This document shows, in pieces, positions 1-64,000 of a stretch of 64,000 nucleotides of DNA. The DNA is from Patescibacteria group bacterium. GTDB taxonomy: Bacteria; Patescibacteriota; Minisyncoccia; Phycocordibacterales; UBA9973. The notes under the pieces were generated by a model. It saw only the letters and a program-made list of their open reading frames with translations. It searched no databases and was not told where the DNA came from. A program made the position numbers and the translations under genes. The DNA is taken from assembly GCA_038061755.1 (NCBI GenBank), contig JBBTYN010000002.1, forward strand, positions 79,312 through 143,311, written 5' to 3'. How positions within the stretch are numbered: the stretch's first letter is position 1; the number at the start of each line of letters is the position of its first letter.

Positions 1-500
1 TTTTTTGTTCCCTGAAAACTCCCAACAACAATTTGACCTGAACCTGTATTATTCAATAGATTCGTTAAATCTTTTTGCCAAAATTCTGGCTCTAATGATG
101 GTACACCAAAAGAATTAGTAATAAGCTCTGGTATTCCTTCAATGTTTTCATTTACAATTACCCCTTCTTTCATTTTTTGCAAAGTCAAATCTCCATCTAT
201 CTTTATAGATAAAACATTTGGCCAAGGATGGCAAGGATATTTTTCACTGCGAACTGTTTTGTAAGTAACAATGTCAAAACCTTTATTCAAAGCCGCCTGC
301 ACAAATTTTCCATTAATAAGTGGCCCCGCAGGAATACCAAAAGGTAAATTTACTTTAAAGCCCAGAAAATCATACTGAGTCTCAGCAAGAACCCTCTTTG
401 CTGGATTTTCTACTTTACTATCTGCAAAAGCTCCAAAGGGTCCCTTTTCATAATTTTCTTCATAAGATTTTTTAGGATCATAAAATGGCTCAAAAAGCAT
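1..500 (-). CDS. Dihydroorotate-dehydrogenase-family (PyrD/DHOD-like) oxidoreductase, N-terminal part; the gene runs off the window start
   Basis: Hand translation of the minus strand from 500 downward gives [104 protein letters not shown]... with no stop before position 1. The block [10 protein letters not shown]...G(F)-x-KTVT, 'pr-pGNP-P'-like, resembles the DHOD/DHPD family N-terminus. It is absent from the ORF track because it is truncated. Confidence 0.4.
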
Positions 501-538
501 ATCTTGATTCTAATATAAAACAGGTGTATTATCAAAGA

Positions 539-1147
539 ATGTTAATACCAACAGTTATAGAAAAATCACAATTTGGAGAAAGAGCTTATGATATTTATTC
601 TCGCCTTTTACGTGAAAGAATTGTTTTTTTAGCAGGACCCATTGATGATAATGTAGCAAACATTGTGATTGCCCAGCTTCTTTTTCTTGAATCTGAAGAC
701 GCAAAAAAAGATATTTTTCTATACATAAATTCTCCAGGCGGATCTGTAACTTCCACTATGGCTATCGTAGATACGATGAATCACGTTCGTCCAGATATTT
801 CCACTTTTTGTGTAGGACTCGCAGCTTCAGGCGCAGCCATAGTGCTATCAGCAGGTAAAAAAGGCAAGCGTTTTATTTTACCAAATGCCGAAGTTATGAT
901 TCATCAACCAATGGGCGGAGTAGAAGGCCAAGCGACAGATATAGCCATTACTGCTAAACACATTTTGAAAACTAGAGATAATTTAAATAAATTACTAGCA
1001 AAAAATACCGGTAAGTCTCTTCCTGAAATAGAAAAAGACGTGGAAAGAGACTTTTTTATGGATGCTGAAGAAGCGAAAAAATACGGAATTATAGATGACA
1101 TAGTCACTAAATCAAAAATCCCTACCTCTAAGCAAAACAACGACTAG
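539..1147 (+). CDS. clpP: ATP-dependent Clp protease proteolytic subunit
   Basis: ORF 485..1147 contains IPTVIE...[12 protein letters not shown]...[11 protein letters not shown]...MIHQPMGG, a classic ClpP. The likely start is the internal Met at 539 (MLIPTVIE), which avoids overlap with the upstream minus-strand gene. Confidence 0.9.
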
Positions 1148-1348
1148 ACACAATTCTATTTATTTGTTATACTAACAATGTTGAATTTTAAAAATTTATT
1201 TTGTTTAATTTATAGTTGGTTCGCAGGAATATCCCATATATTATGAAGTTTTTAAAGAAAAATTTGTCTATCTTTAGTAAAGTTTTTTTCGGCAAGGAAA
1301 CAAAACTAAAAATATAGTGGTTTGTTCTTGTAAGCTCGCTCAAAGCTT

Positions 1349-2878
1349 ATGAGTATAACAATAATAATTCTACTTGGAGTCATAGCGCTTTTTTTTGGTA
1401 TTGGTATAGGGTATTATCTTCGTCTAATCATTGCCTTAGGAAAAAGAAAATCTATTGAAATAGATATCAAGCAGATGATGGTCGGCGCAAAAGAAGAAGC
1501 GCAGAAAATCAGCGAAGAAGCAAAAAAGAAGTCTGAGGAACAGTTAGTATATTTAAAAGAAGAAGAAAAAAAGAAAGAACTTGAATTCAAGGAAACAGAA
1601 AAAAGACTCATCAAAAAAGACGAGTTTTTGGATGCGCGACAAGTTGAAGTAAATAAAGAAGTGGAAGAAATAAAAGTTAAAGAGGAAGAAATAAAAAAAA
1701 TCCAAGAAAAAGTATCAAAACTAGAAGCAGAAAAAATAATAGAATTAGAAAGAGTAGCAAAATTAACTGAGATTGAAGCTAAAGATGAACTTTTAAAAGA
1801 TGTTGAGAAAAAATATGAAGAAGATATTTTAATTAGAATACAAAAGCTAGAAAATACTAATGAAGAAAAGCTAGACCGAAGAGCAAAAGATATTTTAGCA
1901 ATCTCTATTCAGCGTCTATCTTCTAGCACTGCGTCTGAATTAATGACTACAGTTGTCTCTATTCCAAACAACGAAATCAAAGGTAAAATAATTGGAAAAG
2001 AAGGGCGAAACATTCGAGCATTTGAGCGAGCCTCTGGAGTTGAGCTTATTGTAGATGATACACCAGGCTCAATAGTCATTTCTTCATTTGACCCTATTAG
2101 AAGACAAGTCGCACGGTTAGCATTGGAAAATCTAATATTAGATGGACGTATTCAACCAGCTAAAATCGAAGAGTTAATAGAAAAAGCAAAAGAAGAAATA
2201 AATAAAATTATAAAAGAAAAAGGAGAACAAGCGGTCTATGAATGTGGAATATTTAATTTTGATCCACGCATTATCGCAATCCTCGGACGATTATATTTTC
2301 GCACAAGTTACGGACAGAATGTTCTCCAACATTCTATTGAAATGGCGCACATCGCAGGCATGCTCGCAGAAGAATTGGGTGCAGATGTGGCAATAGCGAA
2401 AGCTGGAGCTTTGGTGCATGACATTGGTAAAGCATTAGATCATGAAGTGCAAGGCACGCATGTTGAAATAGGAATGCGAATATTGCAGAAATTTGGTGCT
2501 GATGAACGTATTATTACTGCAATGAAAAGTCACCACGAAGATTATCCTTATGAAACTATTGAATCAATCATTGTTCAAACAGCAGACTCAATTTCTGGTG
2601 GACGCCCTGGAGCACGCCGTGATTCAGTAGAAAATTATTTAAAAAGACTTCAAGAACTCGAAGCGCTAGTAAACGCTTTTCCAGCTGTTGAAAAATCATA
2701 TGCATTACAAGCCGGACGTGAAATCCGTATCTTTGTAACCCCAGAAAAAATATCTGATGCCGAAGCAAAGCTTATGGCTAGAGATATTGCTATTAAAATA
2801 GAACAAGAGCTCAAATATCCGGGAGAAATTAAAGTCACAATGATTCGTGAAACACGAATCATTGAATATGCAAGATAA
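1349..2878 (+). CDS. rny: Ribonuclease Y (N-terminal TM segment, coiled coil, KH and HD domains)
   Basis: N-terminal hydrophobic segment, long E/K-rich coiled coil, KH motif IGKEGRNIRAFERASGVELIVDD, and HD motif HSIEMAHIAGMLAEELGAD...LVHDIGKA. Confidence 0.9.
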   Translation: MSITIIILLGVIALFFGIGIGYYLRLIIALGKRKSIEIDIKQMMVGAKEEAQKISEEAKKKSEEQLVYLKEEEKKKELEFKETEKRLIKKDEFLDARQVEVNKEVEEIKVKEEEIKKIQEKVSKLEAEKIIELERVAKLTEIEAKDELLKDVEKKYEEDILIRIQKLENTNEEKLDRRAKDILAISIQRLSSSTASELMTTVVSIPNNEIKGKIIGKEGRNIRAFERASGVELIVDDTPGSIVISSFDPIRRQVARLALENLILDGRIQPAKIEELIEKAKEEINKIIKEKGEQAVYECGIFNFDPRIIAILGRLYFRTSYGQNVLQHSIEMAHIAGMLAEELGADVAIAKAGALVHDIGKALDHEVQGTHVEIGMRILQKFGADERIITAMKSHHEDYPYETIESIIVQTADSISGGRPGARRDSVENYLKRLQELEALVNAFPAVEKSYALQAGREIRIFVTPEKISDAEAKLMARDIAIKIEQELKYPGEIKVTMIRETRIIEYAR

Positions 2879-2883
2879 AAAAG

Positions 2884-2926
2884 GCGCCTTGCCCCCACAC
2901 CTTTTAAAAAAAGGTGTGGGGGTTGC
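2884..2926. repeat. GC-rich palindrome (CCCCCACACCTTTT / AAAAGGTGTGGGGG stem) downstream of rny; a member of a 3-copy family and probably a terminator hairpin
   Basis: The sequence gccttgCCCCCACACCTTTTaaaaaaaGGTGTGGGGGttgccc is a perfect 13-14 bp stem flanked by the direct pentamer TTGCC. Related copies lie at 21001-21055 and 49521-49575. Confidence 0.6.
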
Positions 2927-3034
2927 CCTTAAAAAACCCTTGATATATAATAGATGGGTAGTAAATATAAAGGTCAAATGGCCCTCCATAGGCGGGCAAG
3001 GTCGAAATATTACAAATATTATCTTTAAATAAAT

Positions 3035-3307
3035 ATGAATAAACAAGCATTAGCCGAATTAGTACATGGAAAGCTCGGTGGTACAAAGGTACAAGCTGAA
3101 GAAATCGTTGACTCTTTATTTGAGGCTATCATCTCAACTTTGAAAAAAGGTGGTGAGGTTTCAATCGCTGGATTCGGAATCTTTTCTGTAAAACAAAGAG
3201 CTGCAAGAATGGCTCGCAATCCAAAGACTGGAGAGCAAGTCAAAGTAGCAGCTAAGAGAGTTCCAAAATTCCGACCTGCAAAAGGTTTGAAAGATACGAT
3301 TGCATAA
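3035..3307 (+). CDS. hup: HU-family DNA-binding protein
   Basis: 90 aa with MNKQ...ELV...GFGIFSVKQRAARMARNPKTGEQVKVAAKRVPKFRPAKGLKD, the HU/IHF signature arm. Confidence 0.9.
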   Translation: MNKQALAELVHGKLGGTKVQAEEIVDSLFEAIISTLKKGGEVSIAGFGIFSVKQRAARMARNPKTGEQVKVAAKRVPKFRPAKGLKDTIA

Positions 3308-3310
3308 ATT

Positions 3311-3375
3311 TTACCTGTCTGCGCAGGCAGGTCTCAAGATAAAATTAAAAACCACCCAATTAGGTGGTTTTTAAT
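3311..3375. terminator. Bidirectional terminator region between hup (+) and lexA (-)
   Basis: A GC-rich near-palindrome cctgtctgcgcaggcagg is followed by the hairpin aaaaaccacccaattaggtggtttttaattttt with T/A runs on both sides. Confidence 0.5.
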
Positions 3376-3377
3376 TT

Positions 3378-3956
3378 TTAGTATTTTCTAATCACCGCCT
3401 TCAAAACTGCATTAATATTTAAACTGTGTTTTGGATATATTGATTTATAATTTTTATTCGCAGGTTCGAGCCAGACCTTAGTACCAGCTTTTTTAAAATA
3501 TTTCATTGTGAATTCTCCATCCACTTCAGCTATAACAATCTGCCCGTCTTTGGCTTGATTTGTTTTTTCTACTAGCACCATATCCCCTTTTTCTATGTGC
3601 GCATCAATCATAGAATCCCCGTCAACTTCTAACATATACGTCAAAGGTTTATTTTTAATAAGAAGGTCATCTAAATTTACAGTGTCAGTTAATTCTTCTT
3701 CCACAGTTGCAGGAAATCCAGCAGTGACAAAGCCGAGCATCGGCACACTGGTAATATTTTCTGTAAAAGTTTCAAATGGAATTAATCTGCCAATATGGTC
3801 TTTTGAAACTACACCCGCGTTAATCAACTTCTCCACCACTCGAAACACTGCATTCTTGGATTTAAAACCGAATAACTTCATCATTTCTGAATACGAAGGC
3901 ATTCTTTTATTCTCTTTAAAAAAAAATTCTATCTTTTCCTGATACAAATTACGCAT
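3378..3956 (-). CDS. lexA: LexA repressor (S24 peptidase)
   Basis: N-terminal wHTH, a C-terminal domain with VDGDSM (the Ser nucleophile) and a downstream KYFKK (Lys). The size, 192 aa, is typical. Confidence 0.85.
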   Translation of the reverse strand: MRNLYQEKIEFFFKENKRMPSYSEMMKLFGFKSKNAVFRVVEKLINAGVVSKDHIGRLIPFETFTENITSVPMLGFVTAGFPATVEEELTDTVNLDDLLIKNKPLTYMLEVDGDSMIDAHIEKGDMVLVEKTNQAKDGQIVIAEVDGEFTMKYFKKAGTKVWLEPANKNYKSIYPKHSLNINAVLKAVIRKY

Positions 3957-4155
3957 AGATGTTGGTTCTAAAAAATAGAATAACCAATTTATTCATCAAG
4001 CTTACCCTAGAATTATAACGAACTTTCTTCAAAAGTAATTTATGATCCCTCGCTTCTCTCTTATAGTCTTGTCCTTGGAGAATTTTAAAATCAATTTTTT
4101 TATTAATCTTCTGAATTTCTCTCTCTAACATTTTTAAATATTGTGTTTGACTCAT
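3949..4155 (-). CDS. Small hypothetical protein encoded immediately upstream of lexA, likely co-transcribed
   Basis: Read from the internal Met (MSQTQYLKMLEREIQKINKK..., 68 aa); the stop overlaps the lexA start by 8 nt. The SOS box lies upstream. No recognisable family. Confidence 0.4.
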   Translation of the reverse strand: MSQTQYLKMLEREIQKINKKIDFKILQGQDYKREARDHKLLLKKVRYNSRVSLMNKLVILFFRTNIYA

Positions 4156-4226
4156 ATATTTATTTATTATTTTTACTAATTTCGACTTGCTTCCGCCATA
4201 GGCAGACAGGCATGTAAATAGTATAA

Positions 4227-4242
4227 GTGAACGAGCGTTCAC
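4227..4242. promoter_or_regulatory. SOS (Cheo-type) box GAAC-N4-GTTC upstream of the small-ORF-lexA operon
   Basis: gtGAACgagcGTTCac is a perfect palindrome matching the Gram-positive LexA operator consensus CGAACRNRYGTTYC. It sits about 70-85 nt upstream of the ATG at 4155 on the coding side. Confidence 0.55.
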
Positions 4243-4267
4243 TTGTCAATAAGTCCCTTGTGGATAA

Positions 4268-5818
4268 CTAATTATTAACTTTTGGCCTATATTGTATCGC
4301 CTCCAAGATATGATTCTCTTCTACGTTTTCTGAATTTTCTAAATCCGCAATCGTACGGGCAATTTTGATAACTCGATGATACGCTCGAGCAGATAGCGCT
4401 AACCTTTCGGCGCTGTCATCAAGCATGTCTCGCACCTTACCGCTTAGGTTTACCATACTGGACAAATCTTTTACATTCATTTCGCTATTAGTTGTGATTT
4501 TTTTCCCAAATTTTTTAAACCTATTTTTTTGAATTTCGCGCGCTTTAATTACTCTCTCTTTTATCTTCTCGCTTTTCTCACCATTCCCCTCTCCACCCAA
4601 TTTTTTATAATCAACATTCCCAACTGAAACCCACAAATCAATTCGATCAATAATCGGTCCAGATAATTTTCTTTTATATCTGTCCAAATCAGATGGTTTA
4701 CAAATGCACGCTTTTTGTTTAGAGGTGGCATTTCCACAAGGACAAGGGTTCATGGCCGCCACTAAAATAAAATTGGATGGAAAAATTGCCGAGCCTTTGG
4801 CGCGTGAAATTGAAACAATGTTGTCTTCCAGTGGCTGACGCAAAGATTCTATCACCCTTTTTTCAAATTCCGGAAATTCATCTAGAAATAAAACTCCTCT
4901 GTGGGCTAATGTTACTTCTCCCGGCTTGGGATATGTTCCTCCACCAATAATAGAAACATAAGATGACGTATGATGTGGAGCACGAAATGGCGGAAAGCAA
5001 ACGAGTTCCCCATTTGTATTTCCTGCGACAGAATGAATGCCTGTAATTTCTAAAACTTCGTCAATATCTAAATCAGGTAATAGCTGAGAGAACGCCCGAG
5101 CGAGCATTGTCTTGCCAGTGCCTGGCGGACCATACATAGCAATATTGTGCCCACCTGCAGCTGCAATTTCCAAGCCCCGCTTGGCACCTTCTTGTCCTCG
5201 AATGTCCGAAAAATCAGTCCGTGATAATTCTTTTTTATAATTTACTTTAGTTTGGACTTGAATAGGAATTTTTTTTAATAATTTTTGAACAACTTTTTTT
5301 CTTTCATCAATGTGTTCCACCACTTCTGCAAGACTGCTGGCTCCAAAAATATTTATGCCTTCTACTAGAGCTGCTTCCGTTGCATTTTCTTTTGGTAAAT
5401 ATATTTCTTCAAAACCAAGCCTCCGTGCTTCTTGAGCAAGTGGCAATGCGCCACGAATCTTGCGCAGAGTTCCATCGAGCCCGAGCTCTCCTAAGAAAAT
5501 CTTTTTCTCTGAATTAAACTTCACATCCCCCGCAGCGAGCATATAAGAAATGGCAATTCCAAGATCAAAAAACGGCCCTTCTTTTTTTAAATCCGCTGGT
5601 GAAAGGGAAACTATTATTTTTTGATTTTTTGCTTTCGGAGATTTAAAACCAGAATTCTTTATCGCTCCACTTACTCTATCTTTGGATTCATCTACCGCTT
5701 TATCCGGAAGCCCAACCAAACTGAAAGAATGTAGACCTCGCGAGAGGTCCACTTCAATTGTCACGATAGAACCCTTCAGTAAATTAACTTGTGCAGAGTA
5801 GACTTTGGCGAAAGCCAT
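4268..5818 (-). CDS. comM: YifB/ComM-family Mg-chelatase-like AAA+ ATPase
   Basis: N-terminal Lon-like domain (MAFAKVYSAQVNLLKGSIVTIEVDLSRGL), Walker A GPPGTGKT, and the C-terminal ChlI/MCM-like region. Confidence 0.85.
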   Translation of the reverse strand: MAFAKVYSAQVNLLKGSIVTIEVDLSRGLHSFSLVGLPDKAVDESKDRVSGAIKNSGFKSPKAKNQKIIVSLSPADLKKEGPFFDLGIAISYMLAAGDVKFNSEKKIFLGELGLDGTLRKIRGALPLAQEARRLGFEEIYLPKENATEAALVEGINIFGASSLAEVVEHIDERKKVVQKLLKKIPIQVQTKVNYKKELSRTDFSDIRGQEGAKRGLEIAAAGGHNIAMYGPPGTGKTMLARAFSQLLPDLDIDEVLEITGIHSVAGNTNGELVCFPPFRAPHHTSSYVSIIGGGTYPKPGEVTLAHRGVLFLDEFPEFEKRVIESLRQPLEDNIVSISRAKGSAIFPSNFILVAAMNPCPCGNATSKQKACICKPSDLDRYKRKLSGPIIDRIDLWVSVGNVDYKKLGGEGNGEKSEKIKERVIKAREIQKNRFKKFGKKITTNSEMNVKDLSSMVNLSGKVRDMLDDSAERLALSARAYHRVIKIARTIADLENSENVEENHILEAIQYRPKVNN

Positions 5819-5844
5819 AATAGATTTGAATTTTTGTAATTATG

Positions 5845-6201
5845 TTAACTTTCTAAATGTTTTTTACAGGTTCGGGCAGCTGGATTTGCTTCCAAGCGGG
5901 TCATCTCAATATCTTTTTTACAAACTTCACACTTACCGAATGATTCTCTGTTTATTCCTTTCAAAGCTCTCAAAATATTATTAAGTCTTGGCTCTAATGT
6001 TCTCATTGTAGAAGTTCTCGCTTCGAAATCTTCAAACCTGTCAGCCTTATCATTTTCATCAGTTTCTGGAAACTCCAATTCTTCAGGGACCGTTTCCCAT
6101 TCTCCTGTTTCTGTGTTCATCTTCCCCATGCCTTTCATTTGCTCGATTAGAACATCCCTCTCTTTTTCTAATTTCTCTTTAATTTTTTTCTTATCTAACA
6201 T
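5845..6201 (-). CDS. DksA/TraR-family C4-type zinc-finger protein (YteA-like)
   Basis: Coiled-coil N-terminus and a C-terminal CEVCKKDIEMTRLEANPAARTCKKH zinc-finger motif. The start is taken at the internal Met (MLDKKKIKEK) to avoid overlap with the Nudix gene. Confidence 0.55.
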   Translation of the reverse strand: MLDKKKIKEKLEKERDVLIEQMKGMGKMNTETGEWETVPEELEFPETDENDKADRFEDFEARTSTMRTLEPRLNNILRALKGINRESFGKCEVCKKDIEMTRLEANPAARTCKKHLES

Positions 6202-6226
6202 AGACAAATAATAGCATGTTAATTTT

Positions 6227-6646
6227 TCATAGCAAGTCTTTAAAAATAAATCCTTCTTCATATGAATCAATCCCTAATTTTGTAGCCAAAAACAAGGGAG
6301 CGGGTAAATTATCCAAATCATACCAACCCCAGCCATCACATTTGTTCGGTTCCATTATTTCTGGTTCTCCGCTTTTCCAATCTGCAATTACAGCAACCTG
6401 TATAAAATGCTTTGGGGAATAATCTTTTAAATTTGCTAAATATTGAAATTTAATATTTTCTATTTCAATTCCAGCTTCTTCTTTTGTTTCTCTTTTGGCA
6501 CATTCTAAAAAGGATTCCATATACTCAAGATGCCCACCAGGGAAAGCGTATTCCCCCGCACCAAAACTACCATTACGTTTACCTAATAAAATTTTCCCAT
6601 CTTTTAAAATCATAACCCCTATTCCAACGAATGGTCTTTGTTCCAT
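6227..6646 (-). CDS. NUDIX hydrolase
   Basis: Nudix box GGHLEYMESFLECAKRETKEEAGI (GX5EX7REUXEEXGU). Confidence 0.8.
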   Translation of the reverse strand: MEQRPFVGIGVMILKDGKILLGKRNGSFGAGEYAFPGGHLEYMESFLECAKRETKEEAGIEIENIKFQYLANLKDYSPKHFIQVAVIADWKSGEPEIMEPNKCDGWGWYDLDNLPAPLFLATKLGIDSYEEGFIFKDLL

Positions 6647-6653
6647 AAACCAA

Positions 6654-7150
6654 TTATATCAGTTTAGCTAATAATTCCTCCGCCCTTCTTATAATCCGTT
6701 CTCCAATTTCTCCCCAATCAAAATATTGCTTGTAGTCCTTTGGATCTATCAACTTAATTTCTGTAACATGCTCTGCTGGATCTGAACTAAATTCTCCATA
6801 TGGCCTTGCTGTGCAAACATAACGAAGCTGATATACAAAACTATTATCTCTGGTATCAATAACTTTTTGATATCCAACAGGCAAGAATGAAAGGACTTCC
6901 ATATTTGATTCTTCTTGTATTTCTCTTTTTAAAGTTTCTTCGAAACTCTCTCCTTTTTCAATAGTTCCTCCGATAAGTCCCATGTTTTACTATGCCCATT
7001 AAGAACTATCACCATTTTCCCATTACAAAAACACACTGCATACGTTTGAGTGCATTTTGTTTTATCTAGATCATCGAAAGAATTCATATCAGAATATTCA
7101 AAAATATAATCCACCCCACTTTTTCCTTTGTATTTTTCTGTTATGTTCAT
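6654..7150 (-). pseudogene. Second NUDIX hydrolase gene interrupted by a -1 frameshift (two overlapping ORFs, 6929..7150 and 6654..6983)
   Basis: The upstream ORF ends ...VLNGHSKTWDL. The downstream ORF in another frame begins GLIGGTIEKGESFEETLKREIQEESN, which is the Nudix box. Restoring one G in the run 'tggg' near 6984 yields the continuous ...KTWGLIGGTIEKGES... Confidence 0.6.
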
Positions 7151-7158
7151 AAAATTAT

Positions 7159-7719
7159 TTATAAGTTAAATGTTTCTTTAATTTTTTGAGCAACAACTTC
7201 GGGAGATAAATTTGTATTATTTATCCTAATATAATTTTTTTCTTTTATTTCGCCTTCTTTTGAATTTAATCGGTGCTCCAATTCACTTTTTTTAAGATTA
7301 TTCTCAGACCATTCGATATTTCTTTTTGTTGGTTTGTGTTCCAGCCTATGTTCTGTTTTATTCCTCCTTATTCTTTCTTCGGTGTCTGCTTCAAGTTCCA
7401 CATAATATATTTCTGCTCCTTTGTCTTTAAATAAATTTACTAAATTTTCTAAATAATCCCAATCTTTTTTTTCATCAAAATACCATAAATATGTAAAAAC
7501 TAACCCTTCTAAATCACTAGATGCTACCTCTTTAAATATTTCTTCACGAATAAGTTTTACAAGTTTTTTACCTGTTTCAGTGCTATAACTAAAAAATGGA
7601 GAAACTAATTCAATTGGCATATGATTATGAAACAATTTTAAACTAGTTATTTTTTCAAGTTCATGCCCAATGGTCATTTTACCAACAGCTTGTGGTCCAA
7701 ATATAATAATCAATTTCAT
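7159..7719 (-). CDS. P-loop NTPase (AAA_33 / small-kinase-like), function unknown
   Basis: Walker A GPQAVGKMT at the N-terminus; 186 aa with a charged C-terminus. Confidence 0.5.
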   Translation of the reverse strand: MKLIIIFGPQAVGKMTIGHELEKITSLKLFHNHMPIELVSPFFSYSTETGKKLVKLIREEIFKEVASSDLEGLVFTYLWYFDEKKDWDYLENLVNLFKDKGAEIYYVELEADTEERIRRNKTEHRLEHKPTKRNIEWSENNLKKSELEHRLNSKEGEIKEKNYIRINNTNLSPEVVAQKIKETFNL

Positions 7720-7794
7720 AATCTAATTATATCATTTTCAACTACGTTCCCAATGCTGGGAAAAATCTCGATCTAATGGTAAACTCAATTTATT

Positions 7795-10161
7795 ATGTTT
7801 TACAAACACAACGATAACTACACAGTCGAGAGCGTCACTTCTGGCCATCCGGACAAAATCTGTGACCAGATATCAGATGCTATTTTAGATGCATATTTAA
7901 CTTTGGACCCAAAGAGTCGTGTCGCCGTGGAGACCTTTGGCGGTCATGGCAAGCTTGTAATTGGTGGAGAAGTCACCTCGACAGGAAAAGTGGACTACAT
8001 AAAAATCGCCCGTGATGTTTATCGCAAAATTGGTTACACAGATGAGCTCGAAATCTCTGCACACATCGTCACTCAATCCCCCGACATCGCTCAGGGAGTA
8101 GATACAGGCGGAGCTGGAGACCAAGGATGCCTCAAAAAAGGTACCCTTGTAAGAACTAAAAGAGGGTTAATCGCAATACAAGAAATTGTAAAGGGAGATT
8201 ATGTTGCTACCCCATACGGTTGGCGTAAAGTACTCAGAGCTATGATGACCGGTAGAAAAAAAATTGTAGAAGTAGTTTCCGCCGACGGAATGGCATTAGA
8301 ATGCACACCAGATCACAGAATATTGTGCTACGACCGCGAAGGAGCCACGTATTGGAAAGAAGCAGCTTCATTAGAAAAAGGTGATTTTATGTGTACGCTT
8401 AAACCGCAGGAAATTGATGCTGATTTTTTTGTGCAGTCACAAATCCCTCGTGAAAAATTTTTTAGCAAATACAACCATAAAATTTTCGGGCCAGAAGAAT
8501 TGATTTTTAATCATGACGTCGCCTACATTGCGGGAGAATTAATAGGAGATGGATATGTTGCGAGTCCTTATTTAATGGATTTAGCGTTTGGTAATAATCG
8601 TGAGCACGCCGTTATGGTACAAGATGTTTGTAATAAATTTATGCCAGAACAATGGAGGCTAATCGATAATGGTAGTAATGTATGTCTAAAAATTGATTCC
8701 GTTTTGGTTAGAAAACATTTCGAAAATTTTGGTATTACATATGCGAAAGCGCCCGAAAAAGAAACCCCACGAGCTGTCTTCGTTTCCCCGCCAGAAGTTA
8801 TAAAAGGTTATTTAAGAGGACTTTTTGATAGCGATGGAACTATTATTATAAATACGGGGAGAAAAAAAGAAAACATCAGGATTCGTCTTGGTTCTTCATC
8901 TCTTCGACTATTGCGCGAAACCCAATTATTGTTGCATGATTTTGGAATAAAATCTACAATCATTCTTAACACAGCCAAGGGAATGCCAGTTGGAAAAAAG
9001 GGGAAGTTTGGGAAAATATATTATTCACAGCACCAACACTACGTGCTTTCCTTGGTAGGTTTTGAAAGTTATCAAAAATTCTGCAAAGAAATCAGTTTTA
9101 GTGATAAGAAAAAACAGGAACGTGCCAAGATGTATTTAGAAAAATGTAAAACACAGCCAAAAAATTCACGTGGCGTATACTTAATACCTCACCCCAAAAA
9201 AGACGAACTTATAGAAGAATCAAGACTTGGCTGTGAATTCCCCTTTGCAGTTAGCGTGTTTAAAAACATAGTAGACAGAAAAGAAATTACAGAAGTTTAC
9301 GATCTTGAAATAGAAGGAATACATATGTTTTCAGCAAATGGAATTATAGTTCATAATTCCATGTACGGATTCGCTACGGATGAGACACCTGAATTTTTAC
9401 CCAAGGGCGTAGTCCTCGCACATAAACTCGCAAAACGTTTAGAAGAATTAAGGAACAATGGAGAAATCAAATGGTTACGCCCCGATGGCAAAACACAAGT
9501 CACTTATACGAATGGTGAACTGAATACCGTATTAGTAAGTACGCAACATACACCAGAAGTCACACCAGAAGAAATTAAAAAAGAAATTACTGAAAAAATT
9601 ATTCTGCCTTTACTCACCGACAAGGAAAAAAGTTTGGCCTGTCCCGTTAGAGATCGCGAGGGCTCGCAGCGTGTTCCCAGCTCTAATGGGATAAAGATTC
9701 TGGTAAACCCCACGGGAAAATTTATCCAAGGTGGTTTCGAAGCAGATACAGGATTAACTGGCCGCAAAATAATGGTAGATACTTATGGTGGACTCATCCC
9801 CCACGGCGGTGGATGTTTCTCAGGAAAAGATGCCACAAAGGTGGACCGCTCAGGCGCATATATGGCTCGCTACGTGGCGAAAAGCCTCGTTGCAGGTGGT
9901 TATGGTAAAGAAGTGCTCGTATCTGTAGCCTATGCTATCGGTATGGCTGAACCACTGATGATAGAAGCGATTAACGAAAAAGGGAAAGATTTATCAAAAA
10001 TCGTCCGCCAAAATTTTGATTTTAAACCGCTTGCAATAATAAAAAAACTGAAACTTCAAAAGCCAATCTACGAGCAAACTGCCACCTATGGTCATTTCGG
10101 CAAAAAAAATCTGCCGTGGGAAAAAATTGAAAAGATAAAAACTACTGCTTTTTTTGGCTAG
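7795..10161 (+). CDS. metK: S-adenosylmethionine synthetase interrupted by an intein
   Basis: Exteins have GHPDKICDQISDAILDA, GGAGDQG | SMYGFATDETPE, NPTGKFIQGG, GLTGRKIMVDTYGG and GAYMARYVAKS. A 410-aa insertion separates GDQG from MYGF. Confidence 0.9.
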   Translation: MFYKHNDNYTVESVTSGHPDKICDQISDAILDAYLTLDPKSRVAVETFGGHGKLVIGGEVTSTGKVDYIKIARDVYRKIGYTDELEISAHIVTQSPDIAQGVDTGGAGDQGCLKKGTLVRTKRGLIAIQEIVKGDYVATPYGWRKVLRAMMTGRKKIVEVVSADGMALECTPDHRILCYDREGATYWKEAASLEKGDFMCTLKPQEIDADFFVQSQIPREKFFSKYNHKIFGPEELIFNHDVAYIAGELIGDGYVASPYLMDLAFGNNREHAVMVQDVCNKFMPEQWRLIDNGSNVCLKIDSVLVRKHFENFGITYAKAPEKETPRAVFVSPPEVIKGYLRGLFDSDGTIIINTGRKKENIRIRLGSSSLRLLRETQLLLHDFGIKSTIILNTAKGMPVGKKGKFGKIYYSQHQHYVLSLVGFESYQKFCKEISFSDKKKQERAKMYLEKCKTQPKNSRGVYLIPHPKKDELIEESRLGCEFPFAVSVFKNIVDRKEITEVYDLEIEGIHMFSANGIIVHNSMYGFATDETPEFLPKGVVLAHKLAKRLEELRNNGEIKWLRPDGKTQVTYTNGELNTVLVSTQHTPEVTPEEIKKEITEKIILPLLTDKEKSLACPVRDREGSQRVPSSNGIKILVNPTGKFIQGGFEADTGLTGRKIMVDTYGGLIPHGGGCFSGKDATKVDRSGAYMARYVAKSLVAGGYGKEVLVSVAYAIGMAEPLMIEAINEKGKDLSKIVRQNFDFKPLAIIKKLKLQKPIYEQTATYGHFGKKNLPWEKIEKIKTTAFFG
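8128..9357 (+). mobile_element. Intein with LAGLIDADG homing-endonuclease domain, inserted in metK after the GAGDQG motif
   Basis: It begins with Cys (CLKKGTLV...) and ends ...GIIVHN, followed by Ser. The two LAGLIDADG motifs are YIAGELIGDGYV and LRGLFDSDGTII. Length is 1230 nt (410 aa), and the flanking extein sequence is contiguous MetK. Confidence 0.8.
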
Positions 10162-10996
10162 AAGAAAGGCGTAAGATAATTTCATGTGCAGCGTTTTGTG
10201 AATTGGTAATAACAATAGAATTATCATCTGCAAAGATATACATCATTACTATATTCCCATTTTTATCATAAAGAATACGAGCATTTTTGTTTTCAATAAA
10301 ACCATCTTGAAAATCTTTTGTTAAGAGAAAATTAGTATCAGCTGAAATATTTATTCCAAAAAATCCACTTAAGTCAGAAAACATTTTTCCTTCCCATACA
10401 GAAAGAGCACTAAAAATATCAGTAGCTGAACGCACCTTAAGCAAAATAAACAAGTTCTTAGATTCAGTGTTATTCACAAATCCAAGTAAAAAATTATCCT
10501 GAACAAAAAGTGTATTATCACCTGGAATAAAATTACTCTTAATTAAAGAAATAAATCGTCTAAGTCCTATAATTTGTTTATTTTCTATAAGATAAATTCC
10601 TTCTACGCCTCCCACTTTTACCTTAGTAGTATTAATTTCATTTAAAACAGTCTGTATTATTTCTTCTTTCTTTAGTCCAAAAATTTCTAAAAAGATGCTT
10701 TGATCGTTAAGAATTAACGGAATAAACTGATTTTCAACTAGCGTGATATTATTTTCTTTTTTAAGAAGGAAAAAAAATAAAATTATTGAGGCAAAAAATA
10801 TTAGTAAAAAACTGGCAAATATAAAAAGTTTATTTTTTTTTGAATCAAAGGACAAATTTTCCTTCTCCTCTTCATGTTTTTCTTCCCCATGAATTATTTT
10901 TTTAATTAAACCCGCTTTATCATTTTCAAGTACCTCAGCCATATCCCTAGCATAAGTTTCCACAATTTTATGTTCTATTTTTTTATCTTTTTCCAT
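10142..10996 (-). CDS. Hypothetical single-pass membrane protein
   Basis: TM segment LFIFASFLLIFFASIILFFFLL. The start is taken at the internal Met (MEKDKKIEHK) to abut the pnp stop. No family recognised. Confidence 0.5.
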   Translation of the reverse strand: MEKDKKIEHKIVETYARDMAEVLENDKAGLIKKIIHGEEKHEEEKENLSFDSKKNKLFIFASFLLIFFASIILFFFLLKKENNITLVENQFIPLILNDQSIFLEIFGLKKEEIIQTVLNEINTTKVKVGGVEGIYLIENKQIIGLRRFISLIKSNFIPGDNTLFVQDNFLLGFVNNTESKNLFILLKVRSATDIFSALSVWEGKMFSDLSGFFGINISADTNFLLTKDFQDGFIENKNARILYDKNGNIVMMYIFADDNSIVITNSQNAAHEIILRLSSSQKKQ

Positions 10997-13100
10997 TGAA
11001 AAAATCTTTATCTGCTTCTTTGATAGATAAACTAATTTTCCCTCTTTCTTTATCAACACTGATAACTTTGACTGGCACTATTGTGCCTTCCTTTATTATA
11101 TCTAATATTTTATCTACACGAAATGGCGCCATTTCGGAAATATGCACCATCCCATCAGTAAAAGGATTAAGAGCCACAAAAACTCCAAAATCAGCAATCT
11201 TTACAACCTCTCCTTTTAATATTTCTCCCACCTTGAATTCATGCGTCATTTCTTCGATAATCTCTTTAGCTTTTTTCGCTGACCCATCTTTTCCAGTCAG
11301 ATACACTGTCCCATCATCTTCAATGGTTATTTCTGCGCCAGATTTTTCCTTAATTTCTTTAATTGTTTTTCCTCCACCACCGATAACCATGCCAATTTTT
11401 TCAGGATTAATTTTAATAATTAAAATTTCTGGCGCATTTGGAGAAATATTTGCGCGAGGTTTTGAAATTTCTTTTTCAATTCTATCAATAATAGCTACTC
11501 GCGCATTTTTAGACTGCCTCATTGCTTCACCTAATATTTTTATCGGCACACCTTCTACTTTTACATCTAGCTGGATAGCTGTTACCCCCTCTCTTGTTCC
11601 TGCAATTTTAAAATCCATATCACCATAGTGATCTTCAGGCCCTTGAATATCTGTCAGAATTTTATACTTACTATCTGACTCATACATTAATCCCATAGCA
11701 ATGCCAGCGACTGGAGCCAAAATCGGCACTCCTCCATCCATCAATGCAAGAACTGAAGCGCAAATCGAAGCTTGAGAGGTTGAACCATTTGAGGCCATTG
11801 ATTCAGAAACTAAACGCATTGTATATGGAAATTCAGAAACTGGAGGCAATACCATTGCAAGCGCTTTTTCAGCGAGCGCTCCATGACCGATTTCTCGGCG
11901 ATTAGTAAAACCTGTTCTTCCTACCTCCCCTGAAGAGTATGGTGGAAAATTATAATGATGCATAAATCTTTTCTCTACTTTTAATTGTAAACCATCAACT
12001 AAATTTCTATCTTCTGGTCCTCCTAAAGTTAAAACAGAAAGTACATGTGTTCCCCCACGATAAAAAATTCCTGAACCATGAAGTTGTGATGAAATACCTC
12101 CCGCTTGCGCATATAAGTCACGAAGCTCATCCATCGCTCTTCCGTCTGCGCGCTTATTTTCTTCTATTGCTTTTTTATGTAAGATTTCATTTTCAGTATC
12201 ATCAAATAAATTATCTTCCAAACTAAAATCTTCTCGAAGTGGATTTTTTTCTCGTATTAAATTATTCCAAATAGTGTGCAATGCATCTATCTTTTCTTTT
12301 CCAGCTCCAGCAAATAGAGCATCTTCCATCTTAGGTAAAATATTTTCATTAAATAAAACTATTGACTCTTCTGCTATTTTTTCTTTTTCTATTATTCTCT
12401 TTTCTTTGCCAATTTCTTTAACAATATTTTTTTGAAAATTTTCCAATTTTGCTATATCAAAACTAGCTTTTTGTAAAGCAAGTTCTAATTCTTCTTCTTT
12501 ACTTTGACGCGCAGAAGCTTCAATCATATTTATATTTCCGTCTTTACCACAAACAGTTAAGTCAAATTTATATTGTGTGTCCTCATTTAGACGCAAATTT
12601 TGTGGCGGATTAATTTTAAGGTCATCGTTGTCATACTTACCAATACGTACACAACCGATAGGACCATTCCATGGAATATTTGAAACAGATAGAGCGAGCG
12701 AAGCCGCGTTCACCGCTAAAATTGTCGGATCATTATCATCTACTGAAAGCACAGTCACAATGACTTGCACTGCATGACGCATTGATTGATCAAAAAGGGG
12801 TCGAAGGGTGCGGTCTATAACTCGACAAGCCAATATCGCTTCTTCAGAGGGTTTCCCTTCTCGACGAACAAAACGAGAACCTAAGATTTTTCCAGCCGCA
12901 TAAAATTTTTCTACATAGTCAACAGTCAAATTAAAAAATCCCAAGCCTTGTTGTTTGTCATGGGACATACAAACAGTAGCGAGGACAATGGTCTCTCCAT
13001 ATTTTAATATTACTGAACCGTGCGCCTGTTCTGCTAAATCAGTAAAAATAGCAGTTAATATTTTTCCTCCAATCTCTACACTATATTCTTTTTTTTGCAT
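10983..13100 (-). CDS. pnp: Polynucleotide phosphorylase
   Basis: Two RNase PH domains and C-terminal KH and S1 domains; typical length and N-terminus (MQKKEYSVEIGGK...). Confidence 0.9.
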   Translation of the reverse strand: MQKKEYSVEIGGKILTAIFTDLAEQAHGSVILKYGETIVLATVCMSHDKQQGLGFFNLTVDYVEKFYAAGKILGSRFVRREGKPSEEAILACRVIDRTLRPLFDQSMRHAVQVIVTVLSVDDNDPTILAVNAASLALSVSNIPWNGPIGCVRIGKYDNDDLKINPPQNLRLNEDTQYKFDLTVCGKDGNINMIEASARQSKEEELELALQKASFDIAKLENFQKNIVKEIGKEKRIIEKEKIAEESIVLFNENILPKMEDALFAGAGKEKIDALHTIWNNLIREKNPLREDFSLEDNLFDDTENEILHKKAIEENKRADGRAMDELRDLYAQAGGISSQLHGSGIFYRGGTHVLSVLTLGGPEDRNLVDGLQLKVEKRFMHHYNFPPYSSGEVGRTGFTNRREIGHGALAEKALAMVLPPVSEFPYTMRLVSESMASNGSTSQASICASVLALMDGGVPILAPVAGIAMGLMYESDSKYKILTDIQGPEDHYGDMDFKIAGTREGVTAIQLDVKVEGVPIKILGEAMRQSKNARVAIIDRIEKEISKPRANISPNAPEILIIKINPEKIGMVIGGGGKTIKEIKEKSGAEITIEDDGTVYLTGKDGSAKKAKEIIEEMTHEFKVGEILKGEVVKIADFGVFVALNPFTDGMVHISEMAPFRVDKILDIIKEGTIVPVKVISVDKERGKISLSIKEADKDFFNGKR

Positions 13101-13137
13101 CTGTATAGATTAGCATTTTTATTCCAAAAAGCAAAAA

Positions 13138-13647
13138 TTATTTAGAACTCATTAAATATTTTCTTGGATTTTCAGACAAGTCCACAAAATCATCTACCAC
13201 TTCACGAAGTTTACTGGAAGTTGATTTACCAAATGAAACTACTTCCACTTGCACGCCAATAGTCTGTAGATATTCTACGAGCGGGATAAAATCTCCATCA
13301 CCAGAAATTATCACGACAGAATCAAGACGAGGTGACATTTTTATAGCATCAACAGCAAGCCCCACATCCCAATCTGCTTTCTTTGCTCCACCAGCAAATA
13401 CTTGTAAATCTTTTGTTTTGGTTTCAATGCCAAGTTTAGATAATGCTTCAAAAAAATTCTTTTCATCTCCTGCCTCTGTGGTGATAACATAAGCAACAGC
13501 CCGCACGAGCTTTCGCCCAGCTACTGCATCTTTTAAAACTGCGCCAAAATTAACTCGCGCTTGATATAAATTTCGAGCGCTATGATATAAATTTTGAGTA
13601 TCAATAAAAACCCCAACTCTCTGTTCTTTATGTTTTATAACTGTCAT
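13138..13647 (-). CDS. NYN-domain (LabA-like) protein, predicted RNase
   Basis: VGVFIDTQNLYHSAR...VVIISGDGDFIPLVEYLQTIGVQVEVVSF matches the NYN / PIN-like motifs. It sits between rpsO and pnp. Confidence 0.8.
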   Translation of the reverse strand: MTVIKHKEQRVGVFIDTQNLYHSARNLYQARVNFGAVLKDAVAGRKLVRAVAYVITTEAGDEKNFFEALSKLGIETKTKDLQVFAGGAKKADWDVGLAVDAIKMSPRLDSVVIISGDGDFIPLVEYLQTIGVQVEVVSFGKSTSSKLREVVDDFVDLSENPRKYLMSSK

Positions 13648-13674
13648 GTGTTAATTATAACAAAAATAAAAAGC

Positions 13675-13944
13675 TTACACGAGCTCCATCTTTTTCATCA
13701 AAGCAGTATAACGAGGCTTGCTTTTACGTTCCAAATATTTCAAATGAGTACGTCTGTCAGCAACCATCTTAATTAACCCTCGACGAGAATGATTGTCTTT
13801 TTTGTGCTTCTTTAAATGTTTTGCTAATTCAGAAATCTGAGTAGATAAAACAGCCACCTGCACCTCTGAAGAACCTGTATCTTTATCATGTACCTGATTT
13901 TTCTTTATAACTGCTTGCTTTTTCTTGGTAGTTAACATATTCAC
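13675..13944 (-). CDS. rpsO: 30S ribosomal protein S15
   Basis: 89 aa with [28 protein letters not shown]...RYTALMKKM, the S15 signature. Confidence 0.9.
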
Positions 13945-14019
13945 AATATTAACACAAAACTGCTATAATTGCAATATGTCATCTTTAAAACAGTTAAATA
14001 CTCAAATTTTAATACCGAA

Positions 14020-14790
14020 ATGAAAATAATTTCTTGGAATACAAATGGATTACGGGCAACGGCAAAACAAGGGTTCTTTACTCCCCTATTCCAAAAATAC
14101 AAGCCTGATATTTTATGCTTACAGGAAACAAAAGCTACCCCAGAACAGTTGCTTGAAGAAGTGCGAAATTTTTCTGGATATTACTCTTACTTTTCACATC
14201 CAAAAATCAAAAAAGGATATAGCGGTGTAGCTATTTATACTAAAGAAAAACCAAGAGAAGTTTTTTATGGTATGGGCATCAAAGCATTGGACGATGAAGG
14301 AAGATTGCTAGGCATAAAATTAAAAAATTTCACCATAATCACCGGCTACTTTCCAAATGGTGGTCAGGGACCACACCGATTAAAATACAAACTGGAATTT
14401 TACGAAGCTTTTCTGAAATTTATCCTAAAACTACGAAGAGATGACGAAAATGTAATTTTCTGCGGAGATATAAACACTGCTCACAATCCCATAGACCTCG
14501 CCAGACCAAAAGCAAATGAAGAAAATACTGGCTTCTTGCCCATAGAACGCGCCTGGATTGATAAAGTAATAAAAAATAAATTTATTGATGTGTTTAGAAA
14601 ATTCTATCCAGAAAAAACAGGTGCCTATACATATTGGGATATAAAAACTCGCGCTCGAGATCGCAATGTCGGTTGGCGCCTTGATTATTTTTTTGCCGAT
14701 GAAAAAATAGTGCCAAAAATAAAGACCACTGGAATGCTAAATGATTATCTGGGCTCAGACCATTGTCCGCTGTGGATTACTTTGAGCTAG
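14020..14790 (+). CDS. xth: Exodeoxyribonuclease III (AP endonuclease)
   Basis: MKIISWNTNGLRA...ILCLQETK...GDINTAHNPIDL...GWRLDYFF...SDHCPLWI. The likely start is the internal Met at 14020. Confidence 0.85.
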   Translation: MKIISWNTNGLRATAKQGFFTPLFQKYKPDILCLQETKATPEQLLEEVRNFSGYYSYFSHPKIKKGYSGVAIYTKEKPREVFYGMGIKALDDEGRLLGIKLKNFTIITGYFPNGGQGPHRLKYKLEFYEAFLKFILKLRRDDENVIFCGDINTAHNPIDLARPKANEENTGFLPIERAWIDKVIKNKFIDVFRKFYPEKTGAYTYWDIKTRARDRNVGWRLDYFFADEKIVPKIKTTGMLNDYLGSDHCPLWITLS

Positions 14791-14818
14791 AAATATAATT
14801 TCGTGCTATTATTTTTAT

Positions 14819-15481
14819 ATGAACCACAGTAGATTAGATCAGCTTTCCGATGGCATCTTTGCCATCGTTATGACAATTCTTGTTTTTGAAATTAAAATAC
14901 CAGCTCTCTGGGGGCCGATAGACAATTTGGGTCTTTGGCTTCAAATTGAAAAATTATTTCCATTACTCTTAAGTTATGTTTTAAGCTTTGCCCTGCTCTT
15001 TACCTATTGGCGAGCACACCATTTTTTTATTTCTATATATGCAAAAAACATAGACTCCATGCTTACCAACATTAATGCATTATTTTTTATGTTTATAAGC
15101 TTAATACCTTTCTCCGCTAGTATCCTTGGACAATATAATAAAAACGAATTAGCTGTTATTATTTTTAGTATTCACACAAGCCTAATCAGTCTCACACTAT
15201 ACTGGATGCGTAGATATGTTTTATTTTCTCCGCATATAAAAAATCCAGAAATTAGTAAAAGAGAAATTCGTGGTAGCACGATTCGCACCTTAGTGCCTGT
15301 ATTTTTTGCTCTTATTGCTATTCCGCTTTGCTTTTTCAGCATAAAGCTCGCTCTTACCCTGCTTACCCTAGTAGTTATTTTCAATCTATCTTCTTACAGT
15401 ACTGTTCTTTTTGAAAATATTCTAAAAAAACTCCATCAGCTTTTATTTGGCGCTGACACCAAGGGTCATTTTGCAGACTAA
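14819..15481 (+). CDS. DUF1211 / TMEM175-like potassium-channel-family membrane protein
   Basis: N-terminal RLDQLSDGIFAIVMTILVFEI motif and about 6 TM helices in 220 aa. Confidence 0.7.
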   Translation: MNHSRLDQLSDGIFAIVMTILVFEIKIPALWGPIDNLGLWLQIEKLFPLLLSYVLSFALLFTYWRAHHFFISIYAKNIDSMLTNINALFFMFISLIPFSASILGQYNKNELAVIIFSIHTSLISLTLYWMRRYVLFSPHIKNPEISKREIRGSTIRTLVPVFFALIAIPLCFFSIKLALTLLTLVVIFNLSSYSTVLFENILKKLHQLLFGADTKGHFAD

Positions 15482-15525
15482 AAAAGTTATGCAAAAACTT
15501 GCTACCAACAAGAAATATATTAATT

Positions 15526-16875
15526 TTATTTATGCGCATCTTGAATCTCTTCGTAAAGAGATTCATCTACCCACTTAAATTCGTGCCAACGTTGATATAC
15601 TGAATCAGCTATATATATGTATGTTCCATTTTTTTTTCTTTTTTTAACAATAGGCGCACCAGGTTTTTCTATTAAATCATATTTAATTTCCTTTAGACTT
15701 ATTCCTGATTTAACATGGGCATCACTAATAAATTTTTCAAATACACTTTCAGGACACCCGCCGTCTAGGCGCGTACGTGCAGTAATAAGTTTTACCACGT
15801 CATATTTATCATGATGCATCTCTCCTTCTTCATTTTTATTATCTAGATCCACAAGTTGAATTTCAAATTGCCCACCATGAGAAGAAGAATGTAATTTACC
15901 AATTATAAACAATGCTTCAAACTTTCCTCCAGATAAAGGATTCGGCTTTTCATTACTCAATAATGCTTTAAGGTTCTCAGAAAATTTTTTTATTTGTTGT
16001 GTTGAAAAAAAAGATTTATTTTCAATTTTTATATCCATCGCTTTCATTTTTTTAGTAAGCCATTCATATAAAATCGGTAACAATTTTATTGCTTGATTTT
16101 TATCAATAGTTATTCTAGATGCTATACCATCTTTCAAGGCAGTCTTCGCATCTGATTCTGGTCTAGAAAGAAAACGAAGTATTAATTTTTCAAAATCTTT
16201 TGGACGCGAATTAATAATACCTTCAAGGTTACTATCGTCTATAGCACGAAATCTCTTTCCCACTGCGTTATATTCACCAGAAAAAACAAAAGGGGTATCT
16301 GTTGAAGCACCATTTTCTGATGGAGAAGAAACAAGAGCCCCTTCAAAGTCTTCAGTAATTTTTTTTAGTAATTTACTATCATTCTTCAATGCTTCATAGG
16401 TTGCTATTGTTGTTTTAACTAAACGACAATATTTTATTGACTTACTCAAGCCACCCTTATCTGCAACCAACTTCACTCTTTTAAGAATATCAAAAATATC
16501 TTTTTTTGATGAGATAGATTGTACTTCTATAAACAATTCTGCTTCTGGATATTTTAATGTATCTCTCAAAAAATTCTTTGCTGCTTGATAAGCATAGTTT
16601 AAAAGATGATACTTTTTAGCTGATTCCTGTGAATTTCCGTTTTCTAAAATAATTTCAGGCTTAATTCCCATTTCTTTTTTAATCCATTGAAGAAAATCTT
16701 CCTCTGTTGAATCAGGACGAAGTCCTTGAAAATCAATAGATGTTGGCCTGTGTTCTGAGCTAACAATATCTAATTTCCCCTCCAATAAAGATTTCATCGC
16801 AGTAAATTTTTTTTCTGTAACATCTGGATCTTCGTATGGAGGGAATATTTTTTTTTCTGGAATACCTTCTTTCAT
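15526..16875 (-). CDS. Hypothetical protein (449 aa); the C-terminal third has a weak RelA/SpoT-synthetase-like nucleotidyltransferase resemblance
   Basis: No clear family. The segment GGKFEALFIIGKLHSSSHGGQFEIQLVDLD...EMHHDKYD loosely resembles the NGYQSLHT...EIQIRT...H..YK alarmone-synthetase motifs. The match is tentative. Confidence 0.45.
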   Translation of the reverse strand: MKEGIPEKKIFPPYEDPDVTEKKFTAMKSLLEGKLDIVSSEHRPTSIDFQGLRPDSTEEDFLQWIKKEMGIKPEIILENGNSQESAKKYHLLNYAYQAAKNFLRDTLKYPEAELFIEVQSISSKKDIFDILKRVKLVADKGGLSKSIKYCRLVKTTIATYEALKNDSKLLKKITEDFEGALVSSPSENGASTDTPFVFSGEYNAVGKRFRAIDDSNLEGIINSRPKDFEKLILRFLSRPESDAKTALKDGIASRITIDKNQAIKLLPILYEWLTKKMKAMDIKIENKSFFSTQQIKKFSENLKALLSNEKPNPLSGGKFEALFIIGKLHSSSHGGQFEIQLVDLDNKNEEGEMHHDKYDVVKLITARTRLDGGCPESVFEKFISDAHVKSGISLKEIKYDLIEKPGAPIVKKRKKNGTYIYIADSVYQRWHEFKWVDESLYEEIQDAHK

Positions 16876-16926
16876 ATATGTTTTATTATAATTTTAATCT
16901 TCCAAACTAACAAGTTTTTTCTTTAC

Positions 16927-18510
16927 TTACCCTACTTTATGTTTCGTGTGTAATTTTTTTACCTCTTCTTCCTCCAATTCTTCTTTTTTATCTTTCCCGC
17001 GCAAGCCAAGAATCTTAAGTTCTGCATCACCAAGCATATTTAACGATTTAATCAATTCCGATAAATGTTCCACAGTGTTTTTCTCAGGAGCATCCAGCAC
17101 TTCTTCAAGTAAAGCATGCAAAATCCATCCCATTCGTGGTCCTGGAGCAATTTTGAGTTCCTTCATCATAAATTCTCCGTTAATTTTTAGCTGTCCGACA
17201 GAAATTGGATCTCTTAAGGACTCTTCTATCATTACAAAATACTTTCGTAAACGATATGGGGCTTCTGTCTTTTTCATTCCTACTCTGTCACATTCTCTAA
17301 CTTTCATAAGATCCCAGATAGGATGATTTTCTTTCTTGCCCGCCAAAGCTTTAGCGTCGGCGGGGCCAACTTTTGCAACAATTCTTCGCACTGCTGAAAG
17401 TGTAATTAATTCTGTATCAGAAAAAAACATATGATTGCGTACAAGCTTGGATACTAATTCAATTTCTTTTTTTGGAAATTTTAATCTCTCCATTATTTTT
17501 TTTACCATTCGCGTACTGATAACTTCGTGGCCATAGAAAGTATATTTCTTTTTGGCTGAACTCTCGGTCTCTCTTCTTGCTCGTGGCTTTCCAATATCGT
17601 GAAAAAGCGCTGCAAGCCTTATTTCTAAAGACCAATTCTTGTTTGAAGCATGCATGAGCGCGTGAAGTAAGTGATTCCACACATCATAAATATGTTCCCC
17701 CGATTGCTCACAACCTATTCCCTCTTCTAACTCTGGAATTATATTTTTTAACAAATTAAATTTGTGCAACATTGCAATTCCACTCGCAGAATTTTCTGAC
17801 ATAATTATTTTTACAAACTCATCACGAATTCTTTCTTTGGATATTTTTTTTATTAAATCTGAATTTTTTAAAATACTTTCTGTTGTTTCATACGACACAA
17901 AAAAATTAAGTTGGCAAGAAAAACGTACCACGCGCAACATACGCAATGCATCTTCCTGAAATCTATTATCAGGATTACCGACAGCTTTTAAGGTCTTGTT
18001 TTTGATGTCCTTTATACCATCAAACAAATCAATTAGATGTCCTTTAGAATTTAAAGCCAGAGCATTGACTGTAAAATCACGTCTTTTAAGGTCATCTTCT
18101 ATCTTATCACTAAATTTTACCTCATCAGGATGCCTAAAATCGCTATATTTTGCTTCAGTTCTATAAGGTGTAACCTCAACGATATAATTAGGTTCTAGGT
18201 TAAAGGTTCTAGGCTCTAGTGTTTCTTGTGAAACATCAATTTTAGATGTTCCTCGTGAAACAACCACACCCACTGTTCCAAAAGTATTCTCATAAACCGT
18301 CTTTTCAAAAAGATTAATAATTTGCTCTGGTTTGGCATTTGTCGTAATATCCCAATCTTTTGGCTCTTTATCCATTAAAAGATCACGCACGCATCCTCCG
18401 ACTAGGTATGCCTCAAAACCAGCTTTTTCAAGTGTGCTAGTTACATGTGAAACTTCTTTTGGTATCTTTGATATTAAGTTTTTAGTATCTTGTTTCACAA
18501 CTTTGTGCAC
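16927..18510 (-). CDS. cca: CCA-adding tRNA nucleotidyltransferase with HD domain
   Basis: Pol-beta NT motif GGCVRDLLMDKEPKDWDITT, an RNA-binding region, and the HD motif LAALFHDIGKP. Confidence 0.8.
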   Translation of the reverse strand: MHKVVKQDTKNLISKIPKEVSHVTSTLEKAGFEAYLVGGCVRDLLMDKEPKDWDITTNAKPEQIINLFEKTVYENTFGTVGVVVSRGTSKIDVSQETLEPRTFNLEPNYIVEVTPYRTEAKYSDFRHPDEVKFSDKIEDDLKRRDFTVNALALNSKGHLIDLFDGIKDIKNKTLKAVGNPDNRFQEDALRMLRVVRFSCQLNFFVSYETTESILKNSDLIKKISKERIRDEFVKIIMSENSASGIAMLHKFNLLKNIIPELEEGIGCEQSGEHIYDVWNHLLHALMHASNKNWSLEIRLAALFHDIGKPRARRETESSAKKKYTFYGHEVISTRMVKKIMERLKFPKKEIELVSKLVRNHMFFSDTELITLSAVRRIVAKVGPADAKALAGKKENHPIWDLMKVRECDRVGMKKTEAPYRLRKYFVMIEESLRDPISVGQLKINGEFMMKELKIAPGPRMGWILHALLEEVLDAPEKNTVEHLSELIKSLNMLGDAELKILGLRGKDKKEELEEEEVKKLHTKHKVG

Positions 18511-18577
18511 TCGGGGGGATTCGAACCCTCAATAATAGTTCCGAAGACTATTGTGATATCCATTTCACTACGAGTGC
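18506..18577 (-). tRNA. tRNA-Arg (anticodon TCG), CCA not encoded
   Basis: The reverse complement folds as a cloverleaf: acceptor GCACTCG/CGAGTGC, D-stem GTGA/TCAC, anticodon stem ATAGT/ACTAT with loop CTTCGGA, and T-loop TTCGAAT. There is one A-C mismatch in the T-stem. The 3' end overlaps the cca start by about 5 nt. Confidence 0.6.
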
Positions 18578-18716
18578 AGAATTAATTTAATAATATTATA
18601 TATTTTACACTATTTAAAAAATATTGGCAAATAACGCTTGTTTTGCAGACTTATTTTCCAATTGCATTAGTTATAATAAAATACTATAATAAATTTGTTA
18701 TTTTAAAAAAGTAAAA

Positions 18717-18827
18717 GCGGTCATATTTGGTGGTCTTTAGACATAAATGATTAATGGTCATATTTGGTGGTTTTTAGACATAGATAATTTGCGGTCATAT
18801 TTGGTGGTCTTTGTACATACATAAAAA
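18717..18827 (+). repeat. Three degenerate tandem repeats of about 37 bp, each a partial copy of the 5' half of the downstream tRNA-Gly
   Basis: The units are gcggtcatatttggtggtctttagacataaatgattaat, ggtcatatttggtggtttttagacatagataattt and gcggtcatatttggtggtctttgtacatacataaaaa. Each begins with the tRNA 5' end GCGGTCAT and resembles its D-arm. Confidence 0.6.
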
Positions 18828-18898
18828 GCGGTCATGGTTTAGTGGTAGAACACGTCCTTGCCAAGGATGAGACGAGAGTTCGATTCTCTCTGGCCGCA
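18828..18898 (+). tRNA. tRNA-Gly (anticodon GCC)
   Basis: Cloverleaf with acceptor GCGGTCA/TGGCCGC (one G-U pair), D-loop AGTGGTA, anticodon loop TTGCCAA and T-loop TTCGATT. Confidence 0.8.
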
Positions 18899-19138
18899 CA
18901 AAAAAATGATGTCCATTAATTTTTGCTTATTTAATAAGGATTTTATTGTAACTGTGGATAACTATGTTAGTACTGTTCATAAAGGACATTATTAAAAACT
19001 GTCTTTTAATATCATTTTTAATTAAAATAGCTTGTAAAATAAGAATATATCAATAAAAGACATTAAAATTTAATAATAAGTTTCACGTGAAACATAAATA
19101 GACCATGTGCCATGTGAAACTATAAATTATATAGATAA

Positions 19139-19546
19139 ATGCCTAAAGTATTCACATCAAAAACACAGAAAACAGGAGAAATTGGAGAAAATATAGCTGT
19201 TAAGTTTCTCGTGAAACATAATTTTCTGGTATTAAATAGAAATTACACCAAAAAATGGGGTGAAATAGATATCATAGCTGAAAAAAATAATAAATTATAC
19301 TTTATTGAAGTAAAATCAGTTGCACGTGAAACACTTGAAAATGTTTTACATGAAACATCTGACTACAGACCTGAAGATAATATGCATCCGTGGAAATTAA
19401 AACGTTTATCACGAACAATTCAAACTTATCTTTTATCTAAAAAAATACCAGATGAAAAAGAATGGCAAATAGATTTATTAGTTGTGTTCCTTGATATGAA
19501 AAATAAAAAAGCAAAAATAAAAGTGGTCAATGATATTATTTTATGA
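19139..19546 (+). CDS. YraN-family (UPF0102) predicted endonuclease
   Basis: GEIGENIAVKFLVKHNFLVLNRNYTKKWGEIDIIAEKNNKLYFIEVKS matches the UPF0102 / restriction-endonuclease-like core. Confidence 0.7.
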   Translation: MPKVFTSKTQKTGEIGENIAVKFLVKHNFLVLNRNYTKKWGEIDIIAEKNNKLYFIEVKSVARETLENVLHETSDYRPEDNMHPWKLKRLSRTIQTYLLSKKIPDEKEWQIDLLVVFLDMKNKKAKIKVVNDIIL

Positions 19547-19603
19547 TATATTAAATTGACGTTTTGGTAAAAGCGGGCTTACCCGCCAAAGCCTTTGCAA
19601 AAC

Positions 19604-19674
19604 GGGCTGTAGTATACCGGTAGTACAAGTGCTTTGGGAGCATTTAGACTGGGTTCAATTCCCAGCAGCCCGAC
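19604..19674 (+). tRNA. tRNA-Pro (anticodon TGG)
   Basis: Acceptor CGGGCTG/CAGCCCG, anticodon stem AGTGC/GCATT with loop TTTGGGA, and T-arm CTGGGTTCAATTCCCAG. Confidence 0.8.
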
Positions 19675-19678
19675 ATTG

Positions 19679-19748
19679 CGGGATTAGTTTAGTGGTAGAA
19701 TAAGAGTTTTCCAAACTCTGGGCAGGCGTTCGATTCGCCTATCCCGCA
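19679..19748 (+). tRNA. tRNA-Gly (anticodon TCC)
   Basis: Acceptor GCGGGAT/ATCCCGC, anticodon stem AGAGT/ACTCT with loop TTTCCAA, and T-arm AGGCGTTCGATTCGCCT. Confidence 0.8.
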
Positions 19749-19770
19749 CATAATTTAAATAATTAAAGTT

Positions 19771-20757
19771 TTAGTTTACCCAAGATCCGTTTATTCCCGG
19801 ATTAAACGCGCCTTCAACTACGAAGTGAACATGCGGACCGGTGGAGCGTCCCGTAGAACCCACAAGACCAATGATGTCGTCTCGAGTGTCATCTTGAATA
19901 ACTAGGTCACCAGCACGAACAAAAATCTCAGACATATGACCATACATAGTTTTAACACCACCCGAGTGAACGATAATAACCAAACCACCAAAACCGCCAT
20001 TGTAGCCCATTCTGGCAAAAATAACTATTCCGGAAGCGGCGGCGTGTATCGGAGTGCCTTTTTTAATAGCAAAGTCCACCGCACATCCATCATGAAATTT
20101 TTGACTTAGGCGATAACCAGGAACAGGATTGACAAAATCAAATTTACGGAGACTGTAACAATATTCTGTGTTTTTGGTAGTCGTAGTGCTTTTAATAACC
20201 AGCTTAGCATTTTCTTCAACTCTCTTTCCACCAGAAATCGTAAACTCGTCACCTACTGCAAGTATAGTGTCCAATGTAATGTCATTACAAAAAATAATGT
20301 CACTTACGTTCACATTATAAAGTTTTGCTATCTTATGCAGTGTTTGTCCTTTAGTAACAGTGTGTTTAACGCCAGGAACAGAAGAAATAAAGAGTACATC
20401 ATTTTCTAAAAGATTCTTCTTCCCTTTATTTGCCACTAGAACACTGTCTTCAGAAACATCAAGCATTTTAGCTACCTTAGAAATAGAGACTCCTTTTTCA
20501 ACTACATAAACAATTGTCTCTCCACAAAAAGAATCTACGTCATCCCTTCCATTATTTTGGGGAAAAAACGCCTTTTCGTCAGGAGAGATATTATTTGTAT
20601 TCGCACTTGTATCATCAATATTATTTTTATCTTGCGAAGTAGGGGAAAAATTGGCCTGAAGGGCAAAAGCTCGATCGCCGAATATTGAAGAAAAGGAGTC
20701 TGCCCTAGCTACTTGTGTAGACACAAAAAAAGTCCCAAATAGCAAGGAAAAAATCAA
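19771..20757 (-). CDS. Secreted LysM-domain M23-family peptidoglycan endopeptidase
   Basis: Signal peptide, two LysM repeats (HTVTKGQTLHKIAKLYNV...), and an M23 domain with HxxxD...GSTGRSTGPHVHF. Confidence 0.85.
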   Translation of the reverse strand: MIFSLLFGTFFVSTQVARADSFSSIFGDRAFALQANFSPTSQDKNNIDDTSANTNNISPDEKAFFPQNNGRDDVDSFCGETIVYVVEKGVSISKVAKMLDVSEDSVLVANKGKKNLLENDVLFISSVPGVKHTVTKGQTLHKIAKLYNVNVSDIIFCNDITLDTILAVGDEFTISGGKRVEENAKLVIKSTTTTKNTEYCYSLRKFDFVNPVPGYRLSQKFHDGCAVDFAIKKGTPIHAAASGIVIFARMGYNGGFGGLVIIVHSGGVKTMYGHMSEIFVRAGDLVIQDDTRDDIIGLVGSTGRSTGPHVHFVVEGAFNPGINGSWVN

Positions 20758-21000
20758 AAAAGATCTTAATATTTTGAGTTTACGTTTTATAAAACAAACT
20801 AAATACCGCGAGATTTCCTTTTCTACCCAAAAAGACTAATAAATATAAGGGTAGAATCACAGCACGACCGAGTACTGCAAACAAAAGATTCTCACGATGA
20901 TTACTATCTTCTCTAGAATCCAGTCAACTTGTACTGTACCTCTCTTCAGAACAATATTTCTAGAATAGCTCAAAATAGATCAAAAGTCAATCTAATAAGA

Positions 21001-21055
21001 AACTGGTGTGGATAACCCCCACACCTTTCATTATAAAACAAAAGGTGTGGGGGAT
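21001..21055. repeat. GC-rich palindromic element (copy 2 of the CCCCCACACCTTT family) containing a perfect DnaA-box 9-mer
   Basis: The sequence tgtGGATAACccccacacctttcattataaaacaaaaggtgtggggGATAACt has a 13-bp stem and the direct repeat GATAAC on both flanks (TSD-like). TGTGGATAA is a perfect DnaA box. Confidence 0.6.
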
Positions 21056-21112
21056 AACTATTTCGACCTAAATTTGGTATAAAAAATTAAAAACTATATA
21101 ATACAGATACTT

Positions 21113-23248
21113 ATGGAAAAAAAAACCACACGGGTAAGAAAAATGAATCCGGGAGAAATAGACCATAATGATCCTAATATCATAGATGTTACTCCAGAAG
21201 AAGTTGAAATCGAGGAAGAAATAAAAAATCTTTCACCAGAAGAAAGGGAAAAAATTGGTTGGGGGTTGAACGTTATTGGTTTTAAGGCTGAAAAAGCAAA
21301 AAATGATATTTTTGCTTGGGTTTTTAATAAAGCACTGAAACTAAAAGATATTGACCCAAAGGGAACTACTGGAAAATTTTGCAAAGAAATGAAAGATGGT
21401 TTTGTGCGCGATGCAAAAATTGCTGTAAAAAAGGCTAAAGATACCACAAGTGGTAAAGAAAAACACAGACTTTCAAATGCCAGCCTACTATTTGGAAATG
21501 TTTTGAGATATGGAAGAATTGTTACTGATCTAACGGGAAAGTCGCTCGCTTCACCATTGCGTTATGTAATGATGGGAGGTATGGCGACTACTCGTATGGC
21601 TGAAGCAGGAAAAGAAGCTCGTTTAAAAAATGAAGAGGTGATTGAAAAAACTCGAATTCAAGATGCAAATCTTGCATACGAAGAAGCTATGAAGATATAT
21701 GAGAGAGCTAAAACAAAGGAAAAGATTGAAAATATTTCAGCTGAAACTCTTAAAAATGCTTACTTAATGGAAATACCAAAAGATTTACAAGAAAGAATAA
21801 CAAGAAATCCTTCAACAGCAAATACTCTTATTCAAAAAATAGTAAAAACAGACATTGAAGGCGCAATAACTAGATTAAATAAAAAAATAGAAAAATTAGA
21901 AAATAATAAAAAACTTACACCTGAACAAAAAAAAGCAGAAATAGAAAAACTTATAACAAAACAAAAGAAAAATTTGGAAGATTATGACCGTATCATTACG
22001 CAGTATGGCACTGTGGACGGGTTGGCTATGGCTGGTCGTTATGCACAAACAGCAGGTAAGGCTATTGTCGCAGTAGTAACAGCAGAAACATTAGTCTTGT
22101 CTGTGGAAAAATTATTTGAAACCTTGTCGCATGTATTTTCTAATTCTAATGTTTATGAAACATTACCCTCGCATGTCCCTGCACCAAAAATATCAGTAGC
22201 ACCAATTATTCCAGAAAATCCACCTGTAATTAATAATTTTACCAATGAAGGTATTAAATTTGAACATGGTAAAGGAGGAATACAGGGGATTTTAGATTTG
22301 AAAAAACAAATTGCAGAACAATATAATGGAGATTATTCTAAAGCACCAGAGAGTGTTCAGAATTTTATGAACACAGATGCGACAAAAGAAGCAATTAAAC
22401 TTGGGCTTTATGCTCCAAATAATCCTGATGAAAGCGCGTTGATTCGAGAAGGTTCAATTTTGAAATTTGACGAAAAGGGAAATATAATTTTTCATGACGC
22501 AAAAACAGGAGAAGATGTCACACACTATGCGGGAAAAATGTTTGATTCAGACAGAAGTGCTAAAATTTCAACAACAACAGAAGAATATGGAATTAAACTC
22601 CCTCAAGAGCCTATAACTGCTGAAACACACCCAATAGAAACAACTCCAAACACAGAACCTACTGCTACTGAAGCATTGCAAGAAAAAATAAAAGCGCAAA
22701 TAGATGTTGGAGCAGAAAAAACAAACATTACAAATACACAAATAAGAAGACCTGAATTGGGATATCAAACAGTGCGTGTTGGCAATACAATAGGGGTAGG
22801 TGGCGGAAATGGATCTGGATATCTAAATAATCAATTTCAAAATCTTTCATTTGAAGATAAACTTACAGTGGACAATCATCCAGGATTTTTTGCAAGCAAT
22901 CCTTATGGTTTAAATGAAGAAAAATTAATACAAGTTTATAAAATTAATAATGAAAATATAAATTATTTATTTAACAATAAAATATCTATGTCTGCATGGA
23001 ATACATCTGATTGGGACAAATTAGGCGATCTGAAAGCAGGAAAAATTTTAGAATACACTGACGGTGACCAGAAAATTAAACGTTTATCAGATTATTTAAA
23101 TTTGCTTAAAAATTTCACAAGACTTGAACCAAAATCAGGTTTTCTTGGAATGGGAGCTGAAAATAGTGAATATTATATAGCTCGTTGTTTACAAAAATTA
23201 GTAGCAGATGGAAAACTGGAACAATTTGAGGCAGATCTAAAAAAATAA
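21113..23248 (+). CDS. Large hypothetical protein (711 aa), coiled-coil rich with two hydrophobic segments
   Basis: Long ORF, no recognisable family, K/E-rich coiled coils. Confidence 0.5.
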   Translation: MEKKTTRVRKMNPGEIDHNDPNIIDVTPEEVEIEEEIKNLSPEEREKIGWGLNVIGFKAEKAKNDIFAWVFNKALKLKDIDPKGTTGKFCKEMKDGFVRDAKIAVKKAKDTTSGKEKHRLSNASLLFGNVLRYGRIVTDLTGKSLASPLRYVMMGGMATTRMAEAGKEARLKNEEVIEKTRIQDANLAYEEAMKIYERAKTKEKIENISAETLKNAYLMEIPKDLQERITRNPSTANTLIQKIVKTDIEGAITRLNKKIEKLENNKKLTPEQKKAEIEKLITKQKKNLEDYDRIITQYGTVDGLAMAGRYAQTAGKAIVAVVTAETLVLSVEKLFETLSHVFSNSNVYETLPSHVPAPKISVAPIIPENPPVINNFTNEGIKFEHGKGGIQGILDLKKQIAEQYNGDYSKAPESVQNFMNTDATKEAIKLGLYAPNNPDESALIREGSILKFDEKGNIIFHDAKTGEDVTHYAGKMFDSDRSAKISTTTEEYGIKLPQEPITAETHPIETTPNTEPTATEALQEKIKAQIDVGAEKTNITNTQIRRPELGYQTVRVGNTIGVGGGNGSGYLNNQFQNLSFEDKLTVDNHPGFFASNPYGLNEEKLIQVYKINNENINYLFNNKISMSAWNTSDWDKLGDLKAGKILEYTDGDQKIKRLSDYLNLLKNFTRLEPKSGFLGMGAENSEYYIARCLQKLVADGKLEQFEADLKK

Positions 23249-23281
23249 GTCTAAAAAAAAGATTCATGTTATATTGAATGC

Positions 23282-25465
23282 GTGGATACAAACGAACAGC
23301 ATCTAAAGGGTCTAAATAGTGAACAAAAAAGGGCGGCGCTTCATATGAAGGGACCACTTTTAATTATTGCCGGAGCAGGCGCTGGAAAAACAAAAACAAT
23401 TACGCATCGAATTGTAAATCTGATAAAACAGGGAGTGTCTCCTGATAAAATTTTGGCAGTAACATTCACCAATAAAGCTGCCAAAGAAATGCGAGAGAGA
23501 ATTATCGGTGCAATATCATTATATGATAGTAAAAATGCAGGACAAAAAATAAACAGAGAAGTGGATTTGCTTTCGCGGGGTGTCTCGCAGGCTGACGAGC
23601 CGAGAGGCAGCGCTCCATCAGCAGATGGAGACAGCGACCCCGTGAAAGTAGAATCCATTTCTCTGTCCGAAATACCTTTTGTGTCTACTTTTCACTCTCT
23701 TGGAGTTTATATAATAAAAGAAAATGCCAAACTATTAGGATTAACACGATATTTTACTATTTTAGACGAAGGAGATGCGACAACTCTTATTAAAAATATT
23801 TTAAAAGAGCTCAGCATAGATCCTAAACAATATGATCCAAAAAAAATAAAAAATATCATCTCGCGAGAAAAAGGAAAATTTATGCATTTGGCAGACTATG
23901 CAGAGAGGGAAGAAGGTGGCGCAAGTGCTATAGGGAAAATAGTAGCGCAAGTTTGGAATTTATATGAAAAACAAAAAATGAAAGAAAATTCGCTGGATTT
24001 TGATGATTTACTTTTAAAAGCAACAAAATTACTAAAAGAAAATGAGAAAATCAGAAAAATTTATCAAAACAAATGGGAATATATACACGTGGATGAATAT
24101 CAAGACACAAATGAAGTACAATATCTAATGTCAAAATTACTAACGAGTGCTGAAAGAAATATTTGCGTGGTTGGGGACGCTGACCAGAATATTTATTCTT
24201 GGCGTGGAGCCAATTTAAAAAACATTTTAAGTTTTGAAAAAGATTATCCAAATGCAAAAATAATCTTATTGGAACAAAATTACCGGTCTACAAAAAATAT
24301 TTTGGAGGCGGCAAATGAGGTAATTAAAAAGAATAAATATAGACCAGATAAAAATTTATTTACAAAAAATATAGAAGGTGAAAAAATAGGACTATATGAA
24401 TCCCTAGACGAAACTGACGAAGCTGAATTCGTCGCTACAAAAATTCTAGAAATCACGGACAATTTCGGAAAGGATGTTGTTTTGAAAAGCATTGCGCAGG
24501 CTGACGAGCCGAGCATAGCAAATTTTCAGCAGAAAATTATGTGCGGTTTTCAAAATAATATCCTTTCGGAAATTGCTATCCTTTACCGCGCGAATTTCCA
24601 ATCTCGCGCGCTTGAAGAAGCGATGCTCAGATACAATATCCCTTATCAAGTTTTAGGTATTAAATTTTTTGAAAGAAAAGAAATCAAAGACACTCTCGCA
24701 TATTTACGCGCAGCATTAAATCCTGATAGTTTGTCTGATATAAAAAGAATAATAAATTTCCCTGCCCGAGGTATCGGAAAAGTGACTTTGCTGAAAATTT
24801 TTGCTAATCAAAAAGAAACTTTACCAATAAAAATGCAAATAAAAATTAATAATTTTTATAAAACCTTAGAAGAAATAAAAGAAAAAATTACGAACACAAA
24901 AGTTTCGGAAGTAATAAAATTTGTAATAAAAAAATCTGGAATTGAAACAGAACTTTCTTCTGGCACCGAAGAAGACATAGAAAGATTAGAAAACATCAAA
25001 GAACTTGCCACCCTAGCGCTCAAATATGACAATCTAGAAAATGGAACAGGAGTAGAAAAACTTTTAGAAGACGCCTCTCTTGTCTCAGATCAAGATTCTT
25101 TAATGATAAATGTCTCGACCAAAGTCGGGACCCCGACAGGGGTCGGGGGGGTAAAATTAATGACTGTACATGCATCAAAAGGACTTGAGTTTGAATATGT
25201 TTTTATTACAGGATTAGAAGATGGACTTTTTCCACACCAAAGGCAAAATGAAAGCAAAACAAATGAAGATAGTGAGGAAGAACGAAGGCTTTTCTATGTA
25301 GCGCTTACTCGCGCTCGGAGAAAATTATTTTTATCCTTTGCAAATTTCCGCACCATTTTTGGCTCTCGTAACATAAATACACCATCAGAATTTATCAGCG
25401 ATATTCCTGCAGATTTATTAAAAAAAGAAGGTGAAATTAGCGGAATAAAGACAATTTACCTATAA
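23282..25465 (+). CDS. uvrD: ATP-dependent DNA helicase UvrD/PcrA (carrying three GC-rich in-frame insertions)
   Basis: Motifs GAGAGKTKTITHRI, TFTNKAAKEMRER, TFHS, VDEYQDTN, GDADQNIYSWRGA, QNYRST, LYRANFQSR, GIKFFERKEIKD and VHASKGLEF. Confidence 0.9.
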   Translation: MDTNEQHLKGLNSEQKRAALHMKGPLLIIAGAGAGKTKTITHRIVNLIKQGVSPDKILAVTFTNKAAKEMRERIIGAISLYDSKNAGQKINREVDLLSRGVSQADEPRGSAPSADGDSDPVKVESISLSEIPFVSTFHSLGVYIIKENAKLLGLTRYFTILDEGDATTLIKNILKELSIDPKQYDPKKIKNIISREKGKFMHLADYAEREEGGASAIGKIVAQVWNLYEKQKMKENSLDFDDLLLKATKLLKENEKIRKIYQNKWEYIHVDEYQDTNEVQYLMSKLLTSAERNICVVGDADQNIYSWRGANLKNILSFEKDYPNAKIILLEQNYRSTKNILEAANEVIKKNKYRPDKNLFTKNIEGEKIGLYESLDETDEAEFVATKILEITDNFGKDVVLKSIAQADEPSIANFQQKIMCGFQNNILSEIAILYRANFQSRALEEAMLRYNIPYQVLGIKFFERKEIKDTLAYLRAALNPDSLSDIKRIINFPARGIGKVTLLKIFANQKETLPIKMQIKINNFYKTLEEIKEKITNTKVSEVIKFVIKKSGIETELSSGTEEDIERLENIKELATLALKYDNLENGTGVEKLLEDASLVSDQDSLMINVSTKVGTPTGVGGVKLMTVHASKGLEFEYVFITGLEDGLFPHQRQNESKTNEDSEEERRLFYVALTRARRKLFLSFANFRTIFGSRNINTPSEFISDIPADLLKKEGEISGIKTIYL
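23574..23644. repeat. GC-rich palindromic insertion inside the uvrD CDS, sharing the 19-bp core CGCAGGCTGACGAGCCGAG with the 92-bp element
   Basis: cgcggggtgtctcGCAGGCTGACGAGCCGAGaggcagcgctccatcagcagatggagacagcgaccccgtg has terminal inverted repeats CGCGGGGTGTCTC / GAGACAGCGACCCCGTG. It encodes an extra ...SRGVSQADEPRGSAPSADGDSDPV... segment before the TFHS motif. Confidence 0.55.
24473..24564. repeat. 92-bp MITE-like palindromic element inserted in frame in uvrD (copy A); identical to copy B in ksgA
   Basis: gatgttgttttgaaaagcattgcgcaggctgacgagccgagcatagcaaattttcagcagaaaattatgtgcggttttcaaaataatatcct has TIRs AGGATGTTGTTTTGAAAAGC... / ...GGTTTTCAAAATAATATCCT and is flanked by the direct repeat TTCGGAAA. 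It encodes VVLKSIAQADEPSIANFQQKIMCGFQNNIL. Confidence 0.7.
25112..25150. repeat. GC-rich palindromic patch inside uvrD (ACCCCGAC...GTCGGGG)
   Basis: gtctcgaccaaagtcgggaccccgacaggggtcggggggg encodes STKVGTPTGVGG just before the conserved LMTVHASKGLEF motif. GC content is far above the local background. Confidence 0.4.
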
Positions 25466-25474
25466 TTAAGAAAA

Positions 25475-27016
25475 ATGAATATTTTTAACAAGCAAACATT
25501 ATATATATTAAGTTCATTCCTTGCTGGTTTTTCTGTAATGACCATAGAACTTATTTCAGGAAGAATAGTAGCTCCAATAATAGGGTCTTCGGTTTTTACT
25601 TGGACATCTGTAATAGGAATAACTTTATTAGGACTCTCCATCGGTAGTTATGTTGGTGGCCAAATTGCAGATAAAACTGAAGGAAATAAATCACTTCCTC
25701 TAGTGTTCCTTTTATCATCAATCTTAGTTTCATTAATTCCAGTATTGGCAGCAAATACAAATTTTATTACAGATTCTTCCGATTCAATCTTGAAATTAAA
25801 TTTATATCTATCAATTTATTTATTCTTACTTCCAACATTGGCAATAGGACTTATTCAACCAATAATTCTTAAAAAATTTGCTAATGATTTTTCAAAAATT
25901 GGCAGTGAATATGGCATATTATCGTTTGCCTGGTCATCTGGTGGCATATTCGGTGTATTTTTAACAGGATTTTTTTTCATATCAAATATTGGAAGCATGG
26001 AAACAATTTGGTTAATGTCTCTAATTCTATTCTTAGTAGGAGGAATTTTGGCAATAAAAGATAAAAAAATAATTTTACTTTTCATAATAACAATGCTTGT
26101 TGTGCCAAATTTTCTTTATTTTACACAACAAAAAATACTAAATCCAAAAATAATATTTCAAAAAGAAACTGATTACTATAATGCTAGAGTTATTGATGCA
26201 TATCTTCCCGGATATGGAGATTCCCGAATACTCAATTTAGATTTTGATTTTCATAGTATAGAAACCAAAAAAGTGGTTGAGTATTACCCAGAGATATATC
26301 CAATTTTTGCTAATTTAAAAACAAATATAAAAAATATTTTAGTAATAGGTGCTGGGGCATATACTCTACCAAAACATTTTAAAAATTATTATAAAGATGC
26401 AGATGTTTCTGTCGTTGAGCTAGATCCAGAAATAATTAATATAGGTAACGATTTTTTTGATCTTAAAAAATATAATATAAAAACAATAGTTGGAGACGCA
26501 AAAATTGTAATAAATAAAAATAAAGAAAAATATGATGTAATTTTTGGTGATGCTTATAATTCTTTTATATCTGTGCCTTGGTATCTCTTAACAGAAGAAT
26601 GGAACAACGAGATTAAAGAAAAATTAAATGAAAATGGAATTTATGCTATAAATTTTATAGGCTCGTTGTCTGGATCAAAATCAGAATTCACAAATAGTGT
26701 ATTGAGCACATTTAAAATAAGTTTCCCCAATTTTTATATTTTTGCATTTGGAAAAAATCCTGAATATACACAAAGCATAACATTGGTAGGTGTTAATGGA
26801 AGACTCCCAATAAGCGAAGGAGAGCTTTCCAAAAAATTATTGATAGGAGAAAATAGTTTTTTAGCAAATAAAATTATTCCTGTTATGTATTTTAAAGATT
26901 CAACTTCAATAATTTTAACAGATAATTTTTCACCAGTAGAAAAATTGATGGAATCAACAATAAAAAGTTATTTCCCAAAAAATTTATTCGAGTTTAAGAG
27001 TATTTTGTCAATATGA
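25475..27016 (+). CDS. Polytopic membrane protein fused to a spermidine-synthase-like (aminopropyltransferase-fold) domain
   Basis: About 7 N-terminal TM helices, then ILVIGAGAYTLPKHF...VSVVELDPEII...YDVIFGDAY (SAM-dependent spermidine-synthase-like motifs). Confidence 0.7.
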   Translation: MNIFNKQTLYILSSFLAGFSVMTIELISGRIVAPIIGSSVFTWTSVIGITLLGLSIGSYVGGQIADKTEGNKSLPLVFLLSSILVSLIPVLAANTNFITDSSDSILKLNLYLSIYLFLLPTLAIGLIQPIILKKFANDFSKIGSEYGILSFAWSSGGIFGVFLTGFFFISNIGSMETIWLMSLILFLVGGILAIKDKKIILLFIITMLVVPNFLYFTQQKILNPKIIFQKETDYYNARVIDAYLPGYGDSRILNLDFDFHSIETKKVVEYYPEIYPIFANLKTNIKNILVIGAGAYTLPKHFKNYYKDADVSVVELDPEIINIGNDFFDLKKYNIKTIVGDAKIVINKNKEKYDVIFGDAYNSFISVPWYLLTEEWNNEIKEKLNENGIYAINFIGSLSGSKSEFTNSVLSTFKISFPNFYIFAFGKNPEYTQSITLVGVNGRLPISEGELSKKLLIGENSFLANKIIPVMYFKDSTSIILTDNFSPVEKLMESTIKSYFPKNLFEFKSILSI

Positions 27017-27897
27017 AGGCAAAAAAATCTCTCGGACAAAATTTCTTAAAGTCAGAAATAGCTCTTCGTAAAATTATTGAAGCGGGAGAAATAAAATCTA
27101 CTGATGTAATTTTAGAAATAGGGCCAGGCAAGGGAGCGTTAACCTCTAAGCTTCTAGAAAAATCTGGAATAGTTATCGCTGTTGAAAAAGATCGTGAACT
27201 TTTTGAATTTTTAAAAATAAAATTTGCAGAAGCAATTACAGAAAAAAAATTAATTTTAATAAATGATGATATTCTAAAATTTATAGAGGATGTTGTTTTG
27301 AAAAGCATTGCGCAGGCTGACGAGCCGAGCATAGCAAATTTTCAGCAGAAAATTATGTGCGGTTTTCAAAATAATATCCTCAATAAATTTAACTACAAAA
27401 TCATTGCCAATATTCCTTACAACATTACCGGCGCAATTTTAAAAAAGTTTTTAACAGCAGAAAATCAACCCGAAAGTATGATATTAATGGTTCAGCATGA
27501 AGTAGCCAAAAGAATCATAGGAAGGGGAAGCAACCCTTCGACTCCGCTCAGGGTAAAGGAAAGTATTCTCTCTATTTCAGTCAAGGCTTACGGGGAGGCA
27601 AAGATGATAATGAAGGTTGATAAAAGATATTTCTCACCAAGTCCTAAAGTTGATTCGGCTATTATCGCCATAAAAAATATTTCTAGGAAGAATTTTGAAG
27701 GTGTCAAACACCCGATGTTTGACAATTTTGAAGAGAAATTCTGGGAAATAGTAAAAACTGGCTTTGCACATAAGAGAAAAAAGCTTTCTTCAAACTTAAA
27801 AGTTTTAAAATTAGAAAAAACCGACCTCCTAGAAAAGTTGGGAAACAAAAGAGCGGAAGATTTAACTCTTTCGGACTGGCTTGCATTAACTAAATAG
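27013..27897 (+). CDS. ksgA: 16S rRNA (adenine1518/1519-N6)-dimethyltransferase KsgA/RsmA (carrying an in-frame 92-bp element)
   Basis: LGQNFL, EIGPGKGALT, NIPYNITGAIL and F.P.PKVDSAII motifs. There is an extra 30-aa block between DILKFIE and NKFNYKIIANIPYN. Confidence 0.85.
   Translation: MKAKKSLGQNFLKSEIALRKIIEAGEIKSTDVILEIGPGKGALTSKLLEKSGIVIAVEKDRELFEFLKIKFAEAITEKKLILINDDILKFIEDVVLKSIAQADEPSIANFQQKIMCGFQNNILNKFNYKIIANIPYNITGAILKKFLTAENQPESMILMVQHEVAKRIIGRGSNPSTPLRVKESILSISVKAYGEAKMIMKVDKRYFSPSPKVDSAIIAIKNISRKNFEGVKHPMFDNFEEKFWEIVKTGFAHKRKKLSSNLKVLKLEKTDLLEKLGNKRAEDLTLSDWLALTK
27289..27380. repeat. 92-bp MITE-like palindromic element inserted in frame in ksgA (copy B)
   Basis: Identical over 92 bp to 24473-24564. 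The terminal inverted repeats extend to GAGGAT...ATCCTC. The reverse-frame ORFs 24280..24516 and 26994..27332 both start MLGSSACAMLFKTT because of this repeat. Confidence 0.7.
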
Positions 27898-27959
27898 TTT
27901 ATAATTAACCCATAATTAAAAATATTTGGAAAAAACACAAAAGGATAATTTTTATCGTC

Positions 27960-28874
27960 TTGGCGGTGCTTTTTTTGGTTGTACTTTTTCTTTTTAAAAA
28001 AACATCTATATTTCAAAATACGGAAACATTTAAACAAGAAACGGCTCCAAACAATGGACTAACTGTGGACAACACTGACTTAACCATAGAAGATTTAGTG
28101 GACAAAGACACTGATGGAGACGGAATACCAGATTGGCAAGAAAGTTTATATGGACTTGATCCTACAAAAAAAGAAACAACTCCTGGAACACCTGACAGCT
28201 CAGCCTTAAGCAAATTAAGAACTACACAAGAAAATACTGGAAAAACAACAATTCAAGGCGGAGGCAACGCCTCCGCCACAAATACAGAAACTTTAACCCA
28301 AACTGAGAAATTTTCCAGAGAACTTTTTGCTATTGTAGTTGCCTCCAGCCAAAATGGGGCTATGGATCAAGCTACCATAGATGCGCTAAGCGCTTCCTTA
28401 GCAGAAAAAATGCAAAATCCTAATCCTAGAAAAATATATACAATTTCTGATATTAAAATCATAAATGATGATAATTTTAAAGCTTTTATGAATTATATAA
28501 ATGCTTCAGATAGCATTCATAAAAAAAGTCCAACAATAAAATATACTGCATTTGATGTGCTACAAGAATTTTCAAAAGATGAAAACAATCCAGACACTAG
28601 CGTGCTAGTAAAACTTGACCCAATCATAACACAAACAAATGCCATAAAAGACGCAATGATAAAAACAAATGTGCCAAAATCTCTATCAACCCTGCATCTA
28701 AATGTTATAAATTCACTCGAAAGGTTATCAGAAAACTTAAATGATATCAAGCTCTTTGACACTGATCCTGTCGTATCTCTTGGTGGCATTAGTCAATATA
28801 GTCAAAACACAAATACATTGTTATCAGATATTGCCAATCTTCAAAATATAATTCAACAAAAATTGAACAACTAG
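27960..28874 (+). CDS. Hypothetical membrane-anchored/secreted protein with a DTDGDGIPDWQE calcium-binding-like motif
   Basis: N-terminal TM segment, a DxDxDG motif and a T/S/N-rich low-complexity region. Confidence 0.5.
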   Translation: MAVLFLVVLFLFKKTSIFQNTETFKQETAPNNGLTVDNTDLTIEDLVDKDTDGDGIPDWQESLYGLDPTKKETTPGTPDSSALSKLRTTQENTGKTTIQGGGNASATNTETLTQTEKFSRELFAIVVASSQNGAMDQATIDALSASLAEKMQNPNPRKIYTISDIKIINDDNFKAFMNYINASDSIHKKSPTIKYTAFDVLQEFSKDENNPDTSVLVKLDPIITQTNAIKDAMIKTNVPKSLSTLHLNVINSLERLSENLNDIKLFDTDPVVSLGGISQYSQNTNTLLSDIANLQNIIQQKLNN

Positions 28875-28903
28875 GTAAAAAATTATATAATATAAATAAT
28901 AAA

Positions 28904-31162
28904 ATGACTGGTAAAAATAAAATAATAAAATTCATCTCTGTTATTCTAATTATTTCAATAATAATGCCTGTTGTTTTATTTTCTAGTCCCCAAAAAGCGC
29001 GAGCAACTGTACCGACTGCAGAGGTAGGCGCATTCGGATGGATTTCTAAATATTTTCAAGAATCAACCGCAGCATCTTCTTGGACAACAGCTTTAACAAC
29101 TGTTAAAGATTGGGCGGCCAAGATAGCTAAAGAGGTAATGAAAGCAATCGCAAAAAAAATCTTAGCGAAAATGACTCAAGCTACCATAAATTGGATTAAT
29201 TCTGATTTTCATGGACAGCCGCTTTTTTTAACGCATCCTGACTCTTTCTTTAGAGACATAGCAAAATCAGGACTAAAAGATATGGTAAATATATTCGGCT
29301 ATAACAACCTCCTATATCCTTTTGGTAGGCAATTTGCTTTAAATGCAATAAATAGTTACAAAAGCAAACTCGCTCAAAATGCCGAATATAGTTTAGGTAA
29401 AGTCTTGGATGGAGCGCAACTTAGGCTGTATCTAGGTAATTTTAATTATGGTGGATGGAATGGATTTTTAAATAATACGCAATACCCTCAAAATAATTAT
29501 CTAGGATTTAATATGATAGCAACCGAAGAGCTTGCCAGAAGAATTAAGGGTACAGTTCAATCTGCTGCTGATAAAGTACAATCCACTCTCCAGCAAGGAA
29601 TGGGTTTCCTCTCTCCAGAAAAATGTACAACTAACCCTAAATACAATAATGGAACAAATGAATTCCAAAAACCAAGTCTTGATACGGCTAAATGGGAGGC
29701 TGATTACAAAAACAGCCATCCTATTCCTTCTGGTCCTTCTGGTTCCAGTATGGATGCTATGGACAAATGGGATACAGATTTTAAAGCTGCTGAAGAAAAG
29801 GCTATAGATGATTTCTATACTAATAATACTTGCCCAAAAAAAGCAGACGGAACAAGTGGTTTTGAAAAAACTACTCCAGGCTTTGTGGCAGCTACCCAAG
29901 TAACAAATGCGCTTAATATGCCAGGCTTGACGACCGCGCTTGATGGAGCATTAGGCAATAGCTTAGCTGCTATTTTTGACGCCCTTTTAAATCACTTTTT
30001 AGACAAAGGCTTAAATGCGATGGCAAATAAAATTAACCCCGCACCCTCAATAGACAACTGGAGTTATAGTGGCAATACATTAACTGGAGGCACTGCTACA
30101 ACAACTGCTACAACAGTTGAAACTTTAAATATCCCACAAAACGTTTCAGTTACTGTCGGACAAACAACCAGCACCACAATCTCAGGCGGTTCAGGGACTT
30201 ATAGTATTCAACCTCAATCAAACGCGTCGCTGACAATAGCGATTGCCACGGTTGATATTTCTGGCTCTCTTCCAAAACTCAAAGTTACTGGTGTCGCGAA
30301 GGGTACAACCTCAGTCATAGCGCAAGATTCGTCTAGCCCAATACAAACTATAACGGTTACCATCACCGTAAGTAATATGGGGGATATAGTGGTTACTCCA
30401 GCAAATATTTCAACCGATGTTGGCGCGCAAGTCACCGCCACTATGTCTGGTGGCACAGAACCTTATTCTATTCAGACGAGCCCCAATGAAACAAATGCGA
30501 TAGCAACGTTTTCTGGCAATAACTTAATCGTATTTGGTATGGCAAATGGTACTACTTTTGTTGATATAAAAGATTCTTCAGCGCCAGCAAAAACTGTTCG
30601 CGTCAAGATATTAGTTGGTCCTAATATTTTAATCGTCGATCCATCAAGTGTTTCAGTTTATACTGGTGAAGTAGTTAGTGTGCCAATCTCAAATGGCACA
30701 GCACCGTATTTCGTCACAAATCAACAAAATATTAATGTGGCAACTGGTGAAATTTTATCCGCTACTCCTAATATCCTCACTGTTACCGGTCGCGCAGAAG
30801 GGACAAGCGTGGTGACAATCACAGATTCATCAACTCCAGCAAAAACAACTATCGTCAAAATTACGGTTTCTCTTAACTTAACCATTACACCGTCAAATGT
30901 TACACTTTATCTTAATAGTTGTTTTCTTGGTAGGTGTAGTAATACAGCCAACCTTACCATCTCAAATGGCACAGCGCCGTATTTCGTCACAAATCAACAA
31001 GACCCCACAGTGGCAACTGCTCAGGTTCTGTCAGCTTCTTATGGTGATTCAATTCTCACTGTTACTGGCCTCAAGGCAGGAACAAGCGTAGTTACTGTAG
31101 AAGATTCATCAGCTGAAGCAATCAAGCATGCCACCGTAAATATTACAGTAGTTAATAATTAG
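28904..31162 (+). CDS. Large cell-surface protein with four or five tandem Ig-like (Big-like) repeats
   Basis: N-terminal TM/signal segment. The C-terminal half has repeating roughly 90-aa units (ISGGSGTYSIQP..., MSGGTEPYSIQT..., ISNGTAPYFVTNQQ... twice) ending ...TVTG.AEGTSVVT..DSS.PAKT..V.I.V. Confidence 0.6.
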   Translation: MTGKNKIIKFISVILIISIIMPVVLFSSPQKARATVPTAEVGAFGWISKYFQESTAASSWTTALTTVKDWAAKIAKEVMKAIAKKILAKMTQATINWINSDFHGQPLFLTHPDSFFRDIAKSGLKDMVNIFGYNNLLYPFGRQFALNAINSYKSKLAQNAEYSLGKVLDGAQLRLYLGNFNYGGWNGFLNNTQYPQNNYLGFNMIATEELARRIKGTVQSAADKVQSTLQQGMGFLSPEKCTTNPKYNNGTNEFQKPSLDTAKWEADYKNSHPIPSGPSGSSMDAMDKWDTDFKAAEEKAIDDFYTNNTCPKKADGTSGFEKTTPGFVAATQVTNALNMPGLTTALDGALGNSLAAIFDALLNHFLDKGLNAMANKINPAPSIDNWSYSGNTLTGGTATTTATTVETLNIPQNVSVTVGQTTSTTISGGSGTYSIQPQSNASLTIAIATVDISGSLPKLKVTGVAKGTTSVIAQDSSSPIQTITVTITVSNMGDIVVTPANISTDVGAQVTATMSGGTEPYSIQTSPNETNAIATFSGNNLIVFGMANGTTFVDIKDSSAPAKTVRVKILVGPNILIVDPSSVSVYTGEVVSVPISNGTAPYFVTNQQNINVATGEILSATPNILTVTGRAEGTSVVTITDSSTPAKTTIVKITVSLNLTITPSNVTLYLNSCFLGRCSNTANLTISNGTAPYFVTNQQDPTVATAQVLSASYGDSILTVTGLKAGTSVVTVEDSSAEAIKHATVNITVVNN

Positions 31163-31198
31163 GTCATTCCGTAAGAAATATGCCATTTGAAATAATAA

Positions 31199-33238
31199 AT
31201 GTCAAAAGATTTAACAAAAAAAAAATCTGCTATTGAAAAAAATAAGTTCATTCTAGCGAGGACTGTCCTAGCTAGTGTGTTTGTTTTGTTCGTCTTGATA
31301 GGAATTTTTAGTCCGCTGACGAAAGTAAATGCTGCTGCTGACCCAAAACAATTAAATTTTCAAACCGCAATAGATGAACAAATATGTCTTTCTTGGGATG
31401 GTGGTCTTTCTCCTGGTGCATGTCTAGTGCAATTTTCATATTACCTGCTATATGTAATTCCGGCTTTTTTGCTGACAATGGCTGCTATATTTTTCAATAT
31501 CCTAATATCTATTACTTTAGGCAGTACGCTTCTTAAGTCAACCTTTATTTCTGACGCATGGGCAGTAGTTCGCGACCTTTCTAATATGTTCTTCATACTT
31601 ATTTTACTTTATATAGCCATTAAAGTTATTTTGGGAATGAGCGGATCTGAAGTTAAAAAAATGATAGGAAATGTCGTGATAATGGCGCTTCTTATAAATT
31701 TTTCTATGTTTTTTACTCAAGTGATTATTGATTCTTCAAATATATTGGCTTTAATTTTTTACAATAAGTTAAGCCCAACGTCTCAATACACCACAATAAC
31801 TGGAGAAAAAGATATTGCGGGTGGCTTAGTTCAAGCCTTTAACCCCACAGCCTCTTTGAGTCCAAATTTTTTTATAGCAGCTAAGGCAACACAAATACCA
31901 GACCCAGACGATCCTACCAAAACCATAACAAAAAAAGAAGACAAAGTGCCACTCGGAATGATGGTAGGAATTATTCTTGTTACTGGATTAGTTTTACTTT
32001 TTGCCACATATGCATTATTTGTGTCAGGACTATACTTCGTGGGCAGATTAATTGAGCTTTTTGTCTTAATTGTTTTCTCTCCTTTTGCTTTTATGTCTTG
32101 GACAATACCAAAATTCGCAGGTATAGACTACATAGGATGGGACGCTTGGCTTAAACGCCTTATCACGGCATCATTTATGGCGCCGATTTTTATGTTCTTT
32201 TTATATTTTATATTTATGGTAGTGAAAGCAAATATATTCAGTGATTCTGTATTAACAGGTCAAGGTATAATAATAATGTTATTACGTATGGCAATCCCAG
32301 CATTGGTAATTTTGGTTTTGCTTCTTCAAGCAGTCAAATTTGCCAAGAAAGGCTCCGGAATGTTTGGGGAAATGGTAATGAAAGGCGCAAAGATGGTAGG
32401 CGGGGTGGCCTTGGGGGCAACAGTAGGTGGGTTAGCAGTCGCTGGACGAGCAAGTGTTGGTAGAGCAGGGGCAGCTATGGCAAATTCAGAATGGACAAGG
32501 AAACGAGAAGCTGCAGGAAAATTTGGTTCTGGGGTATTTAGAGATGTAACAAAAAAAATGGGTACAGGTAGCTTTGATATTAGGGGAGCAAAAATTGGTG
32601 GTCAAACCTTAGCTTCTGCTACGGGTATGAAAGTTGGTGAAGCGCAAAAAGGTGGTTTTGCAGAGAAAAGAGAAAAGGATGTAAAGAAGAGAGTGGAAAG
32701 AGCTAAAGAAATTGAAGTTGGAGAGGATGAACATTTGAAACAAGCATTAAATACAACAGAAGCAAATCTACAGGGACTTCTAAGTGCAAATGCAAAAGAA
32801 ATTGAGACACTTGATAAAACAATTGAAAAGAAAAGACAAGAAGCAATTGACGCAGAAAGAGACTTTAAGGCTGGAACAATCACACAAACAGATTTACAAA
32901 CAAAAACAAATGAACTGAAGAATGCAAAAGATAATAAAAAGGATTTTGTAAAGGGAAATGAATATATGACCACAGATAGTGCTGGTATAGCCTCAATCAA
33001 AAAAGGAACTGGGGTAAATATTGATGCCTTAGAAAAACTTAAAAAAGATCAAGTTCAAGATATAAAAACAGAAAATGTAATAAGAAGACAGGCTTATGCT
33101 ACTAAATTAGAAGGTGGTGGAAATAGAGCTTTAAATTTTGTATTCAGTGGAGGTCAGTATGCCTTAAAGCGTGGTGCTAATGAGGCTGCACATAAAATAA
33201 GAACTGAAGTTAAATTAGACAGTGGAACAAAGGCATAA
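31199..33238 (+). CDS. Polytopic membrane protein, VirB6/TrbL-like candidate of a T4SS-like cluster, with a C-terminal charged coiled-coil tail
   Basis: At least 8 predicted TM helices over about 400 aa, then a K/E-rich tail. It lies in a cluster with VirB4 and PrgI-like genes; the assignment is by architecture and context only. Confidence 0.45.
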   Translation: MSKDLTKKKSAIEKNKFILARTVLASVFVLFVLIGIFSPLTKVNAAADPKQLNFQTAIDEQICLSWDGGLSPGACLVQFSYYLLYVIPAFLLTMAAIFFNILISITLGSTLLKSTFISDAWAVVRDLSNMFFILILLYIAIKVILGMSGSEVKKMIGNVVIMALLINFSMFFTQVIIDSSNILALIFYNKLSPTSQYTTITGEKDIAGGLVQAFNPTASLSPNFFIAAKATQIPDPDDPTKTITKKEDKVPLGMMVGIILVTGLVLLFATYALFVSGLYFVGRLIELFVLIVFSPFAFMSWTIPKFAGIDYIGWDAWLKRLITASFMAPIFMFFLYFIFMVVKANIFSDSVLTGQGIIIMLLRMAIPALVILVLLLQAVKFAKKGSGMFGEMVMKGAKMVGGVALGATVGGLAVAGRASVGRAGAAMANSEWTRKREAAGKFGSGVFRDVTKKMGTGSFDIRGAKIGGQTLASATGMKVGEAQKGGFAEKREKDVKKRVERAKEIEVGEDEHLKQALNTTEANLQGLLSANAKEIETLDKTIEKKRQEAIDAERDFKAGTITQTDLQTKTNELKNAKDNKKDFVKGNEYMTTDSAGIASIKKGTGVNIDALEKLKKDQVQDIKTENVIRRQAYATKLEGGGNRALNFVFSGGQYALKRGANEAAHKIRTEVKLDSGTKA

Positions 33239-33242
33239 AAAT

Positions 33243-33716
33243 ATGACGGACAAATTAAAACAAACAATTAAAGACGAAGTGGAAAAATTACCAAAAGAAA
33301 ATCAAGAAGTGATTAATAATTTTGGTTGGGAAAAAATTACGGAAGAAGTTGGAAAGAAGTTTTTACTTTCGGATAATGAAATAAATGATTTTCAAGTAGA
33401 AACTTTAATTATTTTAGTTGGATTAGAAGATATTGATTTTTACGCGAGTAATATAGAAAACAATGTCGGCACCAGCAAGGATGAAGCGAAAAAAATTACT
33501 GATGAAGTAATTCAAAAAATATTTACCCCAATTAATGACATCCTAGTAGAAAACATTAAAAAAAGCGACAAGCTAAAAAATACAAACGTAGAACAAAATC
33601 TTAATTTTATTCTTTCCGGTGGAGATTATACGGCCTTTTTGGATGTCCCACGCCTTATTGATGAGGGAGCAGGAGAAAATGAAACAGTTTTACCGGTCTT
33701 TTTTATTAAAAAATAA
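33243..33716 (+). CDS. Hypothetical acidic protein (paralog of the next gene)
   Basis: Shares with 33731..34306 an N-terminal LPxExQxxIN motif and a similar layout. The start is taken at the internal Met (MTDKLKQ). Confidence 0.45.
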   Translation: MTDKLKQTIKDEVEKLPKENQEVINNFGWEKITEEVGKKFLLSDNEINDFQVETLIILVGLEDIDFYASNIENNVGTSKDEAKKITDEVIQKIFTPINDILVENIKKSDKLKNTNVEQNLNFILSGGDYTAFLDVPRLIDEGAGENETVLPVFFIKK

Positions 33717-33730
33717 TATATAATAACAAC

Positions 33731-34306
33731 ATGGAAGACACAACAGATTTATTACAAATAAAAATTGAGAAGGCAAAAATGCAATTGCCAGAAGAAACCC
33801 AAAACGCAATCAATGCTGTTGATTATAAAGCGGTTATTTTAGAAATGAGAAAAAAAAAAGGATATAGTTTTGAACAATTAGGAGACCTAGAAACTGAAAC
33901 AGAATTATTGCTTTGCGGGCTTCTTAGTCCAGAAAATTATCCAAAAGAATTAGGAAACAGGATGCATCTTTCAGGTAATGAAGTTAATGAATTAGTAAAA
34001 GAAATGAATAATCGTGTTTTTGCAAAAATAAAAGAAAACTTGGTAAAAAGGACAGAAGAAAAAAAAGAAGAAAATGATGATATGCAAATATTACATTCTG
34101 CTGGAATTGAGATTATTCCTGAAAAAAAAGAATTAACAACACCCACGCCTCCAATCTTGGCACAAAAATTATCCGGTTATGTTAAAAATGAAGTAGTGGA
34201 AACAGAACATTCTCTAGAAAATATCACAAAAATAAGTATGCCAACTCCACCAATTACTAAAACAAGCAAAATAACTATAGATCCATATAGAGAAATTCCT
34301 GAATAA
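33731..34306 (+). CDS. Hypothetical acidic protein (paralog of the previous gene)
   Basis: MEDTTDLLQIKIEKAKMQLPEETQNAINAV... No recognisable family. Confidence 0.45.
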   Translation: MEDTTDLLQIKIEKAKMQLPEETQNAINAVDYKAVILEMRKKKGYSFEQLGDLETETELLLCGLLSPENYPKELGNRMHLSGNEVNELVKEMNNRVFAKIKENLVKRTEEKKEENDDMQILHSAGIEIIPEKKELTTPTPPILAQKLSGYVKNEVVETEHSLENITKISMPTPPITKTSKITIDPYREIPE

Positions 34307-34312
34307 CAAAGC

Positions 34313-34391
34313 AATTACGAATTATCAATTACGAATTACGAATTAAAAAAACAAAAAAATTAAAAATCAGTAATTACGAATTACGAATTTG
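34313..34391 (+). repeat. Array of AATTACG heptamer repeats (direct orientation) upstream of the four-helix-bundle gene
   Basis: The array reads aattacgaattatcaattacgaattacgaattaaaaaa...agtaattacgaattacgaattt. Confidence 0.7.
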
Positions 34392-34751
34392 AAAGAAAAT
34401 ATTATACAACAAAAAAGTTATGTATTTGCAATAAAAATTATTGAATTATATAAATACTTAATTGGAACAAAAAAAGAATTTATTTTATCAAAACAACTTT
34501 TGAGAAGTGGAACGTCAATAGGAGCAAACATAGAAGAAGCATTAGGTGGTCAATCAAGAAAAGATTTTATCTCAAAATTATCTATAGCCTATAAAGAAGC
34601 TCGAGAAACAAAATACTGGCTCTCTTTATTAAGGGAAGCAAAATATATGACTCAAGAAGAATTGAATCCTGTTTTTGATAATTGTGAGGAAATATTAAAA
34701 ATAATAGGTAAAATTCAAAAAACATCAAAAGAAAATGGGGTTAATTCGTAA
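34389..34751 (+). CDS. Four-helix-bundle protein (TIGR02436 / 23S rRNA IVS protein / DGR Avd-like family)
   Basis: 120 aa with ...SKQLLRSGTSIGANIEEALGGQSRKDFISKLSIAYKEARETKYWLSLL..., matching the sQl.RsatSI.aNIaEG...s.kdF...l.iA..e..Et..wl.l motif. TTG start. The gene lies inside heptamer-repeat arms. Confidence 0.75.
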   Translation: MKENIIQQKSYVFAIKIIELYKYLIGTKKEFILSKQLLRSGTSIGANIEEALGGQSRKDFISKLSIAYKEARETKYWLSLLREAKYMTQEELNPVFDNCEEILKIIGKIQKTSKENGVNS

Positions 34752-34790
34752 TTGATTATATAATGTTCTATAATGTAGTAGTGGGTTGCT

Positions 34791-34826
34791 AATTCGTAAT
34801 TCGTAATTCGTAATTTATAATTGATT
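34791..34826 (+). repeat. Inverted-orientation heptamer array (AATTCGT x3) plus conserved leader aatttataattgattcatATG
   Basis: Reverse complement of the upstream AATTACG array. Together the arrays form the arms of a hairpin whose loop is the 4HB gene. A second partial copy (aattcgtaattgat) overlaps the 4HB stop codon at 34743-34756. Confidence 0.7.
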
Positions 34827-34829
34827 CAT

Positions 34830-35273
34830 ATGCAGTTTAAAGTTCCACAATTTTTAGACATAGAAGACAAAATATTCGGCCCTTTCACTTTTAGGGAATT
34901 TGTTTATTTGGCTGGTGGAGCAGGCTTGTGTTTTATTCTTTATAAATTGCTAGGTCTTATTTTAGGAGCCATACCAATTTTAATTGTGGCAGGATTTTCG
35001 CTCGCTCTTACTTTTTATAAACCAAACAATAAACCATTCCTTAACATAATTGAATCTAGTTTTAAATACTTTACCAAAAACAAACTTTATATTTGGAAAA
35101 AAGGCAAAAGCCACGCTTCAATGGACGGTGTGCGACATGATTTCACTAAATCAGATATAAACAAAGTTCAAATAATACATTCTAGTAATTTACAATTAAA
35201 TGGAAGCAAGTTACGGGACTTAGCTTGGAGTTTGGATGTATTAGATTTAAGTAAACAACAGGGAAAAAATTAA
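34830..35273 (+). CDS. PrgI/VirB3-like small membrane protein
   Basis: MQFKVPQFLDIEDKIFGPFTFREFVYLAGGAGLCFILYKLL..., a two-TM hairpin architecture typical of the PrgI family, immediately upstream of the VirB4 genes. The ATG start is at 34830. Confidence 0.5.
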   Translation: MQFKVPQFLDIEDKIFGPFTFREFVYLAGGAGLCFILYKLLGLILGAIPILIVAGFSLALTFYKPNNKPFLNIIESSFKYFTKNKLYIWKKGKSHASMDGVRHDFTKSDINKVQIIHSSNLQLNGSKLRDLAWSLDVLDLSKQQGKN

Positions 35274-35282
35274 GAATTAGCA

Positions 35283-35378
35283 ATTACGAATTACGAATGA
35301 AAAATACAGATTACAAATTAAAAGATTATGAGTTGCGAATTAAATTCGTAATTCGCAATTCGTAATTTAAAATTGATT
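35283..35378 (+). repeat. Intergenic hairpin made of heptamer repeats (direct AATTACG arm, 43-nt loop, inverted AATTCGT arm) plus the conserved leader before the next ATG
   Basis: aattacgaattacgaatg...(loop)...aattcgtaattcgcaattcgtaatttaaaattgattcaaATG. This is the same architecture as the arms flanking the 4HB gene, but with an empty loop. Confidence 0.7.
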
Positions 35379-35381
35379 CAA

Positions 35382-36020
35382 ATGGCCTTAAAAGCAAAAG
35401 CAACTCAAGAATTTGTGCCAATCAAGGAAGTTCGCGATGGAATAGTCGTGCTAAAAAACGACGAATTACGGGCTATCGTGCTGGCTAATTCTGTAAATCT
35501 ATCTCTAAAATCTTCTGATGAACAACAAGCAACAATAATGCAATTTCAAAATTTTCTTAATACCTTAGATTTTTCTGTGCAAATATCAATCCAATCAAGA
35601 AGGCTAAACATTAGGCCTTATCTTTTGCTTTTGGAAGACAGAATAAAGGTTCAAAATGAACCCCTTTTAAAATTACAAACTAGAGAATATATAGAATTTA
35701 TTAAAAATTTTACTGATTCAGTGGCAATAATGACAAAAAACTTTTTTGTAGTAGTTCCATACACCCATACTACTTTAAAATCAGACTCTGGAATACTGGA
35801 TAAAATATTTTCAAGAAAAAATAAAGAGGAGATAAAAGTTGCAAAACAAATAGATTTTGAAGAAAAAAGGTCTCAATTGGAAGAAAGAGTAGCTGTTATT
35901 CAGCAAGGACTCTCCCGTTGTGGTATAAATTCAGCTCAACTTGGTACTGAAGAAGTAGTGGAAGTATTTTATAAAGTTTTCAACCCGGGGGAAATAGAAG
36001 GAAAAATTAAATTAGAATAA
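35382..36020 (+). CDS. VirB4/TrbE N-terminal-domain protein (split from the ATPase)
   Basis: EFVPIKEVRDGIVVLKNDELRAIVLANSVNLSLKSSDEQQATIMQFQNFLNTLDFSVQI resembles the VirB4 N-domain. The ORF ends 28 nt before the ATPase ORF. Confidence 0.5.
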   Translation: MALKAKATQEFVPIKEVRDGIVVLKNDELRAIVLANSVNLSLKSSDEQQATIMQFQNFLNTLDFSVQISIQSRRLNIRPYLLLLEDRIKVQNEPLLKLQTREYIEFIKNFTDSVAIMTKNFFVVVPYTHTTLKSDSGILDKIFSRKNKEEIKVAKQIDFEEKRSQLEERVAVIQQGLSRCGINSAQLGTEEVVEVFYKVFNPGEIEGKIKLE

Positions 36021-36048
36021 TCTACGAGCTTAACGCCACAAAAATTAT

Positions 36049-37899
36049 ATGGATTTTTTTAAAAAATTATTTGGAAAAGAAAAAAAGACTGAAAGTGAAG
36101 AAATACGAACTTCTGTTTTGGCTGTCTTGCCAGAAAAAATTTACGAATCTGCAAATTTGGAACTTCAAGATATCATTGCCCCATCAGCCTTAAAAATCGA
36201 CCCGAAATCTATAAACCTAGGTAGCAAAATAGCCCGCACTTTTTTTATAATATCTTATCCAAGGTTTTTAACAGATAATTGGTTTTCTCCAATAATTAAT
36301 TTAGATAAAATTTTTGATATTTCAATATTCGTTCACCCCATAGACACTTCTCTTGTTCTGCGACAATTTCAAAAAAAAGTTGCCGAAGTCCAAAGTCAAA
36401 TAAGTGTTCGAGAATCAAAAGGAATGGTGCGTGACCCAATGTTGGACACTGCCTATGAAGACTTAGAAGGGCTTCGTAATAATTTAATTCAAGCACAAGA
36501 AAAAATGTTTGATGTCGGTATTTATATCACAATTTATGCAGATAATGAATTGGAATTATATAAAATAGAAAATGAAATAAAATCAATGCTTGAATCAAAG
36601 CTAATATATATCAAACCGGCTCTTTTTCAGCAAGAAGAAGGTTTTAAAAGTGTCATTCCAATAGAAACAGACCTATTAAACATCCACCAAAAATTAAATT
36701 CTGAGCCCCTTTCTAGCGTTTTTCCATTTATTTCTTCTGATCTTACTTCAGACAAAGGAATACTTTATGGCATTAATAGACATAACTCGTCCCTCGTTAT
36801 CTTCGATAGATTCAGCTTGGAAAATTATAACTCAGTAACATTTGCTAAATCAGGTTCTGGAAAATCTTATGCGACAAAATTAGAAATTCTAAGATCCTTA
36901 ATGTTTGATACTGATGTTATCGTAATAGATCCAGAAAGAGAATATGAATTCTTGGCTGAAGCTGTCGGTGGACGATATTTTAACATTTCGCTCTCTTCCG
37001 ATCATCACTTGAATCCTTTTGACTTGCCGATACCTCGCGAAGACGAAACAGCTGAAGATGTTTTACGTTCAAATATCATTAATTTAGTAGGGCTTTTTAG
37101 ACTAATGCTAGGTGGGCTCACTCCAGAAGAAGATTCGATGGTAGACCGAGCTATTTCAGAAACTTATGCAATGAAAGATATAACGCCAGAATCAGATTTT
37201 TCAAATATTGAACCACCTCTTCTTTCAGATTTTGAAATGGTGCTCGGAGGAATGGAAGGAAGTGATTCAGTCATTGCTAGATTAGCAAAATACACCAGAG
37301 GTTCTTGGGCAACTTTTTTAAACAGACCGTCTAACGTGGATATTAATAAAAAATTCGTGGTATTTTCTGTTCGTGATATGGAAGACGAATTAAAACCAGT
37401 AGCAATGTATATTATTATGCATTATATTTGGAATGCAATAAGAAAGAATCTTAAAAAAAGACTTCTAGTGGTGGATGAAGCTTGGTGGATGATGAAATCA
37501 GAAGATACAGCCTCGTTCTTATACTCTATTGCAAAAAGAGGCAGAAAATATTACTTAGGTCTTTCCACTATCACTCAAGATGCGGCAGACTTTATGAAAT
37601 CTCCCTATGGAGTGCCAATAATTACCAATTCCTCCATTCAACTTCTTTTAAAACAATCACCTACCACAATTGATATTTTGCAAAAAACTTTTAATCTTAC
37701 TGATGAAGAAAAGTATTTACTTTTGGAGTCTGGATTAGGAGAGGGTATATTTTTCGCCGGATTAAAACATGTTGCTATAAAAATAGTTTCTTCTTATACG
37801 GAAGACCAAATCATTACCTCTGATCCTTCACAACTATTATTAAACAAAAAGGCCAAAGAGGAACAAGAAGCAAAAGCGACAGCGACAGCAGGGAAGTAG
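36049..37899 (+). CDS. VirB4/TraC/TrbE-family type IV secretion ATPase (ATPase domain)
   Basis: Walker A AKSGSGKSYATK, Walker B LLVVDEAWWMM and GRKYYLGLSTITQ. The size and motifs match the VirB4 C-terminal two thirds. Confidence 0.8.
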   Translation: MDFFKKLFGKEKKTESEEIRTSVLAVLPEKIYESANLELQDIIAPSALKIDPKSINLGSKIARTFFIISYPRFLTDNWFSPIINLDKIFDISIFVHPIDTSLVLRQFQKKVAEVQSQISVRESKGMVRDPMLDTAYEDLEGLRNNLIQAQEKMFDVGIYITIYADNELELYKIENEIKSMLESKLIYIKPALFQQEEGFKSVIPIETDLLNIHQKLNSEPLSSVFPFISSDLTSDKGILYGINRHNSSLVIFDRFSLENYNSVTFAKSGSGKSYATKLEILRSLMFDTDVIVIDPEREYEFLAEAVGGRYFNISLSSDHHLNPFDLPIPREDETAEDVLRSNIINLVGLFRLMLGGLTPEEDSMVDRAISETYAMKDITPESDFSNIEPPLLSDFEMVLGGMEGSDSVIARLAKYTRGSWATFLNRPSNVDINKKFVVFSVRDMEDELKPVAMYIIMHYIWNAIRKNLKKRLLVVDEAWWMMKSEDTASFLYSIAKRGRKYYLGLSTITQDAADFMKSPYGVPIITNSSIQLLLKQSPTTIDILQKTFNLTDEEKYLLLESGLGEGIFFAGLKHVAIKIVSSYTEDQIITSDPSQLLLNKKAKEEQEAKATATAGK

Positions 37900-37917
37900 G
37901 TATGATATAATTAGGTC

Positions 37918-38898
37918 ATGAAATTAAGATTTTTATTATTAAGTTTTATTACACTAATAATATTAGGAACTTTTTTGCCACTAAAAGTAAGGGCTACCTC
38001 TATTGATATCTTTGTTAATATAACTCCAGAAAACCCAGATCCTGGTGAAAACGTAAATATTACTTTGAAAAGCTATGTTAACAACTTAGATATTGTTTTA
38101 ATCTCTTGGTCTGTGAATGGTAAAAAAGTTTCTTCTGGAATTGGTCAGAAATCTTTTTCTATTACTGCTCCAAGGGCTGGAGAGGAGACAAATGTTATAG
38201 CCACCACCTCTCTGCCAGATGGAACAGTAGATACAAAAATAATAATAAGACCTTTAGTAATGATATTGCTCTACCAAGCAATGGATTCTTATGTTCCTCC
38301 TTTTTACAAAGGTAAAGCATTGCCATCCCCTGATAGTAAAGTAAAAATTGTAGCTCTACCAGAAATAAAGTCGGGCTCTAATTTGGTAGATCCTAAAAAT
38401 TTAACTTACACGTGGACAAAAGATTATAACAATAATCAAGATGATTCAGGTTATGGAAAAAATTCTCTTACTTATATAAACGACTATCTTGATAATTCAA
38501 ACAATATTGGGGTAACAGCTGGAACAACGGATCAAAAATATTCATCAACAGGAAGTATCAATGTAGGAATGACAGAACCAAAAATTATATTTTATAAAAA
38601 TGATGCAAAACTAGGAACAATTTGGGAACAGGCGCTTTCTGATGGGTATAAAATAATAGGTGATGAAATTATAGAAGCGGCACCATATTTTATATCACCA
38701 AGCGATATAAGAATTCCAACGCTTACTTGGGATTGGTTTATAAATGACGAAACAGTCAATGCGCCAATTTATAGAAAAAACACTCTGCCACTCAAAGCAC
38801 AAGCTGGAACCTCAGGAACATCTAAAATAAGATTGGAAATTAATAATAAATACAAAATTTTTCAAAATACAGTTAAAGAAATTAATGTGGACTTTTAG
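37918..38898 (+). CDS. Secreted hypothetical protein of the T4SS-like cluster
   Basis: Signal peptide MKLRFLLLSFITLIILGTFLPLKVRA. No family recognised. Confidence 0.5.
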   Translation: MKLRFLLLSFITLIILGTFLPLKVRATSIDIFVNITPENPDPGENVNITLKSYVNNLDIVLISWSVNGKKVSSGIGQKSFSITAPRAGEETNVIATTSLPDGTVDTKIIIRPLVMILLYQAMDSYVPPFYKGKALPSPDSKVKIVALPEIKSGSNLVDPKNLTYTWTKDYNNNQDDSGYGKNSLTYINDYLDNSNNIGVTAGTTDQKYSSTGSINVGMTEPKIIFYKNDAKLGTIWEQALSDGYKIIGDEIIEAAPYFISPSDIRIPTLTWDWFINDETVNAPIYRKNTLPLKAQAGTSGTSKIRLEINNKYKIFQNTVKEINVDF

Positions 38899-38899
38899 T

Positions 38900-39355
38900 A
38901 TGAAAAAATATTTATCTTACATTTTAATACTAATCGTTCTAATTGGTTTTATGACTCCTATTTATTTTAGTTTGGCTGAAAACTATAATCTTTTAGCTCC
39001 TTTGCCTAAAACTGATGGAACAACAATGAGTAGTTATCCTACGCAGGATGGAAACTTGAGCGTTTATTTAAACTTAATGATAAAACTCTTCATCGGCATC
39101 TGCGCTGTTTTAGCTGTGATAATGATTGTAATGGGTGGAATTGAATATATGACAAGCGAATTACCTGGAATGAAAAGCGAAGGCAAGGAAAGAATTAGAA
39201 ATGCGATTTTTGGGCTTCTTTTAGCTCTTGGTGCTTGGACGCTTCTTAATACAATCAATCCAAACCTACTCAAGACTAATATTGTGCCACCTGTAAAAAC
39301 TATTGTATGTACCCCTCCAGCAGTTTTAAAGAATGGTCAATGTGTTAATCCATAA
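38900..39355 (+). CDS. VirB2/TrbC-like pilin candidate
   Basis: Signal peptide, then two hydrophobic helices (LFIGICAVLAVIMIVMGGIEYM and AIFGLLLALGAWTLLNTI), which is the VirB2-type pilin architecture. The start is taken at MKKYLSYIL. Confidence 0.4.
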   Translation: MKKYLSYILILIVLIGFMTPIYFSLAENYNLLAPLPKTDGTTMSSYPTQDGNLSVYLNLMIKLFIGICAVLAVIMIVMGGIEYMTSELPGMKSEGKERIRNAIFGLLLALGAWTLLNTINPNLLKTNIVPPVKTIVCTPPAVLKNGQCVNP

Positions 39356-39365
39356 TAAATAATAT

Positions 39366-40712
39366 ATGTCAAAAAGAAACTTTATACTTTTAATAATAAT
39401 CATAGTTATCGCATTAATTGCAATTTTTGGATATTTTTATTTTAACCAAGGAACAAATACACCAGGAGGAGATGACACAGGTACAAACTTTATTTCACAA
39501 TTTTATCCATTTAGAAATAACAACAATGCAACAAAACCTACCACCACAACGCCTCCCATTGATGTCTCAGACTACCAGCCACCAATGGATGTAGTAACTG
39601 TAAAATTAAAAAAAGTTTCAAGCATGCCTATTGCAGGCTTTACTGTATTTTCTAAAGAAAGGTTAAAAGATGTGCCCATAGTAACACCGGTCTTAGAAAC
39701 CGATGCCACTACCGAAAATCCTGCTCCTAAGATAACCAAGCCGACTCCACCACTAACCGAATTTATGCCAGCCTTGAGGTATGTGGAAAGAACTACGGGA
39801 AATATTTACCAGACTTTTGCAGATAAAATAGAAGAAAGAAAATTTTCCACGACTATTATTCCTATGGTTTATGAAGCATTTTTTGGAAACAAGGGAAATT
39901 CTGTAGTTATGAGATATTTAAAGGGAGATGCTAAAACTATTATAACTTTTGTTGGGACTCTACCAAAAGAATTTCTTGGCGCAGACACCACTGACAATAA
40001 TGAAATAAAAGGAACGTTCCTTCCAGAAGACACAGAAGATGTAAGCCTATCAAGCGATAATCTTACTCTATTTTATCTTTTCAACTCTGGAGACAATATA
40101 ATTGGCACAACTTTAAATTTAGTAAATAATAAAAAAGTTCAAGTTTTTGATTCACCATTTACTGAGTGGTTATCATTATTCCCAAATAATAAAATGATTA
40201 CTTTTACCACCAAACCTTCGTTTCTAATACCTGGATATATGTATGCGCTAAATCCTACTAATAAAAATTACAATTTCCATGAAATCTTAGGCAATATAAA
40301 CGGGCTTACCACTCTCACCAGCTCTGATGGAAAATTAGTTCTTTATAGTAATGATAATTTATCACTCAACATTTATCACATAAATACAAAAGTTTCTGAT
40401 GCCCTAGTTGTAAAAACATTAGCAGAAAAATGTGTTTGGAATAAAAATAGTGATGCTATTTATTGCGGAGTACCAAAATCTATATCTGGCACTCAATATC
40501 CAGATAGTTGGTATCAAGGAGAAGTTTCTTTTTCAGACCAAATTTGGAAAATAGATATTAAAACTAAAAATGCAACAATGATTGCAGATCCAGCCACTAT
40601 GGTTGGCGGGGAAGATATCGATAGCATAAAACTTGCGCTAGATGATGGAGAAAACTATTTATTTTTTGTAAATAAAAAAGATTCTTTCCTTTGGGAACTT
40701 GAGCTTAAATAA
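39366..40712 (+). CDS. Hypothetical membrane-anchored secreted protein (448 aa)
   Basis: N-terminal TM LLIIIIVIALIAIFGYFYF followed by a T/P-rich linker. It is the last gene of the cluster. Confidence 0.5.
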   Translation: MSKRNFILLIIIIVIALIAIFGYFYFNQGTNTPGGDDTGTNFISQFYPFRNNNNATKPTTTTPPIDVSDYQPPMDVVTVKLKKVSSMPIAGFTVFSKERLKDVPIVTPVLETDATTENPAPKITKPTPPLTEFMPALRYVERTTGNIYQTFADKIEERKFSTTIIPMVYEAFFGNKGNSVVMRYLKGDAKTIITFVGTLPKEFLGADTTDNNEIKGTFLPEDTEDVSLSSDNLTLFYLFNSGDNIIGTTLNLVNNKKVQVFDSPFTEWLSLFPNNKMITFTTKPSFLIPGYMYALNPTNKNYNFHEILGNINGLTTLTSSDGKLVLYSNDNLSLNIYHINTKVSDALVVKTLAEKCVWNKNSDAIYCGVPKSISGTQYPDSWYQGEVSFSDQIWKIDIKTKNATMIADPATMVGGEDIDSIKLALDDGENYLFFVNKKDSFLWELELK

Positions 40713-41199
40713 CTCCCACGTATTTAATAACAACTCGACGATCACGCCCGATGCCTACAGATTCAGTCTTTAGGTCACTTGATTCAGACAAAAATTCATG
40801 AATAATTCTTCGCTCAAAAGAGGACATTGGATCAACTTCTATATTAGACTTAAAATACCTAGCTCTTTCTGACATCATATGAGCTACTGCGCGAATATTT
40901 TCAACATGTTTTTTTTGAAAACCATTTATATCAATAATAATTGCTGTCCCAAAGCAAGGCTTAGGGGATTCCCCTAAGCCTTGCTTTGGGGTTGTTTTTG
41001 ATTCTATAATCCTATGAGCAAGGTAGTTTAATGCGTGCAAGCCATCACCATCGTGTCCAATAAAAAAATGCGGCTCACTAACTTCCACAGAAACCCATAT
41101 ATTTTTAGGTTCATCATCAATAATTGAAATTTTATTTAATTTTACTGTAGTTTTTTCAATTAATTCTTTTATTAAATTTTGAATTTCTTCTTTTTCCAT
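40705..41199 (-). CDS. jag: Jag/KhpB (KH + R3H domain RNA-binding protein), with an in-frame palindromic insertion in the linker
   Basis: Jag_N-like start, KH segment (FFIGHDGDGLHALNYLAHRI) and an R3H C-terminus (SSFERRIIHEFL...GIGRDRRVVI). Confidence 0.8.
   Translation of the reverse strand: MEKEEIQNLIKELIEKTTVKLNKISIIDDEPKNIWVSVEVSEPHFFIGHDGDGLHALNYLAHRIIESKTTPKQGLGESPKPCFGTAIIIDINGFQKKHVENIRAVAHMMSERARYFKSNIEVDPMSSFERRIIHEFLSESSDLKTESVGIGRDRRVVIKYVGVI
40948..40990. repeat. Perfect 20-bp-stem, 3-nt-loop GC-rich hairpin inside the jag CDS
   Basis: CCCAAAGCAAGGCTTAGGGG-att-CCCCTAAGCCTTGCTTTGGG encodes ...TPKQGLGESPKPCFGT... on the minus strand, in frame. Confidence 0.65.
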
Positions 41200-41200
41200 A

Positions 41201-41929
41201 TTATTTAATTACAATCTTGAAATTTTTTTCTCTTTTAACATAAATCTGTTGCACAACCATAAAAAGATTACTGGTAATCCAGTAAAGTGCTACTGCTCCA
41301 GAAATACTATAAGCGATAAAAGCAATAACAAATGGAAAAACATATTTCATTTGCGTACTCATACTTTTAGTAAAAGATTCTTGAAAAGAGCCCTTGTTAC
41401 TTGAAGTAGAAATGGACGGTTGTGGCATATAATAAGCCTGCAAATATTGGGAAACGCCAGCTAAGACCGCTAAAAGCCAACTTTTTTGTGTTATATCAAG
41501 AACTCCCAAGAAAATCATATTTATCTTCTCAGGAATATTAACAAAAGAATATAACAACCCGCTTTCAAAATTTAAACCTTTAAAAAATACATAATATAAA
41601 GCAAAAATAACCGGAATCTGAATTAAAACCAAAAGACATCCTGAAAAAGGATTAGTGTTATGTTTTTTATATAATTCAAATGTTTGTTTGGCTTGTTCTT
41701 CTTTCGAAGCTCCACTTGCTTTTATTTTGTTAATCTCAGGATTTAAAATATTCATCTCTACCTGACTTTCAATTGATTTTTGAGACAAAGGAAAAAGAAT
41801 AATTTTAACAAGAATAGTAAGAATAATAACTGCAACACCAACATCTCCACCAGGGACAATTGACACCAAAAAAGCTAGCGCGTTTAATAATGGCTGATAT
41901 AAAATAGTATTCCATATATTTGTAAGCAT
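41201..41929 (-). CDS. yidC: Membrane protein insertase YidC (short form)
   Basis: About 5 TM helices and the conserved FPLSQKSIESQVEMN motif, in the rnpA-yidD-yidC-jag order. Confidence 0.85.
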   Translation of the reverse strand: MLTNIWNTILYQPLLNALAFLVSIVPGGDVGVAVIILTILVKIILFPLSQKSIESQVEMNILNPEINKIKASGASKEEQAKQTFELYKKHNTNPFSGCLLVLIQIPVIFALYYVFFKGLNFESGLLYSFVNIPEKINMIFLGVLDITQKSWLLAVLAGVSQYLQAYYMPQPSISTSSNKGSFQESFTKSMSTQMKYVFPFVIAFIAYSISGAVALYWITSNLFMVVQQIYVKREKNFKIVIK

Positions 41930-41959
41930 TCTCTCATTCTATACGAAAATACTTAAAAA

Positions 41960-42181
41960 TCAAATAACTGGATCAATATGATTCTTTTGCCAAGGATGGC
42001 AACGTAAAATACGAAAAAAACCTAGGTAAATTCCTTTTAATACTCCGTACTTTTCTATGGCTTGTTTTGTGTATTCTGAACAAGTAGGATAAAAAACGCA
42101 ACTAGGTTTTGTAAAAATAGAAATATATTTTTGATAAAAATTAATTAATTTTTGAAAGTATATTTTTAATTTCATTTTCAA
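41960..42181 (-). CDS. yidD: Membrane protein insertion efficiency factor YidD
   Basis: FYPTCSEYTKQAIEKYGVLKGIYLGFFRILRCHPW. Confidence 0.85.
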   Translation of the reverse strand: MKMKLKIYFQKLINFYQKYISIFTKPSCVFYPTCSEYTKQAIEKYGVLKGIYLGFFRILRCHPWQKNHIDPVI

Positions 42182-42464
42182 TTATTGAAATATCTTCCTG
42201 ATATTTTTTAAAAACAAAAACACCTACAAGTCCAGAAGGGAATTGCTCTATATATTTCTTCAAAGCAGAATACCCACGTCTTCTGAGTAAATTTCTCTTT
42301 ACTACAAGCTTAACTACACCCTTAGGAGCTATAAAAGAAATTTTTACTATTTTAGTGTGATTTTTAAAATATTTAAAAGTAAAATTAGAAGAAATAATAA
42401 CTTTCCCTTGTTTAAAGATCAAATCTACTTCTTTTTTACTAGCTCTATTCTTTTTAGGTAGCAT
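42141..42464 (-). CDS. rnpA: RNase P protein component
   Basis: 107 aa and basic, with LPKKNRASKKEVDLIFKQGK...KRNLLRRRGYSALK, following rpmH. Confidence 0.8.
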   Translation of the reverse strand: MLPKKNRASKKEVDLIFKQGKVIISSNFTFKYFKNHTKIVKISFIAPKGVVKLVVKRNLLRRRGYSALKKYIEQFPSGLVGVFVFKKYQEDISIIENEIKNILSKIN

Positions 42465-42469
42465 GATAG

Positions 42470-42604
42470 CTATACAGACAATTTTTTTCTGCCTTTTTGA
42501 CGCCTTCTTTTTAGAACTTCCTTTCCAGTTTTTATTCTAGATCTAACTAAAAATCCATGGGCTCTTGCTCTTTTTCTCTTTTTGGGTTGATATGTAACTG
42601 ACAT
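42470..42604 (-). CDS. rpmH: 50S ribosomal protein L34
   Basis: Hand translation gives [44 protein letters not shown] (44 aa). It is below the ORF-track size cutoff. Confidence 0.85.
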
Positions 42605-42724
42605 AATTAGAGTTTACAATATTATTAAGAATAAATCAAATTTAATTTTTATCCACAGCTTATCAACAGAGTTAATAAGCTTTTTAAAGTATCTTCTAAT
42701 TTATAAATAGTATAATATGAGATC
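42605..42724. promoter_or_regulatory. dnaA upstream region with DnaA boxes (part of oriC / dnaA promoter)
   Basis: A perfect TTATCCACA at 42650-42658 is immediately followed by the variant TTATCAACA. The region lies between rpmH and dnaA, the canonical oriC location. Confidence 0.5.
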
Positions 42725-44068
42725 ATGGATATAAATACAAAACAGTTGTGGAAAAATTGTTTGCTAAAAATTGAATCTGGTATGTCTAAGGCAAATTTTA
42801 GCACATGGTTTAGAAACACGTCTATTGCAAAAGAAGAAAATGGGGTTATTTATATAGGGGTGCCAAATGAATTTGTCCGTGATTGGCTTATAAATAAATA
42901 TCATAAACTTATAACTAAAACCATAGCAGAAAATTATGAAAATATGCGCGCTGTAGAATATATAATTATAAAAATAGAAAACCCTAAACAAGAAATAATA
43001 ATAAACGAAACCATAGAAAAAGAGCTACCCTTAAGAGATTTATACATAAACCCGGAAAACAATTTGAACCCACGTTACCATTTTAATTCTTTTATTGTTG
43101 GAACTTTTAATGAACTCGCATACGCAGCATCACAGGCAATAATAGAATCACCAGGAACAAAATATAATCCATTTTTTATTTATGGAGGTACCGGTCTTGG
43201 AAAGACTCATCTAATTCAAGCTGTAGGAAATTCAATAAAAGATAAGTATCCTGATAAAAAAGTGCATTATATGACTTTAGAAAAGTTCGCAACAGATTTT
43301 ATAAACTCTCTTCAAGGGAATAAAGCAAATTCTTTTAAAGAAAAATATCGCAAATATGATCTTTTAATTATAGATGATATTCAATTTATTGGTAAAATGG
43401 AAAAAATTCAAGAAGAACTTTTTCATACATTTAATACTTTTTATGAAAATAATAAACAAATTATTTTTTCTTCCGACAAACACCCTAATTATATTCCAGA
43501 ATTAGCAGATCGTTTAAAATCCCGCTTTGCCGCAGGAATGATTGTGGATGTTACTGAACCAGAATATGAATCTCGTCTCGCAATTATAAAAGTAAGGCTT
43601 CGTGAACTTAATATTGTTTTAGAAGAGGATTTAATTGAATATGTTGCAACATCTATACAAGGAAATATTCGTGAACTTGAAGGAAGTTTAAATCTTATTA
43701 TTTGCCAATATCGCCTTAAAAACAAAGCCCCAACACTCACAGAAGTTAAAAACCTACTAAAAAACAGTATGAAACCAAAAAAGAATATGGCAATAAAAGA
43801 TGTTGTAAAAATTGTGGCCGAATATTATAAATTAGAAGAAATGTCTATTTATGAAAAAACTAGAAAAAAAGAAATAGTTAAAACTAGACAAATTATAATG
43901 TATCTGCTTCGTGAAGATTTTAGTGTCTCTTATCCATTAATAGGACAAAAATTAGGTGGAAAAGACCATACAACAGTGATGCATTCATGTGTAAAAATTA
44001 AAGAAGATTTAAAAAATGACCCACAATTAATACAGGAATTAGAACAAATAAGAATTATGTTTAAATAA
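42725..44068 (+). CDS. dnaA: Chromosomal replication initiator DnaA
   Basis: N-terminal LWKNCL..., AAA+ motifs NPFFIYGGTGLGKTHL and LLIIDDIQF, and a C-terminal DNA-binding domain (KTRKKEIVKTRQIIMYL...LIGQKLGGKDHTTVMHS). Confidence 0.95.
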   Translation: MDINTKQLWKNCLLKIESGMSKANFSTWFRNTSIAKEENGVIYIGVPNEFVRDWLINKYHKLITKTIAENYENMRAVEYIIIKIENPKQEIIINETIEKELPLRDLYINPENNLNPRYHFNSFIVGTFNELAYAASQAIIESPGTKYNPFFIYGGTGLGKTHLIQAVGNSIKDKYPDKKVHYMTLEKFATDFINSLQGNKANSFKEKYRKYDLLIIDDIQFIGKMEKIQEELFHTFNTFYENNKQIIFSSDKHPNYIPELADRLKSRFAAGMIVDVTEPEYESRLAIIKVRLRELNIVLEEDLIEYVATSIQGNIRELEGSLNLIICQYRLKNKAPTLTEVKNLLKNSMKPKKNMAIKDVVKIVAEYYKLEEMSIYEKTRKKEIVKTRQIIMYLLREDFSVSYPLIGQKLGGKDHTTVMHSCVKIKEDLKNDPQLIQELEQIRIMFK

Positions 44069-44213
44069 TTACAAATAATTATTAGATAGTTGTTAGACTT
44101 AAATTAAAAAATAAATTTAATAAAATACTAATATAAAACAACATAAAATGTATTTATACACTTATTAACACAACTAATATTATTAATAAATTAAATATAT
44201 AATATATAAACAT
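44069..44213. other. Extremely AT-rich dnaA-dnaN spacer, candidate DNA-unwinding element of oriC
   Basis: 145 bp of well over 85% A+T with box-like 9-mers (ttatacact). Its position between dnaA and dnaN is typical for a bipartite origin. Confidence 0.4.
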
Positions 44214-45311
44214 ATGAAACTAGAATGCTCTGTGGAAAAAATTAAAAACGCTGTTTCTCAAGTGGAAAGAATTACTGGTAAAAATTTAACTTTGCCAATA
44301 TTGAATTCAATTTTATTAATTGCTTCTGGTAATTCATTAAAACTTCGATCTACAAATTTAAATCTTGGTATTGAAATTGAAATTCCAGTAAAAATGGAAA
44401 AAGAAGGAACTCTTGCTATTTCTGGTTCTATATTAAATGCTGTTTTTTTAAATATTTCTCAAAATGAGAATGTATTTTTTGAAAATATAGATGAGAATTT
44501 ATTAATTAAGACAAAAAAAAGTAAAATAAAACTAAAAAGCCAACCTTATGAAGATTTTCCAACAATACCAAAAGTTATTGGAAAAAGTTTTGAAATAGAA
44601 TCAACTAAATTAATTGATGGTATAAAAGCGGTTTATTATAGTTCTTCTGTTTCAGACATAAAACCTGAAATTTCAAGTGTTTTTATGTATACCAATGAGG
44701 ATAATCTAATTTTTGTTTCTACGGACTCTTTTAGATTGGCTGAAAAAAAGGTTAAAGTAAAGGGATTGGAGGAAATTTCAGGAATTCTTTTACCATATAA
44801 AAATATAGGAGAAATATTAAAAGTTTTTGGGGAGTTTAAGGGTATTATAAAAGTGTGTTTTAATAAAAATCAAATTTCCTTTTCTTCTGATAATGTTTAT
44901 TTAACTTCACGAATTATTGATGGAATTTTTCCAGATTATAGGCAAATTATTCCAAAAGATTTTTTGACTGATGTGGTGGTACTTAAGCAAGATTTATTAA
45001 ATGCATTAAAATTATCAAATGTTTTTTCAGATAAATTTAATCAAGTTAATTTAAAAATTTCACCAAAAGAAAAAGTCTTTGAACTTTCTTCTTCAAACAA
45101 TGATATTGGAGAAAATAAAACATATCTAGATGCTGTCCTTAAAGGAGAAATTATTGAATTAAGTTTTAATTATAAATATTTTTTAGATTGTTTTCAATCA
45201 ATCAACACTGACAGTGTTTCTATAAAACTGTCTGGAGTTTCTCGTCCAATAGTTATTTCTGCTGTTTCTGATTCATCTTTTACTTATCTTATAATGCCGA
45301 TGAATAGGTAG
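44214..45311 (+). CDS. dnaN: DNA polymerase III beta sliding clamp
   Basis: 365 aa with a three-domain clamp pattern (MKLECSVEKIKNAVSQVERI...), immediately after dnaA. Confidence 0.9.
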   Translation: MKLECSVEKIKNAVSQVERITGKNLTLPILNSILLIASGNSLKLRSTNLNLGIEIEIPVKMEKEGTLAISGSILNAVFLNISQNENVFFENIDENLLIKTKKSKIKLKSQPYEDFPTIPKVIGKSFEIESTKLIDGIKAVYYSSSVSDIKPEISSVFMYTNEDNLIFVSTDSFRLAEKKVKVKGLEEISGILLPYKNIGEILKVFGEFKGIIKVCFNKNQISFSSDNVYLTSRIIDGIFPDYRQIIPKDFLTDVVVLKQDLLNALKLSNVFSDKFNQVNLKISPKEKVFELSSSNNDIGENKTYLDAVLKGEIIELSFNYKYFLDCFQSINTDSVSIKLSGVSRPIVISAVSDSSFTYLIMPMNR

Positions 45312-45313
45312 TT

Positions 45314-45571
45314 ATGATTGAGATTAAAGATTTACTAGCTAGATTTAACAATATTCTTCTTTCTGAAGAAGGGAAAAAAGAAGTTATTAGAAAAACTATT
45401 TCCGAGATTATTAAAACAGAGATAAAATCTCAAGATTTTCAAATAAAAAATAATATAATTTATTTAAATATTAAACCAATTTATAAAAACGAAATTTTTA
45501 TAAAACAAGGTCAGATTCTTTTAAAGCTTGAGGAATCTTTTGGCAAAAGAACTCCTACTAGTTTATTTTAA
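45314..45571 (+). CDS. Small hypothetical protein downstream of dnaN
   Basis: 85 aa, start 3 nt after the dnaN stop. No family recognised. Confidence 0.4.
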   Translation: MIEIKDLLARFNNILLSEEGKKEVIRKTISEIIKTEIKSQDFQIKNNIIYLNIKPIYKNEIFIKQGQILLKLEESFGKRTPTSLF

Positions 45572-48086
45572 AAATTAAATCAGTTTCACTACTATTATAA
45601 ACTGTGTCGTAGGAAATTAATTTTAGCTCATTTTCGTTTTGTATGGTTTCTAATTCTTTTGGTATAAAAGAAAAACTAAAAGGAGATTTTATTGTTTCTA
45701 AATATATCCCATTTATAAAAATATCTATTTTTTGCAAAGGAAAAACACCAGAACTTAAAATTTTTAAGTTTATTTTTTGGTCAGGCAAATAAGTTGTTGT
45801 ATTATTTGGTTCAATAATAGAAACCCTTGGTTGGTTTAAGGAAGTGTGTACATCATCTAAGGCAGTTGGTTTTTCACTCAATGTTGTTGTGGAATATTTG
45901 TTTTTATTTTGTGCCCACCAGTTTTGCACTGGGATCTCCCAGTGATTAAATTGAGTACTATTATCTCCTTCTCCCAAAGGAGCTGGTCCTAAAATATTAT
46001 TCCGATCTACCCAATATAAAATTGAGTGCACATTTGTGATAACTTTTTCTTGCAAGGCTTCCTTGGGTGTATTAGGAGTGGATAATTTAAGAGAGATTTT
46101 ATCTATAAAAAAGTTTTCATTTCCTTGCCAAAATCCACGAAGAGCCGGTTTTATTTTAGTCGGATCAGTTTCTAAATCTGGTTTTTCGAAACTTTCAGAA
46201 GGGATTGTTTTTAATGCTTCAGTTATAAATTTATTCCAAATCGGTCCCGCTACCGCCGCCCCTCCTTTTTTCATTGGTTTATTGTCATTATTGCCAGCCC
46301 AGACACCTACGACGAGAGAGGGAGAATACCCAATAGTCCAAGCATCCTTATTATTATTTGTGGTTCCTGTCTTTACTGCGACATCTTTATTTGGGATATA
46401 AAGAACTGAATGCGATCCAAAAGTTGGCACCCGAGCTTTTTCGTCGGAGAGAATGTCTGAAATAGTTAAGGCTGTATTTTTAGGTAAAACTTTCTGCGAA
46501 TTAGGTTGATATTGTTCTAAAATTTTTCCAGTTAAATCTTGCACTTCTAAAATTCCAGTATATGAATTTTTTATGCCATTGTTTGCAAAAACTCCATAAG
46601 CTGACGTTATATCTAAAAGTGAAACTTCTCCACCTCCAATAACAAGAGTAAGCCCATAACGAGCAATATCTTTTAAGGTGCTAATTCCAACATCCTCGGC
46701 TGTTTTTAATGAGTCGGGAAGTCCCGCTAGGTAAAAAAGTTTTACCGCTATAATGTTGATTGATTGGGCTAAAGCATCCCGAAGACTTATTGGTCCACGA
46801 AATTTTCCATCATAATTGTCCGGCATATAACAATCTTCTTGATTATGTCCAGAGAGAGCCTTTCCGTAAGGGTCGCAGGTTGTCTGGAATTCTGTAGGTA
46901 GGTCAAAGAGCACAGTGTCTGGAGTAAAGCCCTTATTGAAGGCTGTAGCGTAAATAAAAGGCTTAAAAGATGACCCTGGTTGCCGAGTGGCCGTCGTTAT
47001 ATTGAAATTACCGTCAATTGTTTTATCAAAATAATCCCTTGATCCTACCATTGTTAAAATTTGTCCTGTTTTTGGATCTATGGCTACCAATCCTGCATTG
47101 CTTCCATCCCAATCTTTTTCATTTTTAAGTGCACCATCTTTTACAATTTGTTCTGCTTTATCTTGCAGGTCTGTATCTAAGGTAGTGGTAACTTTTAACC
47201 CACCAATTTTTACCATTTCATTTCCATATTTTTGTTCCAGATAATCTTTAATCCAAAAAACAAAATGTGGCGCCCTAATCCCGAGGATTGCTTGTGGGAC
47301 AAAAACAACTACTTCACTTTTAGCTTTATCATATTCTTCTTTAGTAATAAATTTAAGTTGGAGCATTCTTGAAAGCACTAAATTTTTTCTAGCCTCCAAC
47401 TTATCTTTGTTTTTACCATAAGGCGAAAGAGTCGTTGGAGATTGTGGAATAGATGCCAAGTATGCGGCCTCCGCTAATGTTAAATCAATCGCATCTTTAT
47501 TAAAATAAGTTTTACTTGCAGTTTCTATGCCGTAAACATTCCCCCCATAGGGAATTTCATTTAAATAAGCTTCCAGAATCTTATCTTTTGGCATAGAATT
47601 GTCTATCTTAATTGCCAAAACCCACTCTTTTATTTTTCTAATATAACTTCTATTTGTCGTTAAGAGAGTATTTTTAACCAATTGCTGAGTTATAGTTGAT
47701 CCGCCACCCCCTATTCCAATGTGAAATATATTAGAGAAAAGAGCCCGAATTGTGGAAGTTACCTTAACTCCACTATGAGTGTAAAATTCAGCGTCTTCAA
47801 TAGCAACTGTCGCATTTTTTATGTTTGAACTCATCTGTTCAAATGATACATTGGTTCTTTTTATATCTTGATGGATATCATAAAGTAAAATTTTCCCTGT
47901 GCGGTCATATATCTGAGTAGAGTTCGAAACTTTTCTATCTTCAAATGAATGAAAATCCGGAATTTTTAAAGAAGATAGTAGAATAACAAGGATACTGGTC
48001 GCAAAAATAAAAAGACTAGCACTAAGTAGCAAAATATTTTTAAATAATTTATTTTTTGTGTTGGATTTTTTCATTACTTTAATCAT
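45558..48086 (-). CDS. Bifunctional class A penicillin-binding protein (glycosyltransferase + transpeptidase)
   Basis: GT51 motifs EDAEFYTHSGV and GGSTITQQLVKN, and transpeptidase motifs SGSSFKPF...KTG. The start is taken at the internal MIKVMKK just before the TM anchor; the ORF-track N-terminal extension is unlikely to be real. Confidence 0.85.
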   Translation of the reverse strand: MIKVMKKSNTKNKLFKNILLLSASLFIFATSILVILLSSLKIPDFHSFEDRKVSNSTQIYDRTGKILLYDIHQDIKRTNVSFEQMSSNIKNATVAIEDAEFYTHSGVKVTSTIRALFSNIFHIGIGGGGSTITQQLVKNTLLTTNRSYIRKIKEWVLAIKIDNSMPKDKILEAYLNEIPYGGNVYGIETASKTYFNKDAIDLTLAEAAYLASIPQSPTTLSPYGKNKDKLEARKNLVLSRMLQLKFITKEEYDKAKSEVVVFVPQAILGIRAPHFVFWIKDYLEQKYGNEMVKIGGLKVTTTLDTDLQDKAEQIVKDGALKNEKDWDGSNAGLVAIDPKTGQILTMVGSRDYFDKTIDGNFNITTATRQPGSSFKPFIYATAFNKGFTPDTVLFDLPTEFQTTCDPYGKALSGHNQEDCYMPDNYDGKFRGPISLRDALAQSINIIAVKLFYLAGLPDSLKTAEDVGISTLKDIARYGLTLVIGGGEVSLLDITSAYGVFANNGIKNSYTGILEVQDLTGKILEQYQPNSQKVLPKNTALTISDILSDEKARVPTFGSHSVLYIPNKDVAVKTGTTNNNKDAWTIGYSPSLVVGVWAGNNDNKPMKKGGAAVAGPIWNKFITEALKTIPSESFEKPDLETDPTKIKPALRGFWQGNENFFIDKISLKLSTPNTPKEALQEKVITNVHSILYWVDRNNILGPAPLGEGDNSTQFNHWEIPVQNWWAQNKNKYSTTTLSEKPTALDDVHTSLNQPRVSIIEPNNTTTYLPDQKINLKILSSGVFPLQKIDIFINGIYLETIKSPFSFSFIPKELETIQNENELKLISYDTVYNSSETDLIFKIN

Positions 48087-48114
48087 AGCAGAAAATGTGG
48101 TAGAATCCAGAAAT

Positions 48115-49287
48115 ATGAAGATTATTACCGATGAGAAGAAAATAGACGATATCTTAAACATCGGAACAGAAGATGTTTTTGTAAAAGAAAATTTAAAAAA
48201 GAAATTACTCTCTGGCAAAGTTCTTCGTGTTAAGTTTGGTATTGATCCTACTGGTCCTAAAATACACTTAGGAAGAGCGATACCGCTTCGAAAATTGCGC
48301 CAATTCCAAGACTTAGGGCATAAGGTTGTTTTAATTGTTGGTGATTTTACTGCAACTATTGGTGATCCATCAGACAAACTAGAAAAACGCCCGATGCTTA
48401 CAACTAAAGATATAAAGAAAAATATGAAAGATTACAAGAACCAAATTAGTAAGTTAATTGATTTAAAAAAAGCAGAATTTGTTTATAATAGTAAATGGCT
48501 GGAAAAATTGAATGCCAGAAAAATTTCTGAATTAGCTGAGAGTTTTTCTGTTCAACAAATGTCTAATAGGAGAAATTTTAAAGATAGAATAGAAAAAGAA
48601 GAAGAAGTGTCTCTGCGAGAGTTTCTATATCCTCTTTTTCAGGGATATGATAGCGTGGCAGTAAAAGCAGATGTTGAGATAGGAGGTTTCGACCAATTAT
48701 TTAACTTAAAAGCAGGTAGAATCATTCAGAAACATTATAAAATGCCTGAGCAGGAAGTTTTAACAGTGCAGATGCTTGAGGGAACAGATGGTAGAAAAAT
48801 GTCTACTTCTTGGGGAAATGTGATTACTATTGTAGATGAGCCTAATGATATGTTTGGTAAGATTATGTCTATTAAAGATGAATTAATTACAAAATATTTT
48901 TTACTTTGTACTAATGTTAAAGAAGAAATTTTTAAAGCAGAAAATCCAAAGGACGCTAAAATGCGTCTAGCGCATGAAATTGTGAGAATTTATCATGGTG
49001 ATAAAAAAGCCAAAGAAGCTGAGGAGAATTTCATAAATACTTTTTCAAAAAAAGAAATTCCAGAAGAGATGACAGAAATAAAAGGGAATTTAGGAGAATT
49101 ATTAAGTGAGGTTTTAGTGAAAAATAAAATTTTAACTTCAAAGGGAGAATGGAGACGACTTGTAGAGGGAAACGCAATCCACGATTTAGATAAACATAAG
49201 AACATAATAGATCAAAATATAAAAATCTTAGAAAACTTAACACTTAAAATTGGGAAGAAAAGATTTGTTAAAATAATCATAAAATAA
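48115..49287 (+). CDS. tyrS: Tyrosyl-tRNA synthetase (class I, short form)
   Basis: HLGR (HIGH-like) motif in GPKIHLGRAIP, GGFDQ, KMSTS (KMSKS) and a C-terminal S4-like region. The start is taken at MKIITDEKK, which places it divergent from the PBP gene. Confidence 0.75.
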   Translation: MKIITDEKKIDDILNIGTEDVFVKENLKKKLLSGKVLRVKFGIDPTGPKIHLGRAIPLRKLRQFQDLGHKVVLIVGDFTATIGDPSDKLEKRPMLTTKDIKKNMKDYKNQISKLIDLKKAEFVYNSKWLEKLNARKISELAESFSVQQMSNRRNFKDRIEKEEEVSLREFLYPLFQGYDSVAVKADVEIGGFDQLFNLKAGRIIQKHYKMPEQEVLTVQMLEGTDGRKMSTSWGNVITIVDEPNDMFGKIMSIKDELITKYFLLCTNVKEEIFKAENPKDAKMRLAHEIVRIYHGDKKAKEAEENFINTFSKKEIPEEMTEIKGNLGELLSEVLVKNKILTSKGEWRRLVEGNAIHDLDKHKNIIDQNIKILENLTLKIGKKRFVKIIIK

Positions 49288-49320
49288 AAACACACAGGGT
49301 TCCCTTGTGTGTTTTTATTT
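49288..49320 (+). terminator. Rho-independent terminator after tyrS
   Basis: aaacacacagggttcccttgtgtgtttttatttt. Confidence 0.6.
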
Positions 49321-49520
49321 TAGCTGTCCCTGTCTGGGTCTTCTTCGTCTAAATTAAAGTCATTTATCTCATCTAGCATATCTAACGGTTCATCTTCATC
49401 AACTCCCATTTTAAAACTATCTTTTGTTTCTTCATCTTCATCGTACATAAAAATTTATTTTTTTATTAAATAAACTACTAATGCCTACTTTGTATCAAAA
49501 TATAAAAAACTTGGCAATAG

Positions 49521-49575
49521 CAAGTGTGGATAACCCCCACACCTTTCGACAATACAAAGAAAGGTGTGGGAAATA
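49521..49575. repeat. GC-rich palindromic element (copy 3 of the CCCCCACACCTTT family) with a perfect DnaA-box 9-mer
   Basis: gtgtggataacccccacacctttcgacaatacaaagaaaggtgtgggaaataag shares a 23-bp 5' arm with copy 2. Confidence 0.6.
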
Positions 49576-49578
49576 AGT

Positions 49579-50076
49579 CTAAAATCTCATATGCGCAAAG
49601 GCTGTCAGGGCTATAGCGATAGCGTCTAATTCATCATCGGATTTTTTAGAATTATCTATATCCACTAAAATTTTCACCATTTTTATAATTTGTTCTTTGT
49701 TAGCTTTTCCATAGCCAGTGGTGGCTATTTTAATTTGAGGAGGAGAAGCTTCAAATATCTTCAGTTCTGCGCATGAGGCTTCATAGATCACTACTCCGCG
49801 CACTTCAGCCACATTCATTACTGTTTTGTGATTAGTATTTAAAAATAAAGTTTCAATAGCTAAAATTTCTGGCTTATATTTTTTTATTATTTTTTTAACC
49901 TTTTCACCAATTAATTTTAATCTTTCACTAAATTCTAATTTAGTAGAAGTTTTAAAACATTCAGAAAAAATTACTTTTTCCTTCCTCGACACACCATAGC
50001 CTTTAGTGAAGGCGGTTCTCTCCAATATTGCAATTCCTAACCGCTCATATCCCGGATCTATTCCTAAAATTCGCAT
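49579..50076 (-). CDS. ruvC: Holliday junction resolvase RuvC
   Basis: MRILGIDPGYERLGIAIL...ILAIETLFLNTNHKTVMNVAEVRGVV...DELDAIAIAL. Confidence 0.9.
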   Translation of the reverse strand: MRILGIDPGYERLGIAILERTAFTKGYGVSRKEKVIFSECFKTSTKLEFSERLKLIGEKVKKIIKKYKPEILAIETLFLNTNHKTVMNVAEVRGVVIYEASCAELKIFEASPPQIKIATTGYGKANKEQIIKMVKILVDIDNSKKSDDELDAIAIALTAFAHMRF

Positions 50077-50104
50077 GATTAAAGTTTAGCATAATAAAAA
50101 TTTT

Positions 50105-50641
50105 TTATTCGGTGTTTGTGTAGACATCTTGAACGTCATCATTTTCCTCAAGTTCTTCCACCAGTTTATCCAACAATTCCAAATCTGTATCTGAAACAGG
50201 TACAAGCATATTTGGTTTCCAAATTATTCCCTCTGGAGTTTTTTCTTTTTGAAATCCCCACGTTACTGAGCCGATGCCACCCAACGCAAAACCATTTTTA
50301 GTAAGAATGTGTTTTATATCTTGCGCCGTTCTGTTTTTACTATCTGTAAGAGTTTCAATAATAATACCTATTCCTCCTGGACCATGTGTTTCGTAAGTGA
50401 TTGCATCCATGTGTGAAGACGGTTCGCTTCCTTTTTTTACAGCTCTTTCTATGACATCTCTTGGCATATTTACTTTTTTTGCTTTTTCAATAGCTGCACG
50501 AAGCCCAGGAGATTCTTTTCCTCCCGAGAGTTTTGCTTCTACGGAAATAAAACGTGCTAGTTTTGAAAAGATTTTGCTTTTCTTAGCATCAGAGATATCC
50601 TTTTTATGTTTAATTTGTGACCACTTATTGTGTCCTGACAT
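50105..50641 (-). CDS. yebC: YebC/PmpR-family transcriptional regulator (shortened, 178 aa)
   Basis: MSGHNKWSQIKHKK...FSKLARFISVEAKLSGG...LRAAIEKAK..NMPRD...YETHGPGGIGIIIE...DDVQDVYTN. About 70 residues of the middle domain are missing relative to canonical YebC. Confidence 0.8.
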   Translation of the reverse strand: MSGHNKWSQIKHKKDISDAKKSKIFSKLARFISVEAKLSGGKESPGLRAAIEKAKKVNMPRDVIERAVKKGSEPSSHMDAITYETHGPGGIGIIIETLTDSKNRTAQDIKHILTKNGFALGGIGSVTWGFQKEKTPEGIIWKPNMLVPVSDTDLELLDKLVEELEENDDVQDVYTNTE

Positions 50642-50649
50642 AAATTTAT

Positions 50650-51660
50650 TTATATTAATTTATCTTGTTTGCCTTTATAGTTAAAATCCAAATGCTCATA
50701 GGCTTTTTTTGTAGCTATTCTTCCACGAGCGGTTCGTTCTAGCAAGCCTAATTGAATTAAATATGGTTCTATCACTTCTTCTATGGTCGCTTCTTCTTCA
50801 GACATTGCCGCGCCGATAGTTTTTAAACCAACTGGTCCACCATTAAATTTTTCAATTAATATTTCTAAAAATTTTCTATCAGAAGAATTTAAGCCTATGT
50901 CATCAATGGCGAGCATATTGAGTGCCTCCTTGATTGTTTTTTGATCTAAATCTTTTTTATTTACCTGAGCAAAATCTCTACAGCGTTTCAAGAAATAATT
51001 TGCTGTACGGGGAGTGAACCTACTTCTCTTGGCGATTTCTTTTAAAGCATCTTCAGCTAAAGTTATTTTTAAAAGATTACTGGATCTTTTTACTATTTCT
51101 CCTATTTCTTCATTTGAATAAAATTCTAAGCGAAAAACTCCACCAGAGAAACGAGAACGAAGTGGAGAGGAGACCATGGCGACTCGAGTAGTAGCAGCAA
51201 TTAAAGTAAAAGGTGGTAGGTCCAGTTGAATAGTACGCGCTGAAGGACCTTTTCCGATGATAATATCTAAAACTCCAGATTCCATAGCGGGGTAGAGTAT
51301 TTCTTCAACCATTTTATTAAGCCGATGAATTTCATCTATAAAAAGAATATCGCCGGCCGCTAAATTTGTCAGAACAGAAGCTAGATCACCAACTTTTTCA
51401 ATTGCTGGTCCGGAAGTTATTTTTATTTGCCTGCTTGTTTCTTTAGCAATCAAATGCGCTAATGTGGTTTTTCCCAACCCGGGTGGTCCATAAAAAAGAA
51501 TGTGTTCAGGTATGTGCCCGCGTTCTTTGGCTGCCTGTAATAATATTTTAATGTTGTCTTTTATATGTTTTTGGCCAATATATTCTTTCCACTTGGTAGG
51601 ACGGAGAGTTTGGTCTAAAAAAGAGTCATCAGCTATTTCTTTTTTTTTGTCTTTATTCAT
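50650..51660 (-). CDS. ruvB: Holliday junction branch-migration helicase RuvB
   Basis: LRPTKWKEYIGQ..., Walker A GPPGLGKTTLA, Walker B ILFIDEIHRL and sensor/arginine-finger regions. Confidence 0.9.
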   Translation of the reverse strand: MNKDKKKEIADDSFLDQTLRPTKWKEYIGQKHIKDNIKILLQAAKERGHIPEHILFYGPPGLGKTTLAHLIAKETSRQIKITSGPAIEKVGDLASVLTNLAAGDILFIDEIHRLNKMVEEILYPAMESGVLDIIIGKGPSARTIQLDLPPFTLIAATTRVAMVSSPLRSRFSGGVFRLEFYSNEEIGEIVKRSSNLLKITLAEDALKEIAKRSRFTPRTANYFLKRCRDFAQVNKKDLDQKTIKEALNMLAIDDIGLNSSDRKFLEILIEKFNGGPVGLKTIGAAMSEEEATIEEVIEPYLIQLGLLERTARGRIATKKAYEHLDFNYKGKQDKLI

Positions 51661-51757
51661 ATGGGTTTTTTGCGCCTAGCCCATAGTAAGATTTTCTAAA
51701 TCTCTACTACTGGGTTGACATTGATTTTATTATATGCTATATTGTAAGTGTAGTACA

Positions 51758-51850
51758 TTTATCAACAGGGTATCAACATAGCTATCAACATTATAGCATT
51801 TGCTTGCTTAAGCATGTAGTATAATGTTGTTTAGAAGTTTTTTGTTGATA
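51758..51850. promoter_or_regulatory. Phased DnaA-box-like iterons (TATCAACA x3 direct at about 11-12 bp spacing, plus one inverted copy)
   Basis: tttATCAACAgggTATCAACAtagcTATCAACAtta and the inverted tTGTTGATAt at 51843-51850. The same variant abuts the perfect DnaA box upstream of dnaA. Confidence 0.4.
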
Positions 51851-51860
51851 TTTAAATAAG

Positions 51861-52009
51861 GCATTAATCTCTAAGCAATCAGCCACCGGTTATATGAATT
51901 TGCATAGGACGTTTTGGTACTTTTATTAGTTTCTGGAACCATCCTATAATATTTTATTACTTTCGGAGCTCAGCCCTGAAAGGATTGTTTAGAGATTAAT
52001 GCTTTTTTT
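51861..52009 (+). ncRNA. Candidate structured RNA or MITE: a 20-bp closing helix around a 102-nt core, followed by a U-run
   Basis: gcattaatctctaagcaatc ...102 nt... gattgtttagagattaatgc ttttttt has one G-U in a 20-bp helix. It lies in a 580-bp non-coding spacer upstream of ruvB. Confidence 0.3.
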
Positions 52010-52110
52010 ATTTCTGGAAAAGTTGACGTTATTAAACAAAAAAAGTATTCTTTAAATGAATAGACTAGTTCTATATTTTTTACAAAAAAAAGAAAGGAGG
52101 TGTTTTTCAC

Positions 52111-52182
52111 ATGTGTAATGAGAAAACACCAAAGAAAAAAGAAAAAGAAAAAGGAGAAACAAAAAAAGCTAAGAGTTCGTAG
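52111..52182 (+). CDS. Candidate 23-aa lysine-rich small ORF with a strong SD, followed by a terminator
   Basis: SD aaaGGAGGTg, 9-nt spacer, then ATG: MCNEKTPKKKEKEKGETKKAKSS. The stop is embedded in the small hairpin agagttcGTAgaactct. The longer GTG-initiated track ORF 52100..52354 lacks a proper spacer. Confidence 0.25.
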   Translation: MCNEKTPKKKEKEKGETKKAKSS

Positions 52183-52200
52183 AACTCTTAGCAATCTAAA

Positions 52201-52248
52201 GCCAGCGAACACCGAAAGGAAAAATGTTCGCTGGCTTTTTTATTTTTG
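52201..52248. terminator. Rho-independent terminator (gccagcgaaca...tgttcgctggc + T-run), also at the 3' end of the minus-strand gene 52240..53040
   Basis: 11-bp GC-rich stem followed by tttttt atttttg. Confidence 0.5.
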
Positions 52249-53040
52249 TGGCAGATTTACTATCATCTTTTCCAATGCATCCCTATCATTAACTGCTACA
52301 CGAAGGAAAACTGGCAAATCATTTTTGTCTGCAAAACTTAGTTTCCGCAGATAATTCCAATCTTTAAATCCTTTTTTATTGATAGAAGTATGAGCAAGCA
52401 TAATATCAATTGCTTCATCATAAATTACAACCCACTCGATACCAACATTATTAATAGGAATTGGCGTCTTGTCTTTAGGAGAAAGTTTTTCATTAACACT
52501 GGCTATCTTAGTTACTAGGTTATCAAAAAAAGTAGACATCCACTTATGAGTTTTTCCAGCAGCTACTTTTGCTTCAGTGCTTTGCAAAACAATTAGCGAT
52601 TCAGAAGGCGCTGATAATGCAAATGCATTAATAAGCTTGCTATATTCTTTTTTAATTTCAGCTTTCATTTCTTTAGTTATTTGCAACTGCCTATCCGCAG
52701 AAGGAGCATAATTTATTGCCTTTCCCTCATTATCAATTATTCTTCCTTTAATCAGATCTTTCCACTTTGGAGCTGACTCTTTTTTAACTCCTTCTTCCTC
52801 TTTCTGTTGTTTTAAAAGCTTAGCCTTATATTCTTCGTAAGCTTCTTTATCTTTAAAATCATGTATAGTTTTAAACAAACTATCTTCATCTACAACTGGC
52901 GCTAAATGCTCTGCGGATGGTTTTTCATCAACAGCTTCTCTATGACCAAAAGGATCAATTGACATCTTTTCATGGATATCTGTATGATCATCTGCCATAG
53001 CTTTCAATATTTTTTTTTCTACTGGCGGTTCTTCTTTCAT
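52240..53040 (-). CDS. Hypothetical protein (266 aa) upstream of pilB
   Basis: Long ORF, charged N-terminal half, no recognisable family. Confidence 0.5.
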   Translation of the reverse strand: MKEEPPVEKKILKAMADDHTDIHEKMSIDPFGHREAVDEKPSAEHLAPVVDEDSLFKTIHDFKDKEAYEEYKAKLLKQQKEEEGVKKESAPKWKDLIKGRIIDNEGKAINYAPSADRQLQITKEMKAEIKKEYSKLINAFALSAPSESLIVLQSTEAKVAAGKTHKWMSTFFDNLVTKIASVNEKLSPKDKTPIPINNVGIEWVVIYDEAIDIMLAHTSINKKGFKDWNYLRKLSFADKNDLPVFLRVAVNDRDALEKMIVNLPQK

Positions 53041-53060
53041 AAGTTATATTATAGCATATT

Positions 53061-54758
53061 TTATTCTTCTTTCAAGTCTACCACGCTTTGTACTTCCTCA
53101 AACGAAGTAACACCATTTAACATTTTTACAATTCCATCTTGGCGCATAGAGAGTATCCCTTGCGCGCTAGCGACTTTTTTAATTTCACGTTCACTTGGGT
53201 TTTCGGGCATTATTTTTTCAATAGTTTCATCAGTTTTTATTGCCTCGAAAATACCTATTCGCCCTTTGTAGCCAGTCATATTGCATTTTTCACAACCTAT
53301 TATTGAAAATAATTTTATTGGCGCATCGGGATTTATATTATAGTTTGTAAGATTTTTTCCTTCATTTTTTATACTATCCATGACTAATTTTATAATTTTT
53401 AATTCTTCTTCGGTGGGAGTTTTTTCTTTTTTACAAAAAGTGCACAATTTGCGAACTAAGCGTTGAGCGATAGAAAGAGAAAGTGCTGAAACTAATATTT
53501 TTGGATTTACTCCGAGGTCAATTAGGCGAGGGATAACGCCCGCCGCGTTATTAGTGTGCAAAGTAGAGAAAACTATATGACCAGTGAGCGCTGATTGGAC
53601 TGCAGTCTCAGCGGTTTCTTTATCGCGAATTTCTCCGACCATCACGACGTCTGGATCTTGACGAAGAGCGGAACGTAAGCCTTCTGCAAAAGTATAACCT
53701 TTTTCATCATTAGTTTGGGTCTGTGTTATGCCAGTTAAATGATATTCTACTGGGTCCTCAATGGTTATTATTTTTATTTCTGGAGAATAAATTTTTCGAA
53801 GAAATGCATAAAGAGTGGTGGTTTTTCCAGAACCGGTTGGACCGGTAACTAAAATAAGGCCATTTGGTTTTGCAATTTCTTCTTGGATTATAGAAAAAAG
53901 AAAAGGTTCTATGCCTATTTCTTCAAGTTTTACTTGGATAGATTTTGGGTCTAAAATACGCATCACAATTGATTCACCATAAGCGCCAGGAATAAGAGAG
54001 GCGCGAATACTTATTTCATCTTTTCCTTCAACAATGCTAAAACGTCCATCTTGGGCTATTTTAGAAGTTAATTTCATGCCAGACAATAATTTAATACGAG
54101 AATTTAAGAGACGATACACATCTAAATCAAAGAAGTTTGTATCTTGCAATACTCCATCAAGGCGTAGTCGCAGTCTACTTCTATCTTGTTCTGGTTCAAT
54201 GTGAATATCAGAAGCCTTAATGGCGATTGCGCCAGCCAAAATTATTTCAAGTAGGTGAGAAATTTTATGAATTTTTTTCCCCTCTAACGCTTTGGTAACC
54301 ATTTTTTGAATATCTTGTATTTTTTCTATTTTTTTTGATATTTCTCTTAAAACTTCTCCAGAAATATCTATTCCTCCAACTATAGAATTTTCTGCCATTG
54401 AAAGTTCCTTATATCTTTCCCAGACTTTATTTATACTGGCCGTAGATGCCATATAAAAAGTTGGCACTAAGTTTTTTCTTTCTAAGTCGTCTTTTAATCT
54501 TTTTATAAGATCGTCAGTGGGGGAATGCAATACCACAAAAATATTTTTTCCGAAAAGTTTAAAAGGCGCTATATTTAATTCTCTGGAATCTTTTTCAGAG
54601 ATAATCCGAAGGGCTTCATTGTCTATACCTAAACGAGAAAGATCAATATAAGGAAGACCGTACTTTGATTCCGCTAAAGTGGCCACCAACTGTTCCTCTT
54701 CTTTTTTATGCAATTCATCTAATTGTTTATTTTGTTTTTCTTCATCAAATAAAGCCAT
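53061..54758 (-). CDS. pilB: Type IV pilus assembly ATPase PilB (GspE family)
   Basis: T2SSE_N-like N-terminus, Walker A LVTGPTGSGKTTTLYA, Asp/His boxes (VGEIRDKETAETAVQSALTGHIVFSTLHTNNA) and a tetracysteine Zn motif CTFC...CEKC. Confidence 0.85.
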   Translation of the reverse strand: MALFDEEKQNKQLDELHKKEEEQLVATLAESKYGLPYIDLSRLGIDNEALRIISEKDSRELNIAPFKLFGKNIFVVLHSPTDDLIKRLKDDLERKNLVPTFYMASTASINKVWERYKELSMAENSIVGGIDISGEVLREISKKIEKIQDIQKMVTKALEGKKIHKISHLLEIILAGAIAIKASDIHIEPEQDRSRLRLRLDGVLQDTNFFDLDVYRLLNSRIKLLSGMKLTSKIAQDGRFSIVEGKDEISIRASLIPGAYGESIVMRILDPKSIQVKLEEIGIEPFLFSIIQEEIAKPNGLILVTGPTGSGKTTTLYAFLRKIYSPEIKIITIEDPVEYHLTGITQTQTNDEKGYTFAEGLRSALRQDPDVVMVGEIRDKETAETAVQSALTGHIVFSTLHTNNAAGVIPRLIDLGVNPKILVSALSLSIAQRLVRKLCTFCKKEKTPTEEELKIIKLVMDSIKNEGKNLTNYNINPDAPIKLFSIIGCEKCNMTGYKGRIGIFEAIKTDETIEKIMPENPSEREIKKVASAQGILSMRQDGIVKMLNGVTSFEEVQSVVDLKEE

Positions 54759-54795
54759 TATATTAAAGTATATCCTAAGTGGTATAATTTATACA

Positions 54796-57279
54796 ATGCT
54801 AAAAGTTAAAATAAACAACAGTAAAACTCTAGTATTGCTAGATGCTCACGCCATAATACATCGTGCTTACCATGCTTTGCCAGAATTTTTGTCTTCAAAG
54901 GGTGAGCCTACAGGAGCACTATATGGACTTGCGAGCATGTTAATGAAGATAATTGCTGAGTTAAAGCCAGATTATATTGTGGCTTGTTATGATTTACCAC
55001 AAAAAACTTTTAGACATGAAGTTTATGATGGATACAAAGCAGGACGAGCGAAAACTGAGGATGCTCTAATAATACAATTAAAAAATTCCCGCCAGATTTT
55101 TGATGCTTTTGATATACCTATTTATGATGCGTCTGGCTTCGAGGCTGATGATGTTTTAGGAACAATTGTTGAGAAATATAAAAAAGATAAAAGTATAAAT
55201 ATAATTATTGCCTCTGGGGATATGGATACGATGCAATTAGTGGATGATAAAAAAGTACAAGTTTATACTTTAAAAAAAGGTATTAACGATACTATTTTGT
55301 ATGACGAAGATGCAGTTGTAAATAGATTTCATTTTAAACCTAAATTTTTGCCGGACTATAAAGGTCTGCGTGGAGACCCATCAGATAATATTATTGGCAT
55401 TAAGGGAATTGGTGAAAAAACAGCTGAAATTTTAATTTCAAAATTTGGAACAATTGAAGAAATTTACAAAAAAATTAAACAAGACGACAAGAAAGGCGAA
55501 GAAGCTTTCATAAAAGCAGGCATTAGTCCTAGAATGTTTGAGTTGCTAAAAAATAACGAGGAAGAAGCTATTTTTTCAAAAATTTTAGCGACGATAAGAA
55601 TTGATACACCAATAGATTTTGTTTTACCCGAAAAGACTTTCTGGGAAAATGTAGATTTAAAAAAAATTGAACAGGTTTTTTCAATTTTTGAATTTAGAAG
55701 TTTATTAACACGTTTAAGAAACTTTTTTGAGAATAATAGGAATAAGCAAGAGCCCCCTGATGATTATACTCGCCGTCATTCGCATTCCGTCTTGGAAGGG
55801 CAAGTTCTATCTGGTCGTAGCGAAGATTCCTCTGAGTATAATCATCAAGGAGCTCAGTTTATAGATCCACAAAAACTTCAGGAAGCCAGTATTGCTCTTT
55901 GGCTTATTAATTCTGATATACCAAATCCAAACCTGGAAGATATTTTATTTTTTACTCATGCCAATTCTTTTGAGAAAGCATATGAGCAGATTTTCAAAAC
56001 TCTTAAAGAAAAAAAATTGGAAAAAGTTTATGAAGAAATAGAAAAACCAATTATTCCTGTGGTGAAAGAGATGGAAAATTATGGAATTTTAATAGATAAA
56101 AAATATTTTGAAAAATTATCAGTTGAATATCATGCAGAATTAGATATTTTAACTAAAAAAATATATGCACAGGCTGGTGTAGAATTTAATATTAATTCAC
56201 CCAAGCAATTAGGAGAAGTGCTTTTTGGTAAAATGGGGATAAAATTATCAGGAAAAAATAAAATAAAGAAAAACGTGAGTGGTAGTTTTTCTACTAAAGT
56301 TTCAGTACTCGAAGAATTGGAAGAAGAAAATCCAATTATAAAAGAAATATTATTTTATCGAGAATTGCAAAAATTGCTTTCTACTTATATTGACGTTATC
56401 CCTAAAATGGTTGATATGAGTGGTCGTTTATATGCTAAATTTTTACAAAATGGCACAACAACAGGAAGATTTTCTTCTCAAGATCCTAATTTACAAAATT
56501 TACCAATTAAAACAGAACTTGGCAGGAGAATTCGAGGTGGTTTTGTGGCGCAAAAAGGTTACAAACTTGTTGCCTTTGATTATAGTCAGATTGAATTAAG
56601 AGTGGCGGCAATGCTTTCAGGAGATAAAAAAATGACACAAGTATTCCGTGCTCGAAAAGATATTCATGCTGGTGTTGCCTCGTTTGTTTTTGGTGTGCCA
56701 ATAGAAAAAGTAGATAGTGAAATGCGTAGAAAGGCTAAAGTAATAAATTTTGGTATTATTTATGGTATGGGAGTTTCTGCTTTACGAAAAAATCTTGGTG
56801 GGACACGTATTGAGGCGCAAAAGTTTTATGATAATTATTTTAATCAATTTTCTGGTGTGCGGGATTATTTAGAAGAAGTAAAAAAGTTCGTGTTAAAAAA
56901 TTCTTATACTGAAACTTTATTTGGCAGACGTAGAAATTTTCCAAATATAAACTCTAGAATTCCATTTTTAAAAAACATGGCTGAGCGTACTGCGACCAAT
57001 GCTCCACTTCAAGGAACAGCGGCTGATATTATTAAATTGGCAATAAGGTATGTGGAAGAAAATTTAAAAAAAGCTGATTTATTAGATAAAGTACATCTAA
57101 TACTTCAAATTCATGATGAATTAGTTTATGAAGTGGAAGAAAAGGTATTATTAAAAGCTGAGAAAATAATAAAGCAGACTATGGAAGGAGTACTGCAAAT
57201 GTCATATTTACATTATAAAACTGATATTCCACTTGAGGTGCATTCTGGTTTTGGAGATAACCTTAGGGAAGTAAAGTAA
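54796..57279 (+). CDS. polA: DNA polymerase I (5'-3' exonuclease + polymerase domains)
   Basis: 5'-nuclease motifs (LVLLDAHAIIHRAYHAL..., GIKGIGEKTA) and polymerase motifs A/B/C (DYSQIELRV, RRKAKVINFGIIYG, QIHDELVYEV). The start is taken at MLKVKINNS after the pilB start. Confidence 0.9.
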   Translation: MLKVKINNSKTLVLLDAHAIIHRAYHALPEFLSSKGEPTGALYGLASMLMKIIAELKPDYIVACYDLPQKTFRHEVYDGYKAGRAKTEDALIIQLKNSRQIFDAFDIPIYDASGFEADDVLGTIVEKYKKDKSINIIIASGDMDTMQLVDDKKVQVYTLKKGINDTILYDEDAVVNRFHFKPKFLPDYKGLRGDPSDNIIGIKGIGEKTAEILISKFGTIEEIYKKIKQDDKKGEEAFIKAGISPRMFELLKNNEEEAIFSKILATIRIDTPIDFVLPEKTFWENVDLKKIEQVFSIFEFRSLLTRLRNFFENNRNKQEPPDDYTRRHSHSVLEGQVLSGRSEDSSEYNHQGAQFIDPQKLQEASIALWLINSDIPNPNLEDILFFTHANSFEKAYEQIFKTLKEKKLEKVYEEIEKPIIPVVKEMENYGILIDKKYFEKLSVEYHAELDILTKKIYAQAGVEFNINSPKQLGEVLFGKMGIKLSGKNKIKKNVSGSFSTKVSVLEELEEENPIIKEILFYRELQKLLSTYIDVIPKMVDMSGRLYAKFLQNGTTTGRFSSQDPNLQNLPIKTELGRRIRGGFVAQKGYKLVAFDYSQIELRVAAMLSGDKKMTQVFRARKDIHAGVASFVFGVPIEKVDSEMRRKAKVINFGIIYGMGVSALRKNLGGTRIEAQKFYDNYFNQFSGVRDYLEEVKKFVLKNSYTETLFGRRRNFPNINSRIPFLKNMAERTATNAPLQGTAADIIKLAIRYVEENLKKADLLDKVHLILQIHDELVYEVEEKVLLKAEKIIKQTMEGVLQMSYLHYKTDIPLEVHSGFGDNLREVK

Positions 57280-57353
57280 CATATTTATGGCCCTAAAGGA
57301 CTGCAATTTTAACAGCTTTTGCTAAGCTAAAAAATCGGGAGTATAATAGAAAT

Positions 57354-57830
57354 ATGGAAATGGAAAGTAATAATAAAAATTATATCAAAAAATGGAACGT
57401 GCATACAATTTTAGCGCACTCGCACACTATGCAATTTATATTGTTTTTGTTTGGTGTTTTTCTTGATATGATCTTTAGGGTTAAAATTTTTACAAATTCT
57501 GCTTTAGCTGGAGTGGGTGTTATTCTTTTAATATTTGGTAGTGTTTTGATATTTTGGGCACAATATACTTCTCATCACTTAAGTAAAGAAAATCTAACTA
57601 AAGAATCTTTTTCTCATGGACCTTATCGTTATATTAAAAACCCTACCAATTACGGAATATTTTTTATGATATTAGGATTTGGAATTATAGCTAATTCTTT
57701 TTTTGTTATTTTATTTGCCTTTATTTCTTCTCTAATTGCGAAGTTTGTTTTTTTAAATAAAGAAAAGAAAATTTTAATTGCAAAATACGGCGCTCCTTAT
57801 TTAGAGTACAGAAAATCCGTCAAGTTTTAA
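57354..57830 (+). CDS. ICMT/PEMT-family membrane methyltransferase-like protein
   Basis: 4 TM helices and the C-terminal GPYRYIKNPTNYGIFFMILGF...E...L...FG..Y..Y motif. Confidence 0.6.
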   Translation: MEMESNNKNYIKKWNVHTILAHSHTMQFILFLFGVFLDMIFRVKIFTNSALAGVGVILLIFGSVLIFWAQYTSHHLSKENLTKESFSHGPYRYIKNPTNYGIFFMILGFGIIANSFFVILFAFISSLIAKFVFLNKEKKILIAKYGAPYLEYRKSVKF

Positions 57831-57850
57831 TTATTTTTTATTGAACATTT

Positions 57851-58522
57851 ATGTTGTACCTTTTTTCTGGAAATGATTTTAAAAATAAAATTTTAAATTA
57901 TGAAAAATTCATAAAATCTTTGTCTGCGCAAGCAGATATACCTTTCTTGGAGATTTTTTTTATAAATAGGAATGATTTTAATCCTATCCAAATTGAAAGT
58001 TTTTATTCTGGATCTAGTCTTTTTTCAGCTTTATCAGCGATAGTTTTTCAAAATATTTTTGAATATGAGGAAACTAGAGATTTTGTTTTGGACAAATTAA
58101 AACAAATGGGAGAGTCGAACAACCTTTTTATATTTTTAGAGGGAAAGCTAAATAAACCAATACTCGATGCTTTTAAAAAAGTTGAGGCAAAAAGAATGCA
58201 GATTAATATTTTTGAATTACCAAAAGAAAAGTTGGAGAAATTTGATAATTTTTTAGTGGCCAATACTTTCGCCAATAAGGATAAATTAAATACTTGGATT
58301 TATTTCAGACAGGCGATGGATGTAGGGGTAAATATTGAGGAGATTGTTGGAGTTCTCTTTTGGAAAATAAAAGATATGCTTTTGAAAAAGAATTTTAGTA
58401 AATTTTCTCCCGAGCAACTTAAAACTTTTGCTTCTCGTATTTCTTATATTTTGCCTAAAGCTCGCAAAAAAGGATGTGATGCTGAGTCTGCCTTTGAACA
58501 GTTTTTACTTGAAGCTTTTTAA
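57851..58522 (+). CDS. holA: Probable DNA polymerase III delta subunit (short form)
   Basis: N-terminal MLYLFSGNDF..., a pattern of hydrophobic blocks resembling delta domain I-II, and adjacency to polA. The assignment is tentative. Confidence 0.4.
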   Translation: MLYLFSGNDFKNKILNYEKFIKSLSAQADIPFLEIFFINRNDFNPIQIESFYSGSSLFSALSAIVFQNIFEYEETRDFVLDKLKQMGESNNLFIFLEGKLNKPILDAFKKVEAKRMQINIFELPKEKLEKFDNFLVANTFANKDKLNTWIYFRQAMDVGVNIEEIVGVLFWKIKDMLLKKNFSKFSPEQLKTFASRISYILPKARKKGCDAESAFEQFLLEAF

Positions 58523-58566
58523 TTGTCTTGATTTTTAGCCTTATTTCATATATATTTCTTTTATAT

Positions 58567-58639
58567 GCGCCCGTAGCTCAGCTGGTAGAGCAGATCCCTT
58601 TTAAGGATAAGGTCGTTGGTTCGATCCCAACCGGGCGCA
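58567..58639 (+). tRNA. tRNA-Lys (anticodon TTT)
   Basis: GCGCCCG acceptor, D-arm GCTCAGCTGGTAGAGC, anticodon loop CTTTTAA and T-arm GTTGGTTCGATCCCAAC. Confidence 0.85.
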
Positions 58640-58658
58640 CAAACAAAATAAAGAATTT

Positions 58659-59135
58659 ATGCCAGAAAATATTTTAATCCTACACAACATTAGAAGCGTG
58701 GAAAATGTCGGGGCGATGTTTCGTACGGCTGATGCGGTTGGGATAAATAAAATTTATTTGACGGGTTATACACCGACACCACTGGACAGATTTGGCAGAA
58801 AGAGGGGAGATTTGGCTAAGTCTGCCTTGGGAGCGGAGGAATTTGTTCTTTGGGAGCAAAAGAAAAATATTTTTCCACTTTTAACAAAACTTAAGGTAGA
58901 AAAATATTTAATTATTGGGATAGAGCAGGATAAAAATTCTATTGATTATAAAACTCTTCAACTTCGCTCAGGACGGGGAAATGCTTTTATTGTTGGATCA
59001 GAAGTTACAGGTATACCTAAAAATATATTAAAAAAGTGTGATCTAATTGCTGAAATTCCAATGCGAGGCAAAAAAGAGTCCCTCAATGTTTCTGTGGCTC
59101 TGGGGATAGTTTTATTTAGGATTTTTAATATATAA
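58659..59135 (+). CDS. SpoU-family RNA 2'-O-methyltransferase (TrmH/TrmL-like)
   Basis: SPOUT motifs NVGAMFRTADAVG, IVGSEVTGI and ESLNVSVALGIVLF. Confidence 0.8.
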   Translation: MPENILILHNIRSVENVGAMFRTADAVGINKIYLTGYTPTPLDRFGRKRGDLAKSALGAEEFVLWEQKKNIFPLLTKLKVEKYLIIGIEQDKNSIDYKTLQLRSGRGNAFIVGSEVTGIPKNILKKCDLIAEIPMRGKKESLNVSVALGIVLFRIFNI

Positions 59136-59138
59136 AAT

Positions 59139-59711
59139 TTATTTTCCACCTAAAATTTTCAAAGCTTCACGAATTTTAGTGTTGGTGTTTCCGTCGGGAG
59201 AAACTTTTTTTAATGCCTCACGTGCTTCGTTTTGAGAATAACCAAGAGATTTAAGCGCTTCCAAGGCATCTAATTCTCCCTGAAGAGATTTTTCCCCTAG
59301 TTCTGTTCCCATTTTATCGCGTAACTCAATTACAATTCTCTCTGCGGTTTTTTTACCAATTCCAGATATCTTTGTAAGGTAACTTGTATCGGAAGTTGCA
59401 ATAGCTTTGCGTAGTGTTTCAATTGAAGCGATTCCCAAGATGGTCAAAGCTGACCTAGGTCCAATGCCAGATATGCTTATTAACATTTCAAAAAATTCTA
59501 ATTCTGATCGTTCTAAAAATCCATACAAGTCTAAAGCATCTTCCCGCACATGGGTATGAATCCAAAAAAAGTTTATTCCCAAGGACTCATTTCGGGAAAT
59601 TTTAGACAATACATCTGACGAGACATTTATTTTATAGCCAACTCCGCTCGTTTCAACGATTAAAAATTTATCCATTTTAAATTTAATTTTTCCTTTAATA
59701 CTTCCAATCAT
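59139..59711 (-). CDS. ruvA: Holliday junction DNA helicase RuvA
   Basis: MIGSIKGKI..., an OB fold, and two HhH motifs (ISGIGPRSALTIL, ISGIGKKTAERIV). Confidence 0.9.
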   Translation of the reverse strand: MIGSIKGKIKFKMDKFLIVETSGVGYKINVSSDVLSKISRNESLGINFFWIHTHVREDALDLYGFLERSELEFFEMLISISGIGPRSALTILGIASIETLRKAIATSDTSYLTKISGIGKKTAERIVIELRDKMGTELGEKSLQGELDALEALKSLGYSQNEAREALKKVSPDGNTNTKIREALKILGGK

Positions 59712-59764
59712 AAATTAATGATAGCATAATTGCATTTTTTTGGTTTTTTTGTTATATTATATGC

Positions 59765-60016
59765 ATGCCAATAACACAATCAGCCAAAAAAGCAATTCGT
59801 GGTTCTCTTCGAAAGAAGGCTTTTAATGACCAACGCAAGAAGGTAATGAAAGAAATAATAAAGAAAATAGAGAAAGTTGTAAAAACAAACAAAACAGAAG
59901 CTGCAAAAATGCTTTCTGGTGCTTTTCAAGCTATAGACAAGGCTGCACAAAAAGGAGTGATTAAAAAAAACAATGCTGCTCGTAAGAAATCTCGCTTATC
60001 AAAATTAGTGAAATAA
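59765..60016 (+). CDS. rpsT: 30S ribosomal protein S20
   Basis: MPITQSAKKAIRGSLRKKAFNDQRK...AAQKGVIKKNNAARKKSRL. Confidence 0.9.
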   Translation: MPITQSAKKAIRGSLRKKAFNDQRKKVMKEIIKKIEKVVKTNKTEAAKMLSGAFQAIDKAAQKGVIKKNNAARKKSRLSKLVK

Positions 60017-60020
60017 AAAT

Positions 60021-60299
60021 ATGAACCATTTGCTTGAATTTTATGGAACAGAGTGTCCACATTGTGTTAGTATGCATGAACTTGTGGAGCGTTTAGAAAA
60101 AGAAGAGAGGATAAAAGTTGAAAGTTTAGAAGTTTGGCACAATAAAGAAAATGAAAAGCGTTTGCTTGAGATCGACAATGGAGAATTATGCGGTGGAGTT
60201 CCTTTTTTCTACAATACTCAAACAAAGAAATTTATTTGTGGAGATGAAAGTTATGATACATTAAAAAAATGGGCTAAAGGAGAAGAGTTTATACAATAA
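60021..60299 (+). CDS. Thioredoxin/glutaredoxin-like small redox protein
   Basis: CPHC active-site motif near the N-terminus; 92 aa. Confidence 0.6.
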   Translation: MNHLLEFYGTECPHCVSMHELVERLEKEERIKVESLEVWHNKENEKRLLEIDNGELCGGVPFFYNTQTKKFICGDESYDTLKKWAKGEEFIQ

Positions 60300-60309
60300 A
60301 ATACAAATA

Positions 60310-60346
60310 AAAAAATCACTCCGACATAAGTCGGAGTGATTTTTTT
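60310..60346. terminator. Bidirectional rho-independent terminator between the thioredoxin-like gene (+) and csp (-)
   Basis: aaaaatcactccgac ataa gtcggagtgattttttt. Confidence 0.6.
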
Positions 60347-60355
60347 AAGAGAATA

Positions 60356-60556
60356 TTACGCGCGTTGTACGTTTGTAGCATTCAATCCTTTTGGTGATTC
60401 CTCTGTTTCAAAAGAAACTGAATCACCTTCTTTAAGTTCATCAAAAGTAACGCCAACAAGAGAATTACTGTGGAAGAATAAATCCTTCTGTAGTCCTTCT
60501 GCTGTTATAAAGCCGAAACCTTTTTCACTTACCATCTTTTTTATTGTACCGGTCAT
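60356..60556 (-). CDS. Cold-shock protein (CspA family)
   Basis: MTGTIKKMVSEKGFGFI...DLFFHSNSL...EGDSVSFE..ESPKGLNATNV. The start is taken at the internal Met (66 aa). Confidence 0.85.
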   Translation of the reverse strand: MTGTIKKMVSEKGFGFITAEGLQKDLFFHSNSLVGVTFDELKEGDSVSFETEESPKGLNATNVQRA

Positions 60557-60715
60557 TGATTTTTTAGTTAAAGTTATTAAATACAAATAGATATATACTT
60601 AAGAAATCGACTCTTTAAAACTCTTTTCTCACCTACTTTGTCCATATAATATATCATAAAACAACCTAATTTGTCAAGCTTTCTCGCTATTTTGTATAAA
60701 ATAGGCTAATCTACG

Positions 60716-62215
60716 TTGATGTCTAAAGAATCGAAGGATAACCAAAAAACTCAAGAAACAATAGTTAGATTTGATAAAGTTTCATTTGAGTGGGGAGTAA
60801 ATAAGCCTATTTTAGAGGAGGTGTCTTTTACTTTGCGACGTGGATCAAAATTCGCATTGATGGGGCAAAATGGTGCTGGTAAGAGCACTATTTTTCGGCT
60901 TATTTTTGGAAAAAATATTCCAGAATTTGGAATTATTAATGTTGTGAATGGAGTTACTATTGCTTTATCCAGGCAAGTTATTCCAAAAGAAGAGTTGGAT
61001 TTGACTGTGAGAGAATTTTTTGAGAAATGTTTTAAAATTAAGGTGTATGATATTGATCCTAAGATTGACGACGTGTTGGAGGTAGTAAATTTAAAAGGAC
61101 ATACAAAAGTTCACAATAAAATAATAAAAACATTTTCTGGTGGACAACAGGCTCGTTTACTTTTAGCTTCTGCGCTTATTAAAAATCCTGATTTGCTTCT
61201 TTTAGACGAACCGACGAATAATTTAGATAAAGCTGGGATAGTACATTTAACAAAATTTTTAGTTAATTATAAAAAAACAGTTCTAGTTATTTCCCATGAC
61301 GCAGATTTTTTAAATGCTTTTACGCAAGGGGTGCTTTATTTAGATATTTACACAAAAAAGATTGAGCAATATGTCGGCAATTATTTTAACGTAGTAAAAG
61401 ACATTACTGCTCGGGTAGAAAAAGAAAATATGAAAAATGCTCAGTTGCAAAAAGAAATTCAGGCTAAAAAAGATCAAGCAAATGTGTTTGCTTATAAAGG
61501 AGGAAGATTACGATTGGTGGCCAAGCGAATGCGTGAAAAAGCTGAAGAATTAGAAGAAGAGATGGTGGATGTGCGAAAAGAAGATAAAGCTATAAGGCCT
61601 TTTATTATCCCTTCTCAGTCTGATTTAATTGGTGAAATTTTAAATATTTCTTCTTTTACAACGATGAAAAATGGAAAAATTGTAAAACATAAAACTAAAA
61701 TATCTTTAAATAAAAATAATCACTTGCTTTTACAGGGACCGAATGGCATAGGAAAGACGACTCTTTTAGAAAGATTGGCTAGCGGGCATGCAGACGGCGA
61801 AAAGGTAAAAGAAGGAATACGGATCGGTTATTACAGACAAGATTTTTTTACTCTTAATTTTGAAGATACAGTTTATCAATCTTTAGCAGATGCCATAAGA
61901 GAAGGTGGAGAAAGATTGGATGAAGAACGCATGCGTTCTGTGGCAGCTGGGTTTTTAATTACTGGAGAATTTATTCGTACAAAAATAGGGGATCTTTCAG
62001 AAGGGCAGAAAGGGCTCGTCGCTTTTGCTAGGTTGGTTCTCCAAAAACCTGGACTTTTAATCTTGGACGAACCAACAAACCATATAAATTTTCGTCATTT
62101 GCCAATTATTGCCAAAGCACTAGACGAATATAAAGGCGCAATGATTCTCGTTTCTCATGTGCCTGAATTTGTAAAACAAATTAGGATTGACGAAGTACTT
62201 GATTTAGAAAAATAG
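60716..62215 (+). CDS. ABC-F family ATPase (tandem ABC domains, no TMD)
   Basis: GQNGAGKST / LSGGQQARLLLA / LLLLDEPTN, then GPNGIGKTT / LSEGQKGLVAFA / LLILDEPTN, with a charged inter-domain linker. Confidence 0.85.
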   Translation: MMSKESKDNQKTQETIVRFDKVSFEWGVNKPILEEVSFTLRRGSKFALMGQNGAGKSTIFRLIFGKNIPEFGIINVVNGVTIALSRQVIPKEELDLTVREFFEKCFKIKVYDIDPKIDDVLEVVNLKGHTKVHNKIIKTFSGGQQARLLLASALIKNPDLLLLDEPTNNLDKAGIVHLTKFLVNYKKTVLVISHDADFLNAFTQGVLYLDIYTKKIEQYVGNYFNVVKDITARVEKENMKNAQLQKEIQAKKDQANVFAYKGGRLRLVAKRMREKAEELEEEMVDVRKEDKAIRPFIIPSQSDLIGEILNISSFTTMKNGKIVKHKTKISLNKNNHLLLQGPNGIGKTTLLERLASGHADGEKVKEGIRIGYYRQDFFTLNFEDTVYQSLADAIREGGERLDEERMRSVAAGFLITGEFIRTKIGDLSEGQKGLVAFARLVLQKPGLLILDEPTNHINFRHLPIIAKALDEYKGAMILVSHVPEFVKQIRIDEVLDLEK

Positions 62216-62831
62216 CTAACTCTTCGCTTTTTATTTCTTTTAAAGTGTTTGGTTTTAGATTTCCTAACTTTATGTTCATTATTCTTTCACGCTTCAAATC
62301 AGCGACTTCTTGGAAGAGGTTTGCGCACATTCTGCGGATTTGATGTTTTTTTCCTTCGGTTAAAATTACCTTAAAAGTGTTTTCACTCATGATTTTTATT
62401 TTACATGGTTTGGTAACATATCCTTCAATATTTACTCCTGCTTCCATTTTTTGTTTAAAATTTGAGCGGAGTTTTTCTTTCGTACGGACAACGTATTCTT
62501 TTTCATGAGAATATTTTGGGTTTAGAAGTTGGTCAGTGATACGTCCATCGTTGGTTAATATCATTAGTCCATGACTAGCCTTATCTAGTCTCCCCAAAGG
62601 AAACAAACATTCTTGTGGGGAATTGGTTTCAATACCGATTGGTTTATTGTAAGTAAAATATTTGTATGCTGTGGGTTTTGCGTCTTTTACTTCTACAACA
62701 TCAGTTTCATTTACTTGACTGCCGAGGACTGCTAATTTTTTATTAATAAATACTTTTTTATCTTGTATTAAAAGATCAGCTCCTCGTCTGGTAGAGATTT
62801 TTTTTAAAGCAAGATATTTATTTATTCGCAT
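62181..62831 (-). CDS. Pseudouridine synthase (RsuA/RluB family) with N-terminal S4 domain
   Basis: S4 motif MRINKYLALKKISTRRGADLLI and catalytic PLGRLDKASHGLMILTNDG. Confidence 0.8.
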   Translation of the reverse strand: MRINKYLALKKISTRRGADLLIQDKKVFINKKLAVLGSQVNETDVVEVKDAKPTAYKYFTYNKPIGIETNSPQECLFPLGRLDKASHGLMILTNDGRITDQLLNPKYSHEKEYVVRTKEKLRSNFKQKMEAGVNIEGYVTKPCKIKIMSENTFKVILTEGKKHQIRRMCANLFQEVADLKRERIMNIKLGNLKPNTLKEIKSEELAIFLNQVLRQS

Positions 62832-62850
62832 TGGGTATTCTTTTGTTGTT

Positions 62851-64000
62851 TTATTGTAATGTAGTAGTTGTGGTCTTTTTACCAGATGGTTGATCAGTAA
62901 TAACTGTAGTTTTTTTACTGAAAGATTGGTTAAAAAGGTATTTGGCTAGAAATACTAGGACGAGTATAAGGATAAGTAGAAAGAGCCAGCCAAATAGATT
63001 TGTTGGAAGAAAACCAGTTCCGAAGACATTTGCTCCGAGTGGTATGGTAATTACATTTGATGTTTCACTCAAAACTTGTGCGGAAACATTTGCATTTACT
63101 GATTGGTTTTGACCTCCTGGATCAGTGTAACTTAAGGTTGCAGGGAAATTTAAGTTTGTCCCAGCTGGAATATTATCTCGTACTCGAGTTCTTATAGTTA
63201 CTATTCCTTGTCCATTTGCTTTAAGTGTTCCTAGGTTGAAAATTAAAGTATTACCAGAAATATTTGGATTGCTTGGATTAGAGGATAGATAATCTACTTC
63301 AAAAGGAAGATTTATTTGCAAATTAAGATTAGTAATTGATCCTGTGCCAATATTTTGATAACTTACAGTGTAATTAATTTCATCTCCTGGACGTGGTTTA
63401 GTGTTGTCTATTGTAGGAACGATTGGTTGGTTGCGATCAACAGAAGAGGTGATAAGCACGAGGGAAGTCGGAGCGGGTTTTGGACTAACAACTGTGGCAA
63501 CTGCCTGAACCCGAACAGTTATTGTTTCTGAATTACTAGCAGATCCAAAATTATTACTACAAGTAAGCGTATATGTGTTGGTGTTTGTTAATGATCCGGT
63601 ATAGAAGCTTCCAGGGCCAATACTTTTTACTCCTGCCCAGCCGACAGACCCTCCACTTGCATAACAAGAAGAAGCATTAGTTGTAATCCAGCGAACGGTA
63701 GCAGTTCCATTGTAAGGAACGTTTACTTGGTCCGAGTAAACTGTTACCGTTGGTTGACTATTGACTTGCATATAATAAGTACAAGGTAATACTCCTCTAT
63801 AATTATTAGCATTTATATCTTGGCATGTTTGTATTGTGTAATTATTGTACATACAAGGATACATTGCTCCATAATTATTAGCAGTTGTATCTCGGCAAGT
63901 TGACTGAGTTTGATTTACATAAATTTGATTTACATACACAGTAGTAGAATCACTTACTTGCTGTCCGTTTGTGCCATAGCAGGTGATTGTGTAAGTAGTC
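62851..64000 (-). CDS. Cell-surface protein with a DUF11-like repeat domain and C-terminal TM anchor; the 5' end runs off the window
   Basis: The reading frame stays open upstream of the GTG at 63939 to position 64000. It has a C-terminal hydrophobic anchor LFGWLFLLILILVLVFLAKYLF, T/N/S-rich regions and a DUF11-type 'conserved repeat domain' (DNTKPRPGDEINYTVSYQNIGTG...). Confidence 0.6.
   Translation of the reverse strand, partial: TTYTITCYGTNGQQVSDSTTVYVNQIYVNQTQSTCRDTTANNYGAMYPCMYNNYTIQTCQDINANNYRGVLPCTYYMQVNSQPTVTVYSDQVNVPYNGTATVRWITTNASSCYASGGSVGWAGVKSIGPGSFYTGSLTNTNTYTLTCSNNFGSASNSETITVRVQAVATVVSPKPAPTSLVLITSSVDRNQPIVPTIDNTKPRPGDEINYTVSYQNIGTGSITNLNLQINLPFEVDYLSSNPSNPNISGNTLIFNLGTLKANGQGIVTIRTRVRDNIPAGTNLNFPATLSYTDPGGQNQSVNANVSAQVLSETSNVITIPLGANVFGTGFLPTNLFGWLFLLILILVLVFLAKYLFNQSFSKKTTVITDQPSGKKTTTTTLQ

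Follow-up and report, generated by a model that had tools for sequence, protein, structure and literature searches.

The GC-rich segment at 23574-23644, within the uvrD gene of the 64-kb stretch of DNA analysed here (the window), is best read, if by a modest margin, as the apex of a mobile, non-autonomous DNA palindrome of ~114 nt whose family, spread throughout Patescibacteria, is characterised by structure and not by terminal repeats. The host gene, uvrD/pcrA (23282-25465, + strand), was identified by translation and by its Pfam UvrD-helicase and UvrD_C domains. The initial annotation had described the segment as a 71-bp unit with inverted termini and an internal hairpin, and both were recovered in its minimum-energy fold (-39.1 kcal/mol, z = -4.5), namely the inverted ends CGCGGGGT (23574-23581) and ACCCCGTG (23637-23644) and the hairpin CTCCATC-AGCA-GATGGAG. 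The proposed extent, however, was too small: base pairing extends out to 23553-23666 (+ strand), and the 71 nt are therefore only the apex of a 114-nt hairpin element, designated type B, in which a 29-bp closing stem (P1) carries a three-way-junction apex (RNA fold -72.3 kcal/mol, z = -9.3). The same gap-free geometry was found in seven uvrD-hosted copies from 7 genomes. Our covariance model R1 matched the apex at 23570-23656 (+ strand, 85.7 bits, E = 2.6e-27), corresponding to 23574-23644 plus a few flanking pairs. Within it, the conserved core (23586-23604, + strand) forms hairpin P2, in which CGCA is followed by the 4-bp stem GGCU-AGCC closing the loop GACG and then by GAG, and the second hairpin, P3 (23613-23631, + strand), combines the AGCA-loop hairpin (23613-23630) with the invariant bulged A that follows it at 23631, supported by covariation.

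Translation confirmed the earlier proposal that UvrD is read through the segment before its TFHS motif, the ORF continuing as ...SRGVSQADEPRGSAPSADGDSDPVKVE... and then PFVSTFHS. The insert comprises codons 91-131 (NREVDLL...SLSEI; 23552-23674, + strand), 41 codons beyond an ortholog without it (L118, P0013), which reads ...GGA CAA AAT ACT ATT CCT TTT... at this point; its position was also evident in a protein alignment of 120 UvrD orthologs. It lies between helicase motifs Ia and Ib and was modelled by structure prediction as a low-confidence coil (pLDDT 24-45).

The 19-mer CGCAGGCTGACGAGCCGAG has exactly three exact matches in the window (23586, 24495 and 27311, all on the + strand), in agreement with the initial claim of three copies within 4 kb. 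Its chance expectation in the window is 0, and shuffled sequences gave no match even with up to 3 mismatches. GC content reaches 0.58 at 23550-23649 against ~0.25-0.40 in the surrounding DNA, and all three cores are read in one common frame, as QADEP. The other two cores lie in 94-nt copies, at 24471-24564 in uvrD and at 27287-27380 in ksgA/rsmA, that are 100% identical to each other while 2.8 kb apart and in different host genes; the length of the shared block is not divisible by three, and the ends of the elements are placed only to within ~6 nt. Both belong to AT-rich, type-A elements. The first (24461-24574, + strand; R1 86.5 bits; -52.5 kcal/mol, z = -7.9) occupies site 2 of uvrD, directly before IAILYRANFQSR, in addition to the type-B element at site 1 in the motif Ia-Ib loop. 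The second (27277-27390, + strand) was matched by R1 in the ksgA/rsmA ORF (27013-27897), in a KsgA loop that is an insertion hot spot among orthologs. The uvrD type-A copy is identical at 92/92 positions to that of another species, yet the flanking uvrD DNA is only 79% identical; a metagenome scan for further identical type-A units returned only the uvrD locus of the type seen in ortholog L106. The type-B segment is, as proposed, a second member of the family sharing the core, a subtype beside type A. An Avd/23S-IVP-like ORF also lies inside the window.

Comparison of the copies shows that the element is a long hairpin with a conserved three-way-junction apex. One junction is common to all copies, joining a long variable closing stem, the conserved irregular core hairpin and a 7-bp hairpin that has AGCA as its loop and carries the invariant bulged A, and covariation is strong in every helix. 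In the family alignment 92.1% of paired cells are complementary against 63.5% after shuffling (covariation score 0.737 versus 0.208), and pairing falls to 52% or less when partners are slid by one to three columns. The P2 stem covaries in variant copies (GCGC/GCGC, GAGC/GCUC, GGGC/GCCC, GCAC/GUGC). Each of the seven P3 pairs is represented by 3-6 standard pair types, five of them by all four Watson-Crick types, and they are broken in at most 2 of 114 copies; the loop is A-G-N-A and the bulged A never varies. Both hairpins are Watson-Crick pure, G.U and A.C each accounting for ~0.6% of pairs; pair 48-69 has 15 G.U and no A.C. In 112 of 114 copies the core strand gives the better fold of the tip, and the outer arms are near-symmetric between strands (18 versus 11), the asymmetry coming largely from the invariant parts. 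In genomes of ~30% GC the apex stands out as a 60% GC island that has been retained during turnover of the arms: it is conserved over class-level distances, and arms at orthologous sites have diverged through compensated changes. Such conservation speaks for an in-place constraint, that is, for some function, and not for recent spread alone.

The initial annotation had argued for a proliferating family rather than chance, and this was borne out: among species-representative genomes at least 117 loci, from ~85 or more species genomes, carry exact CGCAGGCTGACGAGCCGAG, against ~4 expected by chance. The spread had been underestimated, since it covers a whole class-level bacterial radiation and not a single genome. 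All but 2 of these loci are in Patescibacteria MAGs (Nomurabacteria, Paceibacterota, Zambryskibacteria, Kaiserbacteria), and the R1 search added ~20 copies with variant cores. Calling the GC-rich form "divergent" also understated it, as it is the commonest subtype (~39 of 114 distinct exact-core copies) and makes up the majority of intragenic copies.

Copies occupy many non-homologous loci, about half of them intergenic and the remainder in frame within genes in either orientation. Intragenic copies have a length that is a multiple of three, are free of stops in the host frame and are read through, adding ~38-41 residues to surface loops that are themselves variable. Certain loops recur as hot spots (UvrD, KsgA, Tgt, TsaD, Fmt, RecG, UvrB and others), and from species to species a given loop may be empty or may hold one or another subtype in one or the other orientation; many orthologs have no insert at UvrD sites 1 and 2 or in the KsgA loop, where others hold different subtypes, and the UvrD/PcrA alignment likewise showed the 71-nt segment to be absent from many orthologs. 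Within ORFs 21 copies are sense and 23 antisense, and UvrD, Tgt, TsaD-like and Fmt genes each have a site that is occupied in both orientations, the antisense reading frame matching that predicted for an in-place flip. An identical 66-nt apex was found within different arms at unrelated loci, and identical long arms with different apices. Translation of the same element DNA uses three different frames as well as both orientations, and the resulting peptides are unrelated. Host genes almost all encode nucleic-acid enzymes (tRNA and DNA enzymes). Inverted element pairs bracket 5S rRNA genes, with an enclosing stem predicted in two genomes, and the replication-strand bias of copies is weak (42 versus 69).

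No target-site duplication was detected at the hairpin ends (mean longest direct repeat 3.84 versus 3.47 in the null), although duplications of 2-4 bp are not excluded by this test. One candidate, the 9-bp repeat TTTCGGAAA beside the uvrD type-A copy, was rejected: it is an odd-length palindrome extending the stem, its repeats have a spacing of 101 nt, not divisible by three, and the direct repeat is absent from ortholog L106. Conserved terminal inverted repeats were likewise not found; the arms are inverted repeats yet vary between copies, while the apex is conserved. Neighbour-gene clustering over 117 8-kb loci, not whole genomes, revealed no recurrent transposase-like neighbour. No reverse transcriptase was found near copies, no poly-A or priming signature was present, and no copy was found on IMG/VR viral contigs that would indicate phage carriage. 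Scanning the whole window with Rfam 15 at the gathering threshold returned only tRNAs, and a scan of 23300-27600 at E <= 10 returned nothing at the three elements on either strand, including any ribozyme family. Literature searches for the core string and for palindromic or in-frame elements in CPR bacteria yielded no description.

The possibility that the arms are inverted copies of host flanks was rejected for the inner arms, which are missing from the empty allele and show one constant 29-bp geometry at two separate sites in uvrD. The empty uvrD allele retains GACAAAA..TTTTGTC around the insertion site, removal of the 94-mer from ksgA leaves AAATTTAT-AGCA-ATAAATTT, and one copy (L098) has a 57-nt insertion inside its AGCA loop. 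These three cases give some support to insertion into pre-existing hairpin loops, which may occur but is not established.

In the reading we favour, the element would spread as selfish DNA through a trans-acting enzyme recognising the folded single strand with its core, the strand being more likely DNA than RNA. It would persist in genes only where the frame stays open, and this would be why the GC-rich subtype, open in three of six frames, dominates inside genes. The arms may be kept complementary by compensated change or by intra-palindrome templated correction, apices may be swapped between copies by gene conversion, and arm-to-arm recombination may invert them in place. This reading rests on the identity of copies in different genes, the exchange of apices and arms, the filled and empty sites, the two orientations, the predicted coil of insert 1, the Watson-Crick purity of P2 and P3 and the similar behaviour of Rickettsia palindromic elements. 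Counting against it are the undetected target-site duplication, the variable termini, the missing transposase-like neighbour, the absence of viral copies, the long conservation of the apex, the near-restriction of hosts to nucleic-acid enzymes, the bracketed 5S rRNA genes and the imprecise boundaries. A bolder version, which we put forward only tentatively, takes the apex to be the recognition module of an undescribed Patescibacteria mobility or maintenance system, or a new functional RNA/DNA motif used genome-wide. In the first case an enzyme would bind the folded single strand (CGCA-stem-GNCG-stem-GAG plus the bulged-A hairpin with its AGCA loop) and would insert, convert or flip ~114-nt hairpins at hairpin-prone sites, loops of resident copies included, with targets biased to DNA-repair and tRNA-modifying enzyme genes and rRNA spacers.

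The alternative that survives best, and that remains conceivable, is a host-useful structured RNA/DNA module, such as a nuclease processing or stability signal or a protein-binding site, that was duplicated and is selected in each copy, with mobility secondary. It is supported by an apex conserved across classes beside arms that, at orthologous sites, accumulate compensated changes, by the better folding of the tip on the core strand (112/114) and the 15 G.U without A.C at pair 48-69, and by the inverted pairs flanking 5S rRNA and the bias of hosts to tRNA and DNA enzymes. Against it, many orthologs lack the insert, no Rfam family matches, and the strand asymmetry arises largely from the invariant parts, the outer arms being near-symmetric (18 versus 11). 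In addition, orientation within ORFs is random (21 versus 23), and the host mRNA therefore often bears the complement.

A retro-mobile, SINE-like element, in which the core-strand three-way-junction RNA is reverse transcribed and the cDNA integrated, appears unlikely. The absence of a detected target-site duplication and of a transposase partner, the two orientations, the strand-specific apex structure and the Avd/23S-IVP-like ORF in the window speak for it; CPR genomes are, moreover, rich in retroelements such as DGRs. However, no reverse transcriptase lies near any copy, no poly-A or priming signature was found, and G.U pairs are nearly absent from P2 and P3, unlike in RNA-selected helices. 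Retention of the insert for its peptide, as a protein-level module benefiting UvrD and other enzymes, is considerably less likely still: all three window copies are in one frame and the peptides recur in many proteins, but three frames and both orientations of the same DNA give unrelated peptides, half of the copies are intergenic, conservation is at the level of nucleotides and base pairs, and insert 1 is predicted to be disordered. Finally, a small self-cleaving ribozyme based on CUGACGAG, whether hammerhead-like or of another type, can be practically ruled out despite the CUGANGA-like string and the three-way-junction topology, because the CUGA box sits inside the covarying stem-loop GGCU-GACG-AGCC and not at the junction, its CU..AG bases changing as pairs of the 4-bp stem and stem variants such as GCGC/GCGC destroying it, while Rfam returned no ribozyme for either strand at E <= 10, the junction lacks GAAA and UH elements, and sense copies in essential mRNAs would destroy those mRNAs; the initial annotation was right to call the resemblance probably coincidental.

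Patescibacteria have tiny, streamlined genomes, yet a structured selfish element is tolerated in their core repair and translation genes. The family accounts for much of the length variation among CPR orthologs (UvrD 648-774 aa, KsgA 250-354 aa), and masking of the element is advised for gene annotation and phylogenies. Model R1 can be used for a census of the family and for a partner-enzyme search by phylogenetic profiling.

Among known systems, the element shares with the hammerhead a three-helix junction and the resemblance of CUGACGAG to CUGANGA, but the box is off the junction and not conserved, and GAAA, a cleavage site and a covariance-model match are all lacking. The yeast var1 GC cluster is a GC-rich hairpin insertion in a coding gene of an AT-rich mitochondrial genome, and the coding palindromes of Nematomorpha are perfect and much longer repeats in mitochondrial coding genes (PMC6649704). 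As in these, hairpins are inserted in protein genes and both arms are translated; the mitochondrial forms differ in being organellar and in having no conserved junction core.

With REP/REPIN-RAYT (Y1 HUH) systems and IS200/IS605 ends the family shares folded-single-strand recognition, which for our element is inferred, the lack of target-site duplication, long vertical persistence, clustering and inverted pairs. REPs, however, are 20-40 nt long and extragenic, with a GTAG-type tetranucleotide at the 5' end, a simple hairpin and a single-copy RAYT gene, whereas the present element is ~114 nt, often intragenic and has a three-way-junction apex, with no RAYT or TnpA gene linked. Like prokaryotic MITEs (e.g. 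Correia, ERIC/IRU, QMITE, Nezha), it is small (<500 bp), non-coding, multicopy, hairpin-forming and dispersed in spacers and sometimes genes. What defines a MITE is the presence of terminal inverted repeats that are conserved and match those of a parent IS, together with target-site duplication. The present element has variable termini and no detected duplication, and the 117 8-kb loci yielded no parent IS; with its constant apex and changing arms, its conservation pattern is the reverse of that of a MITE. This structure-only definition, with a conserved apex, covarying arms and neither terminal repeats nor a detected target duplication, points to a mobilisation or maintenance mechanism not yet known.

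A close counterpart is provided by the Rickettsia palindromic elements (RPEs), palindromic repeats of ~100-150 bp that form stable hairpins, are dispersed, often in frame in housekeeping genes, and are translated as extra surface peptides with no known transposase (PMC10969869). The Patescibacteria family is likewise palindromic and inserted in frame, its inserts are translated and it has no known transposase. It differs in its conserved three-way-junction apex and variable, covarying arms, in its recurrent sites with alternative subtypes and orientations, and in a range spanning a class-level radiation, not one genus, in an unrelated phylum; given the different host phylum, a relationship in sequence to RPE-1 to RPE-10 is not expected, and we regard the family as analogous to the RPEs and not as one of them. 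It thereby offers, after Rickettsia, a second and far broader natural system of in-frame mobile hairpins making new protein loops.

The window is part of a contig belonging to a Patescibacteria MAG recovered from Hainich groundwater (ENA ERZ1292635, Hain_H43_02um_R3_8, 220,684 bp) and is AT-rich (~30% GC); across 23550-23649, GC reaches 58%. The 19-nt core CGCAGGCTGACGAGCCGAG occurs at 23586, 24495 and 27311, in all three cases on the + strand and in the same reading frame, and shuffles contained no match to it. For the GC-rich segment at 23574-23644, the initial annotation had claimed inverted ends, an internal CTCCATC-AGCA-GATGGAG hairpin and an in-frame addition to UvrD. Both structural features are present, and the uvrD ORF (23282-25465) is open through the segment (...SRGVSQADEPRGSAPSADGDSDPVKVE...PFVSTFHS). 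Pairing extends beyond the segment, giving a 114-nt hairpin of the GC-rich subtype, type B (23553-23666, + strand, -72.3 kcal/mol, z = -9.3). The second and third cores lie within two 94-nt copies of the AT-rich subtype, type A, which are 100% identical and located in uvrD (24471-24564) and ksgA/rsmA (27287-27380); the uvrD type-A hairpin spans about 24460-24577 (+ strand, -52.5 kcal/mol, z = -7.9). R1, a covariance model built from copies of the element, matched these three and nothing else across the 64 kb of the window, at E about 1e-27. Element ends carry an uncertainty of ~6 nt.

A scan for the exact 19-mer over one genome per species (596 Gb) returned at least 117 further loci against about 4 expected (our estimate, uniform composition), and the claim of a proliferating family held. 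The sampling covers exact-core copies only, and the counts are lower bounds. Only two loci fall outside Patescibacteria, in Acidipila and on a Deltaproteobacteria contig, both without flanking structure; the remainder belong to Patescibacteria MAGs labeled, as deposited, Nomurabacteria, Paceibacterota/Paceibacteria, Minisyncoccia, Zambryskibacteria, Kaiserbacteria, Parcubacteria and 'Saccharibacteria'. No copy was found in IMG/VR viral contigs.

Both subtypes share one + strand fold, a three-way junction, which was recovered from an alignment of 114 distinct copies. P1 is the closing stem; P2 is formed by the core (CGCA, a 4-bp GGCU/AGCC stem, a GACG loop, then GAG); and P3 is a hairpin of 7 bp capped by an AGCA loop, its stem reading AAUUUUC/GAAAAUU in one form, CUCCAUC/GAUGGAG in the other. 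Paired cells amount to 92.1% (63.5% when shuffled) and the covariation score is 0.737 (0.208 when shuffled), while shifting partner columns by 1-3 lowers pairing to 52% or less. The lower two P2 pairs alternate among UA, CG, GC and AU with none broken. Each of the seven P3 pairs shows 3-6 standard pair types and is broken in no more than 2 of 114 copies, and five of the seven show all four Watson-Crick types; the A 3' of P3 is invariant and the P3 loop reads A-G-N-A. Searching the fetched loci with R1 added about 20 variant-core copies, in which GGCU/AGCC is replaced by GCGC/GCGC, GAGC/GCUC, GGGC/GCCC, GCAC/GUGC or GGCG/CGCC; neither the CGCA...GAG on either side nor the GNCG loop changes.

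In alignments of 120 orthologs each for UvrD (70-81% identity, 648-774 aa) and KsgA (250-354 aa), uvrD sites 1 and 2 and the loop of KsgA stand out as hot spots. The empty state exists in many species (for example, UvrD I-QKNAKGQDKI-PFVSTFHS and KsgA EQNVLRNYKII), and the earlier claim of an insertion, for which a UvrD ortholog alignment had been suggested, was upheld. Other orthologs carry type B at these hot spots, sense (RGVSQADEPRGSAPRARGDSDP) or antisense (GSLSPRARGALPLGSSACETPR); some hold type A instead, or sister families such as LGRSDGDGQRKFSAENFRGES, which folds into the same three-way junction and matches R1 weakly (15 bits). At the DNA level, the site-1 insert of the window adds 41 codons relative to an empty allele (L118), and the inserted sequence is the whole hairpin, arms included. 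In an AlphaFold2 model of UvrD, of only moderate confidence overall (pLDDT 63), insert 1 (residues 85-128) is coil with pLDDT 24-45 and insert 2 (396-425) has pLDDT < 50; both inserts would be compatible with loops on the protein surface, between conserved helicase motifs, where extra sequence is tolerated.

About half of the copies are intergenic. Within ORFs, 21 are sense and 23 antisense; the frames observed and the dominance of the GC-rich subtype in genes are explained by the stop-free frames, three of six for type B versus two of six for type A. For UvrD (site 2), Tgt, Fmt and the TsaD-like gene, a single site is occupied in sense by some copies and in antisense by others, and the antisense frame in use is that expected from an in-place flip of the sense copy. 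By Pfam or motifs read from sequence, intragenic copies are nearly confined to genes of nucleic-acid enzymes: for DNA repair and uptake, UvrD (12 including the window), UvrB, RecG and a ComEA-like protein; among enzymes acting on tRNA and rRNA, Tgt (8), TsaD-like (4), CCA-adding enzyme, Fmt (3), Dus, RluA-type pseudouridine synthase, MnmA, class-I aminoacyl-tRNA synthetase and KsgA; the other hosts are an IscS-like aminotransferase and one M1 peptidase. This preference may be a real bias, or may reflect permissive loops and sampling. One synthetase gene (L109:5-2629, - strand) contains, besides an antisense type-B element, a histidine-phosphatase domain (His_Phos_1) inserted into it. Intergenic spacers frequently contain two complete elements that face opposite ways, separated by 25-75 nt and each possessing long arms of its own (L039:6817-7026, L061:176-421, L062:1413-1607, L074:2227-2426). 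At L098 (core on the - strand, around 1676-1758), an unrelated 57-nt insertion lies within the P3 AGCA loop of a type-A element, and taking the 94-mer out of the window's ksgA would leave AAATTTAT-AGCA-ATAAATTT; on this basis, hairpin loops could be insertion targets.

The uvrD type-A copy is identical at 92 of 92 positions to a copy from another species (L106/L121), the flanking uvrD DNA being 79% identical. The uvrD and ksgA type-A copies share 94 identical nt and differ in the outer ~10 bp of their arms. An identical 66-nt apex recurs at unrelated loci with arms unique to each copy, and a long-arm module (AAACTCGTCGCAGGYGTA...TAYRCCAAGAAAGAGTTT) carries apices that differ from locus to locus. 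Seven uvrD type-B copies (two sites, seven genomes) align without gaps, with a 29-bp P1 and a constant bulge position; their arms show compensated differences and their apex is almost constant. We propose that the element would be a fixed ~114-nt unit. Its arms would turn over either constrained to stay complementary or via templated intra-palindrome correction, and its apices may be retained because selection favors mobility or function, and swapped between copies through gene conversion. No target duplication was detected at the element ends, and no transposase-like neighbor recurred in the 117 8-kb loci.

P2 and P3 are nearly pure Watson-Crick (G.U ~0.6%, A.C ~0.6% of pairs), which probably points to DNA hairpins or templated correction rather than RNA-selected helices. 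With RNA parameters the core strand gives the better apex fold in 112 of 114 copies, and with DNA parameters it does so in all 114; the invariant parts contribute to this asymmetry. The locus-specific outer arms are near-symmetric (18 versus 11 copies; G.T 17 versus A.C 6), and the GC-skew orientation bias is weak (42 versus 69).

Several other features of the window were recorded. An exact 24-nt repeat, GTGTGGATAACCCCCACACCTTTC (21006-21029 and 49524-49547), is a small hairpin with a DnaA-box-like TGTGGATAA. Three tandem copies at 37-nt spacing, starting GCGGTCAT (18717-18835), reach the 5' end of a tRNA (18828-18898) and may be duplicated tRNA 5' fragments. An ORF at ~34313-35394, matching Pfam 23S_rRNA_IVP (Avd-like four-helix family; ~34389-34751), lies between inverted AATTACGAATT / AATTCGTAATT repeats, with T4SS-like genes (PrgI, TraC-like) downstream. 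Near the 3' end of uvrD, where the gene is conserved, 25247-25344 matches Rfam n00280 ('C. difficile sRNA included into helicase gene') below threshold (37 bits, gathering score 65; E = 0.0015), which probably stems from conserved helicase coding sequence. An 81-nt direct repeat, 80% identical, in a large ORF (30686-30766, 30959-31039) could be a repeat within the encoded protein whose middle part varies.

That the element is a functional module rather than purely mobile remains possible and is not excluded. Three observations lack an explanation and keep this possibility alive: conservation of the apex throughout the class, the bias in host genes, and the inverted element pairs bracketing 5S rRNA genes, at L080 (5S 4276-4389; pair 4161-4503, -214 kcal/mol, z = -10.4) and L005 (5S 626-731; pair 503-850, -148 kcal/mol, z = -6.1). 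In the predicted minimum-energy folds of both loci, the paired elements make a long stem around 5S resembling an rRNA processing stem. A hammerhead ribozyme is ruled out, since the 'CUGANGA box', already suspected to be coincidental, is lost in the covarying variant cores and the elements have no Rfam match at E <= 10.

By behavior, the nearest known systems are Rickettsia palindromic elements (RPEs) and intragenic MITEs (PMC10969869). The Patescibacteria element resembles the former as an in-frame palindrome, whereas the MITE-defining features tested are not met, conserved terminal repeats being absent and no target duplication having been detected. The full-text literature searched contained no description of such an element in Patescibacteria, and none of the core string. 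On these grounds we therefore lean, without certainty, towards classing it as an in-frame mobile palindrome similar to RPEs, with the conserved three-way-junction apex as its defining feature.

Follow-up and report, generated by a model that had tools for sequence, protein, structure and literature searches.

Patescibacteria, and the Paceibacteria specifically, have been described as having type IV secretion systems (T4SSs) with TrsD, PF18895 pilins, and no relaxase, encoded in proximity to dnaA, ksgA, and rnpA (PMC12102498). Systems of the same kind and architecture as the one described here have been published before (Quinonero-Coronel 2025; Wang 2023). Southlakia epibionticum requires its T4SS genes and pilins for epibiotic growth (PMC10633639; PMC12857230), and genetic tests in the only species so examined found the T4SS to be essential and the competence gene comEC to be dispensable (PMC10633639, PMC12857230). 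Essentiality has been shown in Saccharimonadia only, whereas the locus considered here belongs to the class Paceibacteria. Tubular structures at a parasite-host interface may be T4SS pili (bioRxiv 10.64898/2026.06.21.733656).

We analyzed a window of 64,000 nucleotides (the whole stretch of DNA under study) from a Paceibacteria (Nomurabacteria-like) groundwater bacterium belonging to the ultra-small Patescibacteria, which carry such a T4SS cluster in place of a conjugation system. The block at 27960 to 40712 is very probably a chromosomal T4SS of the Patescibacteria clade, from a lineage derived from monoderm MPF_FATA conjugation machinery. It comprises a membrane translocon set (split VirB4, PrgI/VirB3, and an extended VirB6-like protein) together with a VirB2-like pilin. 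Six partner proteins specific to the lineage complete it: p304, p752, p326, p448, and a pair of acidic cytoplasmic paralogues. A preliminary description of this DNA had outlined a T4SS-like cluster at 31199 to 40712. Every ORF that it named was present where it had been placed, and the co-directional T4SS genes stand; however, the conserved unit starts at 27960, after ksgA, with p304 and p752 belonging to it, and a 120-aa gene at 34389 to 34751 had gone unmentioned. For four proteins, the gene calls of a 96 to 98% identical strain place the likely true start a little downstream of where the mechanical ORF begins.

Features of the T4SS block, in window coordinates
Feature	Coordinates	Strand	Basis or remark
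p304, acidic envelope protein, first gene of block	27960..28874	+	ORF; TM and pI
p752, surface protein, N-terminal TM/signal segment	28904..31162	+	
VirB6-like "extended" polytopic membrane protein (putative)	31199..33238	+	fold similarity
Acidic cytoplasmic protein 1, pI 4.6, no TM	33222..33716	+	paralogue of next gene; likely start about 33243
Acidic cytoplasmic protein 2, 191 aa, pI 5.1, no TM	33731..34306	+	paralogue of acidic protein 1
Cassette with four-helix-bundle/23S-rRNA-IVS-family gene	34309..34826	+	inverted (AATTACG)n heptamer-repeat arms
PrgI/VirB3-like small membrane protein	34821..35273	+	PF12666; likely start 34830
Second heptamer-repeat inverted repeat, PrgI-TrsD spacer	35263..35379	.	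repeats D5 and I6
TrsD-like protein, free-standing VirB4 N-terminal domain	35373..36020	+	NCBIfam matches; likely start 35382
VirB4 ATPase, central and C-terminal P-loop domains, 616 aa	36049..37899	+	NF045971, PF19044, PDB 4AG5
p326, exported, N-terminal signal/anchor	37918..38898	+	TM segment at 6-24
VirB2-like T4SS pilin, short form without fused enzyme	38885..39355	+	PF18895; likely start 38900
p448, membrane-anchored extracytoplasmic protein, last gene before convergent jag	39366..40712	+	strong TM segment at 6-24

The gene order (ksgA, two envelope genes, VirB6-like, acidic, PrgI, TrsD, VirB4, p326, pilin, p448, jag/yidC/rnpA, dnaA, and dnaN) was found again in the genomes of 80 different Paceibacteria species. 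On the far side, the block is flanked by jag-yidC-rnpA-rpmH-dnaA, with jag convergent with p448. Core genes were present in all eligible species loci, from 54/54 to 74/74. VirB4 is 74 to 96% identical across the 80 species, and its median identity of 85% exceeds that of DnaA (77%), being the higher of the two in 55/55 loci. The 120 best VirB4 homologues, which are about 615 aa long and 88 to 100% identical, all belong to Patescibacteria/Paceibacterota. A comparison of composition, which the preliminary description had proposed, showed the cluster to resemble its flanks (GC, 0.345 versus 0.335; GC3, 0.243 versus 0.230; codon frequencies, r = 0.95). The order shared by 80 species, presence in all eligible loci, identity of VirB4 above that of DnaA, and flank-like composition together indicate that the cluster belongs to the core genome and is inherited vertically; it is real, intact, and origin-proximal.

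The 616-aa ATPase had been read as VirB4 with its N-domain encoded separately, and both points were borne out. Its match to NCBIfam NF045971, "VirB4-like conjugal transfer ATPase, CD1110 family," scored 363.9 bits (cut-off, 325), and PF19044 matched at 6.5e-25. A Walker A motif (AKSGSGKS) lies near aa 265 and a Walker B motif (LLVVDEAWW) at aa 472. The closest solved structures are VirB4 4AG5 (7.5e-40) and TrwK (7.5e-8), and no FtsK/HerA chain appeared among the PDB matches at an E value of ≤1e-3; the ATPase is VirB4 rather than a member of that family, and its neighbors are T4SS components. The TrsD-like ORF stops 28 nt short of VirB4 and covers positions 2 to 167 of the 752-position CD1110 model (1.3e-5), with the 616-aa ORF covering 182 to 733. 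It aligns with the TrsD/TraD family from end to end as well (positions 13 to 200 of 201; E value, 2.1e-5), and its orthologue in strain L081 has a precomputed match to the TraC-like family PF26593. The gene is its own ORF of 210 to 234 aa in 74/74 eligible loci, with a median identity of 72%. Because the two ORFs cover successive parts of one model and are separate in every eligible species locus, the split is read as ancestral and not a frameshift.

HMM searches placed PrgI above the Pfam gathering score (GA) (PF12666, 35.6 bits; GA, 27), with a further TcpE match at 2e-3; the gene is present in 70/70 eligible loci. The pilin candidate likewise matched PF18895 T4SS_pilin (42.4 bits; GA, 26.6) and occurs in 69/69 eligible loci, whereas the TrbC/VirB2 Pfam model stayed below its gathering score (19.3 versus 27.9 bits). 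It consists of a signal/anchor, a pair of hydrophobic helices, and a short tail that contains Cys. Orthologues of the pilin are mostly 300 to 730 aa long with C-terminal peptidoglycan enzymes, which are interchangeable among relatives. Among 63 syntenic orthologues, about half have the pilin domain fused to such an enzyme, with at least six families involved (NlpC/P60, 12; VanY, 8; YkuD, 5; Amidase_5, 4; M15_4, 3; SLT, 3), which questions whether the "pilin" polymerizes. The polytopic protein described earlier as VirB6/TrbL-like does have about seven TM helices (aa 18 to 375) and a charged tail, but matched nothing in Pfam or NCBIfam, and it is fold similarity only that suggests this identity. 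An extracytoplasmic loop carries invariant Cys63 and Cys75, and a Gly/Ala-rich linker leads to the coiled-coil tail (aa ~490 to 679), which varies among relatives.

The two acidic proteins are true paralogues, as had been proposed, on the basis of a BLASTP match at 1e-7 and reciprocal jackhmmer matches. Acidic protein 1 matched no protein family or PDB entry, and the family lies between the VirB6-like protein and PrgI in 66/66 eligible loci. p304 (pI 4.7) has one N-terminal TM segment, a DTDGDGIPDW motif, and no Pfam match; a syntenic homologue was detected by tblastn in 35/80 species loci, always between ksgA and p752. p752 combines a conserved alpha-helical N-domain (aa ~75 to 375) with a variable set of Ig-like repeats arrayed toward its C terminus. 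p326 and p448 each have a single N-terminal hydrophobic segment, in line with their earlier designation as secreted, and neither matched the PDB. The former, for which a beta-rich, Ig/PKD-like structure is predicted, lies directly 3' of VirB4 in 74/74 eligible loci; its orthologues gave weak PKD_3/Ig_3 matches only. The latter, found in 62/62, combines a linker rich in Pro and Thr with a beta domain rich in Trp and Cys, possibly a TolB-like propeller (weak PD40/WD40 matches; PG_binding_1 in 3/31 orthologues). We were unable to find homology support for the roles proposed below, or a published assignment, for p304, p752, p326, p448, or the acidic proteins.

Compared with the Patescibacteria-clade T4SS (PMC12102498; Southlakia epibionticum SEML1_0006-0019, PMC10633639), the block shares VirB4 with its nearest homologues in Patescibacteria, TrsD directly upstream of VirB4, PrgI/VirB3, the VirB6-like protein, the PF18895 pilin, and the lack of a nearby relaxase or coupling protein (T4CP). 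As reported for Paceibacteria, it is chromosomal and lies beside dnaA, dnaN, rnpA, rpmH, and ksgA. In contrast to the six-gene pilin array of Southlakia, it has a single short pilin; the present strain has no peptidase or lysozyme gene 3' of virB4, and the six conserved Paceibacteria-specific partners set it apart from the systems as published. Firmicutes MPF_FATA systems (TrsC-TrsD-TrsE of pGO1/pSK41, PrgH-PrgI-PrgJ of pCF10, CTn2/CD1110, and C. perfringens pSXP-169_2) also have a CD1110-family VirB4 (364 bits for the block's own) preceded by PrgI, and pGO1 has a free-standing TrsD N-domain; relatives of the block show a wall hydrolase 3' of VirB4, as those systems do. However, the block's VirB4 is only 29 to 35% identical to theirs; MobC, relaxase, VirD4, topoisomerase, and sortase are missing; its position is fixed on the chromosome and not mobile; and it has a VirB2-like pilin, which MPF_FATA systems lack (PMC12102498, PMC12857230). 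The pilin (2.3e-7), TrsD (7.6e-11, to the VirB4_plasma N-terminus), and VirB4 (8.6e-79) also match NCBIfam models of the Mycoplasma integrative conjugative element (ICE) (Mbov_0395 pilin-like, Mbov_0397 VirB4), all below the curated cut-offs (30 versus 40; 40 and 265 versus 590). These matches suggest that a wall-less monoderm ICE also pairs VirB4 with a small two-helix pilin-like protein, although VirB4 is not split in Mycoplasma and the element there is mobile. In contrast to the VirB-type (MPF_T) diderm systems of R388/pKM101, the block has no recognized VirB5, B7, B8, B9, B10, or B11 and no outer-membrane core, and its VirB6-like protein has a 280-residue cytoplasmic tail; neither a VirB8-like nor a VirB1-like component was recognized in the window. 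H. pylori ComB and archaeal Ced are likewise T4SS-derived machines without relaxase or coupling protein, but specific homology extends at most to the ATPase core (a weak CedB P-loop match), and the analogy is functional only.

If the block works as solved T4SSs do, hexamers of VirB4 would dock on PrgI and the VirB6-like protein at the cytoplasmic membrane and power extraction of the pilin and its assembly into a short tube or pilus across the envelope. A wall-spanning scaffold may be formed by p304, p326, and p448, each of which passes the membrane once, and p752, with its conserved base and variable repeats, could be the exposed host-binding part. Transport direction and cargo can only be inferred for the present organism; following the literature, the T4SS would be a housekeeping organelle of the epibiotic lifestyle, shuttling macromolecules (proteins or nucleic acids) between bacterium and host cell, and the bacterium's own DNA would not be passed on by conjugation. 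Host attachment and DNA uptake, suggested earlier, are two among several possible functions.

That the block is an integrated conjugative element or its remnant, sending DNA to other cells with relaxase and coupling protein encoded outside the window, is highly improbable. Its recognizable parts are all of conjugation descent (CD1110-family VirB4, PrgI, and TrsD), the window shows no more than 64 kb of the genome, and Patescibacteria genomes commonly have VirD4 homologues at a distance from virB4, with relaxases in a few (PMC12102498); a coupling protein could lie elsewhere in the genome. Against this stand the single chromosomal site, from ksgA to jag/yidC/dnaA, in 80 species, the conservation of VirB4 above DnaA, and the flank-like composition. 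As the preliminary description had noted for relaxase and coupling protein, none was found, nor any integrase, in ORFs of at least 110 aa across the 64 kb, a span reaching 31 kb upstream and 23 kb downstream of the block; no att-like feature was seen at the closest tRNA genes, which lie about 8 kb upstream. The block is thus unaccompanied by genes for DNA processing. Because these domains are absent there and the nearest plasmid VirB4s are distant, in clusters where MobC, relaxase, and VirD4 adjoin VirB4, the block is not regarded as conjugative, and the earlier preference for a chromosomal core system is supported.

Other readings concern what such a chromosomal system does. A ComB- or Ced-like conduit through which a cell unable to make nucleotides draws in nucleic acids or other macromolecules from its host is possible, if rather unlikely. 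Uptake has been proposed (PMC11665869; PMC12857230), an RNA-feeding Minisyncoccota parasite has possible T4SS pili at its host interface (bioRxiv 10.64898/2026.06.21.733656), coupling protein and relaxase, which are export-substrate receptors, are missing, and the extreme purifying selection on VirB4 is as expected of a nutritional lifeline. The NCBIfam match to the archaeal DNA importer CedB (4.3e-8), however, spans only 75 P-loop residues (32 bits versus a cut-off of 700); the cluster encodes no nuclease, ComEC-like channel, or nucleic-acid-binding protein, and sequence cannot reveal transport direction. Similarly doubtful is an exporter or attack device that delivers effectors, cell-wall enzymes among them, to the surface or the interior of the host cell with the pilin-like protein as carrier or anchor, as speculated for effector delivery (PMC10633639; PMC11665869). 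The swapping of at least six enzyme families on the pilin is typical of delivered effectors, and the p752 repeats and VirB6 tail vary; but the pilin in the window is short and enzyme-less, the block encodes no effector candidate, a T4CP for substrate recruitment is missing, and the fused enzymes may instead be VirB1-type helpers opening the producer's own wall, as with PrgK/SLT 3' of VirB4 in Firmicutes. A pure adhesion organelle, in which the T4SS core only assembles a VirB2 filament tipped by a p752 adhesin, would account for the universally conserved pilin, the large Ig-repeat protein, and the essential pilins of Southlakia (PMC12857230). We consider it improbable, since type IV pilus machinery is already present in the window (PilB-like T2SSE ATPase, 53061 to 54758), enzyme-fused "pilins" are unlikely to pack as a filament, and VirB6 and VirB3, as parts of the translocon, are kept without exception.

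One element within the operon is no T4SS component but a variably present insertion. Its IVS-family ORF, the 120-aa gene mentioned above, matches PF05635 (1.7e-29) and TIGR02436 (1.5e-33) and was found by tblastn in only 5/80 loci. The cassette arms (34309 to 34345 and 34790 to 34826) are 86% complementary, and the predicted RNA fold contains a long-range stem (z, -4.2). In the second repeat copy, the right arm and start context are 87% identical to the sequence preceding prgI, and the RNA hairpin has a z of -4.07. The heptamer motif has 11 matches in the window, all within 34314 to 35366 (0.08 expected), and the exact repeat is confined to loci with the IVS-family gene.

The cluster consists of 12 ORFs arranged head-to-tail on the plus strand with gaps of -17 to 99 nt, in a window whose GC content is low throughout (~0.33). 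It is flanked upstream by PcrA/UvrD, a spermidine-synthase-like protein, and KsgA, and downstream by Jag, YidC, YidD, RnpA, L34, DnaA, DnaN, and a class A PBP. Promoter and terminator scans gave no excess over shuffled sequence (63 versus 64 and 10 versus 9), and operon boundaries were therefore drawn from the short intergenic gaps only.

Features of the window, with the fraction of eligible syntenic loci in which a gene was found
Feature	Position	Strand	Product or description	Eligible loci
ORF, 305 aa	10142-11059
ORF, 449 aa	15526-16875
ORF, 711 aa	21113-23248
MetK (S-adenosylmethionine synthetase)	7795-10161		788 aa
Orientation and GC skew switch	~18500-19750		four tRNA genes (Arg, Gly, Pro, Gly)
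KsgA	27013-27897
T4SS cluster	27960-40712	+
p304 and p752	27960-31162		large surface proteins	42/50 (p752 N-domain)
VirB6-like				54/54
VirB6-like tail	32692-33194		coiled coil
Acidic family			two proteins	66/66
Four-helix-bundle/23S-rRNA-IVS-family cassette	34309-34826		inside T4SS operon; inverted (AATTACG)n heptamer repeats on both sides
PrgI/VirB3			150 aa; TM segment at 43-61	70/70
Second (AATTACG)n repeat pair	35263-35379		hairpin between prgI and trsD
TrsD-like N-domain	35373-36020	+	215 aa; 28-nt gap to VirB4 start	74/74
VirB4	36049-37899	+	616 aa; NF045971, VirB4-like conjugal transfer ATPase, CD1110 family
p326				74/74
VirB2-like pilin	38885-39355	+	156 aa; PF18895 T4SS_pilin	69/69
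Pilin N-region	38932-39053
p448				62/62
Palindrome	40948-40990		within jag coding region
DnaA	42725-44068		housekeeping context	50/53 (near cluster)
Neighbor of PilB-like ATPase	52240-53040
PilB-like ATPase	53061-54758	-	T2SSE/MshEN
Neighbor of PilB-like ATPase	57851-58522

The preliminary description had recognized a VirB4-family ATPase with Walker A and B motifs, and this identification is borne out. The curated NCBIfam model NF045971 scored 363.9 bits against a cutoff of 325, the remaining matches all belong to VirB4/TraC/TrbE families, and both motifs are present (Walker A, AKSGSGKS; Walker B, LLVVDEAWW). Membership in the FtsK/HerA group, named there as a result that would refute the identification, can be set aside because the family scores point to VirB4 and the PDB matches are solely VirB4 proteins (4AG5, 7.5e-40; TrwK, 7.5e-8); in Pfam, the TraG P-loop domain PF19044 matched at 6.5e-25 versus 1.2e-5 for DUF87/HerA. 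The best 120 of >8,000 homologue matches are all from Patescibacteria (88 to 100% identity), and NCBI already contains the identical sequence, from a Patescibacteria MAG.

The N-terminal membrane-proximal domain of this ATPase is supplied in trans by the short ORF immediately upstream, as had been proposed: the two ORFs cover positions 2 to 167 and 182 to 733 of the NF045971 model, respectively. A pseudogene or frameshift origin of the split is ruled out because it is common to all relatives, being kept in 74 of 74 eligible loci. Against the curated TrsD/TraD model (NF041427, pGO1-type), the N-domain protein aligned over 13 to 200 of 201 positions and scored 24.5 bits, short of the cutoff of 200; by its architecture we describe it as TrsD-like, outside the family at the curated threshold.

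Among the other components, the small membrane protein directly upstream of the VirB4 unit passed the gathering score of Pfam PrgI (PF12666, 35.6 versus 27 bits), as expected from its earlier label. The proposed two-helix VirB2-type pilin likewise holds, with a signal segment followed by two hydrophobic helices and a PF18895 score of 42.4 bits against a threshold of 26.6; the older TrbC model remained below threshold (19.3 versus 27.9). The two acidic proteins are genuine paralogues when compared with each other. The VirB6/TrbL-like label is tentative: neither Pfam TrbL nor NCBIfam VirB6 matched at E≤0.1, and a profile of 36 homologues found no VirB6 in the PDB. The gene is present in every eligible locus. 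PDB sequence-profile searches with the VirB6-like protein, p448, p326, the p752 N-domain, TrsD, and the acidic family returned nothing meaningful, and two of the structure-based assignments come from models of medium or low confidence.

To compare the cluster across species, we used 80 loci from different species genomes, taken by their VirB4, and mapped each window protein onto them, counting as eligible those loci long enough to judge a given gene. Gene order is near-invariant: ksgA-p304-p752-VirB6-like-acidic protein(s)-PrgI-TrsD-VirB4-p326-pilin-p448-jag(-)-yidC(-)-rnpA(-)-dnaA-dnaN, where p304, p752, p326, and p448 are lineage-specific envelope or surface proteins named by their length in amino acids. 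Large surface proteins had previously been placed just upstream of the T4SS genes; they are there, but because the order ksgA-p304-p752-VirB6-like recurs across the mapped loci, p304 and p752 belong to the unit rather than lying outside it. Only the four-helix-bundle gene (5/80 loci by tblastn) and the spermidine-synthase-like gene (0/80) are strain-variable.

VirB4 identity across the 80 species is 74 to 96% (median, 85%) compared with a median of 77% for DnaA, and VirB4 is the better conserved protein in all 55 loci compared with DnaA and all 51 compared with DnaN. Such constraint is unusually strong for a secretion ATPase. TrsD (median, 72%) and PrgI (56%) are well conserved too, and the exposed parts diverge fast (VirB6-like, 32%; p752, 32%; p304, 30%; p326, 36%). 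Within p752, a conserved base is followed by variable Ig-like repeats. For orthologues of p448 and p326, Pfam yielded at most weak hints of PD40/WD40, PG_binding_1, and PKD/Ig domains, and some p448 orthologues carry a peptidoglycan-binding domain. DUF4141, a domain encoded between traG and traJ in the tra clusters of Bacteroides conjugative transposons, was considered as evidence on p752 and dropped because its matches, in 5 of 44 homologues, are short (22 to 48 N-terminal residues around the signal/TM segment) and below the gathering score. A strain that is 96 to 98% identical (locus L081, from Hainich groundwater assemblies) aligns with the cluster everywhere except in two stretches, the coiled-coil tail of the VirB6-like protein and a segment that extends from ahead of the pilin start into the pilin N-region; at this second stretch, L081 has an extra 194-aa minus-strand ORF.

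These observations bear on whether the cluster is an integrated conjugative element (ICE) or a chromosomal system. One plasmid VirB4 cluster shows the conjugative order MobC-relaxase-VirD4-...-PrgI-unsplit VirB4-SLT hydrolase. In contrast to that plasmid, the MobC-relaxase-VirD4 arrangement is missing from the window, and the closest plasmid-borne VirB4s share just 29 to 35% identity. Domain scans of ORFs of ≥110 aa across the 64-kb window found no relaxase, no type IV coupling protein (VirD4/TcpA), and no integrase, in agreement with the earlier impression that neither of the first two was visible. Composition, the comparison of which had been recommended, equals that of the housekeeping flanks (codon usage r, 0.95; GC3, 0.243 versus 0.230). 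The ICE reading is rejected because synteny is fixed in 80 species, composition is flank-like, and DNA-processing genes are missing from the scanned ORFs of the window; the cluster is a core gene set and not a mobile element. The preliminary description had likewise favored a chromosomal T4SS over an ICE.

This arrangement agrees with a survey of 3,035 Patescibacteria genomes by Quinonero-Coronel et al. 2025 (PMC12102498), in which VirB4s of the group form a monophyletic clade nested within MPF_FATA, the monoderm conjugation-machinery class, and TrsD is the commonest component accompanying virB4. The survey also placed PrgI/VirB3, VirB6, and PF18895/VirB2-like pilins near virB4 and most VirD4 homologues far from it, found hardly any relaxases, and located the Paceibacteria cluster close to dnaA, dnaN, rnpA, rpmH, and ksgA (PMC12102498). 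In the window, TrsD, PrgI/VirB3, and a PF18895 pilin adjoin virB4 in a context of dnaA, dnaN, rnpA, and ksgA. Because both gene set and location are as published, the cluster is correctly identified as an already described kind of system, and the window adds no new kind. It offers a clean, complete example from Paceibacteria, the least studied large class of a group that lives off host cells and accounts for much of bacterial diversity. The comparison defines a universally conserved Paceibacteria gene set that includes six unassigned, lineage-specific partners (the four envelope or surface proteins and the two acidic proteins) and places VirB4 conservation above that of DnaA.

The pilin gene varies in architecture. 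Its 63 syntenic orthologues (alignment A5, including L001:12898-13914, an NlpC/P60 fusion) are mostly 300 to 730 aa, compared with the short form in the window, and in roughly half of them the C-terminal part is a peptidoglycan enzyme, with at least six families represented (NlpC/P60, 12; VanY, 8; YkuD, 5; Amidase_5, 4; Peptidase_M15_4, 3; SLT/SLT_2, 3). We found no description of such fusions in the searchable literature. In the species carrying them, the fused enzymes supply the "missing VirB1," and they provide a possible route to testing attack on the host wall. They also call into question whether the pilin-like module always polymerizes into a pilus. Two models from Mycoplasma ICEs, Mbov_0395 (pilin-like) and Mbov_0397 (VirB4), are matched below threshold by the pilin, TrsD, and VirB4; this hints that, among monoderm-type systems, VirB4 may have a small pilin-like partner outside Patescibacteria as well.

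The composition of the cluster, its integrity and conservation, and the lack of DNA-processing genes in the window are established, and a mode of action can be proposed by analogy with solved T4SSs. TrsD and VirB4 would assemble into a hexameric motor that PrgI/VirB3 anchors to a VirB6-like channel, and VirB4 would pull the two-helix pilin from the membrane into a tube. The wall would be crossed by p304, p326, and p448, all single-pass proteins, with p752 as the putative exposed part contacting the host. In the saccharibacterium Southlakia epibionticum, Tn-seq showed T4SS genes and pilins to be essential for epibiotic growth (Wang et al. 2023, PMC10633639), a requirement shown for that species only; a 2025 review describes this as the first T4SS that its own carrier cannot do without and raises, as speculation, a pilus serving as a conduit in uptake or signaling (PMC12857230). 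In our judgment, the machine is roughly as likely to import host macromolecules as to export effectors; pure adhesion is less probable. A more specific reading, which we hold to be rather improbable as a whole, is that the Paceibacteria T4SS is a housekeeping organelle for feeding and not a device for secretion or mating: a core module of 11 genes near the origin with an ATPase more constrained than DnaA, whose short VirB2-type tube would import host macromolecules (RNA, nucleotides) and whose pilin gene would double as a carrier of interchangeable host-wall-cutting enzymes, the window representing the minimal, enzyme-less form.

The strain-variable four-helix-bundle gene and its repeats resemble an IVS-type cassette inserted into the operon. 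The bracketing repeats fold into a long stem (z, -4.2), the heptamer motif is confined to 1.1 kb of the window (11 matches versus 0.08 expected), and the exact repeat was found only in loci carrying the gene. Together, the repeats suggest either a short mobile cassette of IVS-like type or a site processed by RNase III. A weak bAvd-like match of the gene raised a diversity-generating retroelement, which we rejected because searches of the window found neither a reverse transcriptase nor a template/variable repeat pair.

Elsewhere in the window, 236 nt after the final T4SS gene ends, 21+21 nt form a perfect palindrome (CCCAAAGCAAGGCTTAGGGGA T TCCCCTAAGCCTTGCTTTGGG) with a T-rich run after it, which is conserved in the nearly identical strain; it may act as a terminator in both directions within a segment coding for a linker, or it may be a short palindromic insertion. 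The three ORFs of 305, 449, and 711 aa had no Pfam match at E≤1e-3. Type IV pilus machinery shares the window with the T4SS, as a PilB-like ATPase is encoded there, with two neighbors lacking a Pfam match. The metK gene is interrupted by a LAGLIDADG homing-endonuclease intein. Gene orientation and cumulative GC skew flip together at a group of tRNA genes ~23 kb from dnaA, and because of this distance the replication origin may not lie immediately at dnaA.

Follow-up and report, generated by a model that had tools for sequence, protein, structure and literature searches.

The window analysed here is a 64-kb stretch of DNA from a Patescibacteria bacterium. Among its type IV secretion system (T4SS) genes, a gene for a four-helix-bundle (4HB) protein lies between a 191-aa gene and a PrgI/VirB3-like gene. 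Tandem heptamer arrays flank the 4HB gene, forming with it what is called the cassette below, and a gene-free element with similar arrays occupies the next spacer. The features are, in order of position:

34309-34347 (units from 34313), + strand: outer left arm, forward AATTACG AATTATC AATTACG AATTACG AATTAAA
34348-34369, + strand: A-rich linker of about 24 nt between two forward array blocks
34370-34392 (units 34372-34392), + strand: inner left arm, forward array GTAATTACGAATTACGAATTTG
34389-34751, + strand: 4HB protein gene, 120 aa, A type, TTG start, pI 9.3
34743-34754, + strand: inner right arm, reverse unit AATTCGTAATTG
34790-34826, + strand: outer right arm, reverse array TAATTCG x3, AATTTAT AATTGAT
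34830-35273, + strand: PrgI/VirB3-like T4SS gene (PF12666, E 1.4e-8), the downstream host gene
35268-35298, + strand: gene-free element, forward array AATTAAG AATTAGC AATTACG AATTACG
35299-35342, + strand: gene-free element, 'loop' of degenerate heptamers AATGAAA AATACAG ATTACAA ATTAAAAG ATTATGA GTTGCGA
35343-35377, + strand: gene-free element, reverse array AATTCGT AATTCGC AATTCGT AATTTAA AATTGAT

The product of 34389-34751 is a full-length member of the PF05635/TIGR02436 family. The initial annotation had assigned the ORF to these 4HB proteins of rRNA intervening sequences (IVS) and Avd, and the profiles bear this out: TIGR02436 gives 115.3 bits (cut-off 24, E 1.5e-33, profile positions 1-108 of 109) and PF05635 102.6 bits (cut-off 33.8, E 1.7e-29). 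R-x3-S-x3-N-x2-E is the conserved motif of the PF05635 family (PMC3936711). The window protein carries it as R39, S43, N47 and E50, reading LRSGTSIGANIEE; in an alignment of homologues, R39, N47 and E50 do not vary, and S43 hardly does. PDB entry 2RLD (BT_0352 of Bacteroides thetaiotaomicron), which comprises five chains, is a homologue (E 9e-44), and 2GSC is a weak sequence match. From this homology, the window protein probably assembles into a pentamer, as do 2RLD, 2GSC and Avd. The dN/dS ratio of the gene against its relatives ranges from 0.07 to 0.26 at dS of 0.6-1.4; purifying selection on the protein is strong. The heptamer unit stays constant though synonymous sites are near saturation at these distances.

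Profile searches of the ORF matched PF05635 and TIGR02436 only, with no transposase and no recognisable catalytic domain. PADLOC and PHROGs yielded no meaningful match, and phage records contained two weak matches only, with no sign of phage carriage. The protein is a 120-aa helical bundle without known catalytic activity.

Repeat arms and predicted RNA stem

The outer left arm starts 3 nt past the stop codon of the 191-aa gene. The outer right arm stops 3 nt short of the ATG of the PrgI-like gene (34830), which is the start used by the orthologues. Left arm and 34790-34826 are 86% complementary over 37 nt. The mirror arrays around the gene had been recognised in the initial annotation, whereas the continuous upstream array described there (34313-34391) is split by the A-rich linker. 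Both ends of the coding sequence lie within heptamers. The last unit of the inner left arm holds the TTG start codon (34389-34391), while the inner right arm encodes the C-terminal N-S and the stop codon TAA (34749-34751), as had been noticed for the stop. In many homologues the C-terminus is array-coded as well ('RNS*' = CGT AAT TCG TAA).

The next spacer does contain the same two arms, as first described, but its 'empty 43-nt loop' is a run of degenerate heptamers. These units (35299-35342) are kept at the same site in three related loci (L001, L138 and L158). The forward array is 90% identical to 34313-34353, and its first unit contains the stop codon of the PrgI-like gene. The reverse array is 87% identical to 34791-34842, and 4 nt separate its end from the ATG (35382) of a TraC-like VirB4 N-terminal gene. 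With one mismatch allowed, the 14-mer AATTACGAATTACG occurs seven times in the window against 0.03 expected, and all seven matches fall in the two spacers. An Rfam scan of 34200-35500 gave a best E of 0.083, far under the gathering score; over the whole 64-kb window it returned tRNAs only and no rRNA gene. A promoter and terminator scan of 33600-36100 revealed no enrichment and nothing at the arrays.

Folding of the RNA from 34300 to 34835 predicts a long-range stem, 34312-34345 with 34790-34826, in the MFE and the centroid structure (z = -4.2; none of 100 shuffles folded as well). The arms of the cassette are thus predicted to pair as a stable stem with the gene as its loop, in agreement with the initial proposal. 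Cofolding of the arms gave -33.7 kcal/mol for the outer pair, -12.8 kcal/mol for the inner pair (with 34738-34762) and -45.7 kcal/mol for both together. The stems of the cassette are AU-rich, and the inner arm is weak at this energy. In the MFE structure of the gene-free spacer (z = -4.0), the partner of the reverse arm is the neighbouring stretch of degenerate units (35323-35342) and not the distal forward arm; pairing of the distal forward and reverse arms is possible at -21.8 kcal/mol. Mismatches between arms are G-U-compatible in 46 cases and of the A-C type in 47, without a sense-strand excess, so that the complementarity fits a cause at the DNA level equally well.

The cassette could also derive from a diversity-generating retroelement (DGR), as its remnant or satellite, with the protein acting as Avd. 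CPR genomes carry many DGRs. PF05635 corresponds to the Avd superfamily, and no Pfam family is found beside DGR reverse transcriptases (RT) more often than Avd. In DGRs, Avd binds a stem-loop of RNA, and pairing between distal segments of the DGR RNA, upstream and downstream, likewise encloses the template. Similarity to the window protein comprises the superfamily and the basic, presumably pentameric four-helix bundle. The RNA loop of the cassette, however, is its own ORF. Pfam scans over about 40 kb (about 7.8-49.3 kb of the window) found no RT among 28 large ORFs, and direct repeats of at least 45 nt in the window include no TR/VR-like pair. The bAvd profile PF22296 gives 16.9 bits against a cut-off of 40, and none of the related loci inspected has an RT beside the 4HB gene. 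A DGR origin, rejected already in the initial annotation, is highly improbable.

The operon junction in orthologous T4SS clusters

The junction before the PrgI-like gene (site 1) is assessable in 55 orthologous Parcubacteria clusters (TraC-like 80-96% identical). It is a spacer of 40 nt or less in 39 of them. Seven clusters contain a 4HB gene at site 1, five of the A type (window included), one of the B type and one of the C type. A GIY-YIG ORF occupies the site in one cluster, and ORF-less inserts of 55-174 nt are found in eight. The closest relative of the window, L122 (TraC-like 96% identical), harbors different elements in all three spacers. Reciprocal occupancy is seen in locus L035, where site 1 is empty and site 2 is filled. 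This opposite use of the same two spacers supports the earlier suggestion that the window holds a cargo-carrying and a cargo-free version of one element. The conserved presence at a fixed position that a T4SS component would show is not observed for the 4HB gene. The cassette with its arrays is an insertion into a normally tight operon junction and not a T4SS component.

A genuine accessory subunit or chaperone of the Parcubacteria T4SS, beside which the flanking repeats are incidental, would account for the recurrence of 4HBs of three subfamilies directly before the PrgI-like gene. The B type is even conserved at this site: its genes (77-91% identical) all lie there in several Parcubacteria lineages, a distribution in keeping with vertical retention over long times and possibly with a host-level function in these lineages. 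Against such a role, the majority of the orthologous clusters lack a 4HB gene, and L035 has it in another spacer. The A, B and C subfamilies at site 1 are only 27-37% identical (A vs B 27.5%), whereas the flanking genes, among them the adjacent TraC-like gene, are 84-91% identical. Close homologues with the same repeats reside in non-secretion operons of other phyla. A subunit or chaperone function is accordingly considered quite unlikely.

Comparison of the window with tight orthologous spacers, and of Nostoc alleles with each other, revealed no recognisable target-site duplication or clean junction; the repeats blur the junctions. Filled and empty Nostoc alleles show that the arrays arrive together with the gene. 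The filled allele is without about 190 nt that are present in the empty alleles, a difference that rules out a clean insertion; these junctions were read by eye, the MAFFT alignment being unreliable in the centre.

Heptamers and 4HB subfamilies across phyla

Homologues that are 58-88% identical are encoded at 80 genome loci in at least 12 phyla. Among the cultivable bacteria with an A-type cassette are species of Flavobacterium and Tenacibaculum as well as B. thetaiotaomicron. AATTACG-type units lie in sense orientation upstream and as reverse complement downstream at these loci, and the wrong orientation is near zero. In 78 of 80 loci, the gene on the upstream side runs in the same direction as the 4HB gene, and the median distance between the two is about 50 nt. 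Host operons are unrelated and comprise cas1-cas2, dnaK-dnaJ, accB, restriction-modification and DISARM loci. Further array copies, on which the first reading as a mobile or processed element depended, are thus numerous.

The broader comparison is based on about 200 related loci. Upstream arrays of period 7 were detected in 81 of 99 distinct cassettes; the counts for periods 5, 6, 8 and 9 were 7, 12, 2 and 0. In 53 of 69 cassettes, the consensus of the upstream array is identical to the reverse complement of the downstream one or deviates from it at a single position. Cassettes with an upstream unit other than AATTACG gave 10 exact arm matches versus 1.2 expected, a number reached in none of 10000 shuffles. 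Array copy number differs between near-identical loci, and a decayed cassette copy exists (L100). ORF-less versions, in which a forward array abuts a reverse array, occur in neighbouring spacers and belong nearly always to the class of the resident 4HB. Relatives of the window carry many such gene-free doublets.

Three pairs of protein and repeat share the same T4SS site: the A type with AATTACG, the B type with CTAGGCN (L130, L202-L208) and the C type with ATAAAGT (L147). A Bdellovibrio paralogue carries AATTTAG, and the unit of a Treponema 4HB cassette is CTCTCCG. Cyanobacterial units are AGGTCGG in Nostoc, AATCCCC/AATCGTA in Planktothrix and CCAGTGA in Euhalothece. In Xanthomonas, a GGGAATC array spans the start codon of XCC0516, the gene of the protein in PDB 2GSC. 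The heptamer changes when the 4HB subfamily changes, and both arms match each other. Over some 200 loci, the sequences suggest that, as a rule, the 4HB family carries along matching 7-base repeats of its own. A palindromic 4-nt core (AATT, CTAG) was considered as a general rule and fails for AGGTCGG and GGGAATC. Single-linkage protein clustering at 55% identity lumped nearly all cassettes, a resolution too low to test co-evolution among A-type members.

Slippage-prone simple repeats are ordinary in an AT-rich genome such as this one, and their copy number may vary as it does here, so that the placement around a gene could be a coincidence. The seven 14-mer matches confined to two spacers, the enrichment of period 7 alone, the strict orientation and covariation of the arms, and the conservation of the unit across phyla despite saturated synonymous sites effectively refute this chance explanation.

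Intergenic heptamers themselves are well documented. Known simple sequence repeats of this kind are the cyanobacterial STRR and GGGGATT, Xanthomonas GGGAATC, Beggiatoa TAACTGA and the paired heptanucleotide sites of Geobacter. Like the arrays studied here, they are tandem 7-nt units in the same phyla, often end at start codons and often form convergent pairs. Identical or near-identical units flank 4HB genes: the unit of L116, AATCCCC, is the reverse complement of GGGGATT, L118 has TAACTGG/TCACTGG, and XCC0516 has been mentioned above. The papers on these repeats discuss G-quadruplex motifs or sites for an unidentified regulator, and the 4HB/IVP family goes unmentioned. Literature searches on heptamer arrays, TIGR02436, PF05635, S23p and STRR retrieved no paper that links the arrays to the family beyond the Coxiella IVS.

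A rival explanation is a regulatory role. The 4HB protein would be a domesticated, host-beneficial regulator that binds the junction arrays as DNA operators or mRNA leaders and tunes the operon at the level of transcription, translation or mRNA stability, and the arrays would form its regulon rather than a selfish element. For Nostoc, Geobacter and Beggiatoa, a regulatory protein that binds heptamer arrays has been proposed independently. Arrays end at or overlap start codons in the window and at many other loci, protein classes match repeat classes, purifying selection on the protein is strong, and the B type is stably retained at a single T4SS site. A regulator is nevertheless difficult to reconcile with the sporadic occurrence among near-identical operons, where 39 of 55 junctions are tight and L122 lacks the cassette at 96% identity. 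The arrays always enclose the 4HB gene itself, in mutually unrelated contexts (cas1-cas2, dnaK, accB, restriction-modification, DISARM). The same architecture is present within rRNA genes, where a regulon makes little sense, and copies such as L100 decay. A domesticated regulator is unlikely, while less so than a secretion subunit or a DGR remnant.

Known elements and a proposed mechanism

The 23S rRNA IVS with an S23p/IVP ORF (Leptospira, Coxiella burnetii) encodes a PF05635 protein, and its ORF lies inside stem-forming terminal inverted repeats; ORF-less IVSs also exist. Near the ORF start, the stem of the Coxiella 23S IVS contains tandem GACAGAT heptamers in a copy number that depends on the strain; RNase III cleaves at the first of them (PMC4990558). 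Excision by RNase III has been shown only for IVSs of Coxiella, Leptospira and Salmonella. In the window, terminal inverted repeats likewise enclose the ORF (37 nt, 86%, z = -4.2). The cassette differs in its site between the 191-aa ORF and the PrgI-like ORF, in a window without an rRNA gene, in its heptamer AATTACG and in arrays that abut host stop and start codons. Its processing in an mRNA is a prediction only.

REPIN-RAYT systems also combine one protein gene flanked by inverted short repeats with many gene-free, intergenic inverted doublets in operons. One repeat class belongs to each protein subfamily, and the hairpins could affect mRNA. The window contains such a set of one full and one gene-free element. 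RAYTs, however, are HUH/Y1 transposases with known DNA cleavage, whereas the 4HB protein has no transposase match. RAYT repeats are single palindromes instead of tandem 7-nt arrays, and the 4HB cassette strictly follows the orientation of the gene before it. Integron cassettes and pairs of MITEs with autonomous transposons resemble the cassette in an ORF without visible promoter, placed co-directionally behind a host promoter, and in hairpin-forming boundary repeats; full and ORF-less versions coexist in the MITE pairs. In contrast to both, the cassette has no integrase, attC or transposase, no target-site duplication was found, and its arrays bracket both ends of the ORF.

The cassette is interpreted as an IVS-type selfish gene cassette that resides in the mRNA of an operon and not in an rRNA gene, a reading to which a probability of about 0.7 is assigned. 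The unit would consist of a forward (AATTACG)n array, the 4HB ORF and a reverse (AATTCGT)n array, placed between a host stop codon and the next start codon. Since no promoter was found for the cassette and it follows the orientation of the operon, read-through transcription would express the 4HB gene. In the transcript, the arms would pair, loop out the ORF and bring the host stop and start codons close together. By analogy to the heptamer stem of the Coxiella 23S IVS, RNase III probably cuts the stem of the cassette. Cleavage would release the 4HB mRNA and keep the insertion nearly harmless.

The 4HB protein probably recognises its own repeat, judged by the analogy to DGR Avd and its RNA stem-loop. 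The basic protein would bind the cognate heptamer stem or array, and this binding may maintain and spread full and ORF-less copies, much as a RAYT serves its REPINs. ORF-less hairpins could arise from full cassettes by deletion between AATT cores, which are directly oriented in both arrays. Cassettes may reach new sites by recombination at the arrays or through an RNA intermediate. As no catalytic activity is known for the 4HB protein, any part it has in movement must be indirect.

A wider reading is advanced tentatively and rated slightly below even odds. PF05635 proteins may be the missing partners of the heptamer repeats, each subfamily recognising its own unit, and the elements together may form a widespread, hitherto unrecognised class of selfish elements bounded by hairpins. 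The repeats concerned would be the cyanobacterial STRR and GGGGATT, Xanthomonas GGGAATC, the TAACTGA type, and AATTACG in Bacteroidota and CPR. If this applies, rRNA IVSs would be the special case that landed in rRNA, and full as well as ORF-less copies would be seeded at operon junctions, much like the REPINs that RAYTs distribute over genomes.

Catalogues of tandem heptamer repeats go back to about 1990 for cyanobacteria; Xanthomonas, Geobacter, Beggiatoa and others followed. The origin of the repeats is unexplained, and authors in this field call for a 'yet to be identified' interacting protein. The IVS/S23p protein has been without assigned function for 30 years. With its gene inside matched arrays, the locus and its relatives tie the one puzzle to the other: matched arrays around a 4HB gene, and a heptamer that tracks the subfamily, turn the protein and the repeat into a single question. 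The link of heptamer repeats to a cognate protein gene is the new contribution of this analysis. Elements of the rRNA IVS type live in mRNAs of cas, restriction-modification, chaperone and secretion operons. Their presence matters for operon annotation, for the reading of '23S_rRNA_IVP' genes in defence loci and for the question of how streamlined CPR genomes tolerate insertions.

The heptamer-bounded gene in the T4SS operon

The window consists of low-GC, Parcubacteria-like (CPR) chromosomal DNA carrying dnaA, dnaN and genes for PBP, PNPase, an intein-containing MetK, YidC and KsgA. A co-directional T4SS-like operon (~28.9 to 40.7 kb) includes a PrgI-like gene, a split VirB4 (TraC-like N part and P-loop part) and a T4SS pilin. 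It harbors a gene for a four-helix-bundle (4HB) protein between heptamer arrays.

Features of the cassette and the next spacer
Stop at 34306: upstream neighbour, 191-aa gene
34313-34347 and 34372-34392: forward AATTACG units, the last including the TTG start
34389-34751, + strand: 4HB gene, 120 aa (TIGR02436, E 1.5e-33; PF05635, E 1.7e-29)
34743-34754 and 34790-34826: reverse AATTCGT units, the first block including the TAA stop
ATG at 34830: downstream neighbour, PrgI-like gene
35274-35381: next spacer, with forward array (35268-35298), ~44 nt of degenerate heptamers and reverse array (35343-35377)

The protein (pI 9.3) is homologous to PDB 2RLD (E 9e-44). The bracketing of the gene by arrays, described in the initial annotation, was confirmed, except that the upstream array forms two blocks instead of a continuous one. 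The heptamer 14-mer occurs seven times (0.03 expected), confined to the cassette spacer and the next spacer; chance repeats are effectively excluded, the least probable of the explanations considered. The outer arms are paired in both the MFE and the centroid RNA fold (z = -4.2), with a computed duplex energy of -33.7 kcal/mol between the outer arms alone and of -45.7 when the inner arms are included. The next spacer, previously read as a gene-free element with an empty loop, possesses the same arms; the supposed loop is decayed repeat, and the reverse arm pairs with adjacent degenerate units in the best fold.

Since 7 and 3 share no common factor, 21 nt of the reverse array at 34790-34826 suffice for a TAA in each of the three frames. 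The forward array at 34313-34347 is stop-free in every frame, and its common variant unit AATTATG gives ATG in every frame. Judged from these sequences, the arrays could serve, whatever the frame, to stop and start translation at the borders of the cassette.

Insertion at operon junctions

A metagenome scan with the adjacent TraC-like protein as query yielded 80 orthologous clusters (80-96% identical). Site 1, the spacer between upstream gene and PrgI-like gene, was assessable in 55 of them. It measures 40 nt or less in 39, often 1-5 nt, and contains a PF05635 gene in seven, a small GIY-YIG gene in one and an ORF-less insert of 55-174 nt in eight. Five of the seven genes, the window's included, belong to the subfamily with AATTACG heptamers (A type); two other subfamilies, B and C, are represented once each. 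Site 2 (PrgI-like/TraC-like) and site 3 are also tight in most clusters. The closest relative (L122, TraC-like protein 96% identical) carries different elements in all three spacers. In locus L035, an A-type gene resides in site 2, the window's gene-free site, while site 1 consists of just the hairpin 'AATTAAGAATTACGAATT-T-AATTCGTAATTGG...'. The reversed occupancy of the two sites gives direct evidence for full and gene-free forms as alternative states of a single element, and for an ORF placed exactly at the dyad. The cassette is an insertion, not a part of the T4SS. Stable retention of the B type at site 1 in several lineages would suit a T4SS subunit, an unlikely role given this occupancy.

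Empty alleles in Nostoc lack any arrays; the arrays therefore travel with the gene. Target duplications were not observed. Beside an intact copy, locus L100 harbors a decayed A-type copy (1467-1830) with internal stop codons and retained AATTATG/AAGTTAT-type arms, an example of cassette degradation in situ.

A second hairpin-bounded class occupies the same operon junctions. At site 1 of an orthologous T4SS operon (L138, 1685-1939), an 84-aa GIY-YIG gene (PF01541, E 8.8e-18) lies between CCCGTTAGAGAT.../...ATCTCTAACGGG. Further elements are located at site 2 of L122, L133, L179 and L191 and at site 3 of L149 and L174; ORF-less ones have related arms of ~23 nt (CCCGTTAGAAGCCGCGGTCGCAG ... CCGCGACCTGCTTCTAACGGG). 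The small ORFs reported from CPR rRNA insertions are GIY-YIG and IVP.

Other repeats and insertions were observed in the window. The S-adenosylmethionine synthetase gene (7795-10161) contains an intein with a LAGLIDADG endonuclease domain, one more selfish insertion in this short stretch of genome. Two unrelated ORFs, for a UvrD-like helicase (23282-25465) and for KsgA/RrnaAD (27013-27897), each contain one copy of a perfect 94-nt direct repeat (24471-24564 and 27287-27380) that has terminal inverted repeats. The repeat leaves both frames intact, adding ~30-36 residues to both proteins in Pfam alignments, and resembles the in-frame palindromic elements of Rickettsia. Three tandem 37-nt copies (18717-18835) upstream of tRNA-Gly(GCC) (18828-18899) duplicate the 5' end of this gene (GCGGTCAT...) and may be integration or recombination remnants.

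Distribution and cognate heptamers

A protein search found 4HB relatives in thousands, those of Flavobacterium being 65-68% identical to the CPR protein. Cassettes lie between a beta-lactamase-fold and an enolase-superfamily gene (Flavobacterium), within a dnaK-dnaJ operon and at a cas1/cas2 junction, all with AATTACG-type units upstream and CGTAATT-type units downstream. A sample of 80 loci (58-88% identical, one genome per species scanned) covered Patescibacteria, Bacteroidota, KSB1, Desulfobacterota, Kiritimatiellota, Ignavibacteria, Cyanobacteria, Planctomycetota, Proteobacteria, Gemmatimonadota, Bdellovibrionota, Acidobacteriota, Firmicutes, Chloroflexota and Verrucomicrobiota. Nearly all have the same oriented arrays, with wrong-orientation counts of about zero. 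Among 99 distinct cassettes, 81 have a period-7 array upstream and 84 have one downstream, against 7, 12, 2 and 0 for periods 5, 6, 8 and 9. Start and stop codons are mostly inside repeat units, the frequent C-terminus 'RNS*' being CGT AAT TCG TAA. In 78 of the 80 loci, the gene upstream shares the strand of the 4HB gene (median gap ~50 nt), so that expression of the 4HB gene probably depends on read-through transcription.

In Pontiella (L045) and a betaproteobacterium (L060), an A-type cassette (~2400-2960) lies between two stretches encoding an HsdS-like conserved helix ('...VAEIEGYQEE' upstream, 'IVAEIEAEQALVAANRELI...' downstream). The upstream reading frame enters the array, and the cassette may interrupt a type I R-M specificity gene, with one half on either side. 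Some cyanobacterial plasmids are very rich in AATTCGT/AATTACG arrays, a Dolichospermum plasmid of 69 kb having them at 38 places and a Nostoc flagelliforme plasmid of 805 kb at 26. In the interval between DISARM drmD and an MmeI-type gene on a Planktothrix plasmid (L116, 1860-2040), the 4HB gene is followed by a second, ORF-less hairpin.

A-type genes of related Parcubacteria show dN/dS of 0.07-0.26 at dS of 0.6-1.4; the protein is therefore functional and the copies are old. The AATTACG unit is identical across their cassettes and recurs in other phyla, while arm complementarity alone would permit drift. Variant A-type units change jointly in both arms (AATTAGG/CCTAATT, AATTACT/AGTAATT, AGTTACG/CGTAACT, AATTAAA/TTTAATT). 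Cassettes with an upstream unit other than AATTACG gave 10 exact arm matches (1.2 expected), a number reached in 0 of 10000 shuffles. Other 4HB proteins have other units.

Heptamer units of further 4HB genes (upstream / downstream)
B type (L130, L202-L208), same T4SS site as the window gene: (CTAGGCN)n / (NGCCTAG)n
C type (L147), same T4SS site: (ATAAAGT)n / (ACTTTAT)n
Bdellovibrio paralogue: AATTTAG / CTAAATT
Nostoc punctiforme: AGGTCGG / CCGACCT
Planktothrix, between DISARM drmD and MmeI-type gene: AATCCCC + AATCGTA / TACGATT + TTGGATT
Euhalothece: CCAGTGA / TCACTGG
Treponema: CTCTCCG-type units
N. flagelliforme: AATTACG unit, opposite polarity

Identity is 27.5% between A and B and 36.6% between B and C, with no detectable similarity between A and C; for the neighbouring TraC-like gene it is 84-91%. 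In 12 loci (the window, L001, L011, L033, L034, L171, L181, L184, L130, L202, L203, L147), ORF-less hairpins of adjacent spacers belong to the same class as the resident gene, the sole mismatch being L035 site 3. Constancy of the heptamer within a subfamily and its change between subfamilies argue for recognition of the sequence itself by some factor, and the co-inherited 4HB would be the obvious candidate. A host regulator with a repeat regulon, the serious alternative, includes the same recognition step, but does not readily explain why the gene is present only sporadically and enclosed by its own arrays, nor why copies occur in rRNA; the probability of this reading is low.

Proposed mechanism and relation to known elements

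A matched-array cassette without visible promoter, inserted at operon junctions, with ORF-less derivatives and rapid turnover, is established. If the cassette behaves like the homologous rRNA IVS, the transcript arms would pair and RNase III would cut the stem, excising the ORF-bearing loop and leaving the host cistrons usable. In Coxiella, 2-3 tandem GACAGAT units precede the S23p ORF of the 23S IVS, with an RNase III site at the first unit (PMC4990558). The basic 4HB may bind its own repeat, as suggested by the cognate pairs and by its homologue, the DGR Avd, a basic pentamer that binds a stem-loop within an RNA whose distal segments pair around the template. With no reverse transcriptase among 28 large ORFs at ~7.8-49.3 kb, a DGR remnant is itself highly improbable and effectively excluded. 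The ORF-less form may arise by microhomology deletion of the ORF, since directly oriented AATT cores recur with 7-nt spacing in forward and reverse arrays alike. Such a deletion would leave the forward array abutting the reverse array, an arrangement seen in L035 and L187. An RNA-strand asymmetry test on arm mismatches was neutral (46 vs 47).

The 4HB family was known from rRNA IVSs, CPR rRNA insertions included, and from cas loci, as was its kinship with Avd. Heptamers had been described in the Coxiella IVS, besides many unexplained heptamer-repeat families. In a supplementary table of a Xanthomonas repeat survey, a GGGAATC array next to bccP overlaps the start codon of XCC0516, a crystallised family member (2GSC). 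A literature search across 8 million full texts found no link between the 4HB family, its settings and heptamer-repeat families; AATTACG 14-mers appeared in no paper, and the protein is absent from the papers on heptamer repeats. The cassette is thus seen as a novel form within a known kind of element, of IVS type but placed in mRNA operons and paired with cognate heptamer arrays; the chance that it points to a general protein-repeat system is substantial.
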